A DNA stretch of 64,000 nucleotides from an uncultured Spirochaetota bacterium (GTDB taxonomy: Bacteria > Spirochaetota > UBA4802 > UBA5550): the NCBI GenBank assembly GCA_963827275.1, contig CAWHAA010000001.1, positions 96,001 to 160,000 on the forward strand, given 5' to 3'. The position numbers were made by a program, and so were the translations under genes. The notes under the pieces are model-generated. The model was not told the origin of the DNA and did not search any database. It worked only from the letters and a program-made list of their open reading frames with translations. Every line of letters starts with the position of its first letter. The stretch's first letter is position 1. Positions 1 through 64,000 of the stretch are shown in pieces.

Positions 1-3000
1 GCCCTTCGACACATTCTCGAGCACCCCGCCGCCGGCCGCGCCGTCCCTGTAGGGGTTCAGGCTTGACGAGCTGTTGTTGCCCATTCTCTGGAGCAGGCCC
101 AGCAGCTTCGTCACAAGGTAGATATTGTTGTTGGCCAGCGTGGGGATGAGGCCGTCGTTATAGGTCGCGCCGACATTCTGGTCAGCCAGGAACTTGCCGA
201 GAGGATACAGCGTGTTGAGCGGCCTGAAGCTGTTCCAGTTATTGTACGGAGCGGCGGTGAACGGCGCGAAATAATCGAACACCCCGGATCCTGTCTCGTC
301 CATCATCCGCGGCACCCATCGTTTGCCATATACGGCCCCCCCGTCATCATACAGCCTCATGAGCGGCTTGGAAAGGGGGATCATGATGCCTTCCAGGAAA
401 TCGAGCAGCGGATACTTGTGGCTCGTGCTGGCATAATTGTAGTTATACCCGGAAGAGGCGGCTTCATAATAGGTGCCGTCCGAAAGCATGCCGGCAAGCG
501 CGACAAACAGCGCGAGCACCTTGTTCCTGCCCGTGTAGCACGCGTCGCTCGTCAGGAAGCCCCTGCCCGCCGGGGCCGCCGTTGCCGATACCGGCACGGA
601 CCCGATATACCCGGGCTGGTCGACAAAACCGAGCCGCTGCACCGGCGCCAGGTTCCCGCCGATTATGTCCGGAAGCACGTGGCCGCTGCCGAACAGGCCA
701 TACAGTACGTTAGGATTCATCTCTCCATTTGTGGTCGTGCCAGGCGCCGCTGCGAAGTAAAATAATGGGCAAATGTCAGTACCCGCGAGTCGCCCGGCCG
801 GTACGAGTTGCCGTAATCAGGGCTGTTTCTGTTGCCCACCGGGTCAGCACCGACCCCCTCCGTGTTCCTGACGTTCCAGTAGCCGTTGCCGGTTGAATTC
901 TTCTTGAGGTTGGCAAGCCCCACAAGGCCGTTTGCTTCCAGCACGACATACGCACCGGAATCAAGATAGGCGGTAGAAGTATAACCGGAGTGCTGAAGCC
1001 TCCCATGCGGCAAACAGGCATTGTGGAATTATGAACATGAACTTCTTCTCATACAGGAGCCACTGGTAGTTGCGGAAGATGGCCTCCTCATGGGTCGCGC
1101 ATTCCCTGGCCATGTTCCCGAGGACCGGGTAATTGGCGTCATCAGCGTTGGCCACATTCGCATTGGACCCTTCCCAGACACGCTCCCTGGTCCAGAACTG
1201 CTGCGCGCTGAAGCTGCCAGACGCAAGGTAATACTTGCCCCTGCCCGAATCATAGTAACCGCCGCTGGCGCCATACGGGTTCATCGGAGGAACGCAAAAA
1301 GCAAGTGGATTGGCATCACGAAACCATGGTTGCAAAACAAAGCGCTGTCCTAGCATGTTCGTGGCCCTTCTGTACCGCGTAATAATCAGACTTGTATGTG
1401 TCCCGGTAGCGGTTGAAGCGCTGTCCGTTCGCGTCATCCGGGTCCGCCACGTCGTTGCTGATGGTCACGCCATCGCGATTTCTACAGTTCCCGGAATCCT
1501 TGCTCGGGTAGAAATAGACCCAGGGAGTGCCGGTCTTGTCCACGTACGCGTATACCTCGCCGTTTGGCTTGTAGTACACAGAGAATGTAGCGTGCCCGGT
1601 CCAGGTGGGAGCGGGCGACAGGCTGGTATTGGGCACCCCGTCAGAGGTGGAATAATACGGGCCCGCCCCGTCCCAGCAGGAGCGCGAGATCCAGTTGAAC
1701 TGCCAGGACGCGGTATTCAGGCACCCCTTGCCGTCCGCGACTTTTGGAAAATAGGTGCGGAAGTCATTGCGGTCAAACGTGGCGCCCGGCGCGGTGATCG
1801 TGGAGCTGTTCGAATTCGGCCTCAGGCTGTCATTATTGTTATGCACGGGCCTGCCGCCGTTGGGGATCCCGACGTCCCCTGCCGCTGACGGCCCGAGCAG
1901 GCACTGCGCGGGAAAATCGTATCCCATGTAGTACTCGTACGCGTCGTCCCCGGTCTGGGCTGTAGCGCCGCCGGCCGGCGTAAAAGATGAATTCGACCGC
2001 CACACATACTTGCCCTGCCCGGTATGCGAACCCCCCGTCCATCGTCCCAATTGATATCTCTGGGCCAGTGACAGGTTGTACGCGTCAGTCCATACATCAA
2101 GAGTGGTCATTAGCCAGATAGCTACGTTGCTAATATGTTACCCCGCCGCTCGTCCACGAGTACATGGTGTCATTGACCGTGAGCACGCCGCGGGTGGACG
2201 CCCCATGCTGGTATGAGATGGTGTTTGTAGCGCCGTAGTTGGCGTTTCCGGTAGGCACCCTGGTTCGTGTCCGGCTCGCCGCTCGCTGCAGCAGGGGAGA
2301 CCGGCCTGGTCAGGAAGCCGTAGTTGTATCCCACGCCGATGGTGATCGCCGTATGGTCAAGCAGTGACACCTTGTATGCGGCGGTCGAGCGGTCTTCGCC
2401 ATAGGCGTTGTAGGTCACCATTTTCTTCAGTGAGGGCTCAACCTCGTTGCCCGCCTGCGAGTAGTCAATGCCCGAGACCTTGAGCTGGTAGAGGCCGCGC
2501 GCCAGCATCTCCACCGGAGACTGCGTGGCGGCCGGGGTCTGTCCCACGATCGAGTTGTCGGTATTGTCCTCCGCGTCATCGCGCTCGCGGAGGAAGAGCT
2601 TCGCGATCGAAGGCCACATCTCCTTCAGCGAGTTGTGGAGCTCCGCGTTCGTATAGTAGTTGTTCGGCGACGCCGCCATGGGGTGGTTGTAATCGCCCGA
2701 GAAGTTCGCGCCGCCCACCGTATAGTAGTCCTCGATGTTGGTAAGCAGGTATTTGAGCACCGGGTAATAGGTCGGTCCCGCGCCCTTGAGTGAATAGATC
2801 ATCTCCCCGACGACACGGAGCATGTCATACAGGTCTTCGCGCGCCGCTGCGCCGTCTAGGGTGTTCGTGGTCGAAATCATGCCGGTCAGGCCCGCCAGGA
2901 GAAAATCCACGCCGGCCACCGAGTTGCCCAGGCCGTTAGATTCCGATCCGTGGGCGTCCAGCGGGTCGTCAAACTCGATATAGCTAGTCCGCTCTCATGA

Positions 3001-3724
3001 GGATCTTGCCCAGGCCTTCCTGCATGGTGTAGAGCAGGCCGGTAAAATTCTGGTCGGTCGTGTCGGAGAGGAAGCTCCGCAGGTCTGCCATGATCGTCTC
3101 CATCTCCGCCGACGAATACGTGTCATCGATGTAATCGACGCCCTTGTACATGAGCTGGTACACGTCGTGCTTCATGTCGAGATCGGCGTCGTCGAGCTTG
3201 TCCATGTAGGTATAGAGCTCGTCGATGTAGCTGCCGCCGGTGTCGTCAAGCGTCTCCTGGTTGATGATGTATCCCACGATATCGCGCAGGGCGGCAAAGA
3301 GGCCGTACGCGCCGTGGCCGGTGCCGTAGTCATCGGCAAGGCCGGGCACGACCTCGGTCAGCACGTCGAATGCCGCGACACGCCTGAATTCATTGGGATC
3401 GGAAATCCCCGCCCCATCCGGCGCGGGATTGTCAATTATCTGGTTGATATTATCCACCAGCATGGTCCGGTAGTCCGGTGCGTCGATTAAGAGGTTAAAC
3501 GACCCCGGGCTGAACAATTCGCCGATCGCCGAAACCGCCTCCCCGGCAAAATCGTCAAGATTATCGAGGTCAGGCAGGCCGGTGAACGGGTTGGTCGTAT
3601 CTCCCGGCTCGGCGGAAACGTGGTTATTCTGGAAAAACGGCTTTGCGTCCTCGCTGGAACAGCCCGTCGCCAGTGCCACCAGCGCTATTATTGATAAAAC
3701 CATGATTGATTTCAGGAATCTCAT
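1..3724 (-). CDS. Giant lipoprotein, paralog 2 (runs off window start; broken by several frameshifts and one in-frame stop)
   Basis: GGAGGAG RBS, then signal peptide/lipobox MRFLKSIMVLSIIALVALATG-C. Fragments 2984-3724, 2170-2919, 1316-2110, 961-1437, 717-1013 and 1-420 align in order with paralog 1 (GYDFPA.CLL, AGD.G.PNGG, TYFPKV..G.G.LNTA, CAT.EEA..RN.QWL..EKKF.FIIP, EANGL.GLAN, GKRWVPR). Confidence 0.7.
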
Positions 3725-3789
3725 ATGCTCCTCCGCAAAAATTGAACTAAGGACACGGATAGTTGACATGATCGTTCTCCGTATGCCCA

Positions 3790-6700
3790 TCATCTGCCCG
3801 CCGGGGACAGGATCAGCCCGAGCGTCTTGTACGGGTTGAATTCCAGGAACTCGCTCTCTTCATTGGTCAGCGCGTACACGGATGAAACGTACGAGCCGGT
3901 GCCTTCAAAAACCATCCTGGTGTACCAGTCCTGGCCGATCATATCGACCATGTCGATCAGCAGCTCGGTCAGGCTGTTCTCCCCTATCCATATGCTTGGA
4001 CGCGCCGCGGGGTCGCAGAAGAACGGATCGTGCAGCATGTTGTAGAGGTCGTCGATGAGCACCGACCAGGGATAGGCCGTCGAGAACCCGTAGAAGATCG
4101 AGGGCATGATGCCGTCAATCTTGAACAGGTTGTACGCGACAAGCATCAGGTCGTCATACTCGCCCTCGAAGGTCTCCATGATGTCCGGCAGGTAATTGGT
4201 CAGCAGGGTCTGGAGATCGGTCGTCGTGCTCCAGCTCGTGCCGTTGTAGGTTGCCATGATGATGCCCAGGGTGTGCCGCAGGCCCTTGAGCTCGTCATCC
4301 GTCGCGGTGACGCGGGAGAGGAACTTCTCAAGCAGGGAAGTGATCTCCGGCATTATGTAATAGGTGTCGCCGTTCGGGCCGTCGTCGGCCAGCAGGCTCC
4401 GCATCGCGTCAACCATCCGGTACAGGTTGCTCCAGTCCCAGTGATGGCCGTCGGGAAGGTGGCGGTACGTTTCATAGAAGGTATTCGCCGCGGACCCTGC
4501 CGCGCGCCGGTTGACAAATCCGACGAAGCCCTTGCCGGTTGTCGAGAGCGTGGCCCCGGCTACCACGTCCCGGTAGCCCACCGCCTCTTCGAGCAGCGTA
4601 TCGACGCTGCAGTCCGTCGGCCGCAGGTTAAAGAGGAACCCCAGGTTACCGTAATCCACCGTGGTGTAGCTGTCGTCGCCGTACACGGCCGGCGTACTCG
4701 CTTCTTCTTTCGCGATAATATCGCCCTTTGAGGCCTTGACCGCCGTGATCACCTGTTCCAGGCCGCCGAAGATCTTGTCCTTGGTCGGCTGGGTGACCGT
4801 GCCGCCGTCAATCCGCTGGAGCAGGGCCATGAGCCGTGAGAGCGTGTTCGTCTCCATGAGGAGCGGGATGAGGCCGTTGTGCATGCCCGGGTCGTTCTCC
4901 GTCATGACGTTCACCAGCGTCCGTATGCCCGTGCGCGGACGCATGTCGATGCCGGCATGAGTGGGGCCGGTCTGTACCCATTCCTCGGTATTTCCGTCGC
5001 CGTCCGTGTCATCCTCGTCCCAGATGACCGCGGGCGAAAGATAGGCGTAATTGTCCGGCTCAACGGTCGTGTTGTTGTCGGGATGGTACTTGATGCGGGG
5101 CACCCATCGCTTGCCCTCCGGGACCGTGATGTGCCGCATCCAGGGTTTCACGAGCGGCGGAATCAGTCCGCGAGCACGGTGCGAAGCGGGTACTTGTGAC
5201 CGGTCCCCGCGTAATAGTAGTTGTTGTTGCCGGAGCCGTTTTCATAATAGGAGCACTTGTGGAGCTCGCCCACCGCCGCCACGACGAGGGGGAACAGCGT
5301 GCTCCGGTCGGTCCATGCCGAATCCGAGGTGGTCCAGTCGCTGGCATCGCCGGAATACATGTCCGTGCTCATCGAACCCCTGGCCGGGCCGTCGCTTAAA
5401 AACACCATGCGTCCCACCGGCTCCATGTTCTGGGCGATGATCTCCGGGAGGACCCGGCCCTTGCCCAGTATGTTCTGCCAGATAAGGTCAACGGAGACCG
5501 CGACATGCTCGCGGCAGAAGATCATGATGCGGGCGTCGCCCGGCTCGTACGAATCGCCGTAGTTGACCGCCCAGCCGCGCCGGGCCAGCTCGGTCGCGTC
5601 AAGGACGCCCGTGCCCTCGTCAAGCCGCTTGACCCAGTAGCCGTTCCCCTTGGCGGGGTTCGTCGGGTCCGCCGAATCATACCCCTTGGTCGCGTTCGCG
5701 AGGCCCGTCAGGCCGTTCGCCTCTATCACGATGTAGGACGCGGCGTTCGCGCCCACGGTGGCGAGCCACATGGGGATGATGAACGCGAACTTCTTCTCGT
5801 TCGCGAGCCACTGGAAGTTGCGCACCATCGCCTCTTCCTGGGTCGCGCAGGCCCGTCCGCTGTAATCCGAGCGGACCTTTTCCCACAAGATGAACTGCTT
5901 CGCGGCGGTATGCGTCAGCCCGGTATCGGGATCGTTGTCGCGAAGCCGGTACTTGTCGTTCCCGATGGCGCCCATGACGTACTTGGGCACTTTATTTACA
6001 GAATAACTCTGCGGGCTGGTCAATGACGTAGCCGTGCTGATCGTAATCTGTGTTGCGGTATTGCCGGTAATAAGATAATTCTGGCCCCCCATGAAGAGAT
6101 ACGTTCCAATTAAATCGTTCGTAACCCACGATTTCGAGGTATCAGTAACAGTGGTGGATGATATACCCGTGGTGGTGCCCGTATATATGCTCGGCATGGT
6201 GTTGTCAGAGTTCACCGGCGGAGGGCAATAATAGTCGGAGAACCCTGCCCGGATAAGATAGTAGTCCGATACAAGGGTCTCGGTATACGCGTTCTCGCGC
6301 CATCCGTCGCTGTTCGCGTCAGCGTCATTGCCGCCGTCTTCAGGATAATAGTACGCGCCACCGGCCGTCCGGACAGCATACATCCTTCCATCGGGCCGGT
6401 AGTATACCGTTCCGTTCACGCCATTGATAGTATCTGTTCTCGATCCCGCTGTGGCGTAATAGGGGCCCTCCCCTTCCCAGCATATCCGCGCGATCATGCC
6501 CATCATGACGGCCGCGGTATTCAGCTCGCCGATGCCGTTCCCGACCTTCGGGAAGTAGGTCTTGTAGTTCTCGCCCGTGGTGACATCGTCGGTGGTCATG
6601 GTAAGGGTCACCGCCCTGTTCCCGCCGTTGGGCAGGCCCGCGTCGCCCGCGCACTTGGCCGGGAGGAGGCAGAACGCCGGGAAGTCGTATCCCAGGTAGA

Positions 6701-8267
6701 ACTTATGGTCGGCCAGCTGTGCATTGGTAAAGGGATCGGAGCTCCTGCCGATGAAATCGGCCTGCTGGGTCCTCTTGTTCAGCGCGAGGGCATAGGCGTC
6801 CAGGGTCATGAACTCGCTGCTCCGGAGGCTGTACATGGAATCGTTCAGGGTCAGGACGCCGTTGGTGGAGGCGCCGTGGCCCCTGTCGAAGTTCGGGGCC
6901 GGCTCATTGTCGTCATTCATGCTCGCCTTGTACCCGAAGTTGGACGCTATCGCGAGCGTAAAGAGCAGCCGCTCGAGGTAGGAGGCGTCAATGGCGCTCC
7001 GGTCCTCGCCCGAGGCGCCGTTCTCCAGCATCTGCTTCAGGGAGCCTTCAAGCGTGTAGGTGCTGAAATCGACGCCCGCGACCCCGAGCTTGCCCAGCGC
7101 GCCGGCTATTACCTGAAGGGGCGACCTGTGCATGGTTGCGTCATAGTCCCTGAGTATCGCGTAATCGGTCTTGTCGTCCTTGATCATCAGAAGCTGCAGG
7201 ACCGGCCAGAGCTCGAGCACCGTGTTCGAAAGCTCGGCATCGACGTAGATCCCGCCGCTGTCCTGGCGGTAATCGGCGTTGACGGAGTAAACGGAACCGT
7301 CAACCGTATAATACTTTTCCAGGTTGACCAGGAGCTCTTTCAGCACCGACTTGATGAGCTTCCCGTTGGCATCCTTGGTCATGAGACGGCCCACTTCGAG
7401 GAGTGTGTCGCTCAGTATCGGGATCACACCGCTGTCCTGCGCCGCGATCGCGTTCAGTCCCGAGAGGAGAAGATCGACCCCCTCGACCGCGTCACCCAGG
7501 TAGGTGTTGTCCGCGCCGCCGGTCTGGTCGGCAAGCCCGGTAAGCCCCATGTAGTCGTCGTTCCGCAGCAGGAGCTTGCTCAGGGCTTCTTGAAGGAGGG
7601 GGAGCATGTTGTATATGTTCTGCGCGTCCGTGTCGCCGCCGTCTGTCTCAAGCAGCGGCGAACCGTACGCGGGCCCGTTCTCTTTCAGCATGTAGAGCAG
7701 GTCGTTCGTGATATCGACAAGTTCAGATCCATGAACGACGTTTATATACTGTAAAAGTTTCGCAATGACCGGCATCAGGTTCTCGCTGAACCGCGCGTTC
7801 GAATCGGAGAGCTTGTCCAGGAATGACAGGGAATCGTCATAATACGAGGTCAATGTGGAATCGGCTATATTGCCCCAGTTTTCTTCATCACGGGTGTCCT
7901 GGCTTCTCAGCCTGTCGATCAGATCACCCATGGAGGAGAGGGTATTGAACAGCGGCTCAGATGGTTTCTCGATAAGATCGTCCAGCAGGCCGATGACATC
8001 TTTCAGCTGGTCCGTCGGTGTGTCGCCGATGAGGGCAGCCATCCCCTGGTTGAAGACAAAGGACTGCACCTTGTCCCACCCGTCTTTTATGCTCGGATAA
8101 TCCTTGAAGATGTTGAACAGGTCAAAATCTGAAGGCGGGTCATTGGTCTGGAACCCGCTCGTTCTCTCTTCGGCTTTTTCCAGAAAACCTTCACTCGAGC
8201 AGGACGAAACGCTGATTAACACCGCAATAGTAACAATTAATGAAAAAAATCTGACGATCTTCATCAC
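3790..8267 (-). CDS. Giant lipoprotein, paralog 1 (~1490 aa; one frameshift near 5170)
   Basis: Lipobox ..VLISVSS-C. ORFs 5163-8267 and 3790-5151 join if one base is restored near 5170; paralog 2 is continuous over the same junction (IPLSKPLMR vs IPPLVKPWMR). Confidence 0.75.
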
Positions 8268-8653
8268 CCCTCCTAAAATTGTTCATGAAATAATCAGAGA
8301 AAATAACCGTCCAGCCGGTTATTATTATTTATTAGCTAAAAAAGGTTTATTTATATAAAAAAATTTACACCCTATGCGTAAGTAATATAAAAAAATTAAC
8401 CGGCAAAGGCGAGAATTTCTTCAAAAAAATAACCCTATCAGGCTTTAAATATGCGAACATGTAACATAATTATAGCATAAAATGAATTATGTCCAACAAT
8501 ATATCATAGCATATCACAATACTAAAAAATTGCAATAAAAAAACCGACGGTTCAGTTTTTTGATACCACTACCCGCCGCCAAAGCGGTTCAGGGGGATAT
8601 ACCGCTGCCGCGCCCCTGAAAAGGGCGGCAGGGCAGGCAGATGGGCCGTTACG

Positions 8654-10280
8654 TTACCGCCCTTTCCCGCTCTCTATCGAGGCCCGGATAAAATCCTTGA
8701 ACAGGGGGTGGGGATTGACCGGCCTGGATTTGAATTCCGGGTGGAACTGCGTGGCGATGAACCACGGGTGGTCGCGGAGTTCGATGGTCTCCACCAGGTC
8801 GATGGGCGTATGGATGCCGCCGAATACCATGCCGTTCTTTTCGAAGATCTCCCGGTAGCGGTTGGTGAATTCGTACCGGTGCCGGTGGCGCTCCATGACC
8901 GATTCCTTCCCGTATATCGACCTGATCCTGCTCCCTTCAACAAGCGAGCACTGGTACGCGCCGAGCCGCATGGTGCCGCCCTTCCCCAGCACCAGTTCCT
9001 GGTCCTCGAGCAGCGATATGACCGGGTGCGGCGTATCGGGGTTGAACTCCTTCGAATTGGCGCCGTCAAGGCCGCACTTGTTGCGGGCGAACTCTATCAC
9101 GGCGCACTGCAGGCCCAGACAGATCCCGAAGAAGGGGATGCCGTTGCTGCGCGCGTACGAGATGGCCATGACCTTCCCCTCGATGCCGCGGTCGCCGAAC
9201 CCGCCCGGCACCAGGACGCCGTCGATGCCGCGCAGCAGCTCGTCCACGCTCTCCGGCTTCTTTTCCAGGTCCTCCGAATCGATACGGACGAGGTCAAGCC
9301 GCGCCCTGTTCGCCACCGCTCCGTGCAGGATCGCCTCATAGATGGAGCGGTACGAATCCTGGAGCGAGATATACTTCCCCACCACCGCGATGCGGACATC
9401 GCGCTCGGGGTTGAGCAGCGAATGCCTGAACCTGTCCCACGCCGGAATCTTGAGCGGCTTGACGTCCATCTTGAAATTTTCCAGCACGATCGTGTCATAT
9501 TCATTTTGATGGAACATGTAGGGCACTTCGTAGATCGACCCGGGCACGTCCACCGCGGAGATGACGTTCCGCTCCGACACGTTGCAGAAGAGGGCGATCT
9601 TGCTCTTTAAATCCGGGGCGAGCGGCTGGGTCGTCCGGCACAGGAGTATGTCGGGGATGATGCCCAGCTCCATCAGCTCCTTGACGGAATGCTGCGTCGG
9701 CTTTGTCTTCTGCTCGCCCGCCGCGGACAGGGTGGGGACCAGGGTGAGGTGCACGTTGAGGACCCGGTTGGAGCCCAGCTCCTGCCGGATCTGGCGGATC
9801 GCCTCGAGGAACGGGATCGATTCGATGTCGCCCACGGTGCCGCCGATCTCCACCATGACGAAGTCGAGGTCGTAGCTGGCGGCCACGTTGTAGATCCTGC
9901 TTTTTATCTCGTCGGTGATGTGCGGAATGACCTGCACCGTGCGCCCCAGGTAGTCGCCCCGCCGCTCCCGCTGGATGACGGTGTTGTATATCTGCCCCGT
10001 GGTCACCGAGTTCTTCCTGGAATACTCGGCCGCTGGTGAAGCGCTCGTAGTAGCCGAGGTCAAGGTCCGTCTCGGCCCCGTCCTCGGTGACATATACCTC
10101 ACCGTGCTGGAACGGGCTCATGGTCCCGGGGTCGATGTTGATGTAGGGGTCCATTTTTATAATGGAAACCCTGTAGCCGTGCCCCTCGAGGAGGAGCCCC
10201 AGCGACGCAATCGAGATCCCCTTTCCGAGGGACGAGCAGACGCCGCCCGTGACGAAAATAAATTTTGTATTAATGTTCAT
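8654..10280 (-). CDS. pyrG: CTP synthase (frameshift near 10030)
   Basis: [56 protein letters not shown] and [10 protein letters not shown] motifs split over two frames. Confidence 0.97.
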
Positions 10281-10662
10281 ATGCCACCGCTGCCATCATG
10301 ATAATTCCCGTGCCGCGAGGCGCATTTCCGGCAGATTCTTTCCCTGGCCGGGGCGTTTCGCCAGCACACTAAACCCGATAATATGACATAATATAAATAG
10401 TCATGTAAATAAAAAAACCGGGTTGTTTATTACATGGGTGTTAATTTTTTAACACCGGCCCCGCCCCGCCTCATCAGAAATTTCGCCCGCCGCACCCTCA
10501 CCGCGCACGCGGGAATACGGGGCGGGATCTTTTTATAAAAAAGGTATATAAAAAATTTCATACAATAACCGTCAAACATGGCTTGACAATAATAGAGACA
10601 TCATCTTAAATTTATATTGAAGCCGCATTGAAAAGAATTTGGAAAATCTCAGAGGATACAAA

Positions 10663-11037
10663 ATGGTTGAAAAGCGCAGGTTCCCCCGGTTCGCATGCAA
10701 ATTAAAGACAAAATTCAATTTTTATGAAGGAAATCCGGAGACGATCGACTACGATATCACCATTCCATCCAAAGGAAAGGGGGTGATCTGCGATATCAGC
10801 CAGGGCGGAGCGCTCCTCATCACCTCCTCGCGGGTCGGCGCCGGCGTCCCCACCATGGTGGAATTCAAGACAAAAAAAAGCAAGCATGCGGTCCACGGCC
10901 GCATCGTCCGGACCGGGCTGTTAAAAAACAACCCGACAGAGGTAGCGCAGAAGATGTCAAAGTTCACGTCGTTCGGCGATTCGTATATCGCGATAGAATT
11001 CAAGGAGCCCATCGAGCTTTCCACAGATGAACTATAG
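10663..11037 (+). CDS. PilZ domain protein (c-di-GMP receptor)
   Basis: RRFPR (RxxxR) and DISQGG (DxSxxG) motifs; TTGACA at 10583. Confidence 0.8.
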   Translation: MVEKRRFPRFACKLKTKFNFYEGNPETIDYDITIPSKGKGVICDISQGGALLITSSRVGAGVPTMVEFKTKKSKHAVHGRIVRTGLLKNNPTEVAQKMSKFTSFGDSYIAIEFKEPIELSTDEL

Positions 11038-11042
11038 AAGTC

Positions 11043-11903
11043 ATGAAAAACGTAATCATCCGGATCAATGACATATCAGATATTGACACCTCGAAAATAT
11101 CTGTCTATGACCTCAACAACCGCTACGTGGACACCCATGGCACCATGTTCGGCCTCAGGTATAACAAGGGGGCCCGCAAGATCGAGGTCATCAAGATCGT
11201 GCGGACGCATGAAAAAAACGCGGCAAGCTTCCAGCAGAAGATAATACACAAGAAGAGGGACCAGGGGGACATGCCCCAGCCGGGCGATGACCTCCAGCTC
11301 CATGGCGAAGACGGCCCCTCCGAAGACGCGGAGGGGTTCTACAATCCCGAGTCGTTTATCGAAAAAACGATGGAGATGGCCAAGACCCACCGCGAACGGC
11401 TCAAGGGCATCATGATGAACATACGCAACTCCAACGTCATCACGAAGGAGAACAAGACCGAGAGCAACCAGCTCGAGGACATTTTCAGGAACATCGATAT
11501 CGACGGCATGCAGGGCATCGACAACCTCGTAAACTACCAGAAGGAGCTGATCAATTACCCGCGGTCGCTCACCTACTACCAGGCGAAGATGGACGACCGG
11601 GGGCGCGCCATCATCGACACCCTCGCCAGCGGCAACAGGAAGGTGATACGCTTCATCTATCTCGCCGAGATGCTCGACAATATCACCAGGCTGTACCGGA
11701 ACATCGACCGGATGATAAAGGCGCTCAAGGCCTTCTTCGATGAAAAAAACCTGGACGACGCCAAGTGGGTGTCCACCCACGAGCGGCAGTCATTCAAAGA
11801 CGGGATGGTATCAATCAATACCACCATCAATGAAATCGAGACGCTGCTTGACGACCTGAAACAGCTCGAGGAATACACCTTCACCCTGGAGCATTACACG
11901 TAG
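11043..11903 (+). CDS. Hypothetical protein
   Basis: 286-aa ORF with coding-like codon usage, directly after the PilZ gene. Confidence 0.75.
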   Translation: MKNVIIRINDISDIDTSKISVYDLNNRYVDTHGTMFGLRYNKGARKIEVIKIVRTHEKNAASFQQKIIHKKRDQGDMPQPGDDLQLHGEDGPSEDAEGFYNPESFIEKTMEMAKTHRERLKGIMMNIRNSNVITKENKTESNQLEDIFRNIDIDGMQGIDNLVNYQKELINYPRSLTYYQAKMDDRGRAIIDTLASGNRKVIRFIYLAEMLDNITRLYRNIDRMIKALKAFFDEKNLDDAKWVSTHERQSFKDGMVSINTTINEIETLLDDLKQLEEYTFTLEHYT

Positions 11904-12065
11904 GACCTCCCCCGCCGGCTTACATCCCGCCTCCGTTCTCAAGGCCCCCCTGCAAGGGACAGGGGCGTCTTCGACTTGAGGCCTGGTGGCATAACAAAAA
12001 TATTCCTTGCATAAAACGCCCTCTGTGAAAATTGTTACGCTGTATCCGCTATGGCTGAATGACCG

Positions 12066-15000
12066 ATGATACTTAGACCACTATGCGACATATTCCGGCA
12101 GACGGAGGAATTCGCTGCGCTCCGCACGGCCCTGAAAGACAGGGGGGCCGATGACGCCCCGGTGCTGATAGAAGGCATCGCGCCGTCTTCGTTCCCGCTG
12201 ATCGCCGCGTCCGCGTTCAACGACGACCCGCGGCAGACGATCGTCATCGCCGAAAACTACCAGAAGATGCACGATATGCACCTTGACCTGAGCGCGCTGG
12301 TTGACGAGCGCCTGCTGAACCTGTTCCCGCCCTGGGAGACCCTCCCCTACGAGTTCGTCTCCCCTCCCGAAACAACCGAGCGCGAGCGGATCACCGCACT
12401 CTACCGCATCATCAGGGGCGGGCCGGCGCTGGTGGTCACCACGGTAGAGGCCCTGATCAGGAAGGTGCCCCGCCGCGAATTCTTCGAAAAGAAAGGCGTG
12501 CTCCTCGAGGCGGGGGACGAGTACCCGTTCGATGACATCGTCGCGATGCTTGCCGCCTACGGCTACTCCCGGGAAAAGCGCGTGGAATCGTTCGGGCATT
12601 TCGCGGTCAAGGGGGGGATCATCGACATCTTCCCGCCCTCCCACGACGCGCCCCTGCGCCTCGATTTTTTCGGCGACAGGCTGGACTCGGTCAGGGAATT
12701 CAACCTTGAGAGCCAGGTCTCCAGTAAAAGCCTCCCCTCGGTCACCATCTACCCGCGGAAGGAGCTGGTGCTGTTCGGCACGGACCGGGAAAAGCTGTAC
12801 GCCATATTCAGGGAGGCGCGCGATAACGGGCTTGACCTGCCCGAAAGCATACTCGAGCAGATCGACGGCGGATCGCTGACGGACGCAACCGGCATGGAGG
12901 ACCTCTTCCCGATGGTCATGCCCGGCGACACGGTCCTCTCCTATCTGAGCGACGACGCGCGCATTATTCTGCTCGAGCCGGCCGAGCTCACCGCCCGCAG
13001 GAACCAGCTTGAAAAAACATTCCACGAGATGTACCGGAAAAAACACGCCGCCACCCTCTGCCTCCCGCCGGAGGAGCTCATCGACCCCGCCGCGCTCGAC
13101 GCGGCGCGCCGGCGGGCGATCTGCCTCCAGACCTTCACCGCCTCGCAGAACTCCCTGAAATGGCAGATGCGGAGCATCCCCAGCTTCCACGGCAGGATAA
13201 AGCAGGTCCGCGAGGAGGTCTCCCGGAGGATCGACGAGGGCTGGAAGGTGGTGGTCACCACGGGGTTCGAGGGACAGGCGCGCCGCCTCTCGGACCTCCT
13301 CTCGGAGTTCAACCCCGACAGCCGCTTCGAGGAATTCACCGACACCCCGGTGAACATACTCCTCTCCCCTTTGAAAGAGGGGATCGAAGTCGTCGCGGCG
13401 AAGCTGCTCGTCATATCCGACCACGAGATATTCGGGAAGAGCTACCGGAAGAAAAGGGAATTCAAGAAAAAGACCTCCCGCCCCATCGATTCGTTCCTCG
13501 ACCTGAAGCCCGGCGATTACGTGGTGCACATCAACCACGGCATCGGCATATTCAGGAAGATCGAGCGCATGACGGCCGGCGGCGTGGAGCGGGACTTCCT
13601 CCTCATCGAATATGCCGACGGGGACAAGCTCTACGTGTCCCTGGACCAGATCACCATGGTGCAGAAATACATCGGCCTCGAGGGAAGGAAGCCGCGCATC
13701 GACAACCTGGGGAAAAAATCCGCGTGGAACAGGATCAAGGAGAAGGTCAAGAAGTCGGTCGAGGAGATCGCGGCCGAGCTCATCAGGATATACTCGGCGC
13801 GGCGCGCGCTCAAGGGCTTCCAGTACCCGCCGGACACGCTCTGGCAGGAGGAGTTCGAGTCGCTCTTCGAGTACGAGGAGACGCCGGACCAGATCACCGC
13901 CATCGAGGACGTGAAGGACGACATGGAAAGCCCGCGCCCCATGGACCGGCTCATCTGCGGCGACGTGGGGTTCGGCAAGACCGAGGTGGCGATACGGGCC
14001 TCCTTCAAGGCGGTCATGGCCGGCAGGCAGGTGGCCGTGCTGGTGCCGACCACCGTGCTCGCGATGCAGCACTTCACCACCTTCACCCGGCGCTTCGCGA
14101 GCTACCCGATCGAGATCGAGATGGTATCGCGCTTCCGCACGCAGGCCGAGATCGCCCGGATCAAGGCCCGCCTCAAGGAGGGCGAGATCGACATCATCAT
14201 CGGCACGCACGCCCTCGTGGCCAAGGACGTGCTCGTCAAGAACCTGGGGCTCCTGATCATCGACGAGGAGCAGCGCTTCGGGGTGCGGCACAAGGAGCAG
14301 CTGAAGAAATTCCGCGAGCTGGTGGACGTCCTGACCCTGTCGGCGACGCCGATCCCGCGCACCCTCCACATGGCCATGGCGGGCATCCGGGACCTGTCGA
14401 TCATCCTCACCCCGCCGGAGAACCGGCAGTCAATCGAGACCTATGTGCTCGAGGAAAATCCGGACATCCTCAGGATGGCGATCATCAACGAGATCGAGCG
14501 CAGCGGGCAGGTCTTCTACGTGCACAACCGGGTGCAGACCATCGAGGAGCACGCCGCGATGCTGCGCGAGCTGGTGCCGGAAGCCACCTGCGCGGTCGCC
14601 CACGGCCAGATGAACGAGCATGAGCTGGAGGACGTCATGATCGATTTCCTGAACCGGAAATTCGACGTCCTGGTCAGCACCACCATCATCGAGTCCGGCC
14701 TGGACATGCCCAACGTGAACACCATCATCATCAACCGTGCCGACGCCTTCGGCCTCTCGCAGCTCTACCAGCTCAAGGGCCGCGTGGGCAGGTCGATGCG
14801 GAAGGCCTACGCCTATCTCTTTTACCCCAAGCACCGCGTCCTCACCGAGGAGGCGATGAAGCGCCTCCGCGTCATCGCGGAATATTCCGAGCTGGGGAGC
14901 GGCTTCAAGATCGCCATGAAGGACCTGGAGATCCGGGGCGCCGGCAACATCCTGGGGCTGGAACAGTCGGGCAACATCTTCGAGGTCGGCTTCGAGCTGT

Positions 15001-15497
15001 ACCTGCAGATGCTCGATGAATCGATACGCCACCTGAAGGGCGAGCCGGTCGCCGTCATGTTCCGCACTCCGCTGTTTTTAAAAACGGACTTTTACATCCC
15101 CGACGCCTACATCGCAGACGAAAAGCAGAAGATCGAATTTTACAAGAGGTTCGAATCGTGCGAGTCGCTCGAGGAAGTGGCGCAGGTCGAGAAGGAGATG
15201 ACCGACCGCTTCGGCCCCTGCCCCGACGAAGTGAGGGTCCTGATCGAGATCGAGCAGATACGGGCGATGGCGTCGCTCCTGGCGATCGACGAGATCCTGG
15301 AGGACTCGCGGTCGATACGGATCAGGATATCCGGCTCGTCGAAGGTGGATGTGAACGGCCTCGTCAGGCAGATGGCCGCGGACAGGCGGCTCAGCATAGA
15401 TCCCGGCGACCATGAAACGCTGATTTACGTGCCGGAATCGATGGATGCCAAAAAAAAGGTGCCGGGCCTCAAAAAATTGTTGCAACAATTGATGTGA
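12066..15497 (+). CDS. mfd: Transcription-repair coupling factor
   Basis: UvrB-like N-terminus, CarD/RID (GDYVVHINHGIG), DRLICGDVGFGKTEVA, DEEQRFGV, LSATPIPRTL, QLYQLKGRVGRS, TRCF C-terminus. Confidence 0.98.
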   Translation: MILRPLCDIFRQTEEFAALRTALKDRGADDAPVLIEGIAPSSFPLIAASAFNDDPRQTIVIAENYQKMHDMHLDLSALVDERLLNLFPPWETLPYEFVSPPETTERERITALYRIIRGGPALVVTTVEALIRKVPRREFFEKKGVLLEAGDEYPFDDIVAMLAAYGYSREKRVESFGHFAVKGGIIDIFPPSHDAPLRLDFFGDRLDSVREFNLESQVSSKSLPSVTIYPRKELVLFGTDREKLYAIFREARDNGLDLPESILEQIDGGSLTDATGMEDLFPMVMPGDTVLSYLSDDARIILLEPAELTARRNQLEKTFHEMYRKKHAATLCLPPEELIDPAALDAARRRAICLQTFTASQNSLKWQMRSIPSFHGRIKQVREEVSRRIDEGWKVVVTTGFEGQARRLSDLLSEFNPDSRFEEFTDTPVNILLSPLKEGIEVVAAKLLVISDHEIFGKSYRKKREFKKKTSRPIDSFLDLKPGDYVVHINHGIGIFRKIERMTAGGVERDFLLIEYADGDKLYVSLDQITMVQKYIGLEGRKPRIDNLGKKSAWNRIKEKVKKSVEEIAAELIRIYSARRALKGFQYPPDTLWQEEFESLFEYEETPDQITAIEDVKDDMESPRPMDRLICGDVGFGKTEVAIRASFKAVMAGRQVAVLVPTTVLAMQHFTTFTRRFASYPIEIEMVSRFRTQAEIARIKARLKEGEIDIIIGTHALVAKDVLVKNLGLLIIDEEQRFGVRHKEQLKKFRELVDVLTLSATPIPRTLHMAMAGIRDLSIILTPPENRQSIETYVLEENPDILRMAIINEIERSGQVFYVHNRVQTIEEHAAMLRELVPEATCAVAHGQMNEHELEDVMIDFLNRKFDVLVSTTIIESGLDMPNVNTIIINRADAFGLSQLYQLKGRVGRSMRKAYAYLFYPKHRVLTEEAMKRLRVIAEYSELGSGFKIAMKDLEIRGAGNILGLEQSGNIFEVGFELYLQMLDESIRHLKGEPVAVMFRTPLFLKTDFYIPDAYIADEKQKIEFYKRFESCESLEEVAQVEKEMTDRFGPCPDEVRVLIEIEQIRAMASLLAIDEILEDSRSIRIRISGSSKVDVNGLVRQMAADRRLSIDPGDHETLIYVPESMDAKKKVPGLKKLLQQLM

Positions 15498-15599
15498 TCG
15501 GTAATTTCTGCATCCTGTACAGGATTGTTCCGGCGTTGCCGTCAAATGACCACCGGACGCCGGGTTCCCCAATAAATTTCACGAACAAGGACCACTCCA

Positions 15600-16274
15600 A
15601 TGAAAAAATCTACCCTTGCGTTTGTCGCCATCTGCGCAATCGCCGCATCCCTGCTTACCTCCTGCAAAAAAGAGGGGGACGAGCTCGCTGTCAAGATAGA
15701 CAATGAAAAGATAACCATCAATGAATTCAACAACTACTACTACCTCTTCGCCAAGATGATGCTGAACATGGACAAGAAGGACGTGGACAAGATGGCGGCA
15801 AACCCTGAAATTGAAAACCATCCCACGCTCAATCTTTTGAACAAGAACAAGTTCATGGACTTCTTTGTGAGCAGGAAGCTCCTGTACATCAAGGCGTCGC
15901 AGGACGACTCGATAAACAAGGAAGAGATGGAAACGGTAGCGGAGCTTGCCAAGCTGCAGTTCGTATCGTCATACTACCTGAGCCAGAAGCTCAAGGACGA
16001 GATCAAGGTGACCGATGAGGATGTCAATGCGTTCTATGCCAGAAACAAGGACAAGCTCAAGGGCGTGCCGATGAACGACGAGGCGGTCAACTGGATGAAG
16101 CAGCAGGTATTCATGGAGAAGCTCGAGATGAAGTCGAACCAGTTCATTCTTGAGATCCTGGGAGAGATAAAGGTGAACAGGGAAGGCTTTAAAAAATACA
16201 TGAGCAAATCATCGAAAGAAAGCGCGGCCGCGGAACAGAAAGAAGAAGCGGCTGAAACTGAAAAAAAGAAATAA
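15600..16274 (+). CDS. Lipoprotein, LipL31/SurA-N-like
   Basis: Lipobox SLLTS-C, KIDNEKITINEF and KIKVTDEDV-type motifs; position after mfd matches recalled Leptospira lipL31 synteny. Confidence 0.6.
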   Translation: MKKSTLAFVAICAIAASLLTSCKKEGDELAVKIDNEKITINEFNNYYYLFAKMMLNMDKKDVDKMAANPEIENHPTLNLLNKNKFMDFFVSRKLLYIKASQDDSINKEEMETVAELAKLQFVSSYYLSQKLKDEIKVTDEDVNAFYARNKDKLKGVPMNDEAVNWMKQQVFMEKLEMKSNQFILEILGEIKVNREGFKKYMSKSSKESAAAEQKEEAAETEKKK

Positions 16275-16297
16275 TCAGGGAGGGAATGCCTGTTTTT

Positions 16298-16321
16298 TGA
16301 AACAAATGCGCATTTGTTTCA
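16298..16321. promoter_or_regulatory. Perfect 24-bp palindrome, candidate operator
   Basis: TGAAACAAATGC|GCATTTGTTTCA, intergenic, 50 bp upstream of a lipoprotein gene. Confidence 0.45.
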
Positions 16322-16370
16322 TCTAATTATATGATTGTATAATTAAATAAACCAGGCTATTCCATAATTA

Positions 16371-16985
16371 ATGAAACTTTCGAAAATAGCACTCTTATTG
16401 CTTGTTGCAGCGACGTTACTGGCACCGGGCTGCAGCGAAAATGACGACGACAACTTTTTCGCCGGGTATTCCAACCCTGGTGAATTCCGGCCGAAGGGCG
16501 TGGCCCCCGAAAAGGCATATACGTTTGCCAGCCTGGATGATTGCGCGGGCACGGCGTGCCAGGCGATATATTGCATCTGGTACGCGGGAGATCTTACCAG
16601 CACCTATATACCCACCGAGGGCGTCGCTGTTGAATACCAGGGCGCTTCAAACAGGTACCGGCTCATCCTGTCCCGGGTGCCGGGTACGCCATGGCAGATC
16701 ACCCTGGTCCAGAACGGCATACTCTACTCATACTATGGGACCGACATTCCCAACATAACCCTCACGGAACTGACAAGCGCGGTGGAAACACTGCCCGCCT
16801 ACACCTATGATCCGGACGGCACCCCCGCCAATGGAGACGAGGTGGTCTATGAGGCTTCCGGCATATTCCTGAAGCTTGTCCGGGTCGATTTTGCATCCAA
16901 TATAGTGCTGGAAACCGCGGACCGGTTGCAGAGCGTCACCATATCGGCGGGTGATTCCATTATCGCCCAGCATCATGGAATATAG
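16371..16985 (+). CDS. Hypothetical lipoprotein
   Basis: Signal peptide with lipobox LLAPG-C. Confidence 0.7.
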   Translation: MKLSKIALLLLVAATLLAPGCSENDDDNFFAGYSNPGEFRPKGVAPEKAYTFASLDDCAGTACQAIYCIWYAGDLTSTYIPTEGVAVEYQGASNRYRLILSRVPGTPWQITLVQNGILYSYYGTDIPNITLTELTSAVETLPAYTYDPDGTPANGDEVVYEASGIFLKLVRVDFASNIVLETADRLQSVTISAGDSIIAQHHGI

Positions 16986-17016
16986 GAACAATTTCCCTTC
17001 ACCCCTTTTCGCGGCC

Positions 17017-17643
17017 ATGAGGACAACCGCACTGGCCTGCCTTGCAGTAATGCTGATTGCCTCATCCGGGCCTTCACTTTCAGCAAAGATCTACACGCGC
17101 ATCAATACAGACGGGTCGATAGATTACTACAACAAAAACGTGAGCGCGCGGCAGCGGCCCCGGGGCGCCGCCCGCGGCATATCCAGCAAGTACGACTCAA
17201 TGATAGAGACGATCGCGGAAAAGCACGGCGTGGACCCGAAGCTCGTCAAGTGCATCATCCGGGTGGAGTCTGACTTTAATCCGGAGGCCGTATCGCCGGC
17301 GGGCGCCATGGGGCTCATGCAGCTGATGAAGGAGACCGCCGACTATTACTCCCTGCGCGACCCCTTCGACCCCGCTGCGAACGTCGATGCCGGCATCCGC
17401 CACCTCAGGTCGCTGCTCTCTTATTTCAACAATGACGTCCCCCTGTCGCTGGCGGCCTACCATGCCGGCATCGGGAGGGTCAAAAAAAGGATGTCCCTCC
17501 CGCCCATCCAGGCGACAATCGATTACGTGAACGTCATCATGCAGCTCTATACCGGTGAAACTAAGAGTTACTCCGAAACAGCGGTCAGGAGGCTGTACCG
17601 GAGGGTGGAGCAGGACGGCACGATCGTGATTTACAGCAAGTAA
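17017..17643 (+). CDS. Lytic transglycosylase (SLT domain)
   Basis: IIRVESDFNPEAVSPAGAMGLMQLM and LAAYHAG motifs; N-terminal signal peptide. Confidence 0.92.
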   Translation: MRTTALACLAVMLIASSGPSLSAKIYTRINTDGSIDYYNKNVSARQRPRGAARGISSKYDSMIETIAEKHGVDPKLVKCIIRVESDFNPEAVSPAGAMGLMQLMKETADYYSLRDPFDPAANVDAGIRHLRSLLSYFNNDVPLSLAAYHAGIGRVKKRMSLPPIQATIDYVNVIMQLYTGETKSYSETAVRRLYRRVEQDGTIVIYSK

Positions 17644-17645
17644 TA

Positions 17646-18656
17646 TTATTTCACGAACGTCTGCCCGCCCCGCAGGTTGATGGTCCCGTTGTCGTCCAGC
17701 GACCTCATGATTGAAACGATCTTCGCCCTGCAGTCCTCCACCTCGGAGAGCCTGACGACGCCCATCGCATCGATGTCCGAGAGGATATCGGTGGCCCTGT
17801 TCTGGCTCATATTCCGCAAAAACTTGAAGCGTATCTCGTCAGTGGCGCCCTTGAGCGATTTTGCGAGGAGATGGTCGTCGCTTATGGTGTCGATGAGTAT
17901 GCGCACTTCCTGGTTGGTGAGGTTCTCGACATTTTCGAAGGTGAATATCTTTTCGCTGATCTGCCGGGACACGTTGGGCAGCGCGATCTCGAGGTCCTTC
18001 ATGATTGTCCGCTCTTCGTCCGCCGGCATGTGCTGGAGGATGCCGATGAGCGCGTCCAGGCCGCCGGCCGACAGGCCCTGGTTCTTGCTGCGGTACTCCT
18101 GGTATCTCTTCCTGATTGTCCGGACGATGCCCGCCACGGCCTCCGGCATCACCCGGTCCATTTTTGCCACGCGCACCGCGACGTCCTTGGCCTTGCCGCG
18201 CTCCAGCGATTTCATTATCGCCGCGGACTTCTCGGGCGCGAGAAACGACATGGCGACCGCGATCGTCTGCGGGTGCTCGTCTTTCAGAAACGAAACGAGG
18301 GCCTCGTCCTCGATCTCGTTCAGGGACGCGAACTCCTTGTCCACGTCGATATTGACGAACTTCGAGAGTATCTTTTCCGCCTTTTCATCGCCGAATGTCT
18401 TTGTCAATATCTGCCGCGCGGTGCCCTCGCCGCCCCTCAGCCGCCGTTTCTCCTTTTTCAGATCGATGAGGAACTGGCCGATCAGCTCTTCGCGCTCCCG
18501 GGGAGAGAGCCGGTCGATCTTCGCGATCTCGCGGGTGAGGACATCGATGCTCTCCTCGTCAAGGTGCTTCATGATGTCCGCCGCGACCCTGGGGCCGAGC
18601 GATACCATCAGCGCCGCAGCGCGCTCAACGCCGCTCAGGTCAAATACATCTTTCAT
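17646..18656 (-). CDS. fliG: Flagellar motor switch protein FliG (paralog)
   Basis: LSGVERAAALMVSLG, EHPQTIA, IFTFE, NMSQNRA, VRLSEVE motifs. Confidence 0.92.
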   Translation of the reverse strand: MKDVFDLSGVERAAALMVSLGPRVAADIMKHLDEESIDVLTREIAKIDRLSPREREELIGQFLIDLKKEKRRLRGGEGTARQILTKTFGDEKAEKILSKFVNIDVDKEFASLNEIEDEALVSFLKDEHPQTIAVAMSFLAPEKSAAIMKSLERGKAKDVAVRVAKMDRVMPEAVAGIVRTIRKRYQEYRSKNQGLSAGGLDALIGILQHMPADEERTIMKDLEIALPNVSRQISEKIFTFENVENLTNQEVRILIDTISDDHLLAKSLKGATDEIRFKFLRNMSQNRATDILSDIDAMGVVRLSEVEDCRAKIVSIMRSLDDNGTINLRGGQTFVK

Positions 18657-19580
18657 GGGGCTTCCTGCTCCGGTTCATCCGCCGCGTTGCGGCTTTTATT
18701 CAGCGACCCTTTGTATTTCTTCGAGCGCGCAAGGGGGTTGATGACCGGCACCGGGCACACCTCAACGCACCGGTAGCACTGTATGCAGCGGTCATAATTG
18801 ATGCGCGCAAGGAAATTATCGACCTTGATCGCCAGCTCGATGGCCGCCGGGTCTTCGTTCGGATATTTTTCGGCAAGCGCCCCGCGGCACGCCTTTTCGC
18901 ACAGCTTGCAGGCGATGCAGCCGACGGAGCAGCCCTGCTTCATCTCCCGGGGCGGGCTCCTCGTTATTGCACATCACGTAAATGTCATTCGGCTCAGGGG
19001 AGAGGATGATGATGCCGCGGGGACAGGCCTTGACGCAGAGGCCGCAGCCGGTGCAGAGCGCCAGGTCCACGTCCGGAAGCCCGTTCGCGTTCATGGTGAT
19101 GGCGCCGAAGGGACAGGCGCGCTCGCAGTCGCCGAAGCCGAGGCAGCCGTACCGGCAGGTCTTGTATCCGCCCATGACGCCGTCCGCCGCGGCGCAGTCA
19201 CGCGGCCCCTGGTAGGAAAAGCGCGCGGTCGTTTCCGCGATGCCCCCGCGGCAGCGCACCCGGGCCCTGACGAGGGCCATCGCGCCGGCGCCGGCGACCC
19301 CCATGATCGCCGCGATCTTCGCCACCGTATCATTCCCGCCCACCGGGCACAGGTCGATGGCGTATTTTTCCTCGACGATGCGCGTCGCATACGCCGAGCA
19401 CCCCGGCATGCCGCAGGCGGCGCAGTTGGCGCCCGGCAGCGCTTCCAGTACCTTCTCAACGCGCGGGTCCGACCTTACCCGGAGCTTCAGGAACGCGACG
19501 GACAGGAGCAGGCCGAACGCGACGGCAAGCGCCGCCAGTACGGCTATGGATGCGGGGGAGGGAATTATCGTTTCTATCAT
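18653..19580 (-). CDS. rnfB: RnfB-like Fe-S electron transport subunit (frameshift near 18950)
   Basis: N-terminal membrane anchor, LPGANCAACGMPGC, C.YGCLGFGDCERACPFGAI, CTGCGLCVKACP and further CxxCxxCxxxC motifs in 18653-18943. Confidence 0.85.
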
Positions 19581-19596
19581 TTTTTTCGCGCAATGG

Positions 19597-19754
19597 TGAC
19601 GGTAACAGCGATTTTCCGCTTAAGGAGACCGGAGCCGTCCCGTTGAGCCGGCGACAGCAACTCGCCGCTTCCGCCGGCTAAACATGATGCTTACAGAAGG
19701 CGGACGAGCGGGATGGCTCCCGGCACCAAGATTAAATCGCAGCGATGCCGTTCA
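19597..19754 (+). ncRNA. Candidate structured ncRNA (rod-like hairpin)
   Basis: Nested stems 19598-19604/19746-19752, 19608-19614/19734-19740, 19629-19644/19707-19723, 19646-19653/19672-19679; mismatches read as G-U pairs on the + strand. Confidence 0.3.
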
Positions 19755-19873
19755 GACGGGATAAGGATAATTAATGCTTGAAAAAAATCAATTATTTATT
19801 TGAAACTGTATAATAAACAACATCGTGTACCGATGATGAACTATGACATGCGTTTTGCGCGGAGACCGGGGTA

Positions 19874-20530
19874 ATGCCGACTAAAGACATCAACAGGACC
19901 TATCAGACCGAGATTCTGACAGCGCTTAAAAACCGCAGTGATCTCGTCTTCATCTCCTACTCCGGCCTTGAAGTCACCGAGGAAAAAATCAAGTTCGCAC
20001 TCGCGAAGATCCTGGAGCGCTTCAGGAAAGAAGAGCTGTTCACGCCCATCGTGTCGTGCATCAAGGAGCTTATCGCCAACGCCACGAAGGCAAACGCGAA
20101 AATGATCCTCATCAACGAGGGCAAGATAAAGTATTCCGATGACTCAGTCGAGGTGGTAAAGCAGATACGGAGCGTCCTGAACGAGGAAGCCCTGCTGGAA
20201 TACGGGATCAAGGCGAAAAAAAACAATCTCTCGACCAGGATATACCTCAAGCTGCACGGCAACAACCTTATCATCGAGGTGATCAACAACGTGCCCCTCT
20301 CGGAGAAGGAGCAGAAAAAGATCAGCGAGCGCATCGAGGTATCGTCCAAGTACGACAATATCGCCGAATTCTACATGGAGAACCCGGACCCCGAAGCGGA
20401 GGGAATGGGGCTCGGGCTGTCGATGGTCGTCATACTTTTAAAGAACATCAACATATCCCATAAAAATTTTATCGTTACGACCGACAGCATTTCCAAGACC
20501 TACGCGACGATCCTGATCCCCCTGGTTTAA
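19874..20530 (+). CDS. GHKL/HATPase-like protein (anti-sigma kinase-like)
   Basis: N-box KELIANATKAN and G-box EGMGLGL. Confidence 0.65.
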   Translation: MPTKDINRTYQTEILTALKNRSDLVFISYSGLEVTEEKIKFALAKILERFRKEELFTPIVSCIKELIANATKANAKMILINEGKIKYSDDSVEVVKQIRSVLNEEALLEYGIKAKKNNLSTRIYLKLHGNNLIIEVINNVPLSEKEQKKISERIEVSSKYDNIAEFYMENPDPEAEGMGLGLSMVVILLKNINISHKNFIVTTDSISKTYATILIPLV

Positions 20531-21456
20531 ACGATCCGGTAAAATTCGCCCCGCCCGAGCCTGTCAACGGTAATCACGCCGCTCCCTGTCATTTCTTTCA
20601 GTGTCGCGACAAGCTCCCCCCGGTCCACGCTGAGGGCGAGGAGGAGGTCGTCCACCGTAGAAGGCCTTCTGCGCAGTATTGACAGGACCGACTTCTCCAT
20701 GTTGACAACGCGCGCATCCCCGCGGTCCCTCGGCGCCGGTTTCCCGATGACCTCGGTCTCCAGCGGGCTGAAAAAATCCCTGATGGCGAGCAATTCAGCG
20801 CTGTCCAGGGGCCGCACCCAGTCCTCGGCGCCGGGGCGGTCAAGGCTGTTGATCTGCACCCTGTCCGGCCGGATCGCCATGCATGCCTCCCTGAGCCTGG
20901 CCAGCTCGTCGGCGCTGTCATTGATACCCGGGACAATGAATATCTCGAGGTAGATCGTGCCGCGGAATTCCTTCCTGAACGCGGCGAGGCCCGCCACGGT
21001 TTTTTCCGGGGTGATGCCGGGCGCCGGCCTGCAGATCCGGGCGAAGGCCTCGCTGCCGGCGGCGTCCAGCGACGGAACGACGATATCGGCTTCCGCGATC
21101 GATTTCCGCACTTCCGGGTCATTGAGCATCGTGCCGTTGGTGAGCACCGCGATCCTGTACTGCGGATAGCGCTCCTTGAGATGACGAATTATTTCGCCGA
21201 TGCCGGCGTGCAGGGTCGGCTCCCCCGAGCCGGAAAAGGTGACCGCGTCAAGGCGCGGCGACCCGCCAAGGTACGAGTCCAGCTCGGCGATCACCTCGCC
21301 GGTGGGAACGTACTCGGCGATACGGGAAGTGAGCGCCGTGGTGCTGCCGCATTCGCAGTAGACGCAGTTGAGCGAGCAGGTCTTGTGGGGGACCAGGTCC
21401 ACCCCCAGGGAAATCCCCAGGCGGCGCGAATTGACGGGACCGAAAAGATACTTCAT
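20527..21456 (-). CDS. Radical SAM protein
   Basis: FGPVNSRRLGISLG, CSLNCVYC (CxxxCxxC), GSGEPTLH. Confidence 0.9.
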   Translation of the reverse strand: MKYLFGPVNSRRLGISLGVDLVPHKTCSLNCVYCECGSTTALTSRIAEYVPTGEVIAELDSYLGGSPRLDAVTFSGSGEPTLHAGIGEIIRHLKERYPQYRIAVLTNGTMLNDPEVRKSIAEADIVVPSLDAAGSEAFARICRPAPGITPEKTVAGLAAFRKEFRGTIYLEIFIVPGINDSADELARLREACMAIRPDRVQINSLDRPGAEDWVRPLDSAELLAIRDFFSPLETEVIGKPAPRDRGDARVVNMEKSVLSILRRRPSTVDDLLLALSVDRGELVATLKEMTGSGVITVDRLGRGEFYRIV

Positions 21457-21472
21457 ACGGCCGCCCCGGGCA

Positions 21473-23173
21473 TCACCTGCGCTTCAGGAGACGGATCGTG
21501 ACGTCAAACGAGAGGTATGCGTCGTTCTTCTCGCCGATCACGGTAAGATCGGTCATCATGTTCACGATGCCGCTGATCTCCTTGTTCCGGTAGGAGTAGA
21601 GCATCAGGAGGGCGCCGAAAAAACTCTCCTTTTTCATGTGGGCAAGGCAGAATACATTTCCCCCCAGCCTGTTGAGCACGCTGTCCGCGGGCTGCGGTTT
21701 TGTAAGCTCTTTGCCCGCGAGCGCCATGCCGATCAGCTCCCTGTCGTTTCCCAGGTAGAGGCCGCGCCGGTCGTAGAGCATGTGGACCCTGTTGTTCTTT
21801 GAGTCCACATGCCAGAAGGAGCGCGCGCCGCCGATCATGTCCGTACCGAAGCGCTCCGTGCCCTTGAATTTTTCCCTGAGATAGGCCGAGGACTTTTCCC
21901 ATACGGCCCTGCCCTTCTCGGGATCGTTCATGGGGAGAAAGAAAAGGTATCCCCCGCCTCCACCCTTCGGCTCGCCCGCAATGATGTTCACGACGCCGCT
22001 GTGATACGGGACCACGTCCGTTTCAAAATCAATGCCGAGGTCCTCGCGCACCTCATCCTTGAATTTCGCGTAGTAGCCGCAGCCGGCGGCGGATTTCCGG
22101 CAAAGCTCCCCGATCTTGTCGAAGTCGAACGACACATACGCGTAGGTGCTCGCGTTAGTGACAAGGAGCGCCCGGTCGGAAACGCCGGTCCTGATAACGT
22201 CAAGGAACGTGTTCACGCTCCCGCTGGCGCCGTTGAAACGCGCCGCTATATCGATGGTCACCGCCGATGGCGTGACCGACGCCCCCAGGGAGACGTAATC
22301 CACCGCGTTAAAGGGGGACGGACCGGTCGTGAGCCGGTCAAGCTCGGACTTCATGGAAGGTTTTCCTCCCGCCGCGTCGGCGATGTACGCAACATCCATC
22401 AGCGCGGCCGCGCCCATCATGCCCGCGTCAGTCACCTTGTTTTGGCCTCCCTTCGGCTGCTCGCCCTCCGGCCGCGGACGGCGCTTCACCGCTTCTTTCA
22501 GATAATCCCTGGTGGCATAGGCCCGCAGGTCATAGTTCCTGCTTAACCGGGCGGAATAATCCATGTACTTCGGGTCGATAGCGAGATAGCCGGCGCTGTT
22601 CTCCTTCACGTCAATCACGCCCCGTATCAGCTCACCGGTGGACCCTATGATGAAGACGCCATCAATCGCCGTGGTGAAGATGTCCTTGTGGCTCTGGTAA
22701 ATCGGGCGGCCTTTATACTCGGTTATGGCGGGATACAGGTCAGCATTTTCGGCGTTGGCCATCTTCCTGAGAATCTCGACAAACTTGAGGGGAAAGATCT
22801 TGTCATCCATGACCGGGATGAACAGGAGCACCCGCTCCTCATTGCGCTTGCCCCTCGCGTATACCGCCACGCTCGCGGAACGGTCAACGTCGATGCCGGC
22901 CTTTTTCAACGCCTCGATGTCAAGGGGATCGATCCCCGTTTTGGTCCTGATATCGTCCCTCTTCTTGTTGAATTTCTCGACGTATTCACGGTGGAGAAGA
23001 TTTTCAGATACGAATTTCACTGACCCGACGAGGTTCTTGATGCGGGCGGTTTTCATGAACAAGATCGCCGACGAGGGGGTGATCGATTCAACGATATCAG
23101 CCCGGTCCTGGGTGTAGCCGCCGGTAACAAGCGCAAGAGACAGGACCAGCGCGAGGGGTACGATGTTTTTCAT
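21473..23173 (-). CDS. Secreted hypothetical protein
   Basis: 566-aa ORF with N-terminal signal peptide. Confidence 0.75.
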   Translation of the reverse strand: MKNIVPLALVLSLALVTGGYTQDRADIVESITPSSAILFMKTARIKNLVGSVKFVSENLLHREYVEKFNKKRDDIRTKTGIDPLDIEALKKAGIDVDRSASVAVYARGKRNEERVLLFIPVMDDKIFPLKFVEILRKMANAENADLYPAITEYKGRPIYQSHKDIFTTAIDGVFIIGSTGELIRGVIDVKENSAGYLAIDPKYMDYSARLSRNYDLRAYATRDYLKEAVKRRPRPEGEQPKGGQNKVTDAGMMGAAALMDVAYIADAAGGKPSMKSELDRLTTGPSPFNAVDYVSLGASVTPSAVTIDIAARFNGASGSVNTFLDVIRTGVSDRALLVTNASTYAYVSFDFDKIGELCRKSAAGCGYYAKFKDEVREDLGIDFETDVVPYHSGVVNIIAGEPKGGGGGYLFFLPMNDPEKGRAVWEKSSAYLREKFKGTERFGTDMIGGARSFWHVDSKNNRVHMLYDRRGLYLGNDRELIGMALAGKELTKPQPADSVLNRLGGNVFCLAHMKKESFFGALLMLYSYRNKEISGIVNMMTDLTVIGEKNDAYLSFDVTIRLLKRR

Positions 23174-23421
23174 GATGTTCTCCGTTATACTATAGCATGA
23201 TGCCCGCCCGGGGGCAGCAACGGCCGCCCGGGCAGGTCACGGTATACTAGAAGGCCGGCCGCATGGCAAGTAAAAAAGTCAATGCCGCCTGCCCTGACGG
23301 CACCTGCCGCCGGGGACGGAAAAATAAAAAAACAGTTGAACAAATACCCCGGTAGTATGAGATACGTGATGTCCCGGAGGAGAATAACCCGTTTCATTCC
23401 CATCACAACCTGGAGCATGTC

Positions 23422-24615
23422 ATGAGCGGCGTCGAAATCAAGAAAAGCTACGAAGAGATCAACAGGAAGATACAAGAGGGGAAGGCCGTTGTCGTGACCG
23501 CGGAAGAGATGCCGGAAATCGTGGCCTCCGAGGGCGTTGACGGCGCTTTTAAAAAAGTTGACGTGGTCACCACCGGCACCTTCGGTGCCATGTGCTCTTC
23601 CGGCGCGTTCATCAATATCGGTCACACGAAGCCGCGGATGAAAGCGACGAAGGTATGGTTCAACAACGTGGAAGCCTACGGCGGCATCGCCGCGGTGGAT
23701 TGCTATATCGGCGCCACGCAGGTGCAGGAGAACGATCCGCTGAACATGGTCCATCCCGGGAGATTCAAATACGGCGGCGGCCACGTCATAGAGGACCTGA
23801 TAGCGGGGAAGAGGATCAAGCTCAAGGCCGTCGGGTACGGTACGGACTGCTACCCGCTGAAGGAATACGAATCGACGATCACCATCGATGACCTGCGCGA
23901 CGCCACGATGTTCAACCCGCGCAACTCCTACCAGAATTACAACTGCGCCGTGAACCTGTCGAAGAAGACCATCTATACCTACATGGGAATACTGAAACCC
24001 GATATGGCAAACGCATCATTTTCGAGCGCGGGCCAGCTCAGCCCACTCCTGAACGACCCCTACTACTGGACCATCGGCACCGGCACGCGGATATTCCTCT
24101 GCGGCGCGGCGGGCTCGGTGGTGTGGCACGGCACCCAGCACGCGCCGGACTGCAGGCGGGGAGAGAACGGCGTCCCCTGCGAAGGGGGCGGCACCCTCGC
24201 GGTCATGGGCAACATGAAGGAGATGGACCCCCGGTACGTGCGCGGCGCCTCCTTCACCGGGTACGGCTGCAGCATCATGATCGGCATCGGCATCCCCATC
24301 CCGATAATTAACAGGGACATGGCCTATTTCACCGGCCAGACCGACAGGGACCTCCGCTGCCAGGTCATAGACTACGGGAACGACTACCCGTCCGGGATCG
24401 GCAGGTCCCTGGGCGAGGTGAGCTATGCCGAGCTGAAAAGCGGCAGGATAGCGTTCATGGGAAAAACAATAGACGCGGCGCCCATGTCGAGCTATCCGAT
24501 GGCGAGGAAAATAGCCATTGAATTGAAAGAGTGGGTCAAGAAGGGCTTCACCATCGGCGTGCCGCAGACGCAATTCCCGACAGTGCCGCGCGGGAAGGAC
24601 AATGAAGCGCGCTGA
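23422..24615 (+). CDS. Homocysteine biosynthesis protein (DUF39, L-aspartate semialdehyde sulfurtransferase family)
   Basis: EINRKIQEGKAVVVTAEE, VDVVTTGTFGAMCSSGA, GGGHVIEDL, PRNSYQNY, AGQLSPLLNDP; no CBS domains. Confidence 0.9.
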   Translation: MSGVEIKKSYEEINRKIQEGKAVVVTAEEMPEIVASEGVDGAFKKVDVVTTGTFGAMCSSGAFINIGHTKPRMKATKVWFNNVEAYGGIAAVDCYIGATQVQENDPLNMVHPGRFKYGGGHVIEDLIAGKRIKLKAVGYGTDCYPLKEYESTITIDDLRDATMFNPRNSYQNYNCAVNLSKKTIYTYMGILKPDMANASFSSAGQLSPLLNDPYYWTIGTGTRIFLCGAAGSVVWHGTQHAPDCRRGENGVPCEGGGTLAVMGNMKEMDPRYVRGASFTGYGCSIMIGIGIPIPIINRDMAYFTGQTDRDLRCQVIDYGNDYPSGIGRSLGEVSYAELKSGRIAFMGKTIDAAPMSSYPMARKIAIELKEWVKKGFTIGVPQTQFPTVPRGKDNEAR

Positions 24616-25319
24616 GCGGTCATACCGTGATTACGCGGATACGGCCCGGTGGAAAAGCTTCAGGGTCAAAGTCGAGACATCAGACCTGTACATCAGGGCG
24701 GGCTCCGACCTGTCGGACCGGGCGGAGCGGACCGTGCGCGGACTCAGGGACCAGATCTTCCGTCACATCGCGCGCCAGAACGAATTCCTGACCTCATATA
24801 CGCCGGTGGAGCGCCTGACCGGATGCGCCCCCGTCATCGACATGATGTATGACGCTTCCGAACAGGCCGGGGTGGGCCCCATGGCCGCCGTCGCCGGCGC
24901 CGTGGCGGAATGCACGGGGCGGGAGCTGATGGATGCAAGCGGCGAGCTGATTATCGAAAACGGCGGCGATATATGGATGCGGATAACCGATCCCGCCTCT
25001 ATACGCATATATCCGGGAGGACATAACTTCGACGCCGTATCGATAAAAATCAGTCCCGATCGCACGCCCTGCGGGGTCTGCACGTCATCCGCGCGGATCG
25101 GCGTCGTCCTTCAGCTTCGGCAAGGCGGACGCCGCCACCGTGATCGCGCCCGGCGCTGCCCTGGCTGACGCGATCGCCACCGAGGTATGCAACCGGGTGA
25201 AAGTCGAGGACGACATGGAAGGCGCCGCCCTCTTCGGCATGCGGTGCGGCGCATCCGGCGTCGTCGTCATATACCGCGACCGTCTTGCGGCGCAGGGCGA
25301 TGTAGAGCTGACAGATTAA
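24602..25319 (+). CDS. UPF0280/ApbE-like protein (frameshift near 25104)
   Basis: VGPMAAVAGAVA, IENGGDI, GVCTSS..G.SFSFGKADA after correcting one base. Confidence 0.85.
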
Positions 25320-25333
25320 CGTGGAGAACAGCC

Positions 25334-25753
25334 ATGAACGCAAAAAACGTGCTTCTCATATTCGACAAGAAGATCATGTACAAGCCGCTCATATTCCGCC
25401 TGGCAAAGGATTTCGATGTCGTCTTTAACGTGCTCGAGGCGAAAATCCTTCCCAAGCTTGAGGGCCGGCTCATCCTTGAGCTCCGCGGCACGGAAGAATC
25501 AATCACGACGAGCATTGACTACCTGACCGGAGAAGGTGTGGTGGTTGAGCCGCTTACCGACAAGATCGTCAGGGACGATGACCGCTGCATCAACTGCGGA
25601 GCGTGCACCTCGGTCTGCCGGGTGGACGCCCTCAGTATTGATCGCGTCTCCATGGAAGTAACGTTCGACCACGAGAAGTGTGTTGCCTGCGGCATGTGCA
25701 AGATTGCCTGCCCCGTGGGTGCGATGTCGGGGAAGAGTATCGATCTGGATTGA
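25334..25753 (+). CDS. NIL-domain 4Fe-4S ferredoxin
   Basis: NIL domain (KPLIFRLAKDFDVVFNVLEAKI) plus CINCGACTSVC and CVACGMCKIACP. Confidence 0.88.
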   Translation: MNAKNVLLIFDKKIMYKPLIFRLAKDFDVVFNVLEAKILPKLEGRLILELRGTEESITTSIDYLTGEGVVVEPLTDKIVRDDDRCINCGACTSVCRVDALSIDRVSMEVTFDHEKCVACGMCKIACPVGAMSGKSIDLD

Positions 25754-25857
25754 CCGATAACTATCGGTGCCAGGTGGGGTCAGAGTAAGCAGTTTACCGA
25801 TAACTATCGGCACCGGCAGGGGGTCAGAGCAGTTAATGTACCGATAACTATCGGCAT
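25753..25857. repeat. Three-copy palindromic repeat array
   Basis: CCGATAACTATCGG at 25754, 25797 and 25841 (periods 43, 44), separated by GGGGTCAGAG-containing linkers. Confidence 0.9.
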
Positions 25858-25902
25858 TTCAAAGGCTTATTTCCCCCTTGATGTCCTGTAACCCCCTTAA
25901 AC

Positions 25903-27096
25903 CTATATAATCCCCAGCTTTTTGCCTACTTTTTTGAAAACCTCAAAGCTCCGGTCAAGGTCCTCGGTCGTATGGGTAGCCATGACACCGAGCCGAATTC
26001 GCGATTCAGCCGGCGGCACTGCCGGGTGCACGATGGGCGAGGCGAAAACCCCTTCGTCGAAGATCATCTTGTTAAACATCATGGTCTTTTCCAGGTCGCG
26101 AATCAGGAGCGGCACCACGGCCGTCCGGGAAGGACCGGTATCGAATCCCAGCTCTTTCAGTCCCTTGATAAAGTAGTTGATGTTGTTCCAGAGCCTCTCC
26201 CGCCACTCGGGCTCCTCATCAAGCAGTTCAAATGAACGGCATATGCCGGCCACCGTCAGGGGCGGCAGGGACGCGGAGAAGATATAGGCGGACGCGTTAT
26301 GGCGCAGGTGATCGATGAAATCGGCCGGTCCTGCCACGAATCCGCCGACTGCGCCGGCGAACTTCGAGAACGTCCCCGCTATGACGTCCGGCGCATGCGG
26401 CATGTCGAAATGGTCAGGCAGGCCGTAGCCGCGCTTGCCGAGAACGCCCAGGCTGTGGGCTTCATCGATGAGAAGGAGCGCCCCGTGCTCCTGCTTGATG
26501 CGGTACAGCGCCGGAAGGTCGGCCCAGTCGCCGTCCATGCTGTAGACGGAGTCGACCAGGACGAGCATCCTGTTGTATTTATTCTTGAGGCGGGCAAGGA
26601 GCGAATCAAGGTCCTCGGTGTCGTTATGAAGCCACATTCTCTTGTCGCTGCCGGAAAGGGTCACGCCGTCAACGATGCTCCGGTGCACCAGGCTGTCCAT
26701 CACCGCCACGTCTCCCTTGCCGATGGTGGCCTGTATCGAGCCGAGAAGCGCCTGGTACCCGCTTGCCAGGAGAACGCACGCTTCGCGCTCATACAGACGC
26801 GCTATTTTTTCCTGTAATCTGTAATGGATATCGGTGGTGCCGCAGGCCAGCGGCGAGCCGCCGATGCCGAGGCCGTATTTGTCAATGGCGTTCCGCACGG
26901 CCTTCAACACTTCCGGGTGGGTGGAGAAGCCGAGATAATTATTGGAGATAAAATTGATGCGCTCCTTGCCGCTTACCACGATGCGGTTCGCGCAGGCGGA
27001 AGAGACCTCAAGGCTGTACGTGTATATCTCCTCTTTTCGCAGCATCGACAGGAGCGCCGCCTGCTGCTTCATGGCATCGCTAATGAGTTGGCTCAT
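25903..27096 (-). CDS. PLP-dependent alpha-oxoamine synthase, serine palmitoyltransferase-like
   Basis: SNNYLG, VYSMDGD, IDEAHSLG, GTFSK (PLP lysine), YIFSASLPP, IRLGVMATH; in an operon with ACP and FAAL genes. Confidence 0.8.
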   Translation of the reverse strand: MSQLISDAMKQQAALLSMLRKEEIYTYSLEVSSACANRIVVSGKERINFISNNYLGFSTHPEVLKAVRNAIDKYGLGIGGSPLACGTTDIHYRLQEKIARLYEREACVLLASGYQALLGSIQATIGKGDVAVMDSLVHRSIVDGVTLSGSDKRMWLHNDTEDLDSLLARLKNKYNRMLVLVDSVYSMDGDWADLPALYRIKQEHGALLLIDEAHSLGVLGKRGYGLPDHFDMPHAPDVIAGTFSKFAGAVGGFVAGPADFIDHLRHNASAYIFSASLPPLTVAGICRSFELLDEEPEWRERLWNNINYFIKGLKELGFDTGPSRTAVVPLLIRDLEKTMMFNKMIFDEGVFASPIVHPAVPPAESRIRLGVMATHTTEDLDRSFEVFKKVGKKLGII

Positions 27097-27146
27097 GGAA
27101 TAATCCTCGCAAAATAAAATCGTACAACAATCAGGGCGTGCCGGTG

Positions 27147-27395
27147 TCAGGCCAGCTTTTTCTCCAGATATTGAATGACATCAATCACCGTCTGGAGCCC
27201 CATGATTTCATCAAGGTCCGGCTCAAAATCGTATATCTCGGTTATCCGTGAAATGGCTTCCATGCTCTTGAGGCTGTCGAAGCCCAGGTCCTCAAGGAAC
27301 CGGTCGCCATCCTTTACCTGCTCCGGTTTTTTCCCCGCCAGTTTGGCTACGATGGCCAGGAAATCTTTTCTTATCTTATCCCCGGAAACTCCCAT
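27147..27395 (-). CDS. Acyl carrier protein
   Basis: DLGFDSL phosphopantetheine motif; GAGGTG RBS. Confidence 0.9.
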   Translation of the reverse strand: MGVSGDKIRKDFLAIVAKLAGKKPEQVKDGDRFLEDLGFDSLKSMEAISRITEIYDFEPDLDEIMGLQTVIDVIQYLEKKLA

Positions 27396-27526
27396 ATGTG
27401 TCACCTCTTCATGATGGTACGCCTTCACCGCAACGGCCGGACACGCCTCGCCGTCACATAATGGATCACGCGGTAATATTTACAATGAATTTTTAGCGCA
27501 GCGCCGCTATTCCATGCTGACCGCAA

Positions 27527-29353
27527 TCAGCGCTTCAATCGTCTTCGGAACAGGTGGAAATGGCTCAGGATGAAAGTCCGTGCCAGCACAAGAATATTCC
27601 TGCTTTTTCTCGGGAACAGCTCTCCCTCGAGGTAAAATCTCTTGCACAGATACCGCTGGGTCTTGCCGCTCGTGGTCTTCGGTATCGTCTCGCGCGGGAC
27701 AAGCCTGATATCGTCAGGCGCAATGCCGAGCTTCGCCAGTATCTCTTTGTGGACTTCCTGCTTCAGTTTTTCAAGCGCCTCCCTGTCCTTTACGGTCGTT
27801 TCGCATACCAGCACGAGGTCTTCGGTACCCTGCTCCTCGTTGTGCACGTCAAATGCCGCGCAGCAGCCGAGACGGATCCCCTTGACGGTTGAAGCGATCC
27901 GCTCCACGTCATAGGGATAAATGTTTTTCCCGCGCTTGATGATCATCTCCTTCTTGCGGCCGGATATGAAAAGCAGGCCGTCAAGGATAAATCCCATGTC
28001 CCCCGAATGGAGCCAGCCGTCAACGATGGATTCAGCAGAGGCCTTCTGATTTTTATAATACCCGCCCATGAGGCTATGGCTCTTGACGCATATTTCACCG
28101 ACCTCGCGTTCGTTGAGTGTCCGGCCCTGCTCATCGACGATCCTGATCTCCTGCCCCACGAGCGGATAGCCGACGGAAACCAGATCGATGTACTCCTTGT
28201 TGTTCTGGCTCTTTGAATCGACGGCGATATTCTCGGCTTCCAGCTTGTCCCTGTCGAAACGGCGGACAACGGTGGTCGCATCCAGCGAAGGAAATGTCGC
28301 GGCAAGGCTGTTTTCCGCCATCCCGTACACAGGGAGAAATATATTGTCGCGAAGGCCGCACGGCCTGAATTTTTCAATGAATTTATTGAGGGTTATGCGG
28401 TCCACCGGCTCCGCACCGTTCAGGGCAAGCCGCCAGGAGCTCAGGTCAAGCCGGTGGAGGTCCACGTCGTCAATCCTCGAAACGCAATAATGGTATCCGA
28501 AATTGGGGGCCACGCCCATCGTGACCCGGTAGCGCGATATGTTTTCCATCCACCAGATGGGACGAAAGATAAACGCTTCCGGCGACATCAACACAAGGGT
28601 GATGTCCCAGTACAGGGTGGTGAGAAAACCGCCGATAAGGCCCATGTCGTGGTACATGGGAAGCCAGCTGATACCGACATCATCGGCCGTCATCCGGCTT
28701 GCGACCCCGATCCCGTGGATGTTATGAAGCAGATTCTTGTGGGAGAGCATGACCCCTTTCGGTTTTCCGGTCGTACCCGAGGTGTACTGGAGGAGCGCAA
28801 GGTCATCGGTCCTGACGACGGGACACTTTTTATACTGATCTGCAGGGACGGGATCGGCGAATATTTCATCATCAAAAAGAAAACCGCCCACCAGGTTCGA
28901 AATATTCAAGAGACTGCCGGCTATCAACTTGATCTTTTCGTAGGTTATGAAGAATTTCCCCTCGCAGTCATGGATGATATGCGTCAGGTTATCAAGGTAT
29001 TTCGCGAGGTTGCTCGTACCGGCCGGCTGGCTGACCGGGACAGGGACACCGCCGGCGATGAGTATTCCAAAATAGACATAGGCGAAATGTTCCCCCGTAG
29101 GCAGCATTACAACAACCTTATCATTCTTACCGAGGCCCCGCGCCATCAGGTACTGGGCCACGACACGCGCCTTTTCCAGTACATCGCTTGCCGAGACCCT
29201 CTGCTCACGATTTTTAAGATCCATGAAGATAAGAAAATCCGGCTTATCAACAGCCCGGCGCTCAAGGACCTCGATAAGGGTCTGTGCCCTGATTTCATAT
29301 CTTTCACTGTTTTTCTGATGCGCTACGATTTGTTTCCCTGTTACCGCTGTCAT
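27527..29353 (-). CDS. Fatty acyl-AMP ligase (FAAL)
   Basis: LQYTSGTTGKPKGV, SWLPMYHDMGLIG, LDLSSWRLALNGAEPV, YGMAE followed by a FAAL-type insertion, IPKTTSGK. Confidence 0.9.
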   Translation of the reverse strand: MTAVTGKQIVAHQKNSERYEIRAQTLIEVLERRAVDKPDFLIFMDLKNREQRVSASDVLEKARVVAQYLMARGLGKNDKVVVMLPTGEHFAYVYFGILIAGGVPVPVSQPAGTSNLAKYLDNLTHIIHDCEGKFFITYEKIKLIAGSLLNISNLVGGFLFDDEIFADPVPADQYKKCPVVRTDDLALLQYTSGTTGKPKGVMLSHKNLLHNIHGIGVASRMTADDVGISWLPMYHDMGLIGGFLTTLYWDITLVLMSPEAFIFRPIWWMENISRYRVTMGVAPNFGYHYCVSRIDDVDLHRLDLSSWRLALNGAEPVDRITLNKFIEKFRPCGLRDNIFLPVYGMAENSLAATFPSLDATTVVRRFDRDKLEAENIAVDSKSQNNKEYIDLVSVGYPLVGQEIRIVDEQGRTLNEREVGEICVKSHSLMGGYYKNQKASAESIVDGWLHSGDMGFILDGLLFISGRKKEMIIKRGKNIYPYDVERIASTVKGIRLGCCAAFDVHNEEQGTEDLVLVCETTVKDREALEKLKQEVHKEILAKLGIAPDDIRLVPRETIPKTTSGKTQRYLCKRFYLEGELFPRKSRNILVLARTFILSHFHLFRRRLKR

Positions 29354-29896
29354 TTACATATCCTGTTTGATTTAATAATATTAATTGTTAAACAATGCAT
29401 GAAAAATCTCATACCGAATATTCAACAACATTATGAACAAATTTATTTGGCATAAAACAAAAGCTGAATCTGCTCCCATATAAAATATGAAGCGTTAACC
29501 ATATCATCCTGATACCACATCAAGATTTAAATACAATATAAATGTTACCATCCACAGAACAACGGGGAGGGAAACAGTGAAATACTATTTTGCGAAAGAG
29601 AACATACTATTATAATGCAATTATTATGCCAAATAGTTTTTTTATTATTGTATAACGCCTGATATATAGAGACAGTATGATTGACCGAAAAATATCAAAG
29701 AAGATCATATCAGAACTCGAAAAAAATCAACACCCTGTATCATATATGCAACAAAAAATGGACCTGAAACTGAAATTTTATAATATATCAAATGGCGCTT
29801 AACATGAAATGAGCACGGGAATATTCTTATTGACATTGACTCTGAAAAACAAATTCTCTACTTTCAATTATTTATTATTATTTTCGGGGGAATGGA

Positions 29897-30745
29897 ATGG
29901 GCAGTCACGATGACAAAATATTATCAAACAAACTGGCTATAATTACCGGCGGTTCAAAGGGGATAGGGAAAGCCGCTGCAATTGAATTTGTCAAAAACGG
30001 CGGGAACGTCTGCATTATTGCCCGTAATAAAAAAGACCTCTTCCAGGCAGCAGAAGAGATGCAAAAAGCCCGCTCCAGCACCAGCCAGGCCGTCACCGCT
30101 ATCCCTTGCGATACCACGGACATGGAAGCACTCGCTCGACTCCTCGACAGCTTCATTAAAAAAAACGGAGTGCCGGATTACCTTATGAATTTTGTGGGGT
30201 ACGCCAGGCCCAATTACATACAGAACACCACGCTCGACGATTTCAGAAAAATAATGGATACCAACTATTTCGGACAGCTTATCCCGGTCCTGGTCATCCT
30301 GCCGCACTTCATGAGAGAACGGAAGGGGCACATCGTGAACTGCTCATCGTTGCTTGGTTTCATGGGAATTGCCGGGTACGCCGCCTATTCCCCGACAAAA
30401 TACGCACTATGCGGTCTCACCGAATCACTCAGAAACGAACTCAAGCCGTATAATATACGTTTCTCCATTCTTTATCCGCCCGATACCGAAACCCCCGGAT
30501 TCGACCAGGAAAACAGGTCCAAGCCGCTCGAGGTTATGCTCATGTCCGAAACAGGCGGGCTTCTGTCGCCGGAGCAGGTCGCCAAAAAATTAATACATGA
30601 TGTTCTTAAAAATAAATACTATATACTGCCCGGCCAATCACGGCTCCTCTGGTCTATAGCGCGGCATTTTCCACGGCTCGCGCATATCATTATGGATGGC
30701 GAGCTGAATAAAGCGAGAAAAAAGGCTGCGGCAAGAAAGAAATAA
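29897..30745 (+). CDS. SDR oxidoreductase, 3-ketodihydrosphingosine reductase (KDSR/TSC10)-like
   Basis: TGGSKGIG, YSPTK (YxxxK) and YPPDTETPGFDQENRSKPLE signature. Confidence 0.8.
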   Translation: MGSHDDKILSNKLAIITGGSKGIGKAAAIEFVKNGGNVCIIARNKKDLFQAAEEMQKARSSTSQAVTAIPCDTTDMEALARLLDSFIKKNGVPDYLMNFVGYARPNYIQNTTLDDFRKIMDTNYFGQLIPVLVILPHFMRERKGHIVNCSSLLGFMGIAGYAAYSPTKYALCGLTESLRNELKPYNIRFSILYPPDTETPGFDQENRSKPLEVMLMSETGGLLSPEQVAKKLIHDVLKNKYYILPGQSRLLWSIARHFPRLAHIIMDGELNKARKKAAARKK

Positions 30746-30782
30746 CCGATCTGCCTTTCCAATACATGCAGACGTATCGCAC

Positions 30783-30816
30783 AAAAAAGAGGCCCCCGTT
30801 AGTAACGGGGGCCTCT
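30783..30816 (-). terminator. Rho-independent terminator of fcpA
   Basis: AGAGGCCCCCGTTA-G-TAACGGGGGCCTCT inverted repeat with A-run on + (U-run on -). Confidence 0.85.
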
Positions 30817-30844
30817 GCTCTCAACAATAATCGAAAGACATATA

Positions 30845-31720
30845 TTATTTGAAGTCGTTAATACGCTCGGCTTTCTTCTCATCCTGCTCGACAACTTCCT
30901 GCATCTGCTTATAATGAGGTGACTCGATCCCATACTTCAGCTCAACCGCCTGGAGCATGCACCGGTTCTTCTTGTTTTTATATATGTTGATCTCATCTTC
31001 AGATGCATGCTTGTATTTCGCCAGCACCTTCTCCATGTAACCATAGCAGCTTGCCATATATTTATACGCCCAGATGTCCTTGCTGTTCTCTTCGGAAATG
31101 CTCAGGTATCTCTCCAGGATGGCGATACACGGCTTAAAATTCTGGAGATCATACTGGGTGGATACATATACCTGGAAGAGGCGGCTCATAAAATTGACGA
31201 ACTTGGGTTCCTGCCTGACCTCCTGGTGCTGAATCTGATCAAGATAGTCGATGGACCGCGTCAGGTAGGTGACCGATTTCATCTTGGCTTCCATTTTTTT
31301 CATGGCGACCTGGCGCTGCTCCTGGTTCTTACGGTCAATCTCCTGCCAGTACCACCGCTCGTTCAGGTTCTTTTTCTCCTTGTTGGCGGCCTTGATCTTT
31401 ATGACGTCATTCTCCATGTCTTCAAGAATATCAAGCGCGGTTGAATATTCATCGATCGCGAGCTTTAAGAGGTTGTCGGAATATTCCTTGTTAAGTTTTT
31501 CAAGCTCCTCAATCGCCTTGATATAGGGCTTGAAATCCCGGATCCTCCATCCGGTAACCTCAACATCGCTGAATTCATTTTTCAGTTCGGCGGCTTTTTT
31601 ATCATCCGTTTTCTTGTCAGCTGCCTGCTGCGCAGAAATCCGGGATTGCATCCCGAGGCCGAGGAAAACAGCCGCTACCAGGACAGCAATTATCACGCCA
31701 TACGACTTTCTTGGTTTCAT
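30845..31720 (-). CDS. fcpA: Flagellar coiling protein A-like sheath protein
   Basis: Signal peptide; WYWQEIDRK, YDLQNF..CIAILERY and YKYMASCY match recalled Leptospira FcpA motifs. Confidence 0.75.
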   Translation of the reverse strand: MKPRKSYGVIIAVLVAAVFLGLGMQSRISAQQAADKKTDDKKAAELKNEFSDVEVTGWRIRDFKPYIKAIEELEKLNKEYSDNLLKLAIDEYSTALDILEDMENDVIKIKAANKEKKNLNERWYWQEIDRKNQEQRQVAMKKMEAKMKSVTYLTRSIDYLDQIQHQEVRQEPKFVNFMSRLFQVYVSTQYDLQNFKPCIAILERYLSISEENSKDIWAYKYMASCYGYMEKVLAKYKHASEDEINIYKNKKNRCMLQAVELKYGIESPHYKQMQEVVEQDEKKAERINDFK

Positions 31721-31993
31721 ACAGTAACCCCTCTCAGCATAATGAATCGGACCATGGCGGCACAAAAATATCCAAGTGCAACGCCACACATTAATATCGT
31801 CATAATTATGGTAAAAATTCAATTTTTTTCTTACTTTTATCTATATTATAAAAATAAAAAAGTCCCCTGCCCGACTCAGATGAGACAAACACAGGCCGTG
31901 ACTTTCTTTCAAAATCATCGATGATATCCCACGATAAATTTTGTTGACATTATCGTATGATTATTAAAACCTAAATTCAATATCAGATATTCC

Positions 31994-32806
31994 ATGAAAA
32001 CAGAGACAAAAGCCCAGCATAATACACTCTATTGCGATTTTTGCGATAGGACAGGCATTATCCATAATCCCCATTATGAAAAACTCGGGGAAAATGCCCT
32101 GACGCCCTGTCCTAAATGTGTCATAAAAAAATGTCTCTGCGGGGGCGAGGACCCATATTATTACTACAAAGACGGCCAGATCGAGGACTGCTTCTGCCGT
32201 GAAACCCGGATGAAGATCATGAAGATAAACATGATATACAACCGTTCGGGGATAAACAAAAAATACCAGTGGAAACGTCTCAATGACTTTAAATCCGTGA
32301 GCAAGCAGGCGGAAGAGGCGAAAAACGCCGCGTATGACATTGTCCGGCAGTTTCCTGACGTGCGAAAGGGCCTCTACCTCTGGGGCAATGCCGGCACCGG
32401 CAAAACCCTGCTGGCTTCGATCATCCTTACGGAAATCATCATACGCCGCGCTGTTGAAGGCAGGTTTATCAGCATATCACGGAATTTTTTTAAAAGCATA
32501 CAGGAAACATTTCATGAAGGGTCCGAGACGTACGGCGAATCAGCCAGGATTGAAAAAGAGCTGGCCGATGTTGATATCCTGGTAATAGACGATTTCGGAA
32601 TACAGAAAGACACGGAATGGAAGCAGGAAACCCTGTATGACCTGGTTGACGCGCGGTACGAAGCGGAAAAATTCACCATCTTCACATCGAATACCAACCC
32701 GCACAAGGCCCTCAAGGACCTTTCACAGGGAAGGATCCTCTCCCGCATCAAAGAAATGTGCAGAATAATTGAGATCAGCGGCGACGACTACAGGGATAAA
32801 TTATAG
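31994..32806 (+). CDS. DnaC/IstB-like AAA+ ATPase with N-terminal Zn-binding Cys motifs
   Basis: CDFC, CPKC, GNAGTGKT (Walker A), LVIDDFG (Walker B), IFTSN, RILSRIKEMC. Confidence 0.85.
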   Translation: MKTETKAQHNTLYCDFCDRTGIIHNPHYEKLGENALTPCPKCVIKKCLCGGEDPYYYYKDGQIEDCFCRETRMKIMKINMIYNRSGINKKYQWKRLNDFKSVSKQAEEAKNAAYDIVRQFPDVRKGLYLWGNAGTGKTLLASIILTEIIIRRAVEGRFISISRNFFKSIQETFHEGSETYGESARIEKELADVDILVIDDFGIQKDTEWKQETLYDLVDARYEAEKFTIFTSNTNPHKALKDLSQGRILSRIKEMCRIIEISGDDYRDKL

Positions 32807-33253
32807 ATGGCCCTCGCCTACATCGGTCTGGGTTCCAACCTGGGTGAACGGAAAAAAAACATCGATGCCGCCGTTGCTGCAATCGCGTCAGGCCTTCCCG
32901 CGGTTGTCCTTAAACGAAGCACAATCATTGAAACAGACCCGGTTGACTACCTCGATCAACCCCGCTTCCTCAACCAGGTCATTCTGATTGAAACCGACCT
33001 GAGCCCCCATGACCTGCTCCGGCATCTGCAAAAGACCGAAGGGGACCTGGGCAGGACTAAATCATTTCCCAAAGGGCCGCGGACCATCGACCTCGACATA
33101 TTGCTTTACGACAACATCATCATGAATACCGACGACCTTATTATTCCCCACCCGGAGATTAAGAACAGGGAATTCGTATTGAAGCACCTTCTCGAACTTG
33201 AGCCGGACATCACGGACCCGGCAACGGGAAAAAAATACCGGACACTGTCATAA
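32807..33253 (+). CDS. folK: 2-amino-4-hydroxy-6-hydroxymethyldihydropteridine diphosphokinase
   Basis: AYIGLGSNLG, FLNQV, GPRTIDLDILLY, IPHPEI..REFVL. Confidence 0.96.
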   Translation: MALAYIGLGSNLGERKKNIDAAVAAIASGLPAVVLKRSTIIETDPVDYLDQPRFLNQVILIETDLSPHDLLRHLQKTEGDLGRTKSFPKGPRTIDLDILLYDNIIMNTDDLIIPHPEIKNREFVLKHLLELEPDITDPATGKKYRTLS

Positions 33254-33258
33254 GGGCC

Positions 33259-34530
33259 TCACGCCCGCACGACCGGGATCTCGTCCCACCGCGTGGTATA
33301 TCTCCCGGAAAGAAACTCGCGGCGCATCCGCCAGGGCTTCGCGCTCCCCTCTGCCGCAAAGCTCAGGGTATGGCGCCCCATCTCCCGGTTGACGCGGTCC
33401 ACCGCCTGCATCAGGCGGCGGGTGCGGTCCGTGTCATGCAGGCCGCTGAAAAGGTCAGGCTGCGCGTCTTCCTCGGGAAGTATTTCGCAGAGCATCACCC
33501 CCGCCTTCTTGTAGGAATATCCCTGCCGGTAGATCCGATCGAGCAGCCGTACCGCAATGCGGATAAGGTGAGGGGTATACGACGAGGGGACCGGCAGGTC
33601 GCAGCTGATGCCGTTGGAATACTGCGGGTCGTTCTCCCTGAACCTGTTGGTGGACAGGAACACGGTGACGGAACCGGCCGCGCTTTTCTGGGCCCGGAGC
33701 TTTTCCGCGGCCCTGCTCATATACGCGGCAACGGCCTCGCGCAGCTCATCCAGGCGCTCAACCGGCCGTCCAAAAGAGCGGGAACTCACGATCCCCTTCT
33801 TCGGCGCGGGGAGCTCGTCGAGGGGAATGCACGGCACCCCCCGCAGTTCCCACACGGTGCGGAGACCCACGATCGTCATGTTGCGCCGCACCCACCTGTC
33901 AGACGCGTCCCTGAGCTGCGCGGCAGTGGTGATGCCGTTCCGCCGGAGGAGGTCGCGATACTGCCGTCCCACGCCCCACACGTCGCCGGCGTCCGTGGCC
34001 GCAAGGGTTCTGTCCATACCGGCGCTGTCGGTGAGCCCGAAAACCCCCTGGCACGCAGGGTCCCTCTTGCCGATCCTGCTGGCCAGCTTCGCCAGGGTCT
34101 TGGTGGGAGCGATACCGATGCTTACCGGTATACCGGTCCACTGGTTCACGAGATCACGCACCAGCCTGCCGTATTCCACCGGGTCGCCGCTCATTTCCCG
34201 CATGGAAAGGAATGCCTCATCGATGGAATAGATCTCCATCTCCGGCGAAAACCGGGCCAGGCAATCCATGACCCGCCGCGACATGTCACCGTAGAGAGAA
34301 TAGTTCGATGAGAAAACGGCCACATGGCGGCGCCGGAGAAGCTCCTTCACCTTGAAAAAAGGGGCGCCGAAGGGAAGCCCCATCTCCTTCACTTCATTAG
34401 AGAGGGCAACCACGTTGCCGTCATTATTGGAGAGCACCACGACGGGCCTTCTCCTCGTCTCCGGGCGGAAGACCCGTTCGCAGGAGACGTAGAAATTGTT
34501 GCAATCGACAAGAAAAAACAGGGTTTTCAT
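33259..34530 (-). CDS. umuC: Y-family DNA polymerase V catalytic subunit
   Basis: LVDCNNFYVSCERVF, VVLSNNDG, YSIDEAF, APTKTLAKLA, C-terminal W.MRREFLS.RYTTRW. Confidence 0.95.
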   Translation of the reverse strand: MKTLFFLVDCNNFYVSCERVFRPETRRRPVVVLSNNDGNVVALSNEVKEMGLPFGAPFFKVKELLRRRHVAVFSSNYSLYGDMSRRVMDCLARFSPEMEIYSIDEAFLSMREMSGDPVEYGRLVRDLVNQWTGIPVSIGIAPTKTLAKLASRIGKRDPACQGVFGLTDSAGMDRTLAATDAGDVWGVGRQYRDLLRRNGITTAAQLRDASDRWVRRNMTIVGLRTVWELRGVPCIPLDELPAPKKGIVSSRSFGRPVERLDELREAVAAYMSRAAEKLRAQKSAAGSVTVFLSTNRFRENDPQYSNGISCDLPVPSSYTPHLIRIAVRLLDRIYRQGYSYKKAGVMLCEILPEEDAQPDLFSGLHDTDRTRRLMQAVDRVNREMGRHTLSFAAEGSAKPWRMRREFLSGRYTTRWDEIPVVRA

Positions 34531-34537
34531 ATGATTG

Positions 34538-34978
34538 TTATTGCCGGAGAATCTTTTCGAGGTTGGGAGGATAGCCCCAGAGGAATTTCCAGCATACAAT
34601 GTTATCAATAAACTCCTTGATAACAATATAATTTTTATACTGATAGTTATCGGTAGTATTATTTTTCAGGCACTTATTCAAAAATTTCTTCACAGCATAC
34701 GCAAGAATTAAAGAAACCGACATCTTGAGCAACTTCCTCAAATCCAAAAAATACTCATAATCATCCATTCGTAGCTGTACATGAAACGTGCGCCACTCAT
34801 CCGGCCTGCCCTTCCTCTGGTACCTGACCATGCTGCCGATACGCGCCGGATCAGGAATATCATCCATAGCTTTTTTTATAAGAAGTATGATCATCTCGGA
34901 GCGAGATACGCCCCTGGACCGTGCCGCCAGGGATATCCTGTCTAAAATGCGCGCATTAATATTGAGTGTCGTCTCCAT
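34538..34978 (-). CDS. DUF1564-like / ribbon-helix-helix-like small protein
   Basis: N-terminal beta-helix-helix pattern (TTLNIN...SRSEMIILLIKK), VRYQ, DYEYFLDLRKLLKMSVSLILAYAV; AT-richer than flanking genes. Confidence 0.6.
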   Translation of the reverse strand: METTLNINARILDRISLAARSRGVSRSEMIILLIKKAMDDIPDPARIGSMVRYQRKGRPDEWRTFHVQLRMDDYEYFLDLRKLLKMSVSLILAYAVKKFLNKCLKNNTTDNYQYKNYIVIKEFIDNIVCWKFLWGYPPNLEKILRQ

Positions 34979-35078
34979 AAATTTATCCTCATCCGTAGTA
35001 TTGAATTTAAACACTATGGGATACGAACGGGACAATCAAAATGATAAATTTTTTCTATGCGCCTCAACAGTCAGCATC

Positions 35079-35543
35079 TTATTTGAAACTATGAATCACA
35101 TGCACCACCACGCCCCAGACCTCAAATCCCGTTTCGCCTGTCACTTCAAGCGGTGCGTAGTTCGGGTTTTCCGAGGCAAGATATACACGGCCGCTTTCCC
35201 GGATAAAACGCTTTACCGTAAGCTCTCCGTTCAGGATGGCGATAATAATGCTCCGGTCCCGGGCAGTCTCGGCCCTGTCCACGACCAGGACGTCGCCGGA
35301 ATGAATCCCCGCTCCCGTCATCGATTCGCCCGACACACGCACGAAAAAGGTTGCTGACGGATGCCTGATGAGAAGCTCGTTCAGGTCGAGCCCTTTCTCC
35401 ACATAATCATCGGCCGGAGAAGGAAAACCGGCAGGGATCCTGGCCGCAAACAAGGGGAAACGCGCCGGGCCGCATGCACCAATCCGATGTATGGATGCTA
35501 TAGAGCCGTCGCGGGGTGCCGATAGTGTCTCCGCCGTATGCAT
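35079..35543 (-). CDS. umuD: DNA polymerase V accessory subunit (S24 peptidase)
   Basis: AGFPSPADDY..LDLNELLI, RVSGESM (catalytic Ser), ELTVKR (catalytic Lys). Confidence 0.95.
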   Translation of the reverse strand: MHTAETLSAPRDGSIASIHRIGACGPARFPLFAARIPAGFPSPADDYVEKGLDLNELLIRHPSATFFVRVSGESMTGAGIHSGDVLVVDRAETARDRSIIIAILNGELTVKRFIRESGRVYLASENPNYAPLEVTGETGFEVWGVVVHVIHSFK

Positions 35544-35584
35544 GAAAGCCCCTCCTGGCCGGGGTCAGAGTAACATCATACCGC

Positions 35585-35622
35585 CAATATAAATAACCGG
35601 AATAATATGTCAACATATGTTT
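35585..35622 (-). promoter_or_regulatory. Putative umuD sigma70 promoter with overlapping palindrome
   Basis: On -: TTGACA-N16-TATATT; palindrome AACATATGTT (35612-35621) overlaps the -35. Confidence 0.4.
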
Positions 35623-35671
35623 AGTATTATATTTTTAATACTACCCGTTTTCAGCGAAAAGCTTGCAATAT

Positions 35672-35706
35672 TATTTGATTTATCAATATTTGACATATCA
35701 AATATT
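35672..35706. promoter_or_regulatory. Tandem inverted repeats, probable MarR autoregulatory operator
   Basis: TATTTGA-TTTA-TCAATA and AATATTTGA-CATA-TCAAATATT immediately upstream of the marR-family gene. Confidence 0.6.
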
Positions 35707-35720
35707 TAAAGCGAGAAAAT

Positions 35721-36140
35721 ATGGATGATAGACTCATTTTTCTAATATCGAAAGCGGGACATGCCCTGAAAAATTATATGAAGCGAGAGTGCATAAACGA
35801 AGGTGTTACAATTTCCTCGGCGCAGGCGGGTATGCTTATGGCCCTGAAGATGCGCGATGGGCTTTCAATGAACCAGATGAGTGAAATAATTTCTATTGAT
35901 AACGCCGCAGTCACACGTCACGTGGATGATCTTGAACGAAAGGGGCTGGCCAGGCGGGAAGCGGATGCAGGCGACAGGAGAAAAACCATTATCCGCATTA
36001 TGCCAGAAGGAATTGCGGAAGCAGAAAAAGCGAAAGCTGTTGCCCGGAGAGTCAACAGCATGATAAAAGATGGGTTCACCGAACAAGAGATTGAAATCTT
36101 CAAACGTATTCTGAGCAGTTTTTTTGAAAAATTCAAATGA
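35721..36140 (+). CDS. MarR family transcriptional regulator
   Basis: IDNAAVTRHVDDLERKGL..R....DRR winged-helix motif. Confidence 0.92.
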   Translation: MDDRLIFLISKAGHALKNYMKRECINEGVTISSAQAGMLMALKMRDGLSMNQMSEIISIDNAAVTRHVDDLERKGLARREADAGDRRKTIIRIMPEGIAEAEKAKAVARRVNSMIKDGFTEQEIEIFKRILSSFFEKFK

Positions 36141-36158
36141 TGAATTACAGGAGGTCAT

Positions 36159-36617
36159 ATGATCACGCCATTATCAGCATATAATAAACTAAAAGGTCTC
36201 CCCATGGGTAAATATATTTTTTCAAGGGTGGTATGCATCATGGCACCCTACTTCAGTACCATCAAACCACGTTTTGTCGAGTTGAAGCCGGGATATTGTG
36301 AAATAAAGATGAGAGACCGCAGGGCGGTACGAAATCACCTTAACAGCGTACATGCCATTGCCATGTGTAATCTCTGTGAGCTGGCCGGTGGTATGGCTCT
36401 TGACGCAACCCTGCCTGCAGACTTGAGGTGGATACCCAGGGGAATGAATGTTGAATATGTCAAGATCGCACGAAGCAACCTGAAAGGAACCTGCTCAATA
36501 GCCGGCAACACGATAAAAGGAGAGGGGCCTCTTCCAGTCACTGTCAGCATCACTGACACAAGCGGGACCGAAGTTATGAAGGCCATTATCAATATGCATA
36601 TTACGAAAAGAAAATAA
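36159..36617 (+). CDS. Hotdog-fold thioesterase (DUF4442-like)
   Basis: APYFSTIKP, NHLNSVHAIAMCNLCELAGG, RWIPRGMNVEY. Confidence 0.85.
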   Translation: MITPLSAYNKLKGLPMGKYIFSRVVCIMAPYFSTIKPRFVELKPGYCEIKMRDRRAVRNHLNSVHAIAMCNLCELAGGMALDATLPADLRWIPRGMNVEYVKIARSNLKGTCSIAGNTIKGEGPLPVTVSITDTSGTEVMKAIINMHITKRK

Positions 36618-36630
36618 ATGATTGTAAATA

Positions 36631-37293
36631 CTACAGCGGGGCGATACACGCGGCAGAATCATTCTTTGGCGAGTTGACCAGCGTCGAGACAGGATATGCT
36701 GTCATTTCATCTGCCGGATACGGCACCAGGAGGGCCAGTGCTTCATCCGGTGTAGCTTTAGCATCAAGCCACATCTTCTCATGTTCCCGGGGGATAATGA
36801 CCGGCATCCTGTCATGGATTGGCCTCATGATATCATTGGCCCCTGTTGTTATAATGGTACACGTATGCAATTCTTTGCCCTGCGGTGACATCCATGTTTC
36901 GTGGAGACCTGCAAAACCAAATGGCTGCCCTGAAGTAAGCGTAATATAAAAAGGAACCTTTATCTTCCCTTCCCGTTTCCATTCATAAAAGCCGCTCGCA
37001 ATAATGAGACATCGGCGAGATTTAAATGCCGTTTTGAAACTGGGCTTCTGGCTTACCGTTTCGGCCCTGGCATTAATCATGTTCTGTCCTATTGAAGAAT
37101 CCTTTGCCCACGAGGGGACAAGCCCCCACTGGAAACTAACCAGGGCCCTCTTCCCATCACGCGCCAAGACTGAGATTATGCTGCTTCCCGGAGGTATGTT
37201 ATATGCCGGGATAACATCAACAAGAACATCATCGATTAGAAATGCCCTGATGATAGTGCTGACAGGCTCTAGTTGGGCGAATCGTCCACACAT
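36631..37293 (-). CDS. SOS response-associated peptidase (SRAP/YedK/HMCES family)
   Basis: N-terminal MCGRF, WGLVPSW, INARAET, RCLI.ASGFYEW, IHDRMPVI. Confidence 0.95.
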   Translation of the reverse strand: MCGRFAQLEPVSTIIRAFLIDDVLVDVIPAYNIPPGSSIISVLARDGKRALVSFQWGLVPSWAKDSSIGQNMINARAETVSQKPSFKTAFKSRRCLIIASGFYEWKREGKIKVPFYITLTSGQPFGFAGLHETWMSPQGKELHTCTIITTGANDIMRPIHDRMPVIIPREHEKMWLDAKATPDEALALLVPYPADEMTAYPVSTLVNSPKNDSAACIAPL

Positions 37294-37400
37294 TGGATTT
37301 TTTCACTTTTTATTTTAAGATATGAAATTGCTAACAATTCCTGACATAACAATCAAGAATTAATTCAAATAAAGATGAGAGTCTTAAAGGTTTTAATGTA

Positions 37401-37435
37401 ACCGATAACTATCTATAGCAATCGGTGTCAGAGTA
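37401..37435. repeat. Degenerate copy of the dispersed palindromic element
   Basis: ACCGATAACTATC...ATCGGTGTCAGAGTA contains both family motifs. Confidence 0.7.
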
Positions 37436-37550
37436 GTTAATATCCTGTATAAGTCGCCGGTATTAAGGAAAATTTGAATAATCTCATTTTTAATATATAC
37501 ACTACAAGCATTCTTTATATTTTATTTTATATATTACCAAAAAAAAATAC

Positions 37551-37577
37551 TAATCCCACCGAGAAAGTTGCCGATAA
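37551..37577 (+). promoter_or_regulatory. Sigma28 (FliA)-type promoter
   Basis: TAAT-N15-GCCGATAA. Confidence 0.6.
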
Positions 37578-37623
37578 AAGAAATGGGGAAATATAATAAT
37601 TGGGTAATCCTGGTGAGGTTTTT

Positions 37624-37794
37624 ATGAATGTAGCACCGAATGAATACCAGACGGTAATTGACAGCATTCAGATGAGCAACAATCTTCTGAAAATGCTGGC
37701 AGCGGCAAAACTTGGCATCGACCAGAAAATGATGAAAGCTGATGTAATTTTCAACGTTGCCGGTATTGGCGAGCATATAGATATTCAAGCATAA
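37624..37794 (+). CDS. Small YjfB-like putative motility protein
   Basis: GAGGT RBS; 56 aa ending G.GEHIDIQA, like the YjfB C-terminus; downstream of a sigma28 promoter. Confidence 0.5.
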   Translation: MNVAPNEYQTVIDSIQMSNNLLKMLAAAKLGIDQKMMKADVIFNVAGIGEHIDIQA

Positions 37795-37855
37795 AAAACA
37801 AGGCGAACAACCAGTCCGCCTCATGCCATCAATCTCGAACATTTATACAAGAGCA

Positions 37856-38230
37856 TTATTGTACATTAATTGATATCTTTCTTGGTTTGACCGCTTCATG
37901 CTTTTGCAGCACAAGGGTCAGTACCCCATTTTCAAAGGATGCACTGATCTTTTCCCGGTCAATGTCATCACCCACATTGAATTTTCGATAATAATCATAA
38001 TTTGAAAATTCGGAATACTTTAATTCCTTGTTTTCAGATTTGTATTGCCCCACTCCCCCGCGAATTTCCAGCTCATTATTTTCGATAGTGACATCAAGGT
38101 TGTCCCTGACCACTCCGGGCATTTCAAGCTTCAAAGTGTACTGGTCATCAGTTTCATAAATGTCCGCCAGGGGGACCAGTGCTCTTTTCTCATCAGAGTA
38201 ATTATCAGCCTGTACTTTATCGTTAAACAT
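37856..38230 (-). CDS. Hsp20/alpha-crystallin protein
   Basis: PLADIYET, EMPGV, ASFENGVLTL. Confidence 0.92.
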   Translation of the reverse strand: MFNDKVQADNYSDEKRALVPLADIYETDDQYTLKLEMPGVVRDNLDVTIENNELEIRGGVGQYKSENKELKYSEFSNYDYYRKFNVGDDIDREKISASFENGVLTLVLQKHEAVKPRKISINVQ

Positions 38231-38244
38231 ATCGGTGCCTCCGG

Positions 38245-38652
38245 TTATTTAATTTCTATCCTTTTAGGCTTTGCATCCTCGCTCTTTACAAGCTTGATGC
38301 TCAAGATGCCATCGGCAAGATTTGCATTGATCGCATTCATATCAACCCTGTAGGGCAGTTTTACAAATTTCTTGAATTTACCGAATTGCCGTTCTTTGCG
38401 TATATAGGGATTGTCCTCATAGTCGCCTTTTTTCTCCCCTTCAATGACAAGGCTGTCATTGACAAGTTGAATATCCATCTCTGCCGACTTCACTCCGGGA
38501 ACCAGGGCCCTGACCTCCAGCTCATCTTTTCCTTCGTAAATCTCAATTTGCGGAAATTCACGGCTCCTCAATTTCCCGGCATTCTCCATAAAGAATGAAT
38601 TTACTACATCCCGTAAATTTAATACCTCATCGAAGATATCATAAGTATACAT
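38245..38652 (-). CDS. Hsp20/alpha-crystallin protein
   Basis: VPGV, ERQFGKF...LP, ANLADGILSI, KPKRIEI. Confidence 0.92.
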   Translation of the reverse strand: MYTYDIFDEVLNLRDVVNSFFMENAGKLRSREFPQIEIYEGKDELEVRALVPGVKSAEMDIQLVNDSLVIEGEKKGDYEDNPYIRKERQFGKFKKFVKLPYRVDMNAINANLADGILSIKLVKSEDAKPKRIEIK

Positions 38653-38662
38653 GTCATGCCTC

Positions 38663-39112
38663 CTAATTGATATTAATCTTGATCTTTTTTGTTTCAGCCG
38701 CTTTTTCTTTTGGGATATCAATCTTCAATACACCATGTTTGAATTCTGCCTTGATGTTATCGGCTTTCACTGATTCAGGCAGCCTGATAGACCTTTGAAA
38801 TGATCCATACGAACGTTCCATGATCAGCGCGATCTTATCATCGCCCTGACGAAATTCTTCGCTCTTCTCACCTTTTATCGTGAGAATATCGTTCTCAATA
38901 CTGACCTCCAGGTTTTTCTCATCGATTCCGGGTACATCAGCCTTAATATAAATACCCTTCCCATCTTCATGGACATCAATTGCCGGTACCCATTCCGGAT
39001 CAAACATGCTCGAAGGTTTCATATTGAAGAAGTCATCAAATATATTTGAGATGCTTCTTCGAAAAGCTTCAACTTCAGAACCATTATTACGTTTCTTGAT
39101 TGCAAACGTCAT
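38663..39112 (-). CDS. Hsp20/alpha-crystallin protein
   Basis: PAIDVHE, DVPG, ERSYGSFQRSIRLP, AEFKHGVLKI; AGGAGG RBS. Confidence 0.93.
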   Translation of the reverse strand: MTFAIKKRNNGSEVEAFRRSISNIFDDFFNMKPSSMFDPEWVPAIDVHEDGKGIYIKADVPGIDEKNLEVSIENDILTIKGEKSEEFRQGDDKIALIMERSYGSFQRSIRLPESVKADNIKAEFKHGVLKIDIPKEKAAETKKIKININ

Positions 39113-39140
39113 ATAGCACCTCCTTGATTTGATTTTATTG

Positions 39141-39167
39141 TTAGCACTCGTTATCAATGAGTGCTAA
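39141..39167. promoter_or_regulatory. CIRCE element (HrcA operator)
   Basis: Exact TTAGCACTC-N9-GAGTGCTAA upstream of the hsp20 operon. Confidence 0.95.
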
Positions 39168-39325
39168 CAATAAAATATAAAAAATTACCCCCATCGTCAA
39201 CATGAATTAAAAAATTTTTTTTTATGGATATAAAATTTCAGGAGAGATATAGATGTGACAATTTAAAATTATAATATATTTTAATTTGTTTATTTCAATT
39301 AATAAATGATACAAAAAAGCTATAT

Positions 39326-39341
39326 ACCGATAACTATCGGT
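39326..39341. repeat. Single copy of the dispersed palindrome
   Basis: ACCGATAACTATCGGT, followed by TGTCCCC. Confidence 0.8.
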
Positions 39342-39387
39342 CATTGTCCCCCTATATCATATTGACTGCCGGTGCGATTATTAAATT

Positions 39388-41115
39388 TTACAATTTTTCC
39401 AGGCGGTTTTCAAAATCAGCTTTGTATATCTTCTTGCCCAGCCTGTTCTGGAGCTCGATAATCTCTTTTAAAATATCCGTAGTGGTGAGAGGATTGATGG
39501 TGATGGCCCGCAGCACGACGATGTCCTGCGCGAAATAATTCGGGGCGTCGAACATGGTCCGCGAGACAAACGTGTTGTCATCTTCCCGAAGCTCCTTGTG
39601 AAGTTCAATGTTCAATTCATTCAGGACATTATTTGTATGGCGCAGGCGGCTCATCCATTTATTCCGCGCCTGGTGCTCCTGGCCGTCCGGTCTCGCCGCG
39701 TTGATCTTAAGACGGAGCTTCTCGATCTTCTCCTGGACCTCCTTGGGGACAAAACGGTAGTTGAAGATGAACAGCTCAGGCTGGTTCATGGGCTCGAAAT
39801 TGCAATGCATCTCCACGAGGCTCCGGAGCGAAGCGGTCAACTCGAACGCATGTTCAAACAGGATTCTGAACCCATCGGTCCCCAGTATCTTGAACGTGGC
39901 CCATGGCTTCAGCGCAGCGAACGGCCGTGAGCCTTCCACGCTGAACCGCCCAAGGTCCACCGAATCCTGCCGGATGATGTAATTGGAGAAGTGCTTCAGG
40001 TAATTCAGGTCCTTTTCATTTTTAAACAGGACCATGCCCATGGAGGCGGGTGAAAAGAGCAGCTTATGCGCATCGACCGTGACAGAATCAGCGTCCTGGA
40101 TGCCGTTGAAGAAATAGCGGAGCTGGTCAATAATAAGCACCGAGCCCCCCCAGGCGGCATCAACATGAAAATGCGCGTTGTACTCGTCGGCAATCCTCCG
40201 TATCTCCTGCAGGTTATCGATATTTCCCGTTTCCGTGGTTCCGGCTATTCCCACAATGGCCATGATCTTGATCCTGTCATGGCCCCGTTCGTTGTGTTCG
40301 CGGATCTGCCTGCATATCCTCTCCAGCTCATTGATATCTATCTTGTTGCGCATATCCACCGGGACCTTGATGACATTGTCATTGCCGAGCCCGATGATCC
40401 GCGCCACCTTGTCGATGGAATAATGTCCCCTCTTCGAGACGAGTATCACCGCTTTTCTGTACCCGTAGTGGAGAAAGGCCTCATGCAGGCCGGCCACCCG
40501 TATGCCGGGGAAATTACCGTCCGGACCGAATGCTTTATTCCGCGCAACAAGCAAGGCCGTCAGGTTTGCCATGGTCCCATCGGTTGTTACGTTCCCGAGT
40601 GCGACCTCCCAGTTCTGGATATGTGTTTTATAGAAACCGGCGCCTTTATTATATACGAGGCGGTGCATCCATCCGATGAGCTCCCGCTCGACAAATGACG
40701 ATGCCTTTGCCGATTCAATTTTAACCTGGTTCTGGTTCAATGCCGCGATAATCATCTCGAGAAGAATCATGAAATAGGGTATCGCGCTTGTCATGTGCCC
40801 GATATAATAGGGATTGCCCACCTTCACCGAATGGGCAATTACCTTTTTCTTGATTTCGATCAGGACGTCTTTTAAGAGCTGCGGGCGCTTGGGGATATTG
40901 ACATTCGAAAAAATCTTTTCGAGTTCGGAGAGGGGTATTTCACTATGTATCCCCCCTTTTTCTGTAAAAAAATTATGGATTAAATCAAGAAGCTCCGTCC
41001 CAAATTCTATGAATTTATCCGGCGAATCCGGCATGATAAAAAGCTTCTTAAGCTGGCTCATGTCCGGCTTTACAAGCAGTCTTCGGTGGCTTTTTTTATT
41101 TATAATAGAATACAT
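39388..41115 (-). CDS. Group II PLP-dependent decarboxylase, PanP-like aspartate 1-decarboxylase (start uncertain)
   Basis: YIGHMTSAIPYF, LNQNQVKIES.K, GIAGTTETGNID, HVDAAWGG, DSVTVDAHK. Confidence 0.75.
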   Translation of the reverse strand: MYSIINKKSHRRLLVKPDMSQLKKLFIMPDSPDKFIEFGTELLDLIHNFFTEKGGIHSEIPLSELEKIFSNVNIPKRPQLLKDVLIEIKKKVIAHSVKVGNPYYIGHMTSAIPYFMILLEMIIAALNQNQVKIESAKASSFVERELIGWMHRLVYNKGAGFYKTHIQNWEVALGNVTTDGTMANLTALLVARNKAFGPDGNFPGIRVAGLHEAFLHYGYRKAVILVSKRGHYSIDKVARIIGLGNDNVIKVPVDMRNKIDINELERICRQIREHNERGHDRIKIMAIVGIAGTTETGNIDNLQEIRRIADEYNAHFHVDAAWGGSVLIIDQLRYFFNGIQDADSVTVDAHKLLFSPASMGMVLFKNEKDLNYLKHFSNYIIRQDSVDLGRFSVEGSRPFAALKPWATFKILGTDGFRILFEHAFELTASLRSLVEMHCNFEPMNQPELFIFNYRFVPKEVQEKIEKLRLKINAARPDGQEHQARNKWMSRLRHTNNVLNELNIELHKELREDDNTFVSRTMFDAPNYFAQDIVVLRAITINPLTTTDILKEIIELQNRLGKKIYKADFENRLEKL

Positions 41116-41441
41116 AAATTGTATTTCAATATATATATAAATTGTCAGAAATTCCTGATAAAAACTACAGAGAAACGTTACTACCACTATTTATTCAAAG
41201 ACCCTTTTTACAAGCATTTTTATTCGTATAGACTGTCGGCGGCCCTATTAATAGTGCACATAAACAAATTTTATGTCATAATACGTATAAGCATACCATC
41301 CGGGGCTTATTCTGGAACTTCAAGGGTAAACACACGATACATCATGCAATACTATCAATAATTTACTCATGTTATTATCAATATCTGTCGATATTGTAGT
41401 AAGAACATAATTTATTCAATGCCACGGATGGTGAAAAAATC

Positions 41442-41744
41442 ATGGAAGATACCAGAATATGGGAATTCCCCAAAAGCATTAACATAGAAGAAGTATCAGA
41501 ATACGTCGAAAGCCTCAAAAATGTCAAGCCAGGCGAAGTGGTTACGCTTGATTTAAGCAGGACGGTATCAATTCATTCCTCATTCATAGGTTTTCTGATC
41601 CATGCCAAGCATTACATGAACAAAAACGGCGGCACGCTTGTTCTTCTTCTCTCCCTGACAGTGGAAAAAATCCTTATCATGCTGAATATTATCGATTATT
41701 TCTCGCCCGAAATCACCTCTACAATGAGAAGGAAGACCGCGTAA
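41442..41744 (+). CDS. STAS-domain (anti-anti-sigma-like) protein
   Basis: VTLDLSRTVSIHSSFIGFL motif. Confidence 0.7.
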   Translation: MEDTRIWEFPKSINIEEVSEYVESLKNVKPGEVVTLDLSRTVSIHSSFIGFLIHAKHYMNKNGGTLVLLLSLTVEKILIMLNIIDYFSPEITSTMRRKTA

Positions 41745-41909
41745 CCTTTACTGCCTTCCGTCCCATATAGAGAGGAATGGCCCGTTAAAATGTCAATTCC
41801 GGACCCTTACCCGATAATTTGTTCCATGTCTGCTGTTAAAAATAAATTGACAGGACAGAGGAATATGAGCGTATAGTAAAATACTTAAATTCTCGGGATG
41901 GGAAACGAT

Positions 41910-42194
41910 ATGAAATTCAACGACCAGCAGGTAGAATCTGTTACCGAATTATTAAAATCAATCGCGCACCCCATAAGGATGAAAATCCTCTGTTTCCTGA
42001 TGGAAGGCGAAAAAAACGTGGGCGAAATCGAGCAGCAGTTCGGATCGACAATATCAAACATCTCCCAGCACCTGACCGTCCTCAGGAAGGCAAATATTAT
42101 CGACCGCAGAAAAGAAGCAAATTTCATGTTTTATTCCCTCAAGGACACGAACATCCATAAGCTGATGGAGACCTTAAAAAACAACTTTTGTTAA
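41910..42194 (+). CDS. ArsR/SmtB family regulator
   Basis: LKSIAHPIRMKIL, NVGEI, SNISQHLTVLR. Confidence 0.92.
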   Translation: MKFNDQQVESVTELLKSIAHPIRMKILCFLMEGEKNVGEIEQQFGSTISNISQHLTVLRKANIIDRRKEANFMFYSLKDTNIHKLMETLKNNFC

Positions 42195-43976
42195 ATGTCA
42201 AAATATGTCGTAATAATAACGTTCCTCGTATTATTCCTCAGCAGTGCATCACATTCGAGCCAACGTACATTGAGTATCTCGGGACTCCGGATATATACCG
42301 AGGAAGAATTATTTGATCTCCTCGATCTCGCACGATACGAAGACGGCCGGATGTCGGCAAGGGAAGTCACCGACACACTGACGGCTTTTTACAGCGCCAA
42401 AGGGTATACGCTGGTAAAATTTTATATCATCGAAAAAACGGATACCGTCCTTAAAATTTACATCAATGAGGGCGCCCTGGGAAAAATCATATTTCTCAAC
42501 ATGGATGATTTTACCACACTGTATCTTAAAGTCGCCTTCAGGCTGAAAAATAAAATATTCAATTATAACACGGTCCAATCGAACATTGAAAAACTCAAGA
42601 AAGGAAAACGCTGGAAAAACATCACGTGGCTCCTGAAACCGGTGAAGGACTTCAATACCTCGCTCCTGCAACTGGACCGGGAACTTAACCTGCCGCTCCT
42701 CGGGAAAAGGGTCCTCCCTTTTTTTGACAGATACGGCCCGGAATACGATCTCCTGATCATATTTTCAAAAAACATAGAGCAGTATGCTATAGATGATAAA
42801 ATCATCGACCGCGGGCACCCCGAACCCGGCGGGCAATTAGGCCATAGGGAAAAAAAAGACAGTAAAAAAAGGAAAAAGCGCGTCATCAATAAATTCGATT
42901 ACGGATTGAAAATCAACTATTACAAGGGGTTTATCCCCTACCTTAAATATTACCAGCTCGGCTTTATTTCAGAGGGCGATTTCTTCATGGGTGAAACATC
43001 CGTGGGCATAATGTACGGGCTGGACCAAAAGTTCACCCGGTTGCCGCGCGAGACGTACTTCAGTTTTGACGCAAACTATTTTTTTACACCGGCGTTCAAG
43101 GACATATTTACGCCCCTCATCAGGGTAAATCTCCTGCAGTCGAGATCGGCGAGGCCGGACCTCTGGCTCTCTCGCTATAATTACCTGCTGCTCAACACGA
43201 TGCTGGCGCCGGGCATCACCATTCTCAGCAAGTTCAACATCTTCATCGGGTACGGCGTGGAAACAGCGTTTATCTTCCGCAGCCAGATCAGCAATCTGAT
43301 AGTGTACCGGTATGCGCCCTCCACCCTGCTGTTCGGGGAGAATGCCGCGCAGGACATCCAGGCGGTCAAAGACATCAATAATTTTTATAATGAAGTTAAT
43401 AATCATACTGACGTGTATAATTATCTCCAGGCAGGCGTCGCATACGACTTCAGCAAGAAAAGCATGAAGATATACGAGCTGAGAAAAAACAGGCTGAAAA
43501 AAGAGATCGCCTTCATGTACGATTTTTATTTCCTGAAAAAGATTTTCAACAAGCTGCGGTTGGTCGGCTACTTTGAGCACGAATTCAAGGACCGCAGCAT
43601 TTATTCAGGCATGCTCAGCTACCAGTATACGTTCGGCAAGACCCCGTTCTACCATGAGACCTCGGTCAGCAATATGGCATTCAAAGGCCTCCACCGGACA
43701 TCCTATTTTTCACGCAATGTTCTCTCCCAGTCAAACGAGTATCGCATTTCTATGTACCGGGACTTCATATATATTGGCGCTTTTTTTGACATGACACTGT
43801 ATGAGGCTTCGGGGAGGGACCTGAATGGGGCGCAATTCGGATTTGTCGGCGGGCCCACCTTCCGCATCCTGCTCCTCGACCATTTTGAGCTCTATATGCA
43901 GTACGGATGGGACTATCTTGTATCAACGAAAACCAACGACGGATTTTTTTATTTCAACATCTACAACAAGTGGTGA
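42195..43976 (+). CDS. Outer membrane protein with POTRA-like N-terminus (Omp85/TpsB-like)
   Basis: Signal peptide, ISGL..YTEEEL...FYSAKGY...INEG POTRA-like motif, aromatic C-terminal beta-signal FFYFNIYNKW. Confidence 0.55.
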   Translation: MSKYVVIITFLVLFLSSASHSSQRTLSISGLRIYTEEELFDLLDLARYEDGRMSAREVTDTLTAFYSAKGYTLVKFYIIEKTDTVLKIYINEGALGKIIFLNMDDFTTLYLKVAFRLKNKIFNYNTVQSNIEKLKKGKRWKNITWLLKPVKDFNTSLLQLDRELNLPLLGKRVLPFFDRYGPEYDLLIIFSKNIEQYAIDDKIIDRGHPEPGGQLGHREKKDSKKRKKRVINKFDYGLKINYYKGFIPYLKYYQLGFISEGDFFMGETSVGIMYGLDQKFTRLPRETYFSFDANYFFTPAFKDIFTPLIRVNLLQSRSARPDLWLSRYNYLLLNTMLAPGITILSKFNIFIGYGVETAFIFRSQISNLIVYRYAPSTLLFGENAAQDIQAVKDINNFYNEVNNHTDVYNYLQAGVAYDFSKKSMKIYELRKNRLKKEIAFMYDFYFLKKIFNKLRLVGYFEHEFKDRSIYSGMLSYQYTFGKTPFYHETSVSNMAFKGLHRTSYFSRNVLSQSNEYRISMYRDFIYIGAFFDMTLYEASGRDLNGAQFGFVGGPTFRILLLDHFELYMQYGWDYLVSTKTNDGFFYFNIYNKW

Positions 43977-44003
43977 GCTCCCGGCGCAGCGCGGCGCCCT
44001 GCG

Positions 44004-44822
44004 TCAACCGATCTCCTTTATCCTGTCCAGCTTGAAATATCTCATGCCGCCCCGCAGGAAGCAGTGTGCAAGCACGTAAGCATCACGCCCCATGGTGATG
44101 AATTCACGCGGCTGTATCACCCGCACCGTAACAGAGCCTGACTGGCCGATATAGGTTATGGTTGCCTTCTCCCCAAGGCGCAATCCCTTGAGACCTTTTC
44201 CCTCCCCGGTTATGCGCTTTCCCCTGATCCTGGAGGGGCGGACAAGGTCGCCATGATACCCGATCAGATCGCCGATGGTCCAGCTGCCGCCCGGGTCTTC
44301 CCTCCCGATGATATGCCGGAACACCTCCATGCAGGCGCTCGCGTCGGCAAGCGCCCGGTGATGCGGGAGGTCAAGCCGCAGATGCCCGCACAATGTCTCG
44401 AGCTTGTGGTTGTGAAGGTCCGGCCAGGCGAGCCTGCTCAGGCGAACCGTGTCAACGGCATACATGGGAGGAGGAGGTTGCTTGCTACGGCGGTAGGCCC
44501 ATCCGAGAAATGCCAGGTCGAAGCCCGGATTGTGGATCACCAGGATTGAATCGCCGATCACCCGGGAAATCTCGCCGATCACGTCGCCTATAGGCGGCGC
44601 GTCTCTCACCATGTCGTCGGTAATGCCATGTATGCGTATCACGTCGTCCGGGATATTCATTCCGGGATTGATCATTCTGTGGAAGGTCCCGCCCGGGGCA
44701 TCCATGGTGAAACGGACAATGCCGACTTCCAGGATCATGTGGAGGGCCGGGTGTGTACCCGTCGTTTCAAGGTCAAGCGCGCAGAAGGAGGTATCGGAGA
44801 GCTTTCTCCCGGGTAAGATCAT
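44004..44822 (-). CDS. DEDDh 3'-5' exonuclease fused to a C-terminal WYL domain
   Basis: DLETTG, HNPGFD, HRALADA; C-terminal TITY...VRVIQP...YVLAHC.LR...RYFKLDRI. Confidence 0.85.
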   Translation of the reverse strand: MILPGRKLSDTSFCALDLETTGTHPALHMILEVGIVRFTMDAPGGTFHRMINPGMNIPDDVIRIHGITDDMVRDAPPIGDVIGEISRVIGDSILVIHNPGFDLAFLGWAYRRSKQPPPPMYAVDTVRLSRLAWPDLHNHKLETLCGHLRLDLPHHRALADASACMEVFRHIIGREDPGGSWTIGDLIGYHGDLVRPSRIRGKRITGEGKGLKGLRLGEKATITYIGQSGSVTVRVIQPREFITMGRDAYVLAHCFLRGGMRYFKLDRIKEIG

Positions 44823-44827
44823 GGAAA

Positions 44828-45760
44828 TTAAAACGTACCTATCATTTTCACTTCGGGCTCCAGCTCGATCCCGAATTTCCTGAGCACCGTTTCCCGCACT
44901 TTTTCTATGAGGTCCCGTATGTCCCGCGACGTAGCATTGTTCATGTTAATGATAAAATTCGTGTGAAGCTCGGAAACGCATGCGCCGCCGACCATCGCCC
45001 CCTTCAGCCCGGCATCATTGATCAGCTTCCACGAGGAATGCCCTTCCGGGTTCTTGAACACGGAACCGGCCGATGGATAGTCCAGGGGGTGCTTCTTCTT
45101 ACGTTCTGCAATAACGTCCCCGATCGTTTTCAGCTCTCCCGATATATCCTCGGTCTTCCGGAGCGCAAAGCGTGCACCGGTGATAATGTTTCCCGCGCCG
45201 ATATTCATGCTCCGGTACGATGATTTCGCCCTGTCAATCGCCATCCGCCGCCTTTCACCTGACGTGTCGATACAATCGACGTCCCTTACAATTCCCGAGA
45301 ACGTACCCATAAAGGTCCCCGCATTCATCATGATACCGCCGCCGATGCATCCGGGAATACCCGCCATGAAGGCAACGCCGCAAAATCCCGCGCCGGTCGC
45401 AAAGGCGATAAAGTGCTCCTTTGTCGCCATGGCGTCAGCATACAGGGTCCCGTCTTCGAGAACTGACATTTTGGGCGTCCGGCCGCCGCTTTCACTGATG
45501 CAGAGCACTATCCCTTCAATGCCGTAATCGCCCACCAGGAGGTTGGACCCTCCCCCGATAACGGTAAGAGGCACCCGCGCATCGGCGGCAATTTTTACGA
45601 TAGGGGATATGGCGTCATTGTCCGACGGCACCACCAGGGCATCGGCAGGCCCGCCGGTACGGAAGGTCGTATAGTTTTTCAGTGGTTCGTTTTCATTGAC
45701 CCGCCCCCACTCCGACAGGGCCTGTATGACAGAATTAGATATCTTCATTGTTTCACGCAC
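44828..45760 (-). CDS. murB: UDP-N-acetylenolpyruvoylglucosamine reductase
   Basis: TTFRTGGPAD, GGGSNLL, GIPG.IGG...MNAG, PSAGSVFKNP, H.NFIIN, LEPEV. Confidence 0.96.
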   Translation of the reverse strand: MRETMKISNSVIQALSEWGRVNENEPLKNYTTFRTGGPADALVVPSDNDAISPIVKIAADARVPLTVIGGGSNLLVGDYGIEGIVLCISESGGRTPKMSVLEDGTLYADAMATKEHFIAFATGAGFCGVAFMAGIPGCIGGGIMMNAGTFMGTFSGIVRDVDCIDTSGERRRMAIDRAKSSYRSMNIGAGNIITGARFALRKTEDISGELKTIGDVIAERKKKHPLDYPSAGSVFKNPEGHSSWKLINDAGLKGAMVGGACVSELHTNFIINMNNATSRDIRDLIEKVRETVLRKFGIELEPEVKMIGTF

Positions 45761-45950
45761 CGGGAATTAACCGGGATAACGGCCATTGTTTTCATGCAAA
45801 TGTATGATATTCCCGGACTGCAGGCACCATGCGTTCCGTACCCCGGAGACTCCCTGGAAAAAATTTTATTTCATTAATTGGACCATCATACATAATGTCA
45901 ATAATATTACTTATATAAGCTTTTTACACGCCAGGGAGGGCATATCGTCT

Positions 45951-45977
45951 TAAAAATATCTTGAAGTATGCCGATAG
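45951..45977 (+). promoter_or_regulatory. Sigma28 (FliA)-type promoter
   Basis: TAAA-N15-GCCGATAG, 25 bp before ATG 46003. Confidence 0.65.
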
Positions 45978-46002
45978 TGTTGGTAATATAGCCTAATACA
46001 CC

Positions 46003-46527
46003 ATGAAAAAATCATCAAAAAAACCGATCATTCCTGATATTACGGAATATACCGATGAAGAGGGAAAAAAGTGGATACAGACGTCAACCACCGACCTCTT
46101 CTCAAGCAAGGAGCTCAATGAGATAATCGAATCCATTGAGAAAGAGAACGCGTCAGATGAAATAATCCTCGCGCGGATAGACTTCCAGAGGGTCAACAAG
46201 GAATACTATGAGACCGCCATGCGGCTGCACAAGAAAGTCCGCGGCCAGGGCGAGCTCCTGAAAAAGGTCATCACCGATGCCAATGCCAAAATCGACCGGA
46301 AAAACAAGAAACTCAGGGAGCTTATCGATTACATCAAGAAACTGCACCTCCTCCTCGCGCACCTGTCCGCCAATGAAGAGGACATGAAAGACCTGAAGAT
46401 ATCCCCCGAGATGATCATGCAGACCATGAACCAGGGGATCACCGAACGGGCGGAGCGTGAGCTCGTGTTTGAAAACGTGGAAGAGACCGTCCTGCCGAGG
46501 GACACCACCATAAAAAGGCTCAAATAA
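46003..46527 (+). CDS. Hypothetical coiled-coil protein
   Basis: 174-aa charged helical ORF. Confidence 0.75.
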   Translation: MKKSSKKPIIPDITEYTDEEGKKWIQTSTTDLFSSKELNEIIESIEKENASDEIILARIDFQRVNKEYYETAMRLHKKVRGQGELLKKVITDANAKIDRKNKKLRELIDYIKKLHLLLAHLSANEEDMKDLKISPEMIMQTMNQGITERAERELVFENVEETVLPRDTTIKRLK

Positions 46528-46667
46528 CACCTGCCGATCAGCCTTAAAAAATGTTTGACAGTAAATGTCGCCGGCGTGAACAACTATAGTACGCATCCGG
46601 ATGTTGTTCCGCGCCCCTGCGGGCTCATACGCTGGTGCGTCGATCCTTGAACAAGAAGGAAACAGGC

Positions 46668-48109
46668 ATGTCTCTGAGAATACACAATACACTTACCGGT
46701 TTGATGGACGAATTCATTCCCGGCGGCGTCCGGAAAGAAGCGATTGCCGATTATCCTCCGGTGACCATTTATTCCTGCGGCCCCACCGTGTACAGGTACG
46801 CGCATATCGGCAACTTCCGCACCTTCATCTTCAACGATTTTCTGCGGAGGTACCTGAAATTCAGGGGCTACAGGATCAATCACGCGATGAATATCACCGA
46901 CGTGGAGGACAAGATCATCGCGGGCGCGAATGGCGAGGGGATATCGCTCGCAGGAATACACCGAGCGCTACACCGCGATCTTCCTGGAAGATCTCACGTC
47001 CCTTAACATTGAGCCGGTTGAGCACATGCCGCGGGCGACCGAATCTATCGACGCGATGATCGATATCATCGAGCGCCTCACGGACAAGGGGATACGTGTA
47101 CGACAAGGACGGCTCGCTCTATTTCAGCATCGCGAAATTCGAGAAATACGGCAGGCTCTCGCGCCTTGACACGCGCGAGATAAAGACCGGCCTCCGTTAC
47201 GACACCGACGATTACACCAAGGACGACGTGCGCGATTTCGCGCTCTGGAAAGCGCCGAAGGAAGACGAGATATCCTGGGACACGCCCTTCGGCAGGGGAA
47301 GGCCCGGCTGGCACATCGAGTGCTCGGCCATGATCCGGAAGATATTCGGCGACGACCATCGACATCCACACCGGCGGCGTGGACCTGATATTCCCGCACC
47401 ATGAAAACGAGATCGCCCAGAGCGAGGCCGCATACGGGGAGAAATTCGTGCGTCACTGGATTCACGCCGAGCACCTCCTGGTAAACGGGACGAAGATGTC
47501 GAAATCGCTGGGCAATTTCTACACCCTCCGCGACCTTCTTGAAAAGGGCTACTCGCGCGCGCTCGATACGATACCTGCTCATATCGGCCCACTACCGGAA
47601 GCAGTTCAACTTCACGCTCGAAGGCATCGGCCAGGCCGACCAGGCCCTCGAGCGCATCGACAACCTCATTGTCCGCCTCAGGGATGTCCGGGACGAAGGG
47701 GGGCCGGCCTGCCCGGCCATGAGGGAAAAGGCGGAGGCGGCGATGGCTGATTTACCGCGGCGGTCGACGATGACCTGAACATCTCCGGCGGCCTCGGCGT
47801 GTTCTTCGAATTCATCCATGACGATGAACACGACTGATCAACGACGACCGGCTTACCCGTTCCGATGCCGACCTGGTGATGGATACCCTTAGGACGCATT
47901 GACACGGTTCTCGGCGTGATCTTCTTCGCGGCGCCGCGACGACGGAGATCGACGGTTCATGGGTGGAATCCATGATGGCGGAGCGCATTGAGCGCCAAGA
48001 AGGCGAAAAATTTCGCGCGCGCCGACGAGATACGGGCAACTGCTCACGGAAAAAGGGGTGATTCTCGAGGACACCAGAGGAAGGCACGCGGTGGAAGCTG
48101 AAGAGCTGA
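46668..48109 (+). CDS. cysS: Cysteine--tRNA ligase (several frameshifts)
   Basis: [62 protein letters not shown] spread over several frames. Confidence 0.93.
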
Positions 48110-48835
48110 TTTTCGGACGCAACCCCGTTCTGGAATACCTCCGCGGCGTCGGGTCCCGGGGCCATCCAGGAACTCTGATGTCGCCGAGAACGCCCATGGA
48201 AGGATCATTGATGAAATCATCGGCATGGCGCGCGAAAAAAATACCGTCCCCGCGCTACAGGAACAGGGACTTTTTTGCGGGCATCGGACCTTCGGCCAGG
48301 CACCAGGGCGTCGCGCTGAAGCTGCCTCCGACGCGCACGAGAGCGCGGACCGGCGCCGCCGGCATGCTCGAGGCCGCGGCCGGAACGAAGGGCGTGCTTG
48401 TCCTGCTGGACCAGATCACGGACCCGCAGAACGCGGGATCGATCATCCGCACCGCCGAGGCGCTCGGTTGTGGCGGCATCGTCATCCCCGCGATCCCATG
48501 CGTCGGGCATAACGCCGACCGTGGTGAAGGCATCGGCGGGCGCCACCGCGCACATCGAAATCGCCCAGGTAAGCAACGTTTCCTTCTTCCTGGAGGAGGC
48601 GAAAAAGCACGGGTTCTGGATCATCGGCACGGCCGACCAGGGCGCGACCGGCCTGAGGGAACTGGACGCCGTGAGGCCCTGCGTGGTGGTCATCGGGAGC
48701 GAGGACGCCGGCATGAGACGGCTGACCGCCGAAAAATGCGACTTCGTCGTCCGTATCCCCCTTGCCGGGAGGGTCTCCTCGCTCAACGCATCCGTCGCGG
48801 CGGGCATCGTGCTGTACGAGATCATGAACAAATAA
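48091..48835 (+). CDS. rlmB: 23S rRNA (Gm2251) 2'-O-methyltransferase, TrmH family (frameshifted)
   Basis: IFGRNPV.E, HQGV, LDQITDPQNAGSIIRTA, KASAGA, VIGSE..G, SLNASVAAG. Confidence 0.88.
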
Positions 48836-48960
48836 CCGCCCTCCGCCCGCCCCTGGCGGCGGGTTTTTTGTTGACACTATGATGTAATCTGAAAAATACT
48901 TGCCAATAATCATCGGCTGAAACTATCTGCACATACAATGACAGCCAACAGACGGAGCCT

Positions 48961-50757
48961 ATGGACCTGAAGCATATCAGAAACTTTTCGATCATCGCCC
49001 ATATCGATCACGGCAAATCCACGCTCGCAGACCGCATCATCGAAAAATGCCGGCTCGTCGATCCGCGCAATCACCGCGATCAGATGCTTGACACGATGGA
49101 CCTGGAACGGGAGCGCGGCATAACCATCAAGTCAAACGCCATCACCCTGAACTATACCTCGCGCGACGGGAATAATTACATTTTCAACCTTATCGACACG
49201 CCGGGCCACGTGGATTTCACCTACGAGGTGTCGCGCGCCCTCGCCGCCTGCGACGGCGTGCTCCTCGTGGTGGACGCATCGCAGGGCGTGGAAGCGCAGA
49301 CCATCGCCAACCTCTACCTTGCCCTTGACAATGACCTGGAGATACTCCCGGTAATCAATAAAATCGACATGTTGAGCGCGGACATCCCCCGCACGAAAGA
49401 GGGCATTGAGAAGAGCCTGGGACTCGATGCGGAAACCGCCGTCCCTGTTTCAGCGCGGGAAGGGACCGGCATCGATGAACTCCTTGAAAAAATCGTTGAG
49501 TTCATCCCGCCCCCCGAAGGCGACCCGGACGAGCCCCTGCGCGCGCTGATCTTCGACTCGTTCTTTGACAACTACCAGGGCGCGATCATAAAAGTCCGCA
49601 TCATTGACGGCACGGTCAGGCGCGGCGACACCATCATGTTCTTTGCCACCGGGAAAAAATACGAAGTCACCGAAGTCGGTATTTTCAGGCTCGCGCTTGA
49701 AAAAACCGACGCGCTCCAACCGGGCGACGTGGGCTACATCATCGCCGGGATCAAGTCTGTCATAGACACAAAAATCGGCGATACCGTCACCCTGGCCGAC
49801 AGGCCGACCGCGGAGCCCCTCAAGGGCTTTCGGGACGCCAAGCCGATGGTTTTTTCCGGCCTGTACCCGATGTACAGCGATGATTACGAAAACCTGAAGG
49901 ACGCGCTCTTCAAGCTGCGCCTTAACGACGCCTCACTCATTTTCGAGCCGGACAACTCGTATGCGCTCGGATTCGGGTTCCGCTGCGGATACCTGGGTCT
50001 CCTCCACATGGAAATCGTGCAGGAGCGGCTGGAACGCGAGTTCGACCTCGCGCTGGTCACCACTGCCCCGAGCGTCGAATACCGGGTCCATATGCTGAAC
50101 GGCAATGTTTCTGTCATTGACAACCCGGTCAAGATGCCCGACCCGGGCCTCATCGACCATATTGAAGAGCCCTATGTCAACGCGACCATTATAACCCCGA
50201 CCGATTATATCGGCAACATCATGGCCCTGGTAACCGACTGCCGCGGCATCCACAAAGACATGCAGTATATAGATGAAAAGCGGGTGCAGCTCCACTATGA
50301 CCTGCCCCTGTCGGAAATAGTCTTTAATTTTTACGACAAGCTCAAATCGATCTCACGCGGGTATGCATCGTTCGATTACGAATTAAAAGATTTCCGCGAG
50401 TCCAGCATGGTGAAGGTGGACATCCTGGTGAACGCGGAGCCGGTTGACGCGCTCTCCTTTGTCGTGCACCGCGATAAAGCGCGGCTTCGCGGCAAGGACA
50501 TCATCAGCAAGCTCAAGGACATCATTCCGCGCCAGCAGTTTAAAATCCCCCTCCAGGCGGCGATCGGCGCGGACATCATCGCCCGGGAAAACATATCGGC
50601 GCTGAGGAAAGACGTTACCGCTAAGTGTTATGGCGGAGACATTACCCGGAAGCGGAAGCTCCTTGAAAAGCAGAAAGAAGGCAAGAAGCGGATGAAGATG
50701 ATCGGATCGGTCGAAATCCCGCAAGAGGCTTTCATGACGATACTTAAGATAGATTGA
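48961..50757 (+). CDS. lepA: Elongation factor 4
   Basis: [58 protein letters not shown]. Confidence 0.98.
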
Positions 50758-50960
50758 CCGATAACTATCGGCAATATATTGCTCTGGCACCGGGTTTTTA
50801 CCGATAACTATCGGACAAGTGTTGCTCTGACACCGGGTTTTACCGATAACTATCGTACAAAAGTTGCTCTGGCACCGGGTTTTACCGATAACTATCGGAC
50901 AAAAGTTACTCTGACACCTGGTTTTACCGATAACTATCGGACAAAAGTTGCTCTGACACT
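50757..50960. repeat. Five-unit 42-bp tandem array of the palindromic element
   Basis: CCGATAACTATCG(G) at 50758, 50801, 50843, 50885 and 50927; unit ACCGATAACTATCGGACAAAAGTTGCTCTGACACCGGGTTTT. Confidence 0.95.
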
Positions 50961-50966
50961 ATAATT

Positions 50967-51623
50967 ATGAACAAGCTGGAACAGCAGATAATCAACGCGG
51001 CCACAACCTTCGCGAAAGAACGGATGACCCGGCTCCATTCAAGCCACGGGTGGGACCACGTGGAGCGCGTCACTGCCCTGGCGGACAAAATAGCTGATTC
51101 CGAGAAAAATGCCGACCGTTTCATTATACGCGTATCGGCAATCCTGCATGACATAGCCCGCATCGACGAGGTCGGCAGCTCGGGCATACAGTGCCACGCG
51201 GAACGGGGTAGCGGGATCGCGTATGATTTCCTGGTTGATAGCGGCCTCGACAGGGTGCGTGCCGACCATGTACGCCGCTGCATCCTCTCGCACCGCTACC
51301 GGAACGACCATGTCCCGGATACAATTGAAGCGATGATCCTCTATGACGCCGACAAGCTCGATTCTATCGGTGCGGTGGGTATCGGCAGGGCGTTCCTGTT
51401 TTCGGGTGAAGTGGGAGCCCGGCTCCACAATCCCGACATCGACGTGAACCTCACGGAGGCATACGGCAAAGAGGACACCGCCTACCGCGAATATATCGTG
51501 AAGCTGCGTCACATCCGGGACAAAATGCTTACGACCTGTGGCAAGCAGCTTGCGGACGAGCGCCACGACTTCATGGTTGAATTCTTCGATAAGCTCACGG
51601 AAGAAGTTAAAGGCCTTTCCTGA
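50967..51623 (+). CDS. HD-domain phosphohydrolase
   Basis: HGWDHVERV, ILHDI, DADKLDSIGAVGIGR. Confidence 0.92.
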   Translation: MNKLEQQIINAATTFAKERMTRLHSSHGWDHVERVTALADKIADSEKNADRFIIRVSAILHDIARIDEVGSSGIQCHAERGSGIAYDFLVDSGLDRVRADHVRRCILSHRYRNDHVPDTIEAMILYDADKLDSIGAVGIGRAFLFSGEVGARLHNPDIDVNLTEAYGKEDTAYREYIVKLRHIRDKMLTTCGKQLADERHDFMVEFFDKLTEEVKGLS

Positions 51624-51656
51624 ACAGCGGTATGATCGCCGGGCCCAACCCGTGCA

Positions 51657-52601
51657 TTACATCATGCCAGACCGGCCATTGGACATCCTACAATAACTGC
51701 GGCGGGAGCGCCGGGCCATCTTTTTCCCGGCGCGGGATGCAGTGAGGCTGAATGAGTACACGACCAGCAGGTTAATCCCGCCATACATGTCATGACGGTC
51801 GTTAGCGACAAAACCTCCTTTATCGATATCCGTAATCCACAGGTAGCGGAACCGTCCACCCAGTGCAAAGGTCATATTAATCTGCCGTATATGATATGCC
51901 AGGGACAGGGCAAGGTCCAAACCTGCATAGAGAAGTGTCGTGCCGGTACCCATTACGGCCGTATTGATGATATCGCTTACAGGGTTTCTTCTCCCCGCCG
52001 TGAACCTGCTGAATTGAAAAACACATGATACGACGGGAAGAAGGCAGAGGGTCGATACAAGCGGGATGGTAAAACCGGCGCCGATCTCCGGTCCCGCAAA
52101 ATGATGGAATATACGGTGCGAATATGAATAGAAGAGCACACTCGCGTTTGTATACATGTAATAACCGCTGTAGGCGACGCCGCCGAAAATATTCACATAC
52201 TCGTTTACCCGCCCGGAAACCAGAAAGTCAACATCATGCCGTTTTGCCTCCCGCTTTGTCGTGACAGGTTGTTCGATATAATAATAAAGCGGATTTAGCA
52301 ACAGGCGTGTAACCGTCCCCCTGTACACACCGTACGTATATGAAGTAACAATGCCCCATGTTTCATTGATCCCGATGCTTAACAACGGGCCGCCTGAGAA
52401 ATCGGACTTGAGTTTGATGGGCGGGAGAACCAGGGTATCAGAAACCTGCGACCAGTAGGGCTCCCACCAGCAATACCGGACAGACCCGCCGATACCCATC
52501 TGCGCACCGTGGACGCTTCCGGCGGAGCACAGGAGGCAGAGCAGCACTATCGCGGTCCCGCCACGGGCCATTATCATGCGGCCGATCCTACCGGATTTCA
52601 T
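51657..52601 (-). CDS. Hypothetical outer-membrane beta-barrel-like protein
   Basis: Signal peptide and alternating aromatic/hydrophobic beta-strand pattern; C-terminus uncertain. Confidence 0.55.
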   Translation of the reverse strand: MKSGRIGRMIMARGGTAIVLLCLLCSAGSVHGAQMGIGGSVRYCWWEPYWSQVSDTLVLPPIKLKSDFSGGPLLSIGINETWGIVTSYTYGVYRGTVTRLLLNPLYYYIEQPVTTKREAKRHDVDFLVSGRVNEYVNIFGGVAYSGYYMYTNASVLFYSYSHRIFHHFAGPEIGAGFTIPLVSTLCLLPVVSCVFQFSRFTAGRRNPVSDIINTAVMGTGTTLLYAGLDLALSLAYHIRQINMTFALGGRFRYLWITDIDKGGFVANDRHDMYGGINLLVVYSFSLTASRAGKKMARRSRRSYCRMSNGRSGMM

Positions 52602-52618
52602 GGTGCGGTATCTTCATA

Positions 52619-55177
52619 TCATGCCCAGGTAATAGACAGATCGGGGTCAAACTTTCGGGGCATGCAGGTATGGGACGGCAGCACCCTGACCGTGAAGCCG
52701 AAGCGTCCCGACTGCAGGCAGAGCATCTGTCCCTGGAACATGAGGGCCCCCTTGCTCCCCGGCCCGCTTTCACGCATCGGCAGGGCCACCCCTTCCACGA
52801 TCTCGCCGTTCTTGTCAAGGGCGCCGAAGTAAAGCTCCACGCGCACGTCTTTCGGTTCTACCGGCCCGAGGTCGATCTCGGCGCGCACCGTGACCTGCGA
52901 GTTCACCTTGATCTCATTCTCCTCGGCGATATCAACCTGCAAAATGCGTATTGAGTCCCAGTTTTTCGAAATGGCGGTTTTCCATGTGGAAAACTCCCTC
53001 ACCCGGCTGAAGTTGTCCTTCTGGAAATCAACGGAAAAGCGGTGCGCCGACTTGTAGAATTTTTCCGTGTAGTCCTTCACCATCCTGTTGGTGTTGTAAA
53101 TCGACGTGATGCTTTTCATCGATTCCCTCATGCGGATGAGCCATTCCCGGGGTAATCCGTCAAGGGTCCGGCCGTAAAATGCCGGCTTGACGTCCTTCTC
53201 CAGGATGTTGTAAAGGAACAGGCTTTCAACTTCATCCTGATATGCGAGGTCGCCGTACTCCTCGCCTTTCCCGATGGCCCATCCATTCGCCGTGTTGTAC
53301 GCCTCGTCCCACCAGCCGTCAAGCACGCTGATATTGATACCGCCGTTGGGCACCACCTTCATGCCGCTTGTTCCGGATGCCTCCTTCGGGCGGATGGGGG
53401 TGTTCAGCCACACATCCACGCCCTGGACCAGGTTGCGCGCCACATCAATATCATAATCCTCTATAAAGACCATCTTCCTCCTGAAGCGCTCATCCGAGCA
53501 CAGGTGGATTATCTGACGTATCAGCTCCTTCCCCATGTTGTCATGGGGATGGGCCTTGCCGGCGAATATGATCTGCATCGGCCGGTCCTTGTCATGCATG
53601 AGCTGCATGAGCTTTTCAATGCTCCGCAGAATGAGCGTCCCCCGCTTGTAGGTCGCGAAACGGCGCGCGAAGCCGATGGTAAGCGCGTCGGGATCGAGCA
53701 CGGAATTCGCTATCTCCGCTTCCTTCGGAGACACGCCGCGGTCAAGGAGCTGCTTCCTGAGGCGACGGCGGACAAACGACACCAGGCGCTCCCTGAGGTG
53801 CTCCCTGCACCGCCACAGCTCGGAATCGGGGATATTATCGACATTTTTCCAGATCGAGTTGTCCGCCGGATTGTCGATCCACCTCGGGCCGAGGTAGCGG
53901 TTCAGGAGCCGCATCATCTCATCGGAGGTCCATGAAAGGGTCTGGACACCGTTGGTGATATGGTCAATCGGCACCTCGTGTACCGGCAGCGACGGCCAGA
54001 TACTCTTCCACATGTTTCTGGAGACCCGTCCATGGAGCCGCGACACGCCATTGCACCCGGCCGCCAGCTTGAGGGCGAGCACGGTCATGCAGAATGATTC
54101 CTTCTTGTCGCCGGGGTCCTCACGGCCCAGCGCCAGGAACTGGTCCATCGTCAGCCCGATCTTCCCGGCGTATTCGCCGAAATACGCCCCGATCATTTCA
54201 GGTGCGAAGCGGTCATTCCCGGCTGGTACGGGGGTATGCGTGGTAAAGACGTTGCTTGCCGTGACAAAGGCGTTCGCTTCGTGGTATGAAAGCTTGTGCT
54301 CCTCCATCGCCATCCTGATTCGTTCAAGGGCGAGAAACGCCGCATGCCCTTCGTTCATGTGGTAAACGCTTGCGTGCTTCCCCATGGCCTTCAGCGCGCG
54401 CATCCCGCCGATGCCCAGGACGATCTCCTGGCGGATCCGCATCTCTGAATCGCCGCCGTATAGCTCGTCGGTTATGGCCCTGTCGATCGGCATGTTCCTG
54501 TCGATATTCGTGTCCAGCAGATACAGCAGGACCTTGCCGACCCGCACTTCCCAGATCTGGGCGTACACGGTCCGGCCCGGCAACTCCACTGAAACAAACA
54601 CTGCTTCGCCTTTTTCATCTTTCACCGGACGCGCCGGCATATTGTAGAAATCTATTTCCGGGAAGCTCTCCTGCTGCCACCCGTCCAGGTTCAGGTACTG
54701 GTGGAAATACCCGAGCCGGTAGAAAAGACCGACGCCGACCAGGGGAAGGCCGAGCTCGCTCGCCGACTTGAGATGATCGCCGGCAAGGACCCCGAGGCCG
54801 CCCGAATACATCGGCAGGCTTTCATGGATGCCGAACTCCGCGGAGAAATATGCGATTCCCGCCTCGCTGAAGTCCTTCCGGTGTTCGTCGTACCAGGTCT
54901 TCCGGGTCATGTGCCATTCAAGTTCGCGCTGCACTTTTTCCATGTGAGCGAGAAAGCTCTCCGAGGATGCGGACTCCTCGAGGAGCGCCTGCGAAATTGA
55001 CCCGAGCATTTTAACGGGATTGTGCTTCACCTCGCTCCAGAGGTCCACATCCAGCCTGCGGAAAAGCTCAATCGCCTCGACGTTCCAGACCCACCACATG
55101 TTGGACGCGATGGTGAGCAGCGGGGAAAGCTTGTCCGGCAGGTTCGGAACGACTTTAAACTTCTTGACAATGGCCAT
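52619..55177 (-). CDS. glgP: Alpha-glucan (glycogen) phosphorylase
   Basis: YFSAEFG, YSGGLGVLAGD, HMNEGH, FTTHTPVPAG, FARRFATYKR, EASGTSGMK. Confidence 0.96.
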   Translation of the reverse strand: MAIVKKFKVVPNLPDKLSPLLTIASNMWWVWNVEAIELFRRLDVDLWSEVKHNPVKMLGSISQALLEESASSESFLAHMEKVQRELEWHMTRKTWYDEHRKDFSEAGIAYFSAEFGIHESLPMYSGGLGVLAGDHLKSASELGLPLVGVGLFYRLGYFHQYLNLDGWQQESFPEIDFYNMPARPVKDEKGEAVFVSVELPGRTVYAQIWEVRVGKVLLYLLDTNIDRNMPIDRAITDELYGGDSEMRIRQEIVLGIGGMRALKAMGKHASVYHMNEGHAAFLALERIRMAMEEHKLSYHEANAFVTASNVFTTHTPVPAGNDRFAPEMIGAYFGEYAGKIGLTMDQFLALGREDPGDKKESFCMTVLALKLAAGCNGVSRLHGRVSRNMWKSIWPSLPVHEVPIDHITNGVQTLSWTSDEMMRLLNRYLGPRWIDNPADNSIWKNVDNIPDSELWRCREHLRERLVSFVRRRLRKQLLDRGVSPKEAEIANSVLDPDALTIGFARRFATYKRGTLILRSIEKLMQLMHDKDRPMQIIFAGKAHPHDNMGKELIRQIIHLCSDERFRRKMVFIEDYDIDVARNLVQGVDVWLNTPIRPKEASGTSGMKVVPNGGINISVLDGWWDEAYNTANGWAIGKGEEYGDLAYQDEVESLFLYNILEKDVKPAFYGRTLDGLPREWLIRMRESMKSITSIYNTNRMVKDYTEKFYKSAHRFSVDFQKDNFSRVREFSTWKTAISKNWDSIRILQVDIAEENEIKVNSQVTVRAEIDLGPVEPKDVRVELYFGALDKNGEIVEGVALPMRESGPGSKGALMFQGQMLCLQSGRFGFTVRVLPSHTCMPRKFDPDLSITWA

Positions 55178-55222
55178 ACTACCCTCGAATGATTGGTGTT
55201 TTTAAAAAGGCGTGACCGGTGG

Positions 55223-56716
55223 TCAGCCCTGGTGCTGCTCCTGCGGTACCGGAAGGTACACGGAAAAAACCGATCCCTTTCCGATCGTCGATTTTACATC
55301 AATATACCCGTGGTGACGCTTGATGATCGCATAACTCGTGGCGAGGCCCATGCCGCTCGCCATCTCCTTGGTCGTAAAATAGGGGTCAAAAATGCTGTTA
55401 AAATTTTCAGGCGGGATGCCGCATCCCTCGTCGCTGACCGATATGCGCACATAGCGCCCGGGCTGCAGGGTTATTTCATGGTGCGACATCTCATGTTCAG
55501 CCACGATGTTTTCCGCATTTATCGTGATCGTCCCCGGTTTCGCCATGGATTCCACCGCGTTATCAATGATATAGCTGATAACCTGGCCGATCTGGAATTC
55601 ATCGATATCGGTGTCCCAGAGCCCCTCCTGTATGGTGAGCGTATACGTGCCGGCATAATCGATGAGCGCCGCATCGACAATGACCCTCAGGGGGTCTTCA
55701 TAATTGATTACTTTCCGCTCCGGCTTCCCGCCCCGGGCGAAAATGCTGAGTCGCCGGGTCAGGTCAACCGTCCGTAGTGAGGCTTCCTCCGCGTCATTCA
55801 ACACTTCCATCAGGCTTGTATTTTCGGGATCCGCTTCCATTTTCGCGAGGGATATATTCCCCAGAATGGCCGTCAGCGCGTTGTTGTAATCGTGCGCGAT
55901 GCCGCCGGAAAGTATCCCGATGGCCTCAAGCTTGCGTGCGCGCTGGAGCTCCTTTTCCATTCTGTTCTTTTCCGATACATCCCGGATTATCCCGCGGAAG
56001 GCCCTGATGCTGCCGTCAGCCCCCCGTACCGGGGATATCGAGCACTCAACGAATTTTTTTCTGCCGTGCTTGGTGATGGCGATGAAGTTGACGAAGCGGT
56101 TCGGCTTCCCGGTGACATACACTTCGTGATATATGTCGTAGATCCTTTTCTGGTCATCCGGGGTATATAATTTTTTGTAGCTCAATCCGATAAACTCATG
56201 GTAGTCATACTCGGTGATGAGGCACATCGCGCGATTGGCATGGATAAAACGCCCCTGGATATCGCACTCATAAAAACCGTCTTCGAGGCCGTCCACGATG
56301 TCATGCCACTGCTCTTCGCTCCGCTCCTTTGAATAACGCGAGATGTCATGCGTCACGATCACCGCGACAGACCCGTCGCCCGATGATTGTTCCATTATTG
56401 TCAGCAGTATCCCGAGAGATCGAACAAAGCCGGTAGGTGTCGTGACGGTTATATCCCTGCGCTGGACTCCCCTGTCCCTGAAGGAAGCCGAGAGGATATC
56501 CCCGAGCGCCGGCGACAGTTCGTTTATCGTGCGGTCGGGAGCGCCCGGTTTTTCATCAACGCCAAAATGAGCAAGAAAGACGCTGTTTGCATACTGCACG
56601 CGGCCATCAAGTCCGCAGATGCATACGCCGATCCCCTCCCTCTCCATCGCATCCAGAGTAATTTTCGCAACATCGTCACGCCGCATGACACCTGCCATCC
56701 GAACTCTCCTCCCCAC
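55223..56716 (-). CDS. PAS-domain sensor histidine kinase
   Basis: Two PAS domains, GGIAHDYNN H-box, DEGCGI, FDPYFTTK, GMGLA. Confidence 0.92.
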   Translation of the reverse strand: MGRRVRMAGVMRRDDVAKITLDAMEREGIGVCICGLDGRVQYANSVFLAHFGVDEKPGAPDRTINELSPALGDILSASFRDRGVQRRDITVTTPTGFVRSLGILLTIMEQSSGDGSVAVIVTHDISRYSKERSEEQWHDIVDGLEDGFYECDIQGRFIHANRAMCLITEYDYHEFIGLSYKKLYTPDDQKRIYDIYHEVYVTGKPNRFVNFIAITKHGRKKFVECSISPVRGADGSIRAFRGIIRDVSEKNRMEKELQRARKLEAIGILSGGIAHDYNNALTAILGNISLAKMEADPENTSLMEVLNDAEEASLRTVDLTRRLSIFARGGKPERKVINYEDPLRVIVDAALIDYAGTYTLTIQEGLWDTDIDEFQIGQVISYIIDNAVESMAKPGTITINAENIVAEHEMSHHEITLQPGRYVRISVSDEGCGIPPENFNSIFDPYFTTKEMASGMGLATSYAIIKRHHGYIDVKSTIGKGSVFSVYLPVPQEQHQG

Positions 56717-58246
56717 CTATAGTACTTCAAAACCAATGAGGACAATATCATCCTCAGCCGGAAGGCCTTCACGAAAATGACCCGCTTCCGCAAGAATATA
56801 ATCAAGCGACTCACCCAGGCCCATTGCGCCACCGCGCCTGACTATATCAAGGAGCCCCTCCGTCTCCAGCATGTCCTTGTTGGCATTGCGCGCCTCGGTA
56901 ATGCCGTCCGTGTACAGATAAATCCGGTCACCCTGCGCGAGTTTTGCAGCCATCTCCTGGAACCGGACATTCATTGAGATACCCACCGGCATCCCGCCCG
57001 AATGGAGCCCGAGCGCTGTTTTCTCTCCGCTGCGGTAGAGCACCGGCGGGGTATGCCCCCCCTTTGCGAACCTGAACATGACACCGTCAGCTGAAAAATC
57101 GAAGAACCCGTACAGCGCCGTAAAAAACGGCAGGGACATCGTCTCAAACAGGATATGGTTCAATTCATCCAGGTATTCGGACGGCATGGTGCCTTTCCTC
57201 GCGTTGAGGCGCTCTGACATCGAACGCACCAGGGCAAGAAAGAGGGCCGCCGATACCCCGTGGCCCGCGACATCTCCAATGAAAACCCCCAGGCCGGGTT
57301 CATGTAAAGTATTAAATGAAAAATAATCGCCCCCGATAGTCTCCATGGGAAGATAGCGGAAATCAACACGAAGGCGGTCCGATTGCGGCGACGCCCCCGG
57401 GAGCAGGCGCTCCACGGCCATCTGCGCGTTTCTCAGGTCACGCTCGATCTGGTTATTTTTTTTCCTGAGATTCTCTTCGCTGGCCAGCAGTTCAATCTCG
57501 GCCTTTTTCCTGGCGGTCACGTCCTCTTTCACCGCGACATAGTGGGTGACCTCTCCTTCATTGCCCATGACGGGCGATATTGAGGCCGCCTCCCAGTACG
57601 GCTCGCCGTTCTTTTTGAGGTTATGAAATTCACCGCGCCATTCCCTGCCCGAACTGATCGCCTGCCAGAGCTCGTCATAAAATTCGGACGATTGCATGCC
57701 CGATTTCAAGATACGCGGGTTGTGGCCCAGGACGTCGTTTAAACTGTAGCCGGTAAGTTGAGAAAATTTTTTATTAACATACTGTATCGCGCCGGACTTA
57801 TCGGTAATCATGACGGTGGACGGGCTCTGTTCGACCGCGAGGGCGAACAGGGCCATTTTTTCCTCGACCTCGGGGTCGATCGCATCTTTTCTCGCGATGA
57901 TGCCGATAAAGCGGGACGTCCCCTGACCGGGCCGGGCCCGGCATGCGATGGTGCACTTGACGGTCCCTGATTCCGCATGGACAATCAATGCATCACGGAC
58001 AACCGGCGTCTGGTTCTTTTCGTTTACCAGATCCTTGAATACGCGGGGGTTTCCTTCGAATAAAATGACGCTCAACGGCTTTTTCAACAGGCTGTCCGGC
58101 CCGCGTCCCGTGATCCTCTCAACCGCAGGGCTGACATAGAGGAAGTTGCCAGCGCCATCGAGTGAAAAAACAGCGGTATCTATCCGTTCGAACAGCGATA
58201 CGAATAATTCATCGATCGTTTCCGGATTCATGCGTGTGGTCACCAT
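56717..58246 (-). CDS. PAS-PAS-SpoIIE (PP2C) phosphatase
   Basis: PAS motifs, IGGDYF, GDVAGHGVSAAL, LYTDGITEA, EDDI. Confidence 0.92.
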   Translation of the reverse strand: MVTTRMNPETIDELFVSLFERIDTAVFSLDGAGNFLYVSPAVERITGRGPDSLLKKPLSVILFEGNPRVFKDLVNEKNQTPVVRDALIVHAESGTVKCTIACRARPGQGTSRFIGIIARKDAIDPEVEEKMALFALAVEQSPSTVMITDKSGAIQYVNKKFSQLTGYSLNDVLGHNPRILKSGMQSSEFYDELWQAISSGREWRGEFHNLKKNGEPYWEAASISPVMGNEGEVTHYVAVKEDVTARKKAEIELLASEENLRKKNNQIERDLRNAQMAVERLLPGASPQSDRLRVDFRYLPMETIGGDYFSFNTLHEPGLGVFIGDVAGHGVSAALFLALVRSMSERLNARKGTMPSEYLDELNHILFETMSLPFFTALYGFFDFSADGVMFRFAKGGHTPPVLYRSGEKTALGLHSGGMPVGISMNVRFQEMAAKLAQGDRIYLYTDGITEARNANKDMLETEGLLDIVRRGGAMGLGESLDYILAEAGHFREGLPAEDDIVLIGFEVL

Positions 58247-58335
58247 ACCTATAACGTACCATACCGGGTGTACCGTGACAATAAAAAAATTACTGCGATC
58301 AATTTTCGCGATTTTTGGAGGGGAATCGTTCCGGG

Positions 58336-59136
58336 CTATTCTCCCGGGACAGCTATGCGAAATCCATAATAGGGGCTCCGCGCGGTAGGACACTTCCTGA
58401 GCCTGAATTCCCTGCACCTCTGCACGGGATGGCTCATGAGAGACCCGCCGCGCAGCACTTTATAAACCCTGCCGAAATCCCTGTGGTCCGGTCCGCCGGG
58501 ATACCGGTCGTACCAGTCTTCGGTCCATTCCCAGACTATCCCGACAGAGCAGGGAAAACCTCCGCGCAGCGCGTCGCTGACAGCCTTTTCATACTCTGCC
58601 TGCCCGTACCGGCGCGGGCTGCCTCCCGTGCACTCCCTTACCCCGGCAACACCGCACCTTCGGGCGAATACTTCCCATTCCGCTTCGCGCGGGAGCCGTA
58701 CTGTTTTCCCTGATTCTGCTGAAAACCATGCGCAGTAGGCGACCGCGTCATTCCAGGTGACCTGCATGACCGGCACCGTGTCGCCGCACCGGCCCCATGC
58801 TTCTTCGCCAGGCCCGAATGGCCGCTTCCAGTCAACACCCGCCCGCTTGTGCCACCGCCCATCAGAAAGGACCCATCCCCAGCCGTCGCGCTCTGCCTCG
58901 GTACAGTATCCCGTGTCCGCGACAAACCTGGAATACTCGGCACATGAAGTAAGGAATTTCCTGATCATGACCGGACCGGCATGGACGGAATGTTCAGGGA
59001 CCGCTCCCGCAAGGAAATCTTTTTTGATGCGGTCGTCCCGTACCGCGGCATATGCGGGGCCGAGGTCATCCCCGGACAAACCGACCGGGTATTCTCCCCC
59101 GGGTATCACTATGAATTCATCATTGTTCAGTATCAT
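58336..59136 (-). CDS. FGE-sulfatase (SUMF1/EgtB/PvdO) domain protein
   Basis: PVMQVTWNDAVAYC, RLPREAEWE, VWEWT.DWY, RGGS, GFR. Confidence 0.88.
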   Translation of the reverse strand: MILNNDEFIVIPGGEYPVGLSGDDLGPAYAAVRDDRIKKDFLAGAVPEHSVHAGPVMIRKFLTSCAEYSRFVADTGYCTEAERDGWGWVLSDGRWHKRAGVDWKRPFGPGEEAWGRCGDTVPVMQVTWNDAVAYCAWFSAESGKTVRLPREAEWEVFARRCGVAGVRECTGGSPRRYGQAEYEKAVSDALRGGFPCSVGIVWEWTEDWYDRYPGGPDHRDFGRVYKVLRGGSLMSHPVQRCREFRLRKCPTARSPYYGFRIAVPGE

Positions 59137-59201
59137 GGCAGCGGATGCTTCGTGATGAATAAGAACGGCCTGGCGGCGTGTACGATCCGGCCGCCGGAGT
59201 G

Positions 59202-61028
59202 TCAATTTACCGCATCCACCAGGCTGTATGCATCACTCCCGTCAGCCGGGTATTCAGCGGTTAAAAACGTGATGAGCAGTTGCGCATCCCTGGTGCCGAA
59301 CGAGCGGGTCAGCTCGTTGCAGATCGTATTCGCCAGCGGTACCGCGTATTTCTTGTCCTTGCCCGGAAGAACGACCAGGATCTTGTGCCGGTCATACCGT
59401 ACAGAAAAATCCTTATCGCCGAGCCGGGACCGTATGAATTTTTCAAAATGATTGAACATGCCTTTGACTTTTTCATGGCCGAACAGTGTGTGAAACCGCT
59501 TGTAATTCTTGACCGACAGGAGCACCAGTGAGACGGGTATATTTAAATCGCGCGCATTCTTGATCTCATCGTTAACACGGTTGAAAATCCCCTCGATAGT
59601 ATCGATATAGCTGCCGCGTTCGTATTCCATCTCCCTGACAATCGCAACATATGGGAAGATAAAATCCGTAAATTTGATCAACCGCGCGTGCACGGTGTCA
59701 AGATGGGCGGACTCATCGATATCAAAGATCATGATGAAGCCAAGCATGTCCCCGCCGAGCTTGAAGGTAAACAGGTCAAGCACCGCCATGTTTTTAAGCT
59801 GGGAGCCGGTAAAAATCTCGACCAGTGACTTGGAGCGGCTGACATCGTTGAACATGATGGGGCTTTCCGCATGCGCTATCTCCTGCACCAGGGCGCTCCC
59901 GGAGGCGATGCGAAAATTCATCTCTTCCAGCCGGAGCCGGTCCTCGGCTTCAGTGGCGAATATGATGAAGTCCCTGCTGCTGTCGTCCCTGACAAAAATG
60001 CCGTAGCTCATGATCCCGAGGTTGCGCAGCTCTTCCCTTATAATTTCGCGAGTCCTGCCGACCCCGCTCTCCGCCACGATCTTTCCGCGTATCCCGTCAA
60101 CGGCGGCGTAATGCGCACCCGGTCCGCTGCCGGTGTCATTCAATTCCTTGAACTTGATGGCGCGGTACGCGAACGCCGAGTATTCGGCGATGACCGTGAA
60201 GAACCCCTTTTCCTCGCCGGTGTAATCGCCTGACGACAGCTTGTTTCCCAGGATAATTGCGCCTATGACGGTGTCATTATGGATGACCGGCACAAGGAGC
60301 CGCGTATCGATGGAGATATAGGAATAATAATCCTCGCTGAATGCCGTGTTGTCCTTGTATTCTTCAATGTCGATGATCTCTTTCCGGGCCAGCAGCTCCT
60401 TCAGAATACCGGCCGTTGCCCGCAGCTCAACTTCCTCCCTGTTGATGGTCACGCCCCTTGACTCGACGATCTCCCATTCATCAGGATCAAGCCTTCCCGG
60501 TACCATGACCGAGGATGATGAAACACCGACCTGCCCCATTATCGAGAACAGTATGACATCAAACAGCTCCTCGGCGGAGTCGGCGCCCAGGATGTCCTTG
60601 CTCAGCGCGTACAGCGCCATGTTGTCAAGGAGTGCGCCGCTGTCGTCATATCCCTGGCTGGCGGCGGCCCGCCCCCCGATTTTTTCCGTATAGGCGTTAT
60701 CACCTGACGGTTCCGGCGTGAGCTTCGGCCTGGTGACGGAAGACCCGTCCTGTTCGATTCCCTGATCCCCCCGCCGCATATTATTCTTCCCACGCTCATC
60801 ATCAGCCAGGGACGCATCTTCCGCCGCCGCGTCGTCAACCGCAACGAGGTCGGATTCATGCAAATAAAGGATGTCGGCGTCCGCGGGATTCGCAGACACG
60901 CCGTTGTCATCAAGCTCCCTCAACGGCATCGCCGTATCGGCCGGACCGGCAATCCTGTCCATGATGGACTTTTTGCCGATGTCGTTGATCCTGTGCTTAT
61001 AATTCAAGGCCTTTTCCATTAATCCCAT
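59202..61028 (-). CDS. GAF-domain protein with degenerate GGDEF-like C-terminus
   Basis: GAF-like LLVPV...VIGAIILG; C-terminal cyclase-like fold with RYDRHK in place of RYGGDE. Confidence 0.65.
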   Translation of the reverse strand: MGLMEKALNYKHRINDIGKKSIMDRIAGPADTAMPLRELDDNGVSANPADADILYLHESDLVAVDDAAAEDASLADDERGKNNMRRGDQGIEQDGSSVTRPKLTPEPSGDNAYTEKIGGRAAASQGYDDSGALLDNMALYALSKDILGADSAEELFDVILFSIMGQVGVSSSSVMVPGRLDPDEWEIVESRGVTINREEVELRATAGILKELLARKEIIDIEEYKDNTAFSEDYYSYISIDTRLLVPVIHNDTVIGAIILGNKLSSGDYTGEEKGFFTVIAEYSAFAYRAIKFKELNDTGSGPGAHYAAVDGIRGKIVAESGVGRTREIIREELRNLGIMSYGIFVRDDSSRDFIIFATEAEDRLRLEEMNFRIASGSALVQEIAHAESPIMFNDVSRSKSLVEIFTGSQLKNMAVLDLFTFKLGGDMLGFIMIFDIDESAHLDTVHARLIKFTDFIFPYVAIVREMEYERGSYIDTIEGIFNRVNDEIKNARDLNIPVSLVLLSVKNYKRFHTLFGHEKVKGMFNHFEKFIRSRLGDKDFSVRYDRHKILVVLPGKDKKYAVPLANTICNELTRSFGTRDAQLLITFLTAEYPADGSDAYSLVDAVN

Positions 61029-61030
61029 GG

Positions 61031-63010
61031 CTATACACCCAGTTCATTCAGTACTTTCAGGTATAAATCAAAATAATCAGAACTTGCGAATTTTTTTATG
61101 GTTTCTTCCGGCAGTTTTTCGAACAACCCGTCAAGGTATTTCAAAAGCATCTTGATGTTCATCTGCTTGCCCTCGGGGAACCCGCTGATAAACCGCTCGA
61201 CATCGGCCTTGTCTTCGAGAATTACCACGCGGTCCGTGATATCGAACATGCTCTCCGGGGCCGTCTCTTTTTCAAGCTGACCGCCCCGCATTTCCTCGTG
61301 ACTGCCGTCAACAACAGCTGCGACCTGTCCGGCGTCCGGGGGAGGAAGCTCCGCCGCGCGTTCAGCGTTCATGGCCCTTTCAAACATTGCGGCAATTTCA
61401 GCGTCCGATTTTCCCGTGCGACGCTTCAGCTGCGCCCTGATTTCCTCCACGTCCTCTTCGAATATCAGCGCGCTTCCGGCGGAAATATCGCTTTCAATCG
61501 AATCACGCTCCATGTCCCTGATGCTGTTTTCAGCGGGGAGCAGGTACCGGCAGCTCTTGCTGCCTTTTGCACGCTCCTCCATGGACCCCCGGTCAAATTC
61601 ATACATCTGGTAGCGGTCGTAAAGATGGATATCCTTGAACTCCGCCTTAAACAGAAGGTCTTCTATCGTATCGAACTCATCGGCGGTCATCCCGAGGAGT
61701 TCCACCCTCGCGGGGACCGTGCGGCCGCCCTTCGTGCCGAAGAATTCATCAATCTCCCTGATGTAATCCCCGTAGTCCTCTTCTGCGATGGCGGTATGGA
61801 TATAATCGAGCTCCTCGTCGCCGTATTTATAATCGAGATCAACGAATAATTCTTCATCGACCTGCGCCAGATCATCCGTGAGCACCGCTATCCGCTCGCG
61901 GTCCTCTTCGACGTCAGCCTCTCCGAGCACGTATGCGGGCCCTTCGTCAAAGCGTACGATCCCTGATATTATCCTGTCCAGCTCTCCGTCATCCGCAACG
62001 CCTGTCGTATCACCTTCAGCTGCGCCGGTCCGGTCATCAACAAAGACCACGGTGCCGGCTTCACCCTGCGGCGCGCGGGCAGCTCCTTGATGTATGATCG
62101 GCCCGGTCCCGTCATCCGGCGCTTCAGGCCCAAGCGGCCTGCGGGCCGCAGGAGCCGCACCGGCCGATGGCGCGCCGTCAGCTTCCGGGCGCTCAGCCGG
62201 GGCCATCTTTTTCCCGCCGGTCTCCCGGAGCGGCCCCGGTCGTTCGGTAAGCTCTTCCCTGGAAATGACCACTTCGTCATCATCCTGTTGCGTCCCGGAC
62301 ACATCGTCAGCGGGGGTTTCCCGCATTGGCTCACGGGCATCTACCGCTGCGTGCCCCGCGGCCTGCTTCTCCTCACCCGCCTTTTTCGACACACCGGCCG
62401 AATCGATTTCCTCATCCGGCATGTCCCAGATGACATATTCATCATCGCGTTCCACATACCCTTCACGCGACGCAGTTTTTTCCTGGTCGAGCGCCTGTTG
62501 CGGTGTTTCACCGCCATCACCGATTGCTTCCCGGCTTGCTATAACGCCGCGCTTCGCATCATCTCCGTAGCCGGGAGCGCGACTGTCAGCCTGGACCCCG
62601 GCGCCCTGCCTGGCTTCCTCTGCCGGTGAGCTCCCTGGAATTTTCCGATCCCTGTCCGATGCGAGTTCATTCGTCCCCGCATGGGGCCCGGGTATATCAC
62701 GAAACGTTCTTTCGCGCACCTTCCCCCAATCACCGATGCTCGATTTGTCGCCGTCATCCGCATCACCGGGCATAGCAGGACCAGGGGTTTTTTCCGGTAT
62801 CAGTTCAAAGTCCTCAAGCCCCTCGATGATCTCATTTTCATTGATAAAAAGAATATCCTCGCTGGCTATAGATTCAGCTTCCCGCAGGTCGATCTTCCCT
62901 ATTTCATCGATATTGAAATCCCTGGGCAGTTTCTTCTTAACGCTCTCCGGCAGTTCGATTACAATACCGCCGGTTGTAGCGCCTGGATCATGTTGGGTGC
63001 CTTTAAGCAT
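61031..63010 (-). CDS. Acidic low-complexity hypothetical protein
   Basis: 659 aa, Asp/Glu-rich, disordered middle, compact C-terminus LLKYLDGLFEKLPEE...YFDLY.KVLNELGV. Confidence 0.7.
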   Translation of the reverse strand: MLKGTQHDPGATTGGIVIELPESVKKKLPRDFNIDEIGKIDLREAESIASEDILFINENEIIEGLEDFELIPEKTPGPAMPGDADDGDKSSIGDWGKVRERTFRDIPGPHAGTNELASDRDRKIPGSSPAEEARQGAGVQADSRAPGYGDDAKRGVIASREAIGDGGETPQQALDQEKTASREGYVERDDEYVIWDMPDEEIDSAGVSKKAGEEKQAAGHAAVDAREPMRETPADDVSGTQQDDDEVVISREELTERPGPLRETGGKKMAPAERPEADGAPSAGAAPAARRPLGPEAPDDGTGPIIHQGAARAPQGEAGTVVFVDDRTGAAEGDTTGVADDGELDRIISGIVRFDEGPAYVLGEADVEEDRERIAVLTDDLAQVDEELFVDLDYKYGDEELDYIHTAIAEEDYGDYIREIDEFFGTKGGRTVPARVELLGMTADEFDTIEDLLFKAEFKDIHLYDRYQMYEFDRGSMEERAKGSKSCRYLLPAENSIRDMERDSIESDISAGSALIFEEDVEEIRAQLKRRTGKSDAEIAAMFERAMNAERAAELPPPDAGQVAAVVDGSHEEMRGGQLEKETAPESMFDITDRVVILEDKADVERFISGFPEGKQMNIKMLLKYLDGLFEKLPEETIKKFASSDYFDLYLKVLNELGV

Positions 63011-63172
63011 AGTTATCAGCTTCTCACGCTCGATAGTTCATTAAATTTAGAGACATAATTGATACAGCCCACGGGAATATACTAAAACGGAATTCCCTAC
63101 ATATAATATCGAAAAAACAATAAAATAAATCAAGATTTTTAATTCCGGCGGGCTTTCCAGGGGGTTCAAAGC

Positions 63173-63201
63173 AAAAAGGATGGCTTTTCAGCCATCCTTT
63201 T
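63173..63201. terminator. Rho-independent terminator of the atp operon
   Basis: AAAAAGGATGGCT-TTTC-AGCCATCCTTTT. Confidence 0.85.
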
Positions 63202-63238
63202 AAGTGAAACTATATGGTAAATGTAATCAAATCTGTAC

Positions 63239-63643
63239 TTATCTGCTTGCGACCTTTATCCGGGCCTTGATCTTCTTCTCGTCGATCTGGAACCTCATCC
63301 ATTCAGGAGAGAATGCCTTTATTTCTCTCTCTTTCTGCTCCTGCAGGTCTTTCAGTTTTACTTCAAGATCCTGCTTGTTGAGCTCATCCTTCGCACACGC
63401 TGTTTCAGCAAGGATGATGAGCTTGTTGTCCCGGATCTCGACGACCCCGCCCTCGACAACGAAGAATTTTGTATCTTTGCCGTCCTGCAGCCGTATCTCG
63501 CCGATTCCGAGTTCTGAGATAAGCGGAGCGTGATCAACAAGGAAACCCATCTCTCCGTTATGAGCCTGTACTACAGCGAAGGCTATGTCACCCTCGAATA
63601 TGTAGCGATCCGGCGTTAATATGCTGCATTTTATTTTCTTCAT
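63239..63643 (-). CDS. atpC: F0F1 ATP synthase epsilon subunit
   Basis: ILTPDR, GEMGFL.DHAPLISEL, VEGGVVEI. Confidence 0.95.
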   Translation of the reverse strand: MKKIKCSILTPDRYIFEGDIAFAVVQAHNGEMGFLVDHAPLISELGIGEIRLQDGKDTKFFVVEGGVVEIRDNKLIILAETACAKDELNKQDLEVKLKDLQEQKEREIKAFSPEWMRFQIDEKKIKARIKVASR

Positions 63644-63649
63644 CTGGTA

Positions 63650-64000
<351 letters not shown>

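Follow-up and report, generated by a model that had tools for sequence, protein, structure and literature searches.

A fatty acyl-AMP ligase, carrier protein and serine palmitoyltransferase-like synthase operon beside a KDSR-like reductase gene points to a probable sphingolipid-type pathway in an uncultured spirochaete

Introduction

Do spirochaetes carry genes for a sphingolipid pathway? Bacterial sphingolipids have traditionally been thought to be limited to Bacteroidota and some Proteobacteria, and to our knowledge the searchable literature on the recent widening of this range makes no mention of Spirochaetota. The question is raised by a locus in a 64-kb stretch of DNA (64,000 nucleotides, hereafter the window) from a spirochaete, in which three genes for a fatty acyl-AMP ligase (FAAL), an acyl carrier protein (ACP) and an alpha-oxoamine synthase (AOS) lie head to head with the gene for an SDR. 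The host is uncultured and is associated with anoxic bioreactors and sediments; DNA samples that contain it are known from 12 studies, with no RNA sample among those listed. An earlier note on this DNA had proposed a sphingoid-base locus, and here we follow up its claims by comparison with family profiles, solved structures and related genomes.

Results

The minus-strand genes encode an SPT-like AOS (25903..27096, 397 aa; Aminotran_1_2, 1.1e-55), a stand-alone specialised ACP (27147..27428, 93 aa from a GTG start with an ATG at residue 12; PP-binding, 8.8e-11) and a FAAL (27527..29353, 608 aa; AMP-binding, 2.2e-68, and AMP-binding_C_2), a putative acyl-ACP synthetase of the AasR kind; the spacers among them measure 50 and 98 bp. 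Divergent from these, a classical SDR resembling KDSR/TSC10 is encoded on the plus strand (29897..30745, 282 aa; adh_short, 9.5e-44). The ORF list and Pfam thus bear out the coordinates, strands and domains previously assigned to the four ORFs, and the synthase motifs quoted at that time, GTFSK with the PLP lysine, YIFSASLPP and MATH, are found in the translation. The intergenic region (29354..29896) is likewise AT-rich, with a G+C content of 29.1% over 543 bp as compared to 54.2% for the window, and is presumed to contain the promoters of both transcription units. Matches resembling sigma-70 promoters were weak, with 10 seen versus 6.6 expected over the entire scanned region, and within the intergenic region conservation was confined to some 40 bp (about 29720-29759), shared by three of the ten relatives' loci that were compared. 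An Rfam scan of positions 25000-32000 yielded nothing near a gathering score. Downstream of the SDR gene, a G+C-rich hairpin of 13 pairs (9 G-C) with a T tail (30788..30816), a likely terminator, separates it from a convergent FcpA-like gene. Domain and family profiles gave no functional tie between the locus and the neighbouring HcyBio, NIL-ferredoxin, FcpA-like, DnaC-like, FolK and UmuC genes. Four RNA-labelled runs matched the locus in short pieces, most of them 30-40 nt long and falling on the conserved AMP-binding motif; three near-identical pieces of 179-263 nt came from libraries flagged 'probably DNA'.

Given these four genes, we asked what the FAAL and the ACP resemble. The top NCBIfam model for the FAAL was 'fatty acyl-AMP ligase' NF006624 (436 bits, cut-off 600). 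In the sphingolipid cluster of E. coli BL21, which is ordered yghO-FAAL-cerR-acp-spt, the FAAL is a full-length match to it, with 33% identity across 552 residues (E 6e-100). No paralogue of the FAAL was detected in the genome at E<=1e-20. The ACP contains a DSL phosphopantetheine site and scores 38.6 bits on TIGR00517, whereas the separate housekeeping AcpP of this genome reaches 94.6 bits, above the cut-off; the similarity of the stand-alone ACP to AcpR is marginal (E 6e-4). In the Caulobacter and E. coli B route, AasR, an acyl-ACP synthetase of the FAAL type, and AcpR, a special ACP, are encoded beside spt, and the Caulobacter and BL21 proteins have been shown to work as AasR, AcpR and Spt (PMC9386255). 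Together with the relatedness of the two FAALs, this indicates that FAAL-ACP-Spt is the known Caulobacter/E. coli B module, and the locus correspondingly combines a FAAL, an ACP distinct from AcpP and a synthase. The FAAL-ACP-SPT arrangement had been presented as a contrast to the Caulobacter route; this has to be abandoned, since aasR and acpR adjoin spt there too (BL21 locus; PMC9386255). In contrast, the proposal that FAAL, stand-alone ACP and SPT-like AOS would serve long-chain acyl loading is sustained by the domains, the gene order and the identity to the BL21 FAAL, and the predicted suitability of this module for a long-chain acyl donor is therefore supported.

The genome encodes no AOS other than this synthase. 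Besides the Aminotran_1_2 match, its membership in the AOS superfamily is indicated by the catalytic residues: H138, D211/H214 and K245 (in GTFSK) align with His138, Asp210/His213 and Lys244 of Sphingobacterium multivorum SPT, the roles of which are described in PMC10196870, and the PLP residues N52, H138, D211, H214 and K245 are invariant in all 16 clade members. SerpalmtaseCFB was the top NCBIfam model (382 bits), followed by bioF (355) and Kbl (346), and S. multivorum SPT was the closest solved structure with 319 bits, compared to 268 for the next relative; with the clade profile the corresponding values were 431 and 371. For Bacteroidota-type SPT, CapB/SulA and CqsA, these PDB score ranks stand in for a place in the phylogenetic tree. 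In this 74-row tree, the 29-row clade of the synthase is nested in a 57-row clade (SH-aLRT 99) together with the E. coli BL21 Spt, to which the synthase is 34% identical, and separate from E. coli Kbl, BioF and ALAS. Taken together, the synthase is a putative serine palmitoyltransferase, with L-serine as its most likely amino acid; the indications are indirect and comprise its nearest solved relative, the FAAL and ACP of the operon and a genomic link to bCerS. The earlier claim of an SPT-like synthase is upheld in so far as SPT is its nearest relative by score, but it reaches no curated cut-off: on the Bacteroidota-type SPT equivalog NF047600 it scores 382.4 bits against a cut-off of 640 and is not counted as a member.

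The profile scores also bear on a possible housekeeping role of the synthase as Kbl or BioF, in threonine catabolism or biotin synthesis, with the FAAL and ACP serving another purpose. The bioF and Kbl models trail the SPT model by only about 30 bits, and JGI names the homologues '8-amino-7-oxononanoate synthase' or 'glycine C-acetyltransferase'. However, the synthase likewise falls short of the cut-offs for BioF (TIGR00858; 354.6 versus 426 bits) and Kbl (NF005394, TIGR01822; 346.4 versus 460 bits), and its relatives possess distinct BioF-like and Kbl-like clades. In the phylogenetic check proposed earlier, the clade groups with BL21 Spt and away from BioF, a union with the latter being disfavoured by the AU test (p = 0.025), but a position as sister to Kbl was not rejected (p = 0.18). 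Moreover, no equivalog of BioB (best 29.6 bits, cut-off 225) or Tdh (183 bits, cut-off 458) was found in the genome, which would leave a role in biotin or threonine metabolism without its partner, and the operon comprises a long-chain FAAL and a carrier protein, joined in congeners by a bCerS-like acyltransferase. We therefore regard a housekeeping function as very improbable.

Alternatively, the module may produce another long-chain alpha-amino-ketone or amino-alcohol lipid from alanine or glycine (1-deoxy-type bases), cysteate (a capnine-like sulfonolipid) or another amino acid, the synthase then being a long-chain acyltransferase other than SPT. In line with this notion, it remains beneath every SPT cut-off, its clade stands apart from the reference (Rhodobacterial) Spt clade, and the solved cysteate acyltransferases are clear relatives (227 and 205 bits with the synthase; 293 and 289 bits with the clade profile). 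In addition, anaerobic Desulfobacterota with synthases 62-64% identical to that of the window have been linked to 1-deoxyceramides and sulfono-ceramides of the Black Sea (PMC11334938). In S. multivorum SPT, serine is held mostly through water-mediated contacts (PMC10196870), so that the amino acid cannot be read from the sequence. Nevertheless, S. multivorum SPT outscores the cysteate enzymes by 90-140 bits, and the genome lacks a cysteate synthase equivalog (57.5 versus 324.9 bits). Production of such a lipid in place of a serine-derived one thus appears unlikely.

With regard to the reductase, the closest solved structure to the SDR is that of the fungal TSC10 (8jat; 115 bits). The alignment covers residues 12-244 (233 residues) and includes the Ser-Tyr-Lys site and the PGFdxENRxKP stretch. 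The SDR carries the motifs TGGSKGIG and YSPTK, and TGGSKGIG, N123, S151, Y164 and K168 are invariant in all 28 aligned homologues. Hence, the protein combines the TGxxxGxG motif, the Asn-Ser-Tyr-Lys tetrad and similarity in the C-terminal substrate region that mark KDSR/TSC10-like SDRs. Many homologues are named '3-dehydrosphinganine reductase' by JGI, as are Atlas clusters; these names derive from KO-type annotation. The assignment of a KDSR-like SDR is thus strengthened by its best solved relative and by the names of its homologues, with the exclusion of the Bacteroides type: the SDR reaches 91.7 bits on NF049977 (Bacteroides KdsR), where the cut-off is 400, ranking 10th of the 21 SDRs of the genome that match this model, none of which passes the cut-off (best 138.8 bits).

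The reductase may, however, be sought elsewhere. In an alternative reading the FAAL, ACP and AOS form a sphingoid-base module and the adjoining SDR is an unrelated insert, reduction being performed by an SDR paralogue on another contig (C4:12909-13676), the alternative candidate reductase, or after N-acylation by another enzyme. In two genomes of another family we observed a bCerS-SDR-AOS cluster, the SDR of which is closer to the C4 paralogue (44%) than to the SDR of the window (39%), and in the SDR tree a long, fully supported branch parts the latter from the cluster SDRs. Furthermore, a Foldseek search of the PDB with the SDR model (pLDDT 87.5) returned generic SDRs with near-equal scores, TSC10 not being among the matches listed, so that structure does not help to tell the readings apart. 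The relatives beyond spirochaetes for which an organism is named are all Asgard archaea (53-59% identity), which are not known to be linked to sphingolipids. On the other hand, TSC10 tops the solved relatives of the window's SDR, with an alignment that extends across the C-terminal substrate region, whereas it is absent from the 28 solved-structure matches of the C4 paralogue at E<=1e-22.

The distribution of the genes provides a further argument against an insert. Among 40 relatives, SDR orthologues were present in 16 of the 19 genomes with the FAAL-ACP-AOS operon and in none of the 21 without it. All but one of the 16 congeners have such an orthologue, as does genome G019, and in 14 of these 16 SDR-bearing genomes the gene lies on the contig of the synthase, head to head with the operon. 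Two genomes, G021 and G022, carry the operon without an SDR of this type, which again favours an unrelated SDR; in G022, which is 96% complete, a bCerS-like match was not found either. On balance, we consider it improbable that the SDR is unrelated to the operon, and retain the KDSR-like SDR as the preferred reductase.

In the relatives' loci that were compared, FAAL-ACP-AOS is kept in all 10 and the divergent SDR in 8, these relatives being kin and not independent observations. The genes are grouped far more than expected by chance. The four genes are thus co-located in most of these relatives, as the earlier note would have it; as the whole neighbourhood is syntenic in kin, though, this co-conservation alone is no proof of a functional linkage. 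A scan of genome contigs revealed 16 loci, all in Spirochaetota/Leptospirales MAGs. The metagenome scan, whose two patterns were derived from the clade alignment and also fit 5-aminolevulinate synthases, retrieved 80 loci, of which two were dropped owing to internal stops. The 78 classified loci comprised 73 ALAS, two BioF, two without a family match at E<=1e-125 and a single one, L060 (44% identical), that scored highest on the SPT model, below its cut-off. These 80 loci added no synteny from distant phyla.

Finally, we looked for the enzyme that would attach the second acyl chain. The earlier statement that no ceramide synthase is visible holds for the window, but not beyond it: another contig of the genome (G000:C7:144482-145606) encodes a candidate, a YghO homologue that shares 33% identity across residues 8-377 of 380 (E 5e-54), and yghO is stated to be the counterpart of CC_1154, cerS, in the Fig. 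9 legend of PMC9386255 and in PMC11324152. By coordinates, 7 of 16 congeners have a bCerS-like paralogue as the next same-strand gene after the synthase; inspection of 10 relatives' loci confirmed this adjacency in 3, where the gaps range from a few to 67 bp. A full-length homologue of bCerS (CC_1154/YghO) and its linkage to the synthase in congeners are therefore at hand, and the tie of the synthase to a putative bCerS-type N-acyltransferase is supported by genomic context; the bCerS-SDR-AOS clusters in two genomes of another family point the same way. YghO-like proteins were found in 111 of 301 sampled Spirochaetota genomes, so the family may extend beyond ceramide synthases. A search of the genome for CerR did not reveal a homologue, the best match reaching 40 bits over residues 3-136 of 304; five further matches were weaker and belong to the generic epimerase family.

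Discussion

Taken together, the locus probably encodes the early steps of a bacterial pathway to sphingolipids (ceramides), in which the KDSR-like SDR and bCerS would take part, and the gene set most likely serves the synthesis of sphingolipid-type membrane lipids. From gene content, homologies, gene order and co-occurrence, which were established directly, we infer the following catalytic steps. The FAAL would adenylate a free, presumably long-chain fatty acid and load it onto the dedicated ACP. From this acyl-ACP and an amino acid, for which L-serine is the most likely candidate, the PLP-dependent synthase would form a 3-keto long-chain base. The divergent SDR may then reduce the 3-keto group with NAD(P)H, either on the long-chain base or on an oxo-ceramide, depending on whether reduction is taken to precede N-acylation, the eukaryote-like order put forward earlier, or to follow it, and the YghO/CC_1154-type N-acyltransferase (bCerS) would add the second chain to give the putative final lipid.

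If this is true, one more phylum would possess a sphingolipid pathway, and a modular one: loading in proteobacterial style, a synthase nearest to that of Bacteroidota, bCerS, and an eukaryote/Asgard-like reductase in place of CerR. The locus also bears on the dispute as to whether bacteria reduce prior to or following N-acylation. A bacterial KDSR and the reduce-first order have already been described for Bacteroides BT_0972 (PMC9278070). A more far-reaching, unlikely scenario is that the SDR belongs to a tight family confined almost entirely to this spirochaete lineage and Asgard archaea, a prokaryotic counterpart of eukaryotic KDSR that joined an older FAAL-ACP-SPT operon by inter-domain transfer in anoxic sediments, the free keto base being reduced first as in eukaryotes. 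In that case, sphingoid-base chemistry would be indicated in Asgard archaea, and the Asgard kinship of the SDR, if upheld, would touch on the origin of the eukaryotic sphingolipid pathway.

How does the predicted pathway compare with known systems? In the capnine/sulfonolipid pathway of Bacteroidota, comprising cysteate synthase, cysteate-C-fatty acyltransferase (CapB/SulA) and dehydrocapnine reductase, an enzyme of the AOS family likewise joins a long acyl thioester, acyl-ACP in the case of SulA (PMC9304779), to an amino acid, followed by reduction by an SDR. The solved cysteate acyltransferases are, however, more distant from the spirochaete synthase than SPT is, and the genome has no equivalog of cysteate synthase.

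The Rhodobacterial pathway consists of aasR, acpR, spt, cerR and cerS (CC_1165-1162 and CC_1154 in Caulobacter crescentus; yghO-FAAL-epimerase-ACP-spt in BL21). It shares with the spirochaete a FAAL-type acyl-ACP synthetase, a dedicated ACP and a synthase side by side, as well as an N-acyltransferase of the YghO/CC_1154 type (33% identity). In contrast, a classical KDSR-like SDR adjoins the operon in the spirochaete, where no CerR of the NmrA/epimerase type was found; moreover, the synthase belongs to another clade, the ACP barely resembles AcpR, and the phylum is a different one.

Bacteroides employs the acyl-CoA-dependent SPT BT_0870, the SDR-type 3-ketosphinganine reductase BT_0972 (NF049977) and CerS, and in B. 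thetaiotaomicron the sphingolipid genes are unclustered (PMC9278070). Here the likeness resides in the synthase, which among characterised enzymes is closest to the Bacteroidota-type SPT of S. multivorum, and in a candidate reductase that is a classical SDR like BT_0972 (PMC9278070). Unlike the Bacteroidota SPT, which takes acyl-CoA, the spirochaete synthase adjoins a FAAL and an ACP, and the SDR is placed outside the NF049977 family.

The eukaryotic pathway, with SPT, KDSR (TSC10/FVT1) and a Lag1-type ceramide synthase, is resembled in the SDR, for which TSC10 is the closest solved relative and whose homologues bear the name 3-dehydrosphinganine reductase. It differs in that the spirochaete synthase is a bacterial AOS of the soluble homodimer type that would use an ACP-bound acyl donor, that the candidate N-acyltransferase is of the bCerS and not the Lag1 type, and that the SDR shows no obvious transmembrane anchor. 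The parts are known separately from proteobacteria, Bacteroides and eukaryotes and are combined here in one spirochaete, and the locus is best read as encoding a putative hybrid ceramide pathway that appears to be new for Spirochaetota.

The locus and its surroundings

The operon on the minus strand comprises genes for an alpha-oxoamine synthase (AOS; 25903-27096), a carrier protein of 93 aa (ACP; 27147-27428) and an AMP-binding enzyme of 608 aa (FAAL; 27527-29353), and diverges from a plus-strand gene for a short-chain dehydrogenase of 282 aa (SDR; 29897-30745). The four ORFs lie where the earlier note had placed them, Pfam bears out all four domains, and the motifs it had quoted are present in the translations. 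The FAAL/SDR intergenic region (543 bp, 29% G+C vs 54% for the window) contains only weak sigma-70-like matches and matched no Rfam family. When the loci of 10 relatives were compared, the sole part of this AT-rich region conserved at the DNA level was a block of about 40 bp (29720-29759), 84-93% identical in three of them, which represents a candidate operator or promoter element.

A strong hairpin (30788-30816) lies between the SDR gene and a convergent gene for an FcpA-like flagellar coiling protein (30845-31822; NF047448, 197 bits, cut-off 400), the product of which is related to the Leptospira sheath protein but divergent from it. The segment 23422-25753, adjoining the locus, comprises an HcyBio-family gene (Pfam, 506 bits), a small gene matching NCBIfam 'hypothetical protein' models only, and a gene for a NIL-domain 4Fe-4S ferredoxin. 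As 'methanogenesis marker 16' is a further match of the HcyBio gene, below that model's cut-off, this group looks like a methanogen-type homocysteine route in a spirochaete. Moreover, a block of low G+C content (36000-44000; 42-46% vs 54% for the window) encodes a MarR regulator, a DUF4442 protein, an SRAP peptidase, a PLP-dependent decarboxylase of 599 aa (39388-41187) and, at 42195-43976, a protein of 593 aa that matched no Pfam family.

The assembly holding the window (C1:96001-160000) amounts to 4.13 Mb and is 92% complete. Near-identical public loci carry titles of uncultured Spirochaetota/Leptospirales MAGs, and DNA of the locus was found in metagenomes of 12 studies, covering bioreactor, wastewater, manure, sediment and freshwater. 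On contig C7 of the same genome, elongation factor G (L051:10882-12991) is split into two overlapping ORFs, the N-terminal GTPase part and domains II-V, either through a frameshift or through an error of assembly or sequencing.

The synthase is compatible with a serine palmitoyltransferase

The window's synthase is the sole AOS in the genome. Its top NCBIfam model is the Bacteroidota-type serine palmitoyltransferase (SPT; 382 bits, cut-off 640), followed by bioF (355, cut-off 426) and Kbl (346, cut-off 460); it is therefore a member of no curated family. Among solved proteins, the Sphingobacterium multivorum SPT ranks first (319 bits), before a Thermus BioF/Kbl enzyme (268), Kbl enzymes (238-247), cysteate acyltransferases (227 and 205), the Sphingomonas SPT (220), BioF (~186) and CqsA (88). 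With a profile of 16 clade members the lead of the S. multivorum enzyme grows (431 vs 371), and the PLP-site residues described for it (PMC10196870) align with those of the window's protein.

A quick IQ-TREE phylogeny (74 rows, LG+G4, ALAS root) comprised the window's protein, its relatives, paralogues of 40 related genomes and annotated references, namely a Roseomonas AOS linked to an ACP and, from E. coli, the BL21 Spt together with BioF and Kbl. The window's clade (29 rows, support 100) falls together with the Spt references into a 57-row clade (SH-aLRT 99) separate from Kbl, BioF and ALAS. The earlier note had set its SPT reading against a grouping with BioF or Kbl; the AU test disfavours the former (p = 0.025), whereas the latter is not rejected (p = 0.18). 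Since the tree contains no Bacteroidota SPT, CapB or CqsA sequence, the phylogeny is compatible with an SPT, but alone not decisive. Neither a BioB nor a Tdh equivalog was found in the genome, so that a biotin or threonine role of the synthase would be partnerless. A fused SDR-AOS gene on a Streptomyces plasmid (NZ_CP108162.1:398601-399761), annotated as 'bifunctional SDR family oxidoreductase/pyridoxal phosphate-dependent ...', is 36% identical to the window's synthase.

The reductase, its distribution and its Asgard relatives

The top solved relative of the SDR is the fungal 3-ketodihydrosphingosine reductase TSC10 (115 bits; next single-domain match 91), with an alignment from residues 12 to 244 that takes in PGFdxENRxKP, and many homologues are labelled '3-dehydrosphinganine reductase' by JGI and likewise in Atlas clusters. 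To this extent the KDSR-like assignment holds; the protein is, however, not of the Bacteroides KdsR family, because it reaches only 91.7 bits on NF049977 (cut-off 400), rank 10 of 21 SDRs of the genome. Its confident predicted model (pLDDT 87.5) matched generic SDRs equally well.

In a set of 40 relatives, the SDR has orthologues (58-78% identity) in 15 of 16 congeners as well as in G019, and none was found in the 21 genomes without a window-type synthase. In 14 of the 16 SDR-bearing genomes the SDR and synthase genes share a contig, with the SDR and the FAAL arranged head to head. Two further relatives, G021 and G022, contain FAAL-ACP-AOS and lack the window-type SDR; there the FcpA-like gene directly adjoins the FAAL, which suggests that the SDR was inserted later beside the operon.

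In a FastTree phylogeny of 124 rows, the window's SDR (P0004) falls into a tight clade of 120 rows, the long stem of which has full support. Spirochaetes form a clade of 63 rows (support 99), and the remainder holds every organism-named non-spirochaete sequence. These are all from Asgard archaea MAGs (P0190, P0192, P0197, P0209, P0231, P0232; 53-59% identity), for which mis-binning is possible, named Lokiarchaeia, Promethearchaeota or Promethearchaeia in 6 clusters. Our literature search yielded no paper joining Asgard with sphingolipid and serine palmitoyltransferase, and among 15 matches listed none that named both Asgard archaea and sphingolipids.

A ceramide synthase candidate outside the window

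The earlier note had seen no ceramide synthase in the window, and indeed the space after the synthase measures only 150 bp there; the genome, however, encodes a candidate. With BL21 YghO as query we obtained one full-length homologue (C7:144482-145606; 33% identity, E 5e-54) with a weak GNAT signal, a putative bacterial ceramide synthase (bCerS). By coordinates, a bCerS paralogue 36-39% identical to it directly follows the synthase in 7 of 16 congeners, and three of the 10 fetched loci (G016, G010, G001) confirm this adjacency, on the same strand and with a few to 67 bp between the genes. The operon-linked paralogue of G004 (C6:9819-10947) shows up as two separate matches (residues 7-195 and 206-372) and is possibly a broken gene in an assembly 79% complete.

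In another family of the same order, two genomes carry a bCerS-SDR-AOS cluster on one strand (G039, L052:6424-9893; G034, L053:2097-5376), the AOS of which falls into the clade of BL21 Spt. The SDR of these clusters has a paralogous SDR on contig C4 of the source genome as its top match (44% vs 39% for the window's SDR). TSC10 is absent among the 28 solved relatives of the C4 protein (E<=1e-22), which remains a putative alternative reductase.

In the phylum, 111 of the 301 genomes sampled encode YghO/CC_1154-like proteins (E<=1e-30), including complete 2.8-Mb genomes (~29% identity). The family is broad, which cautions against over-reading the candidate: its spread reflects either phylum-wide sphingolipid capacity or other N-acyltransferase roles.

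Proposed pathway and comparison with known systems

Gene content, homology and linkage are direct observations, and we consider it fairly probable that the locus comprises genes of a sphingolipid (ceramide) pathway. The FAAL-type enzyme would adenylate a free fatty acid and load it onto the ACP, the synthase would condense acyl-ACP with serine, the KDSR-like SDR would reduce the keto group and a bCerS-type enzyme would N-acylate the base. All of this chemistry, including the order of reduction and N-acylation, is predicted from sequence. The literature consulted, including the accessible text of PMC11334938 and PMC11087976 and with one key survey outside its coverage, describes no spirochaete sphingolipid pathway.

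In E. coli BL21(DE3) RefSeq, yghO, 'fatty acyl-AMP ligase', NAD-dependent epimerase, ACP and spt are adjacent genes, which PMC9386255 equates with Caulobacter aca/cerS (CC_1154), aasR, epi/cerR, acpR and spt; there, AcpR is acylated by AasR, and acyl-AcpR is the preferred Spt substrate. The BL21 FAAL and Spt are 33% (552 residues, E 6e-100) and 34% identical to their window counterparts, whereas AcpR is barely similar to the window's ACP (E 6e-4). On TIGR00517 the latter scores 38.6 bits and the genome's housekeeping AcpP 94.6, which marks the two as distinct. Because of these counterparts, the contrast that the earlier note had drawn with the Caulobacter-type route fails on this point: FAAL-ACP-SPT is a known loading module, the front end of that very route. 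The two systems differ in CerR, for which no homologue was found in the source genome (top match 40 bits, partial region). Each part is already known separately, AasR/AcpR/Spt/CerS from Rhodobacteria (PMC9386255, PMC11324152) and an SDR-type KDSR from Bacteroides (PMC9278070); what is new is their combination and the phylum.
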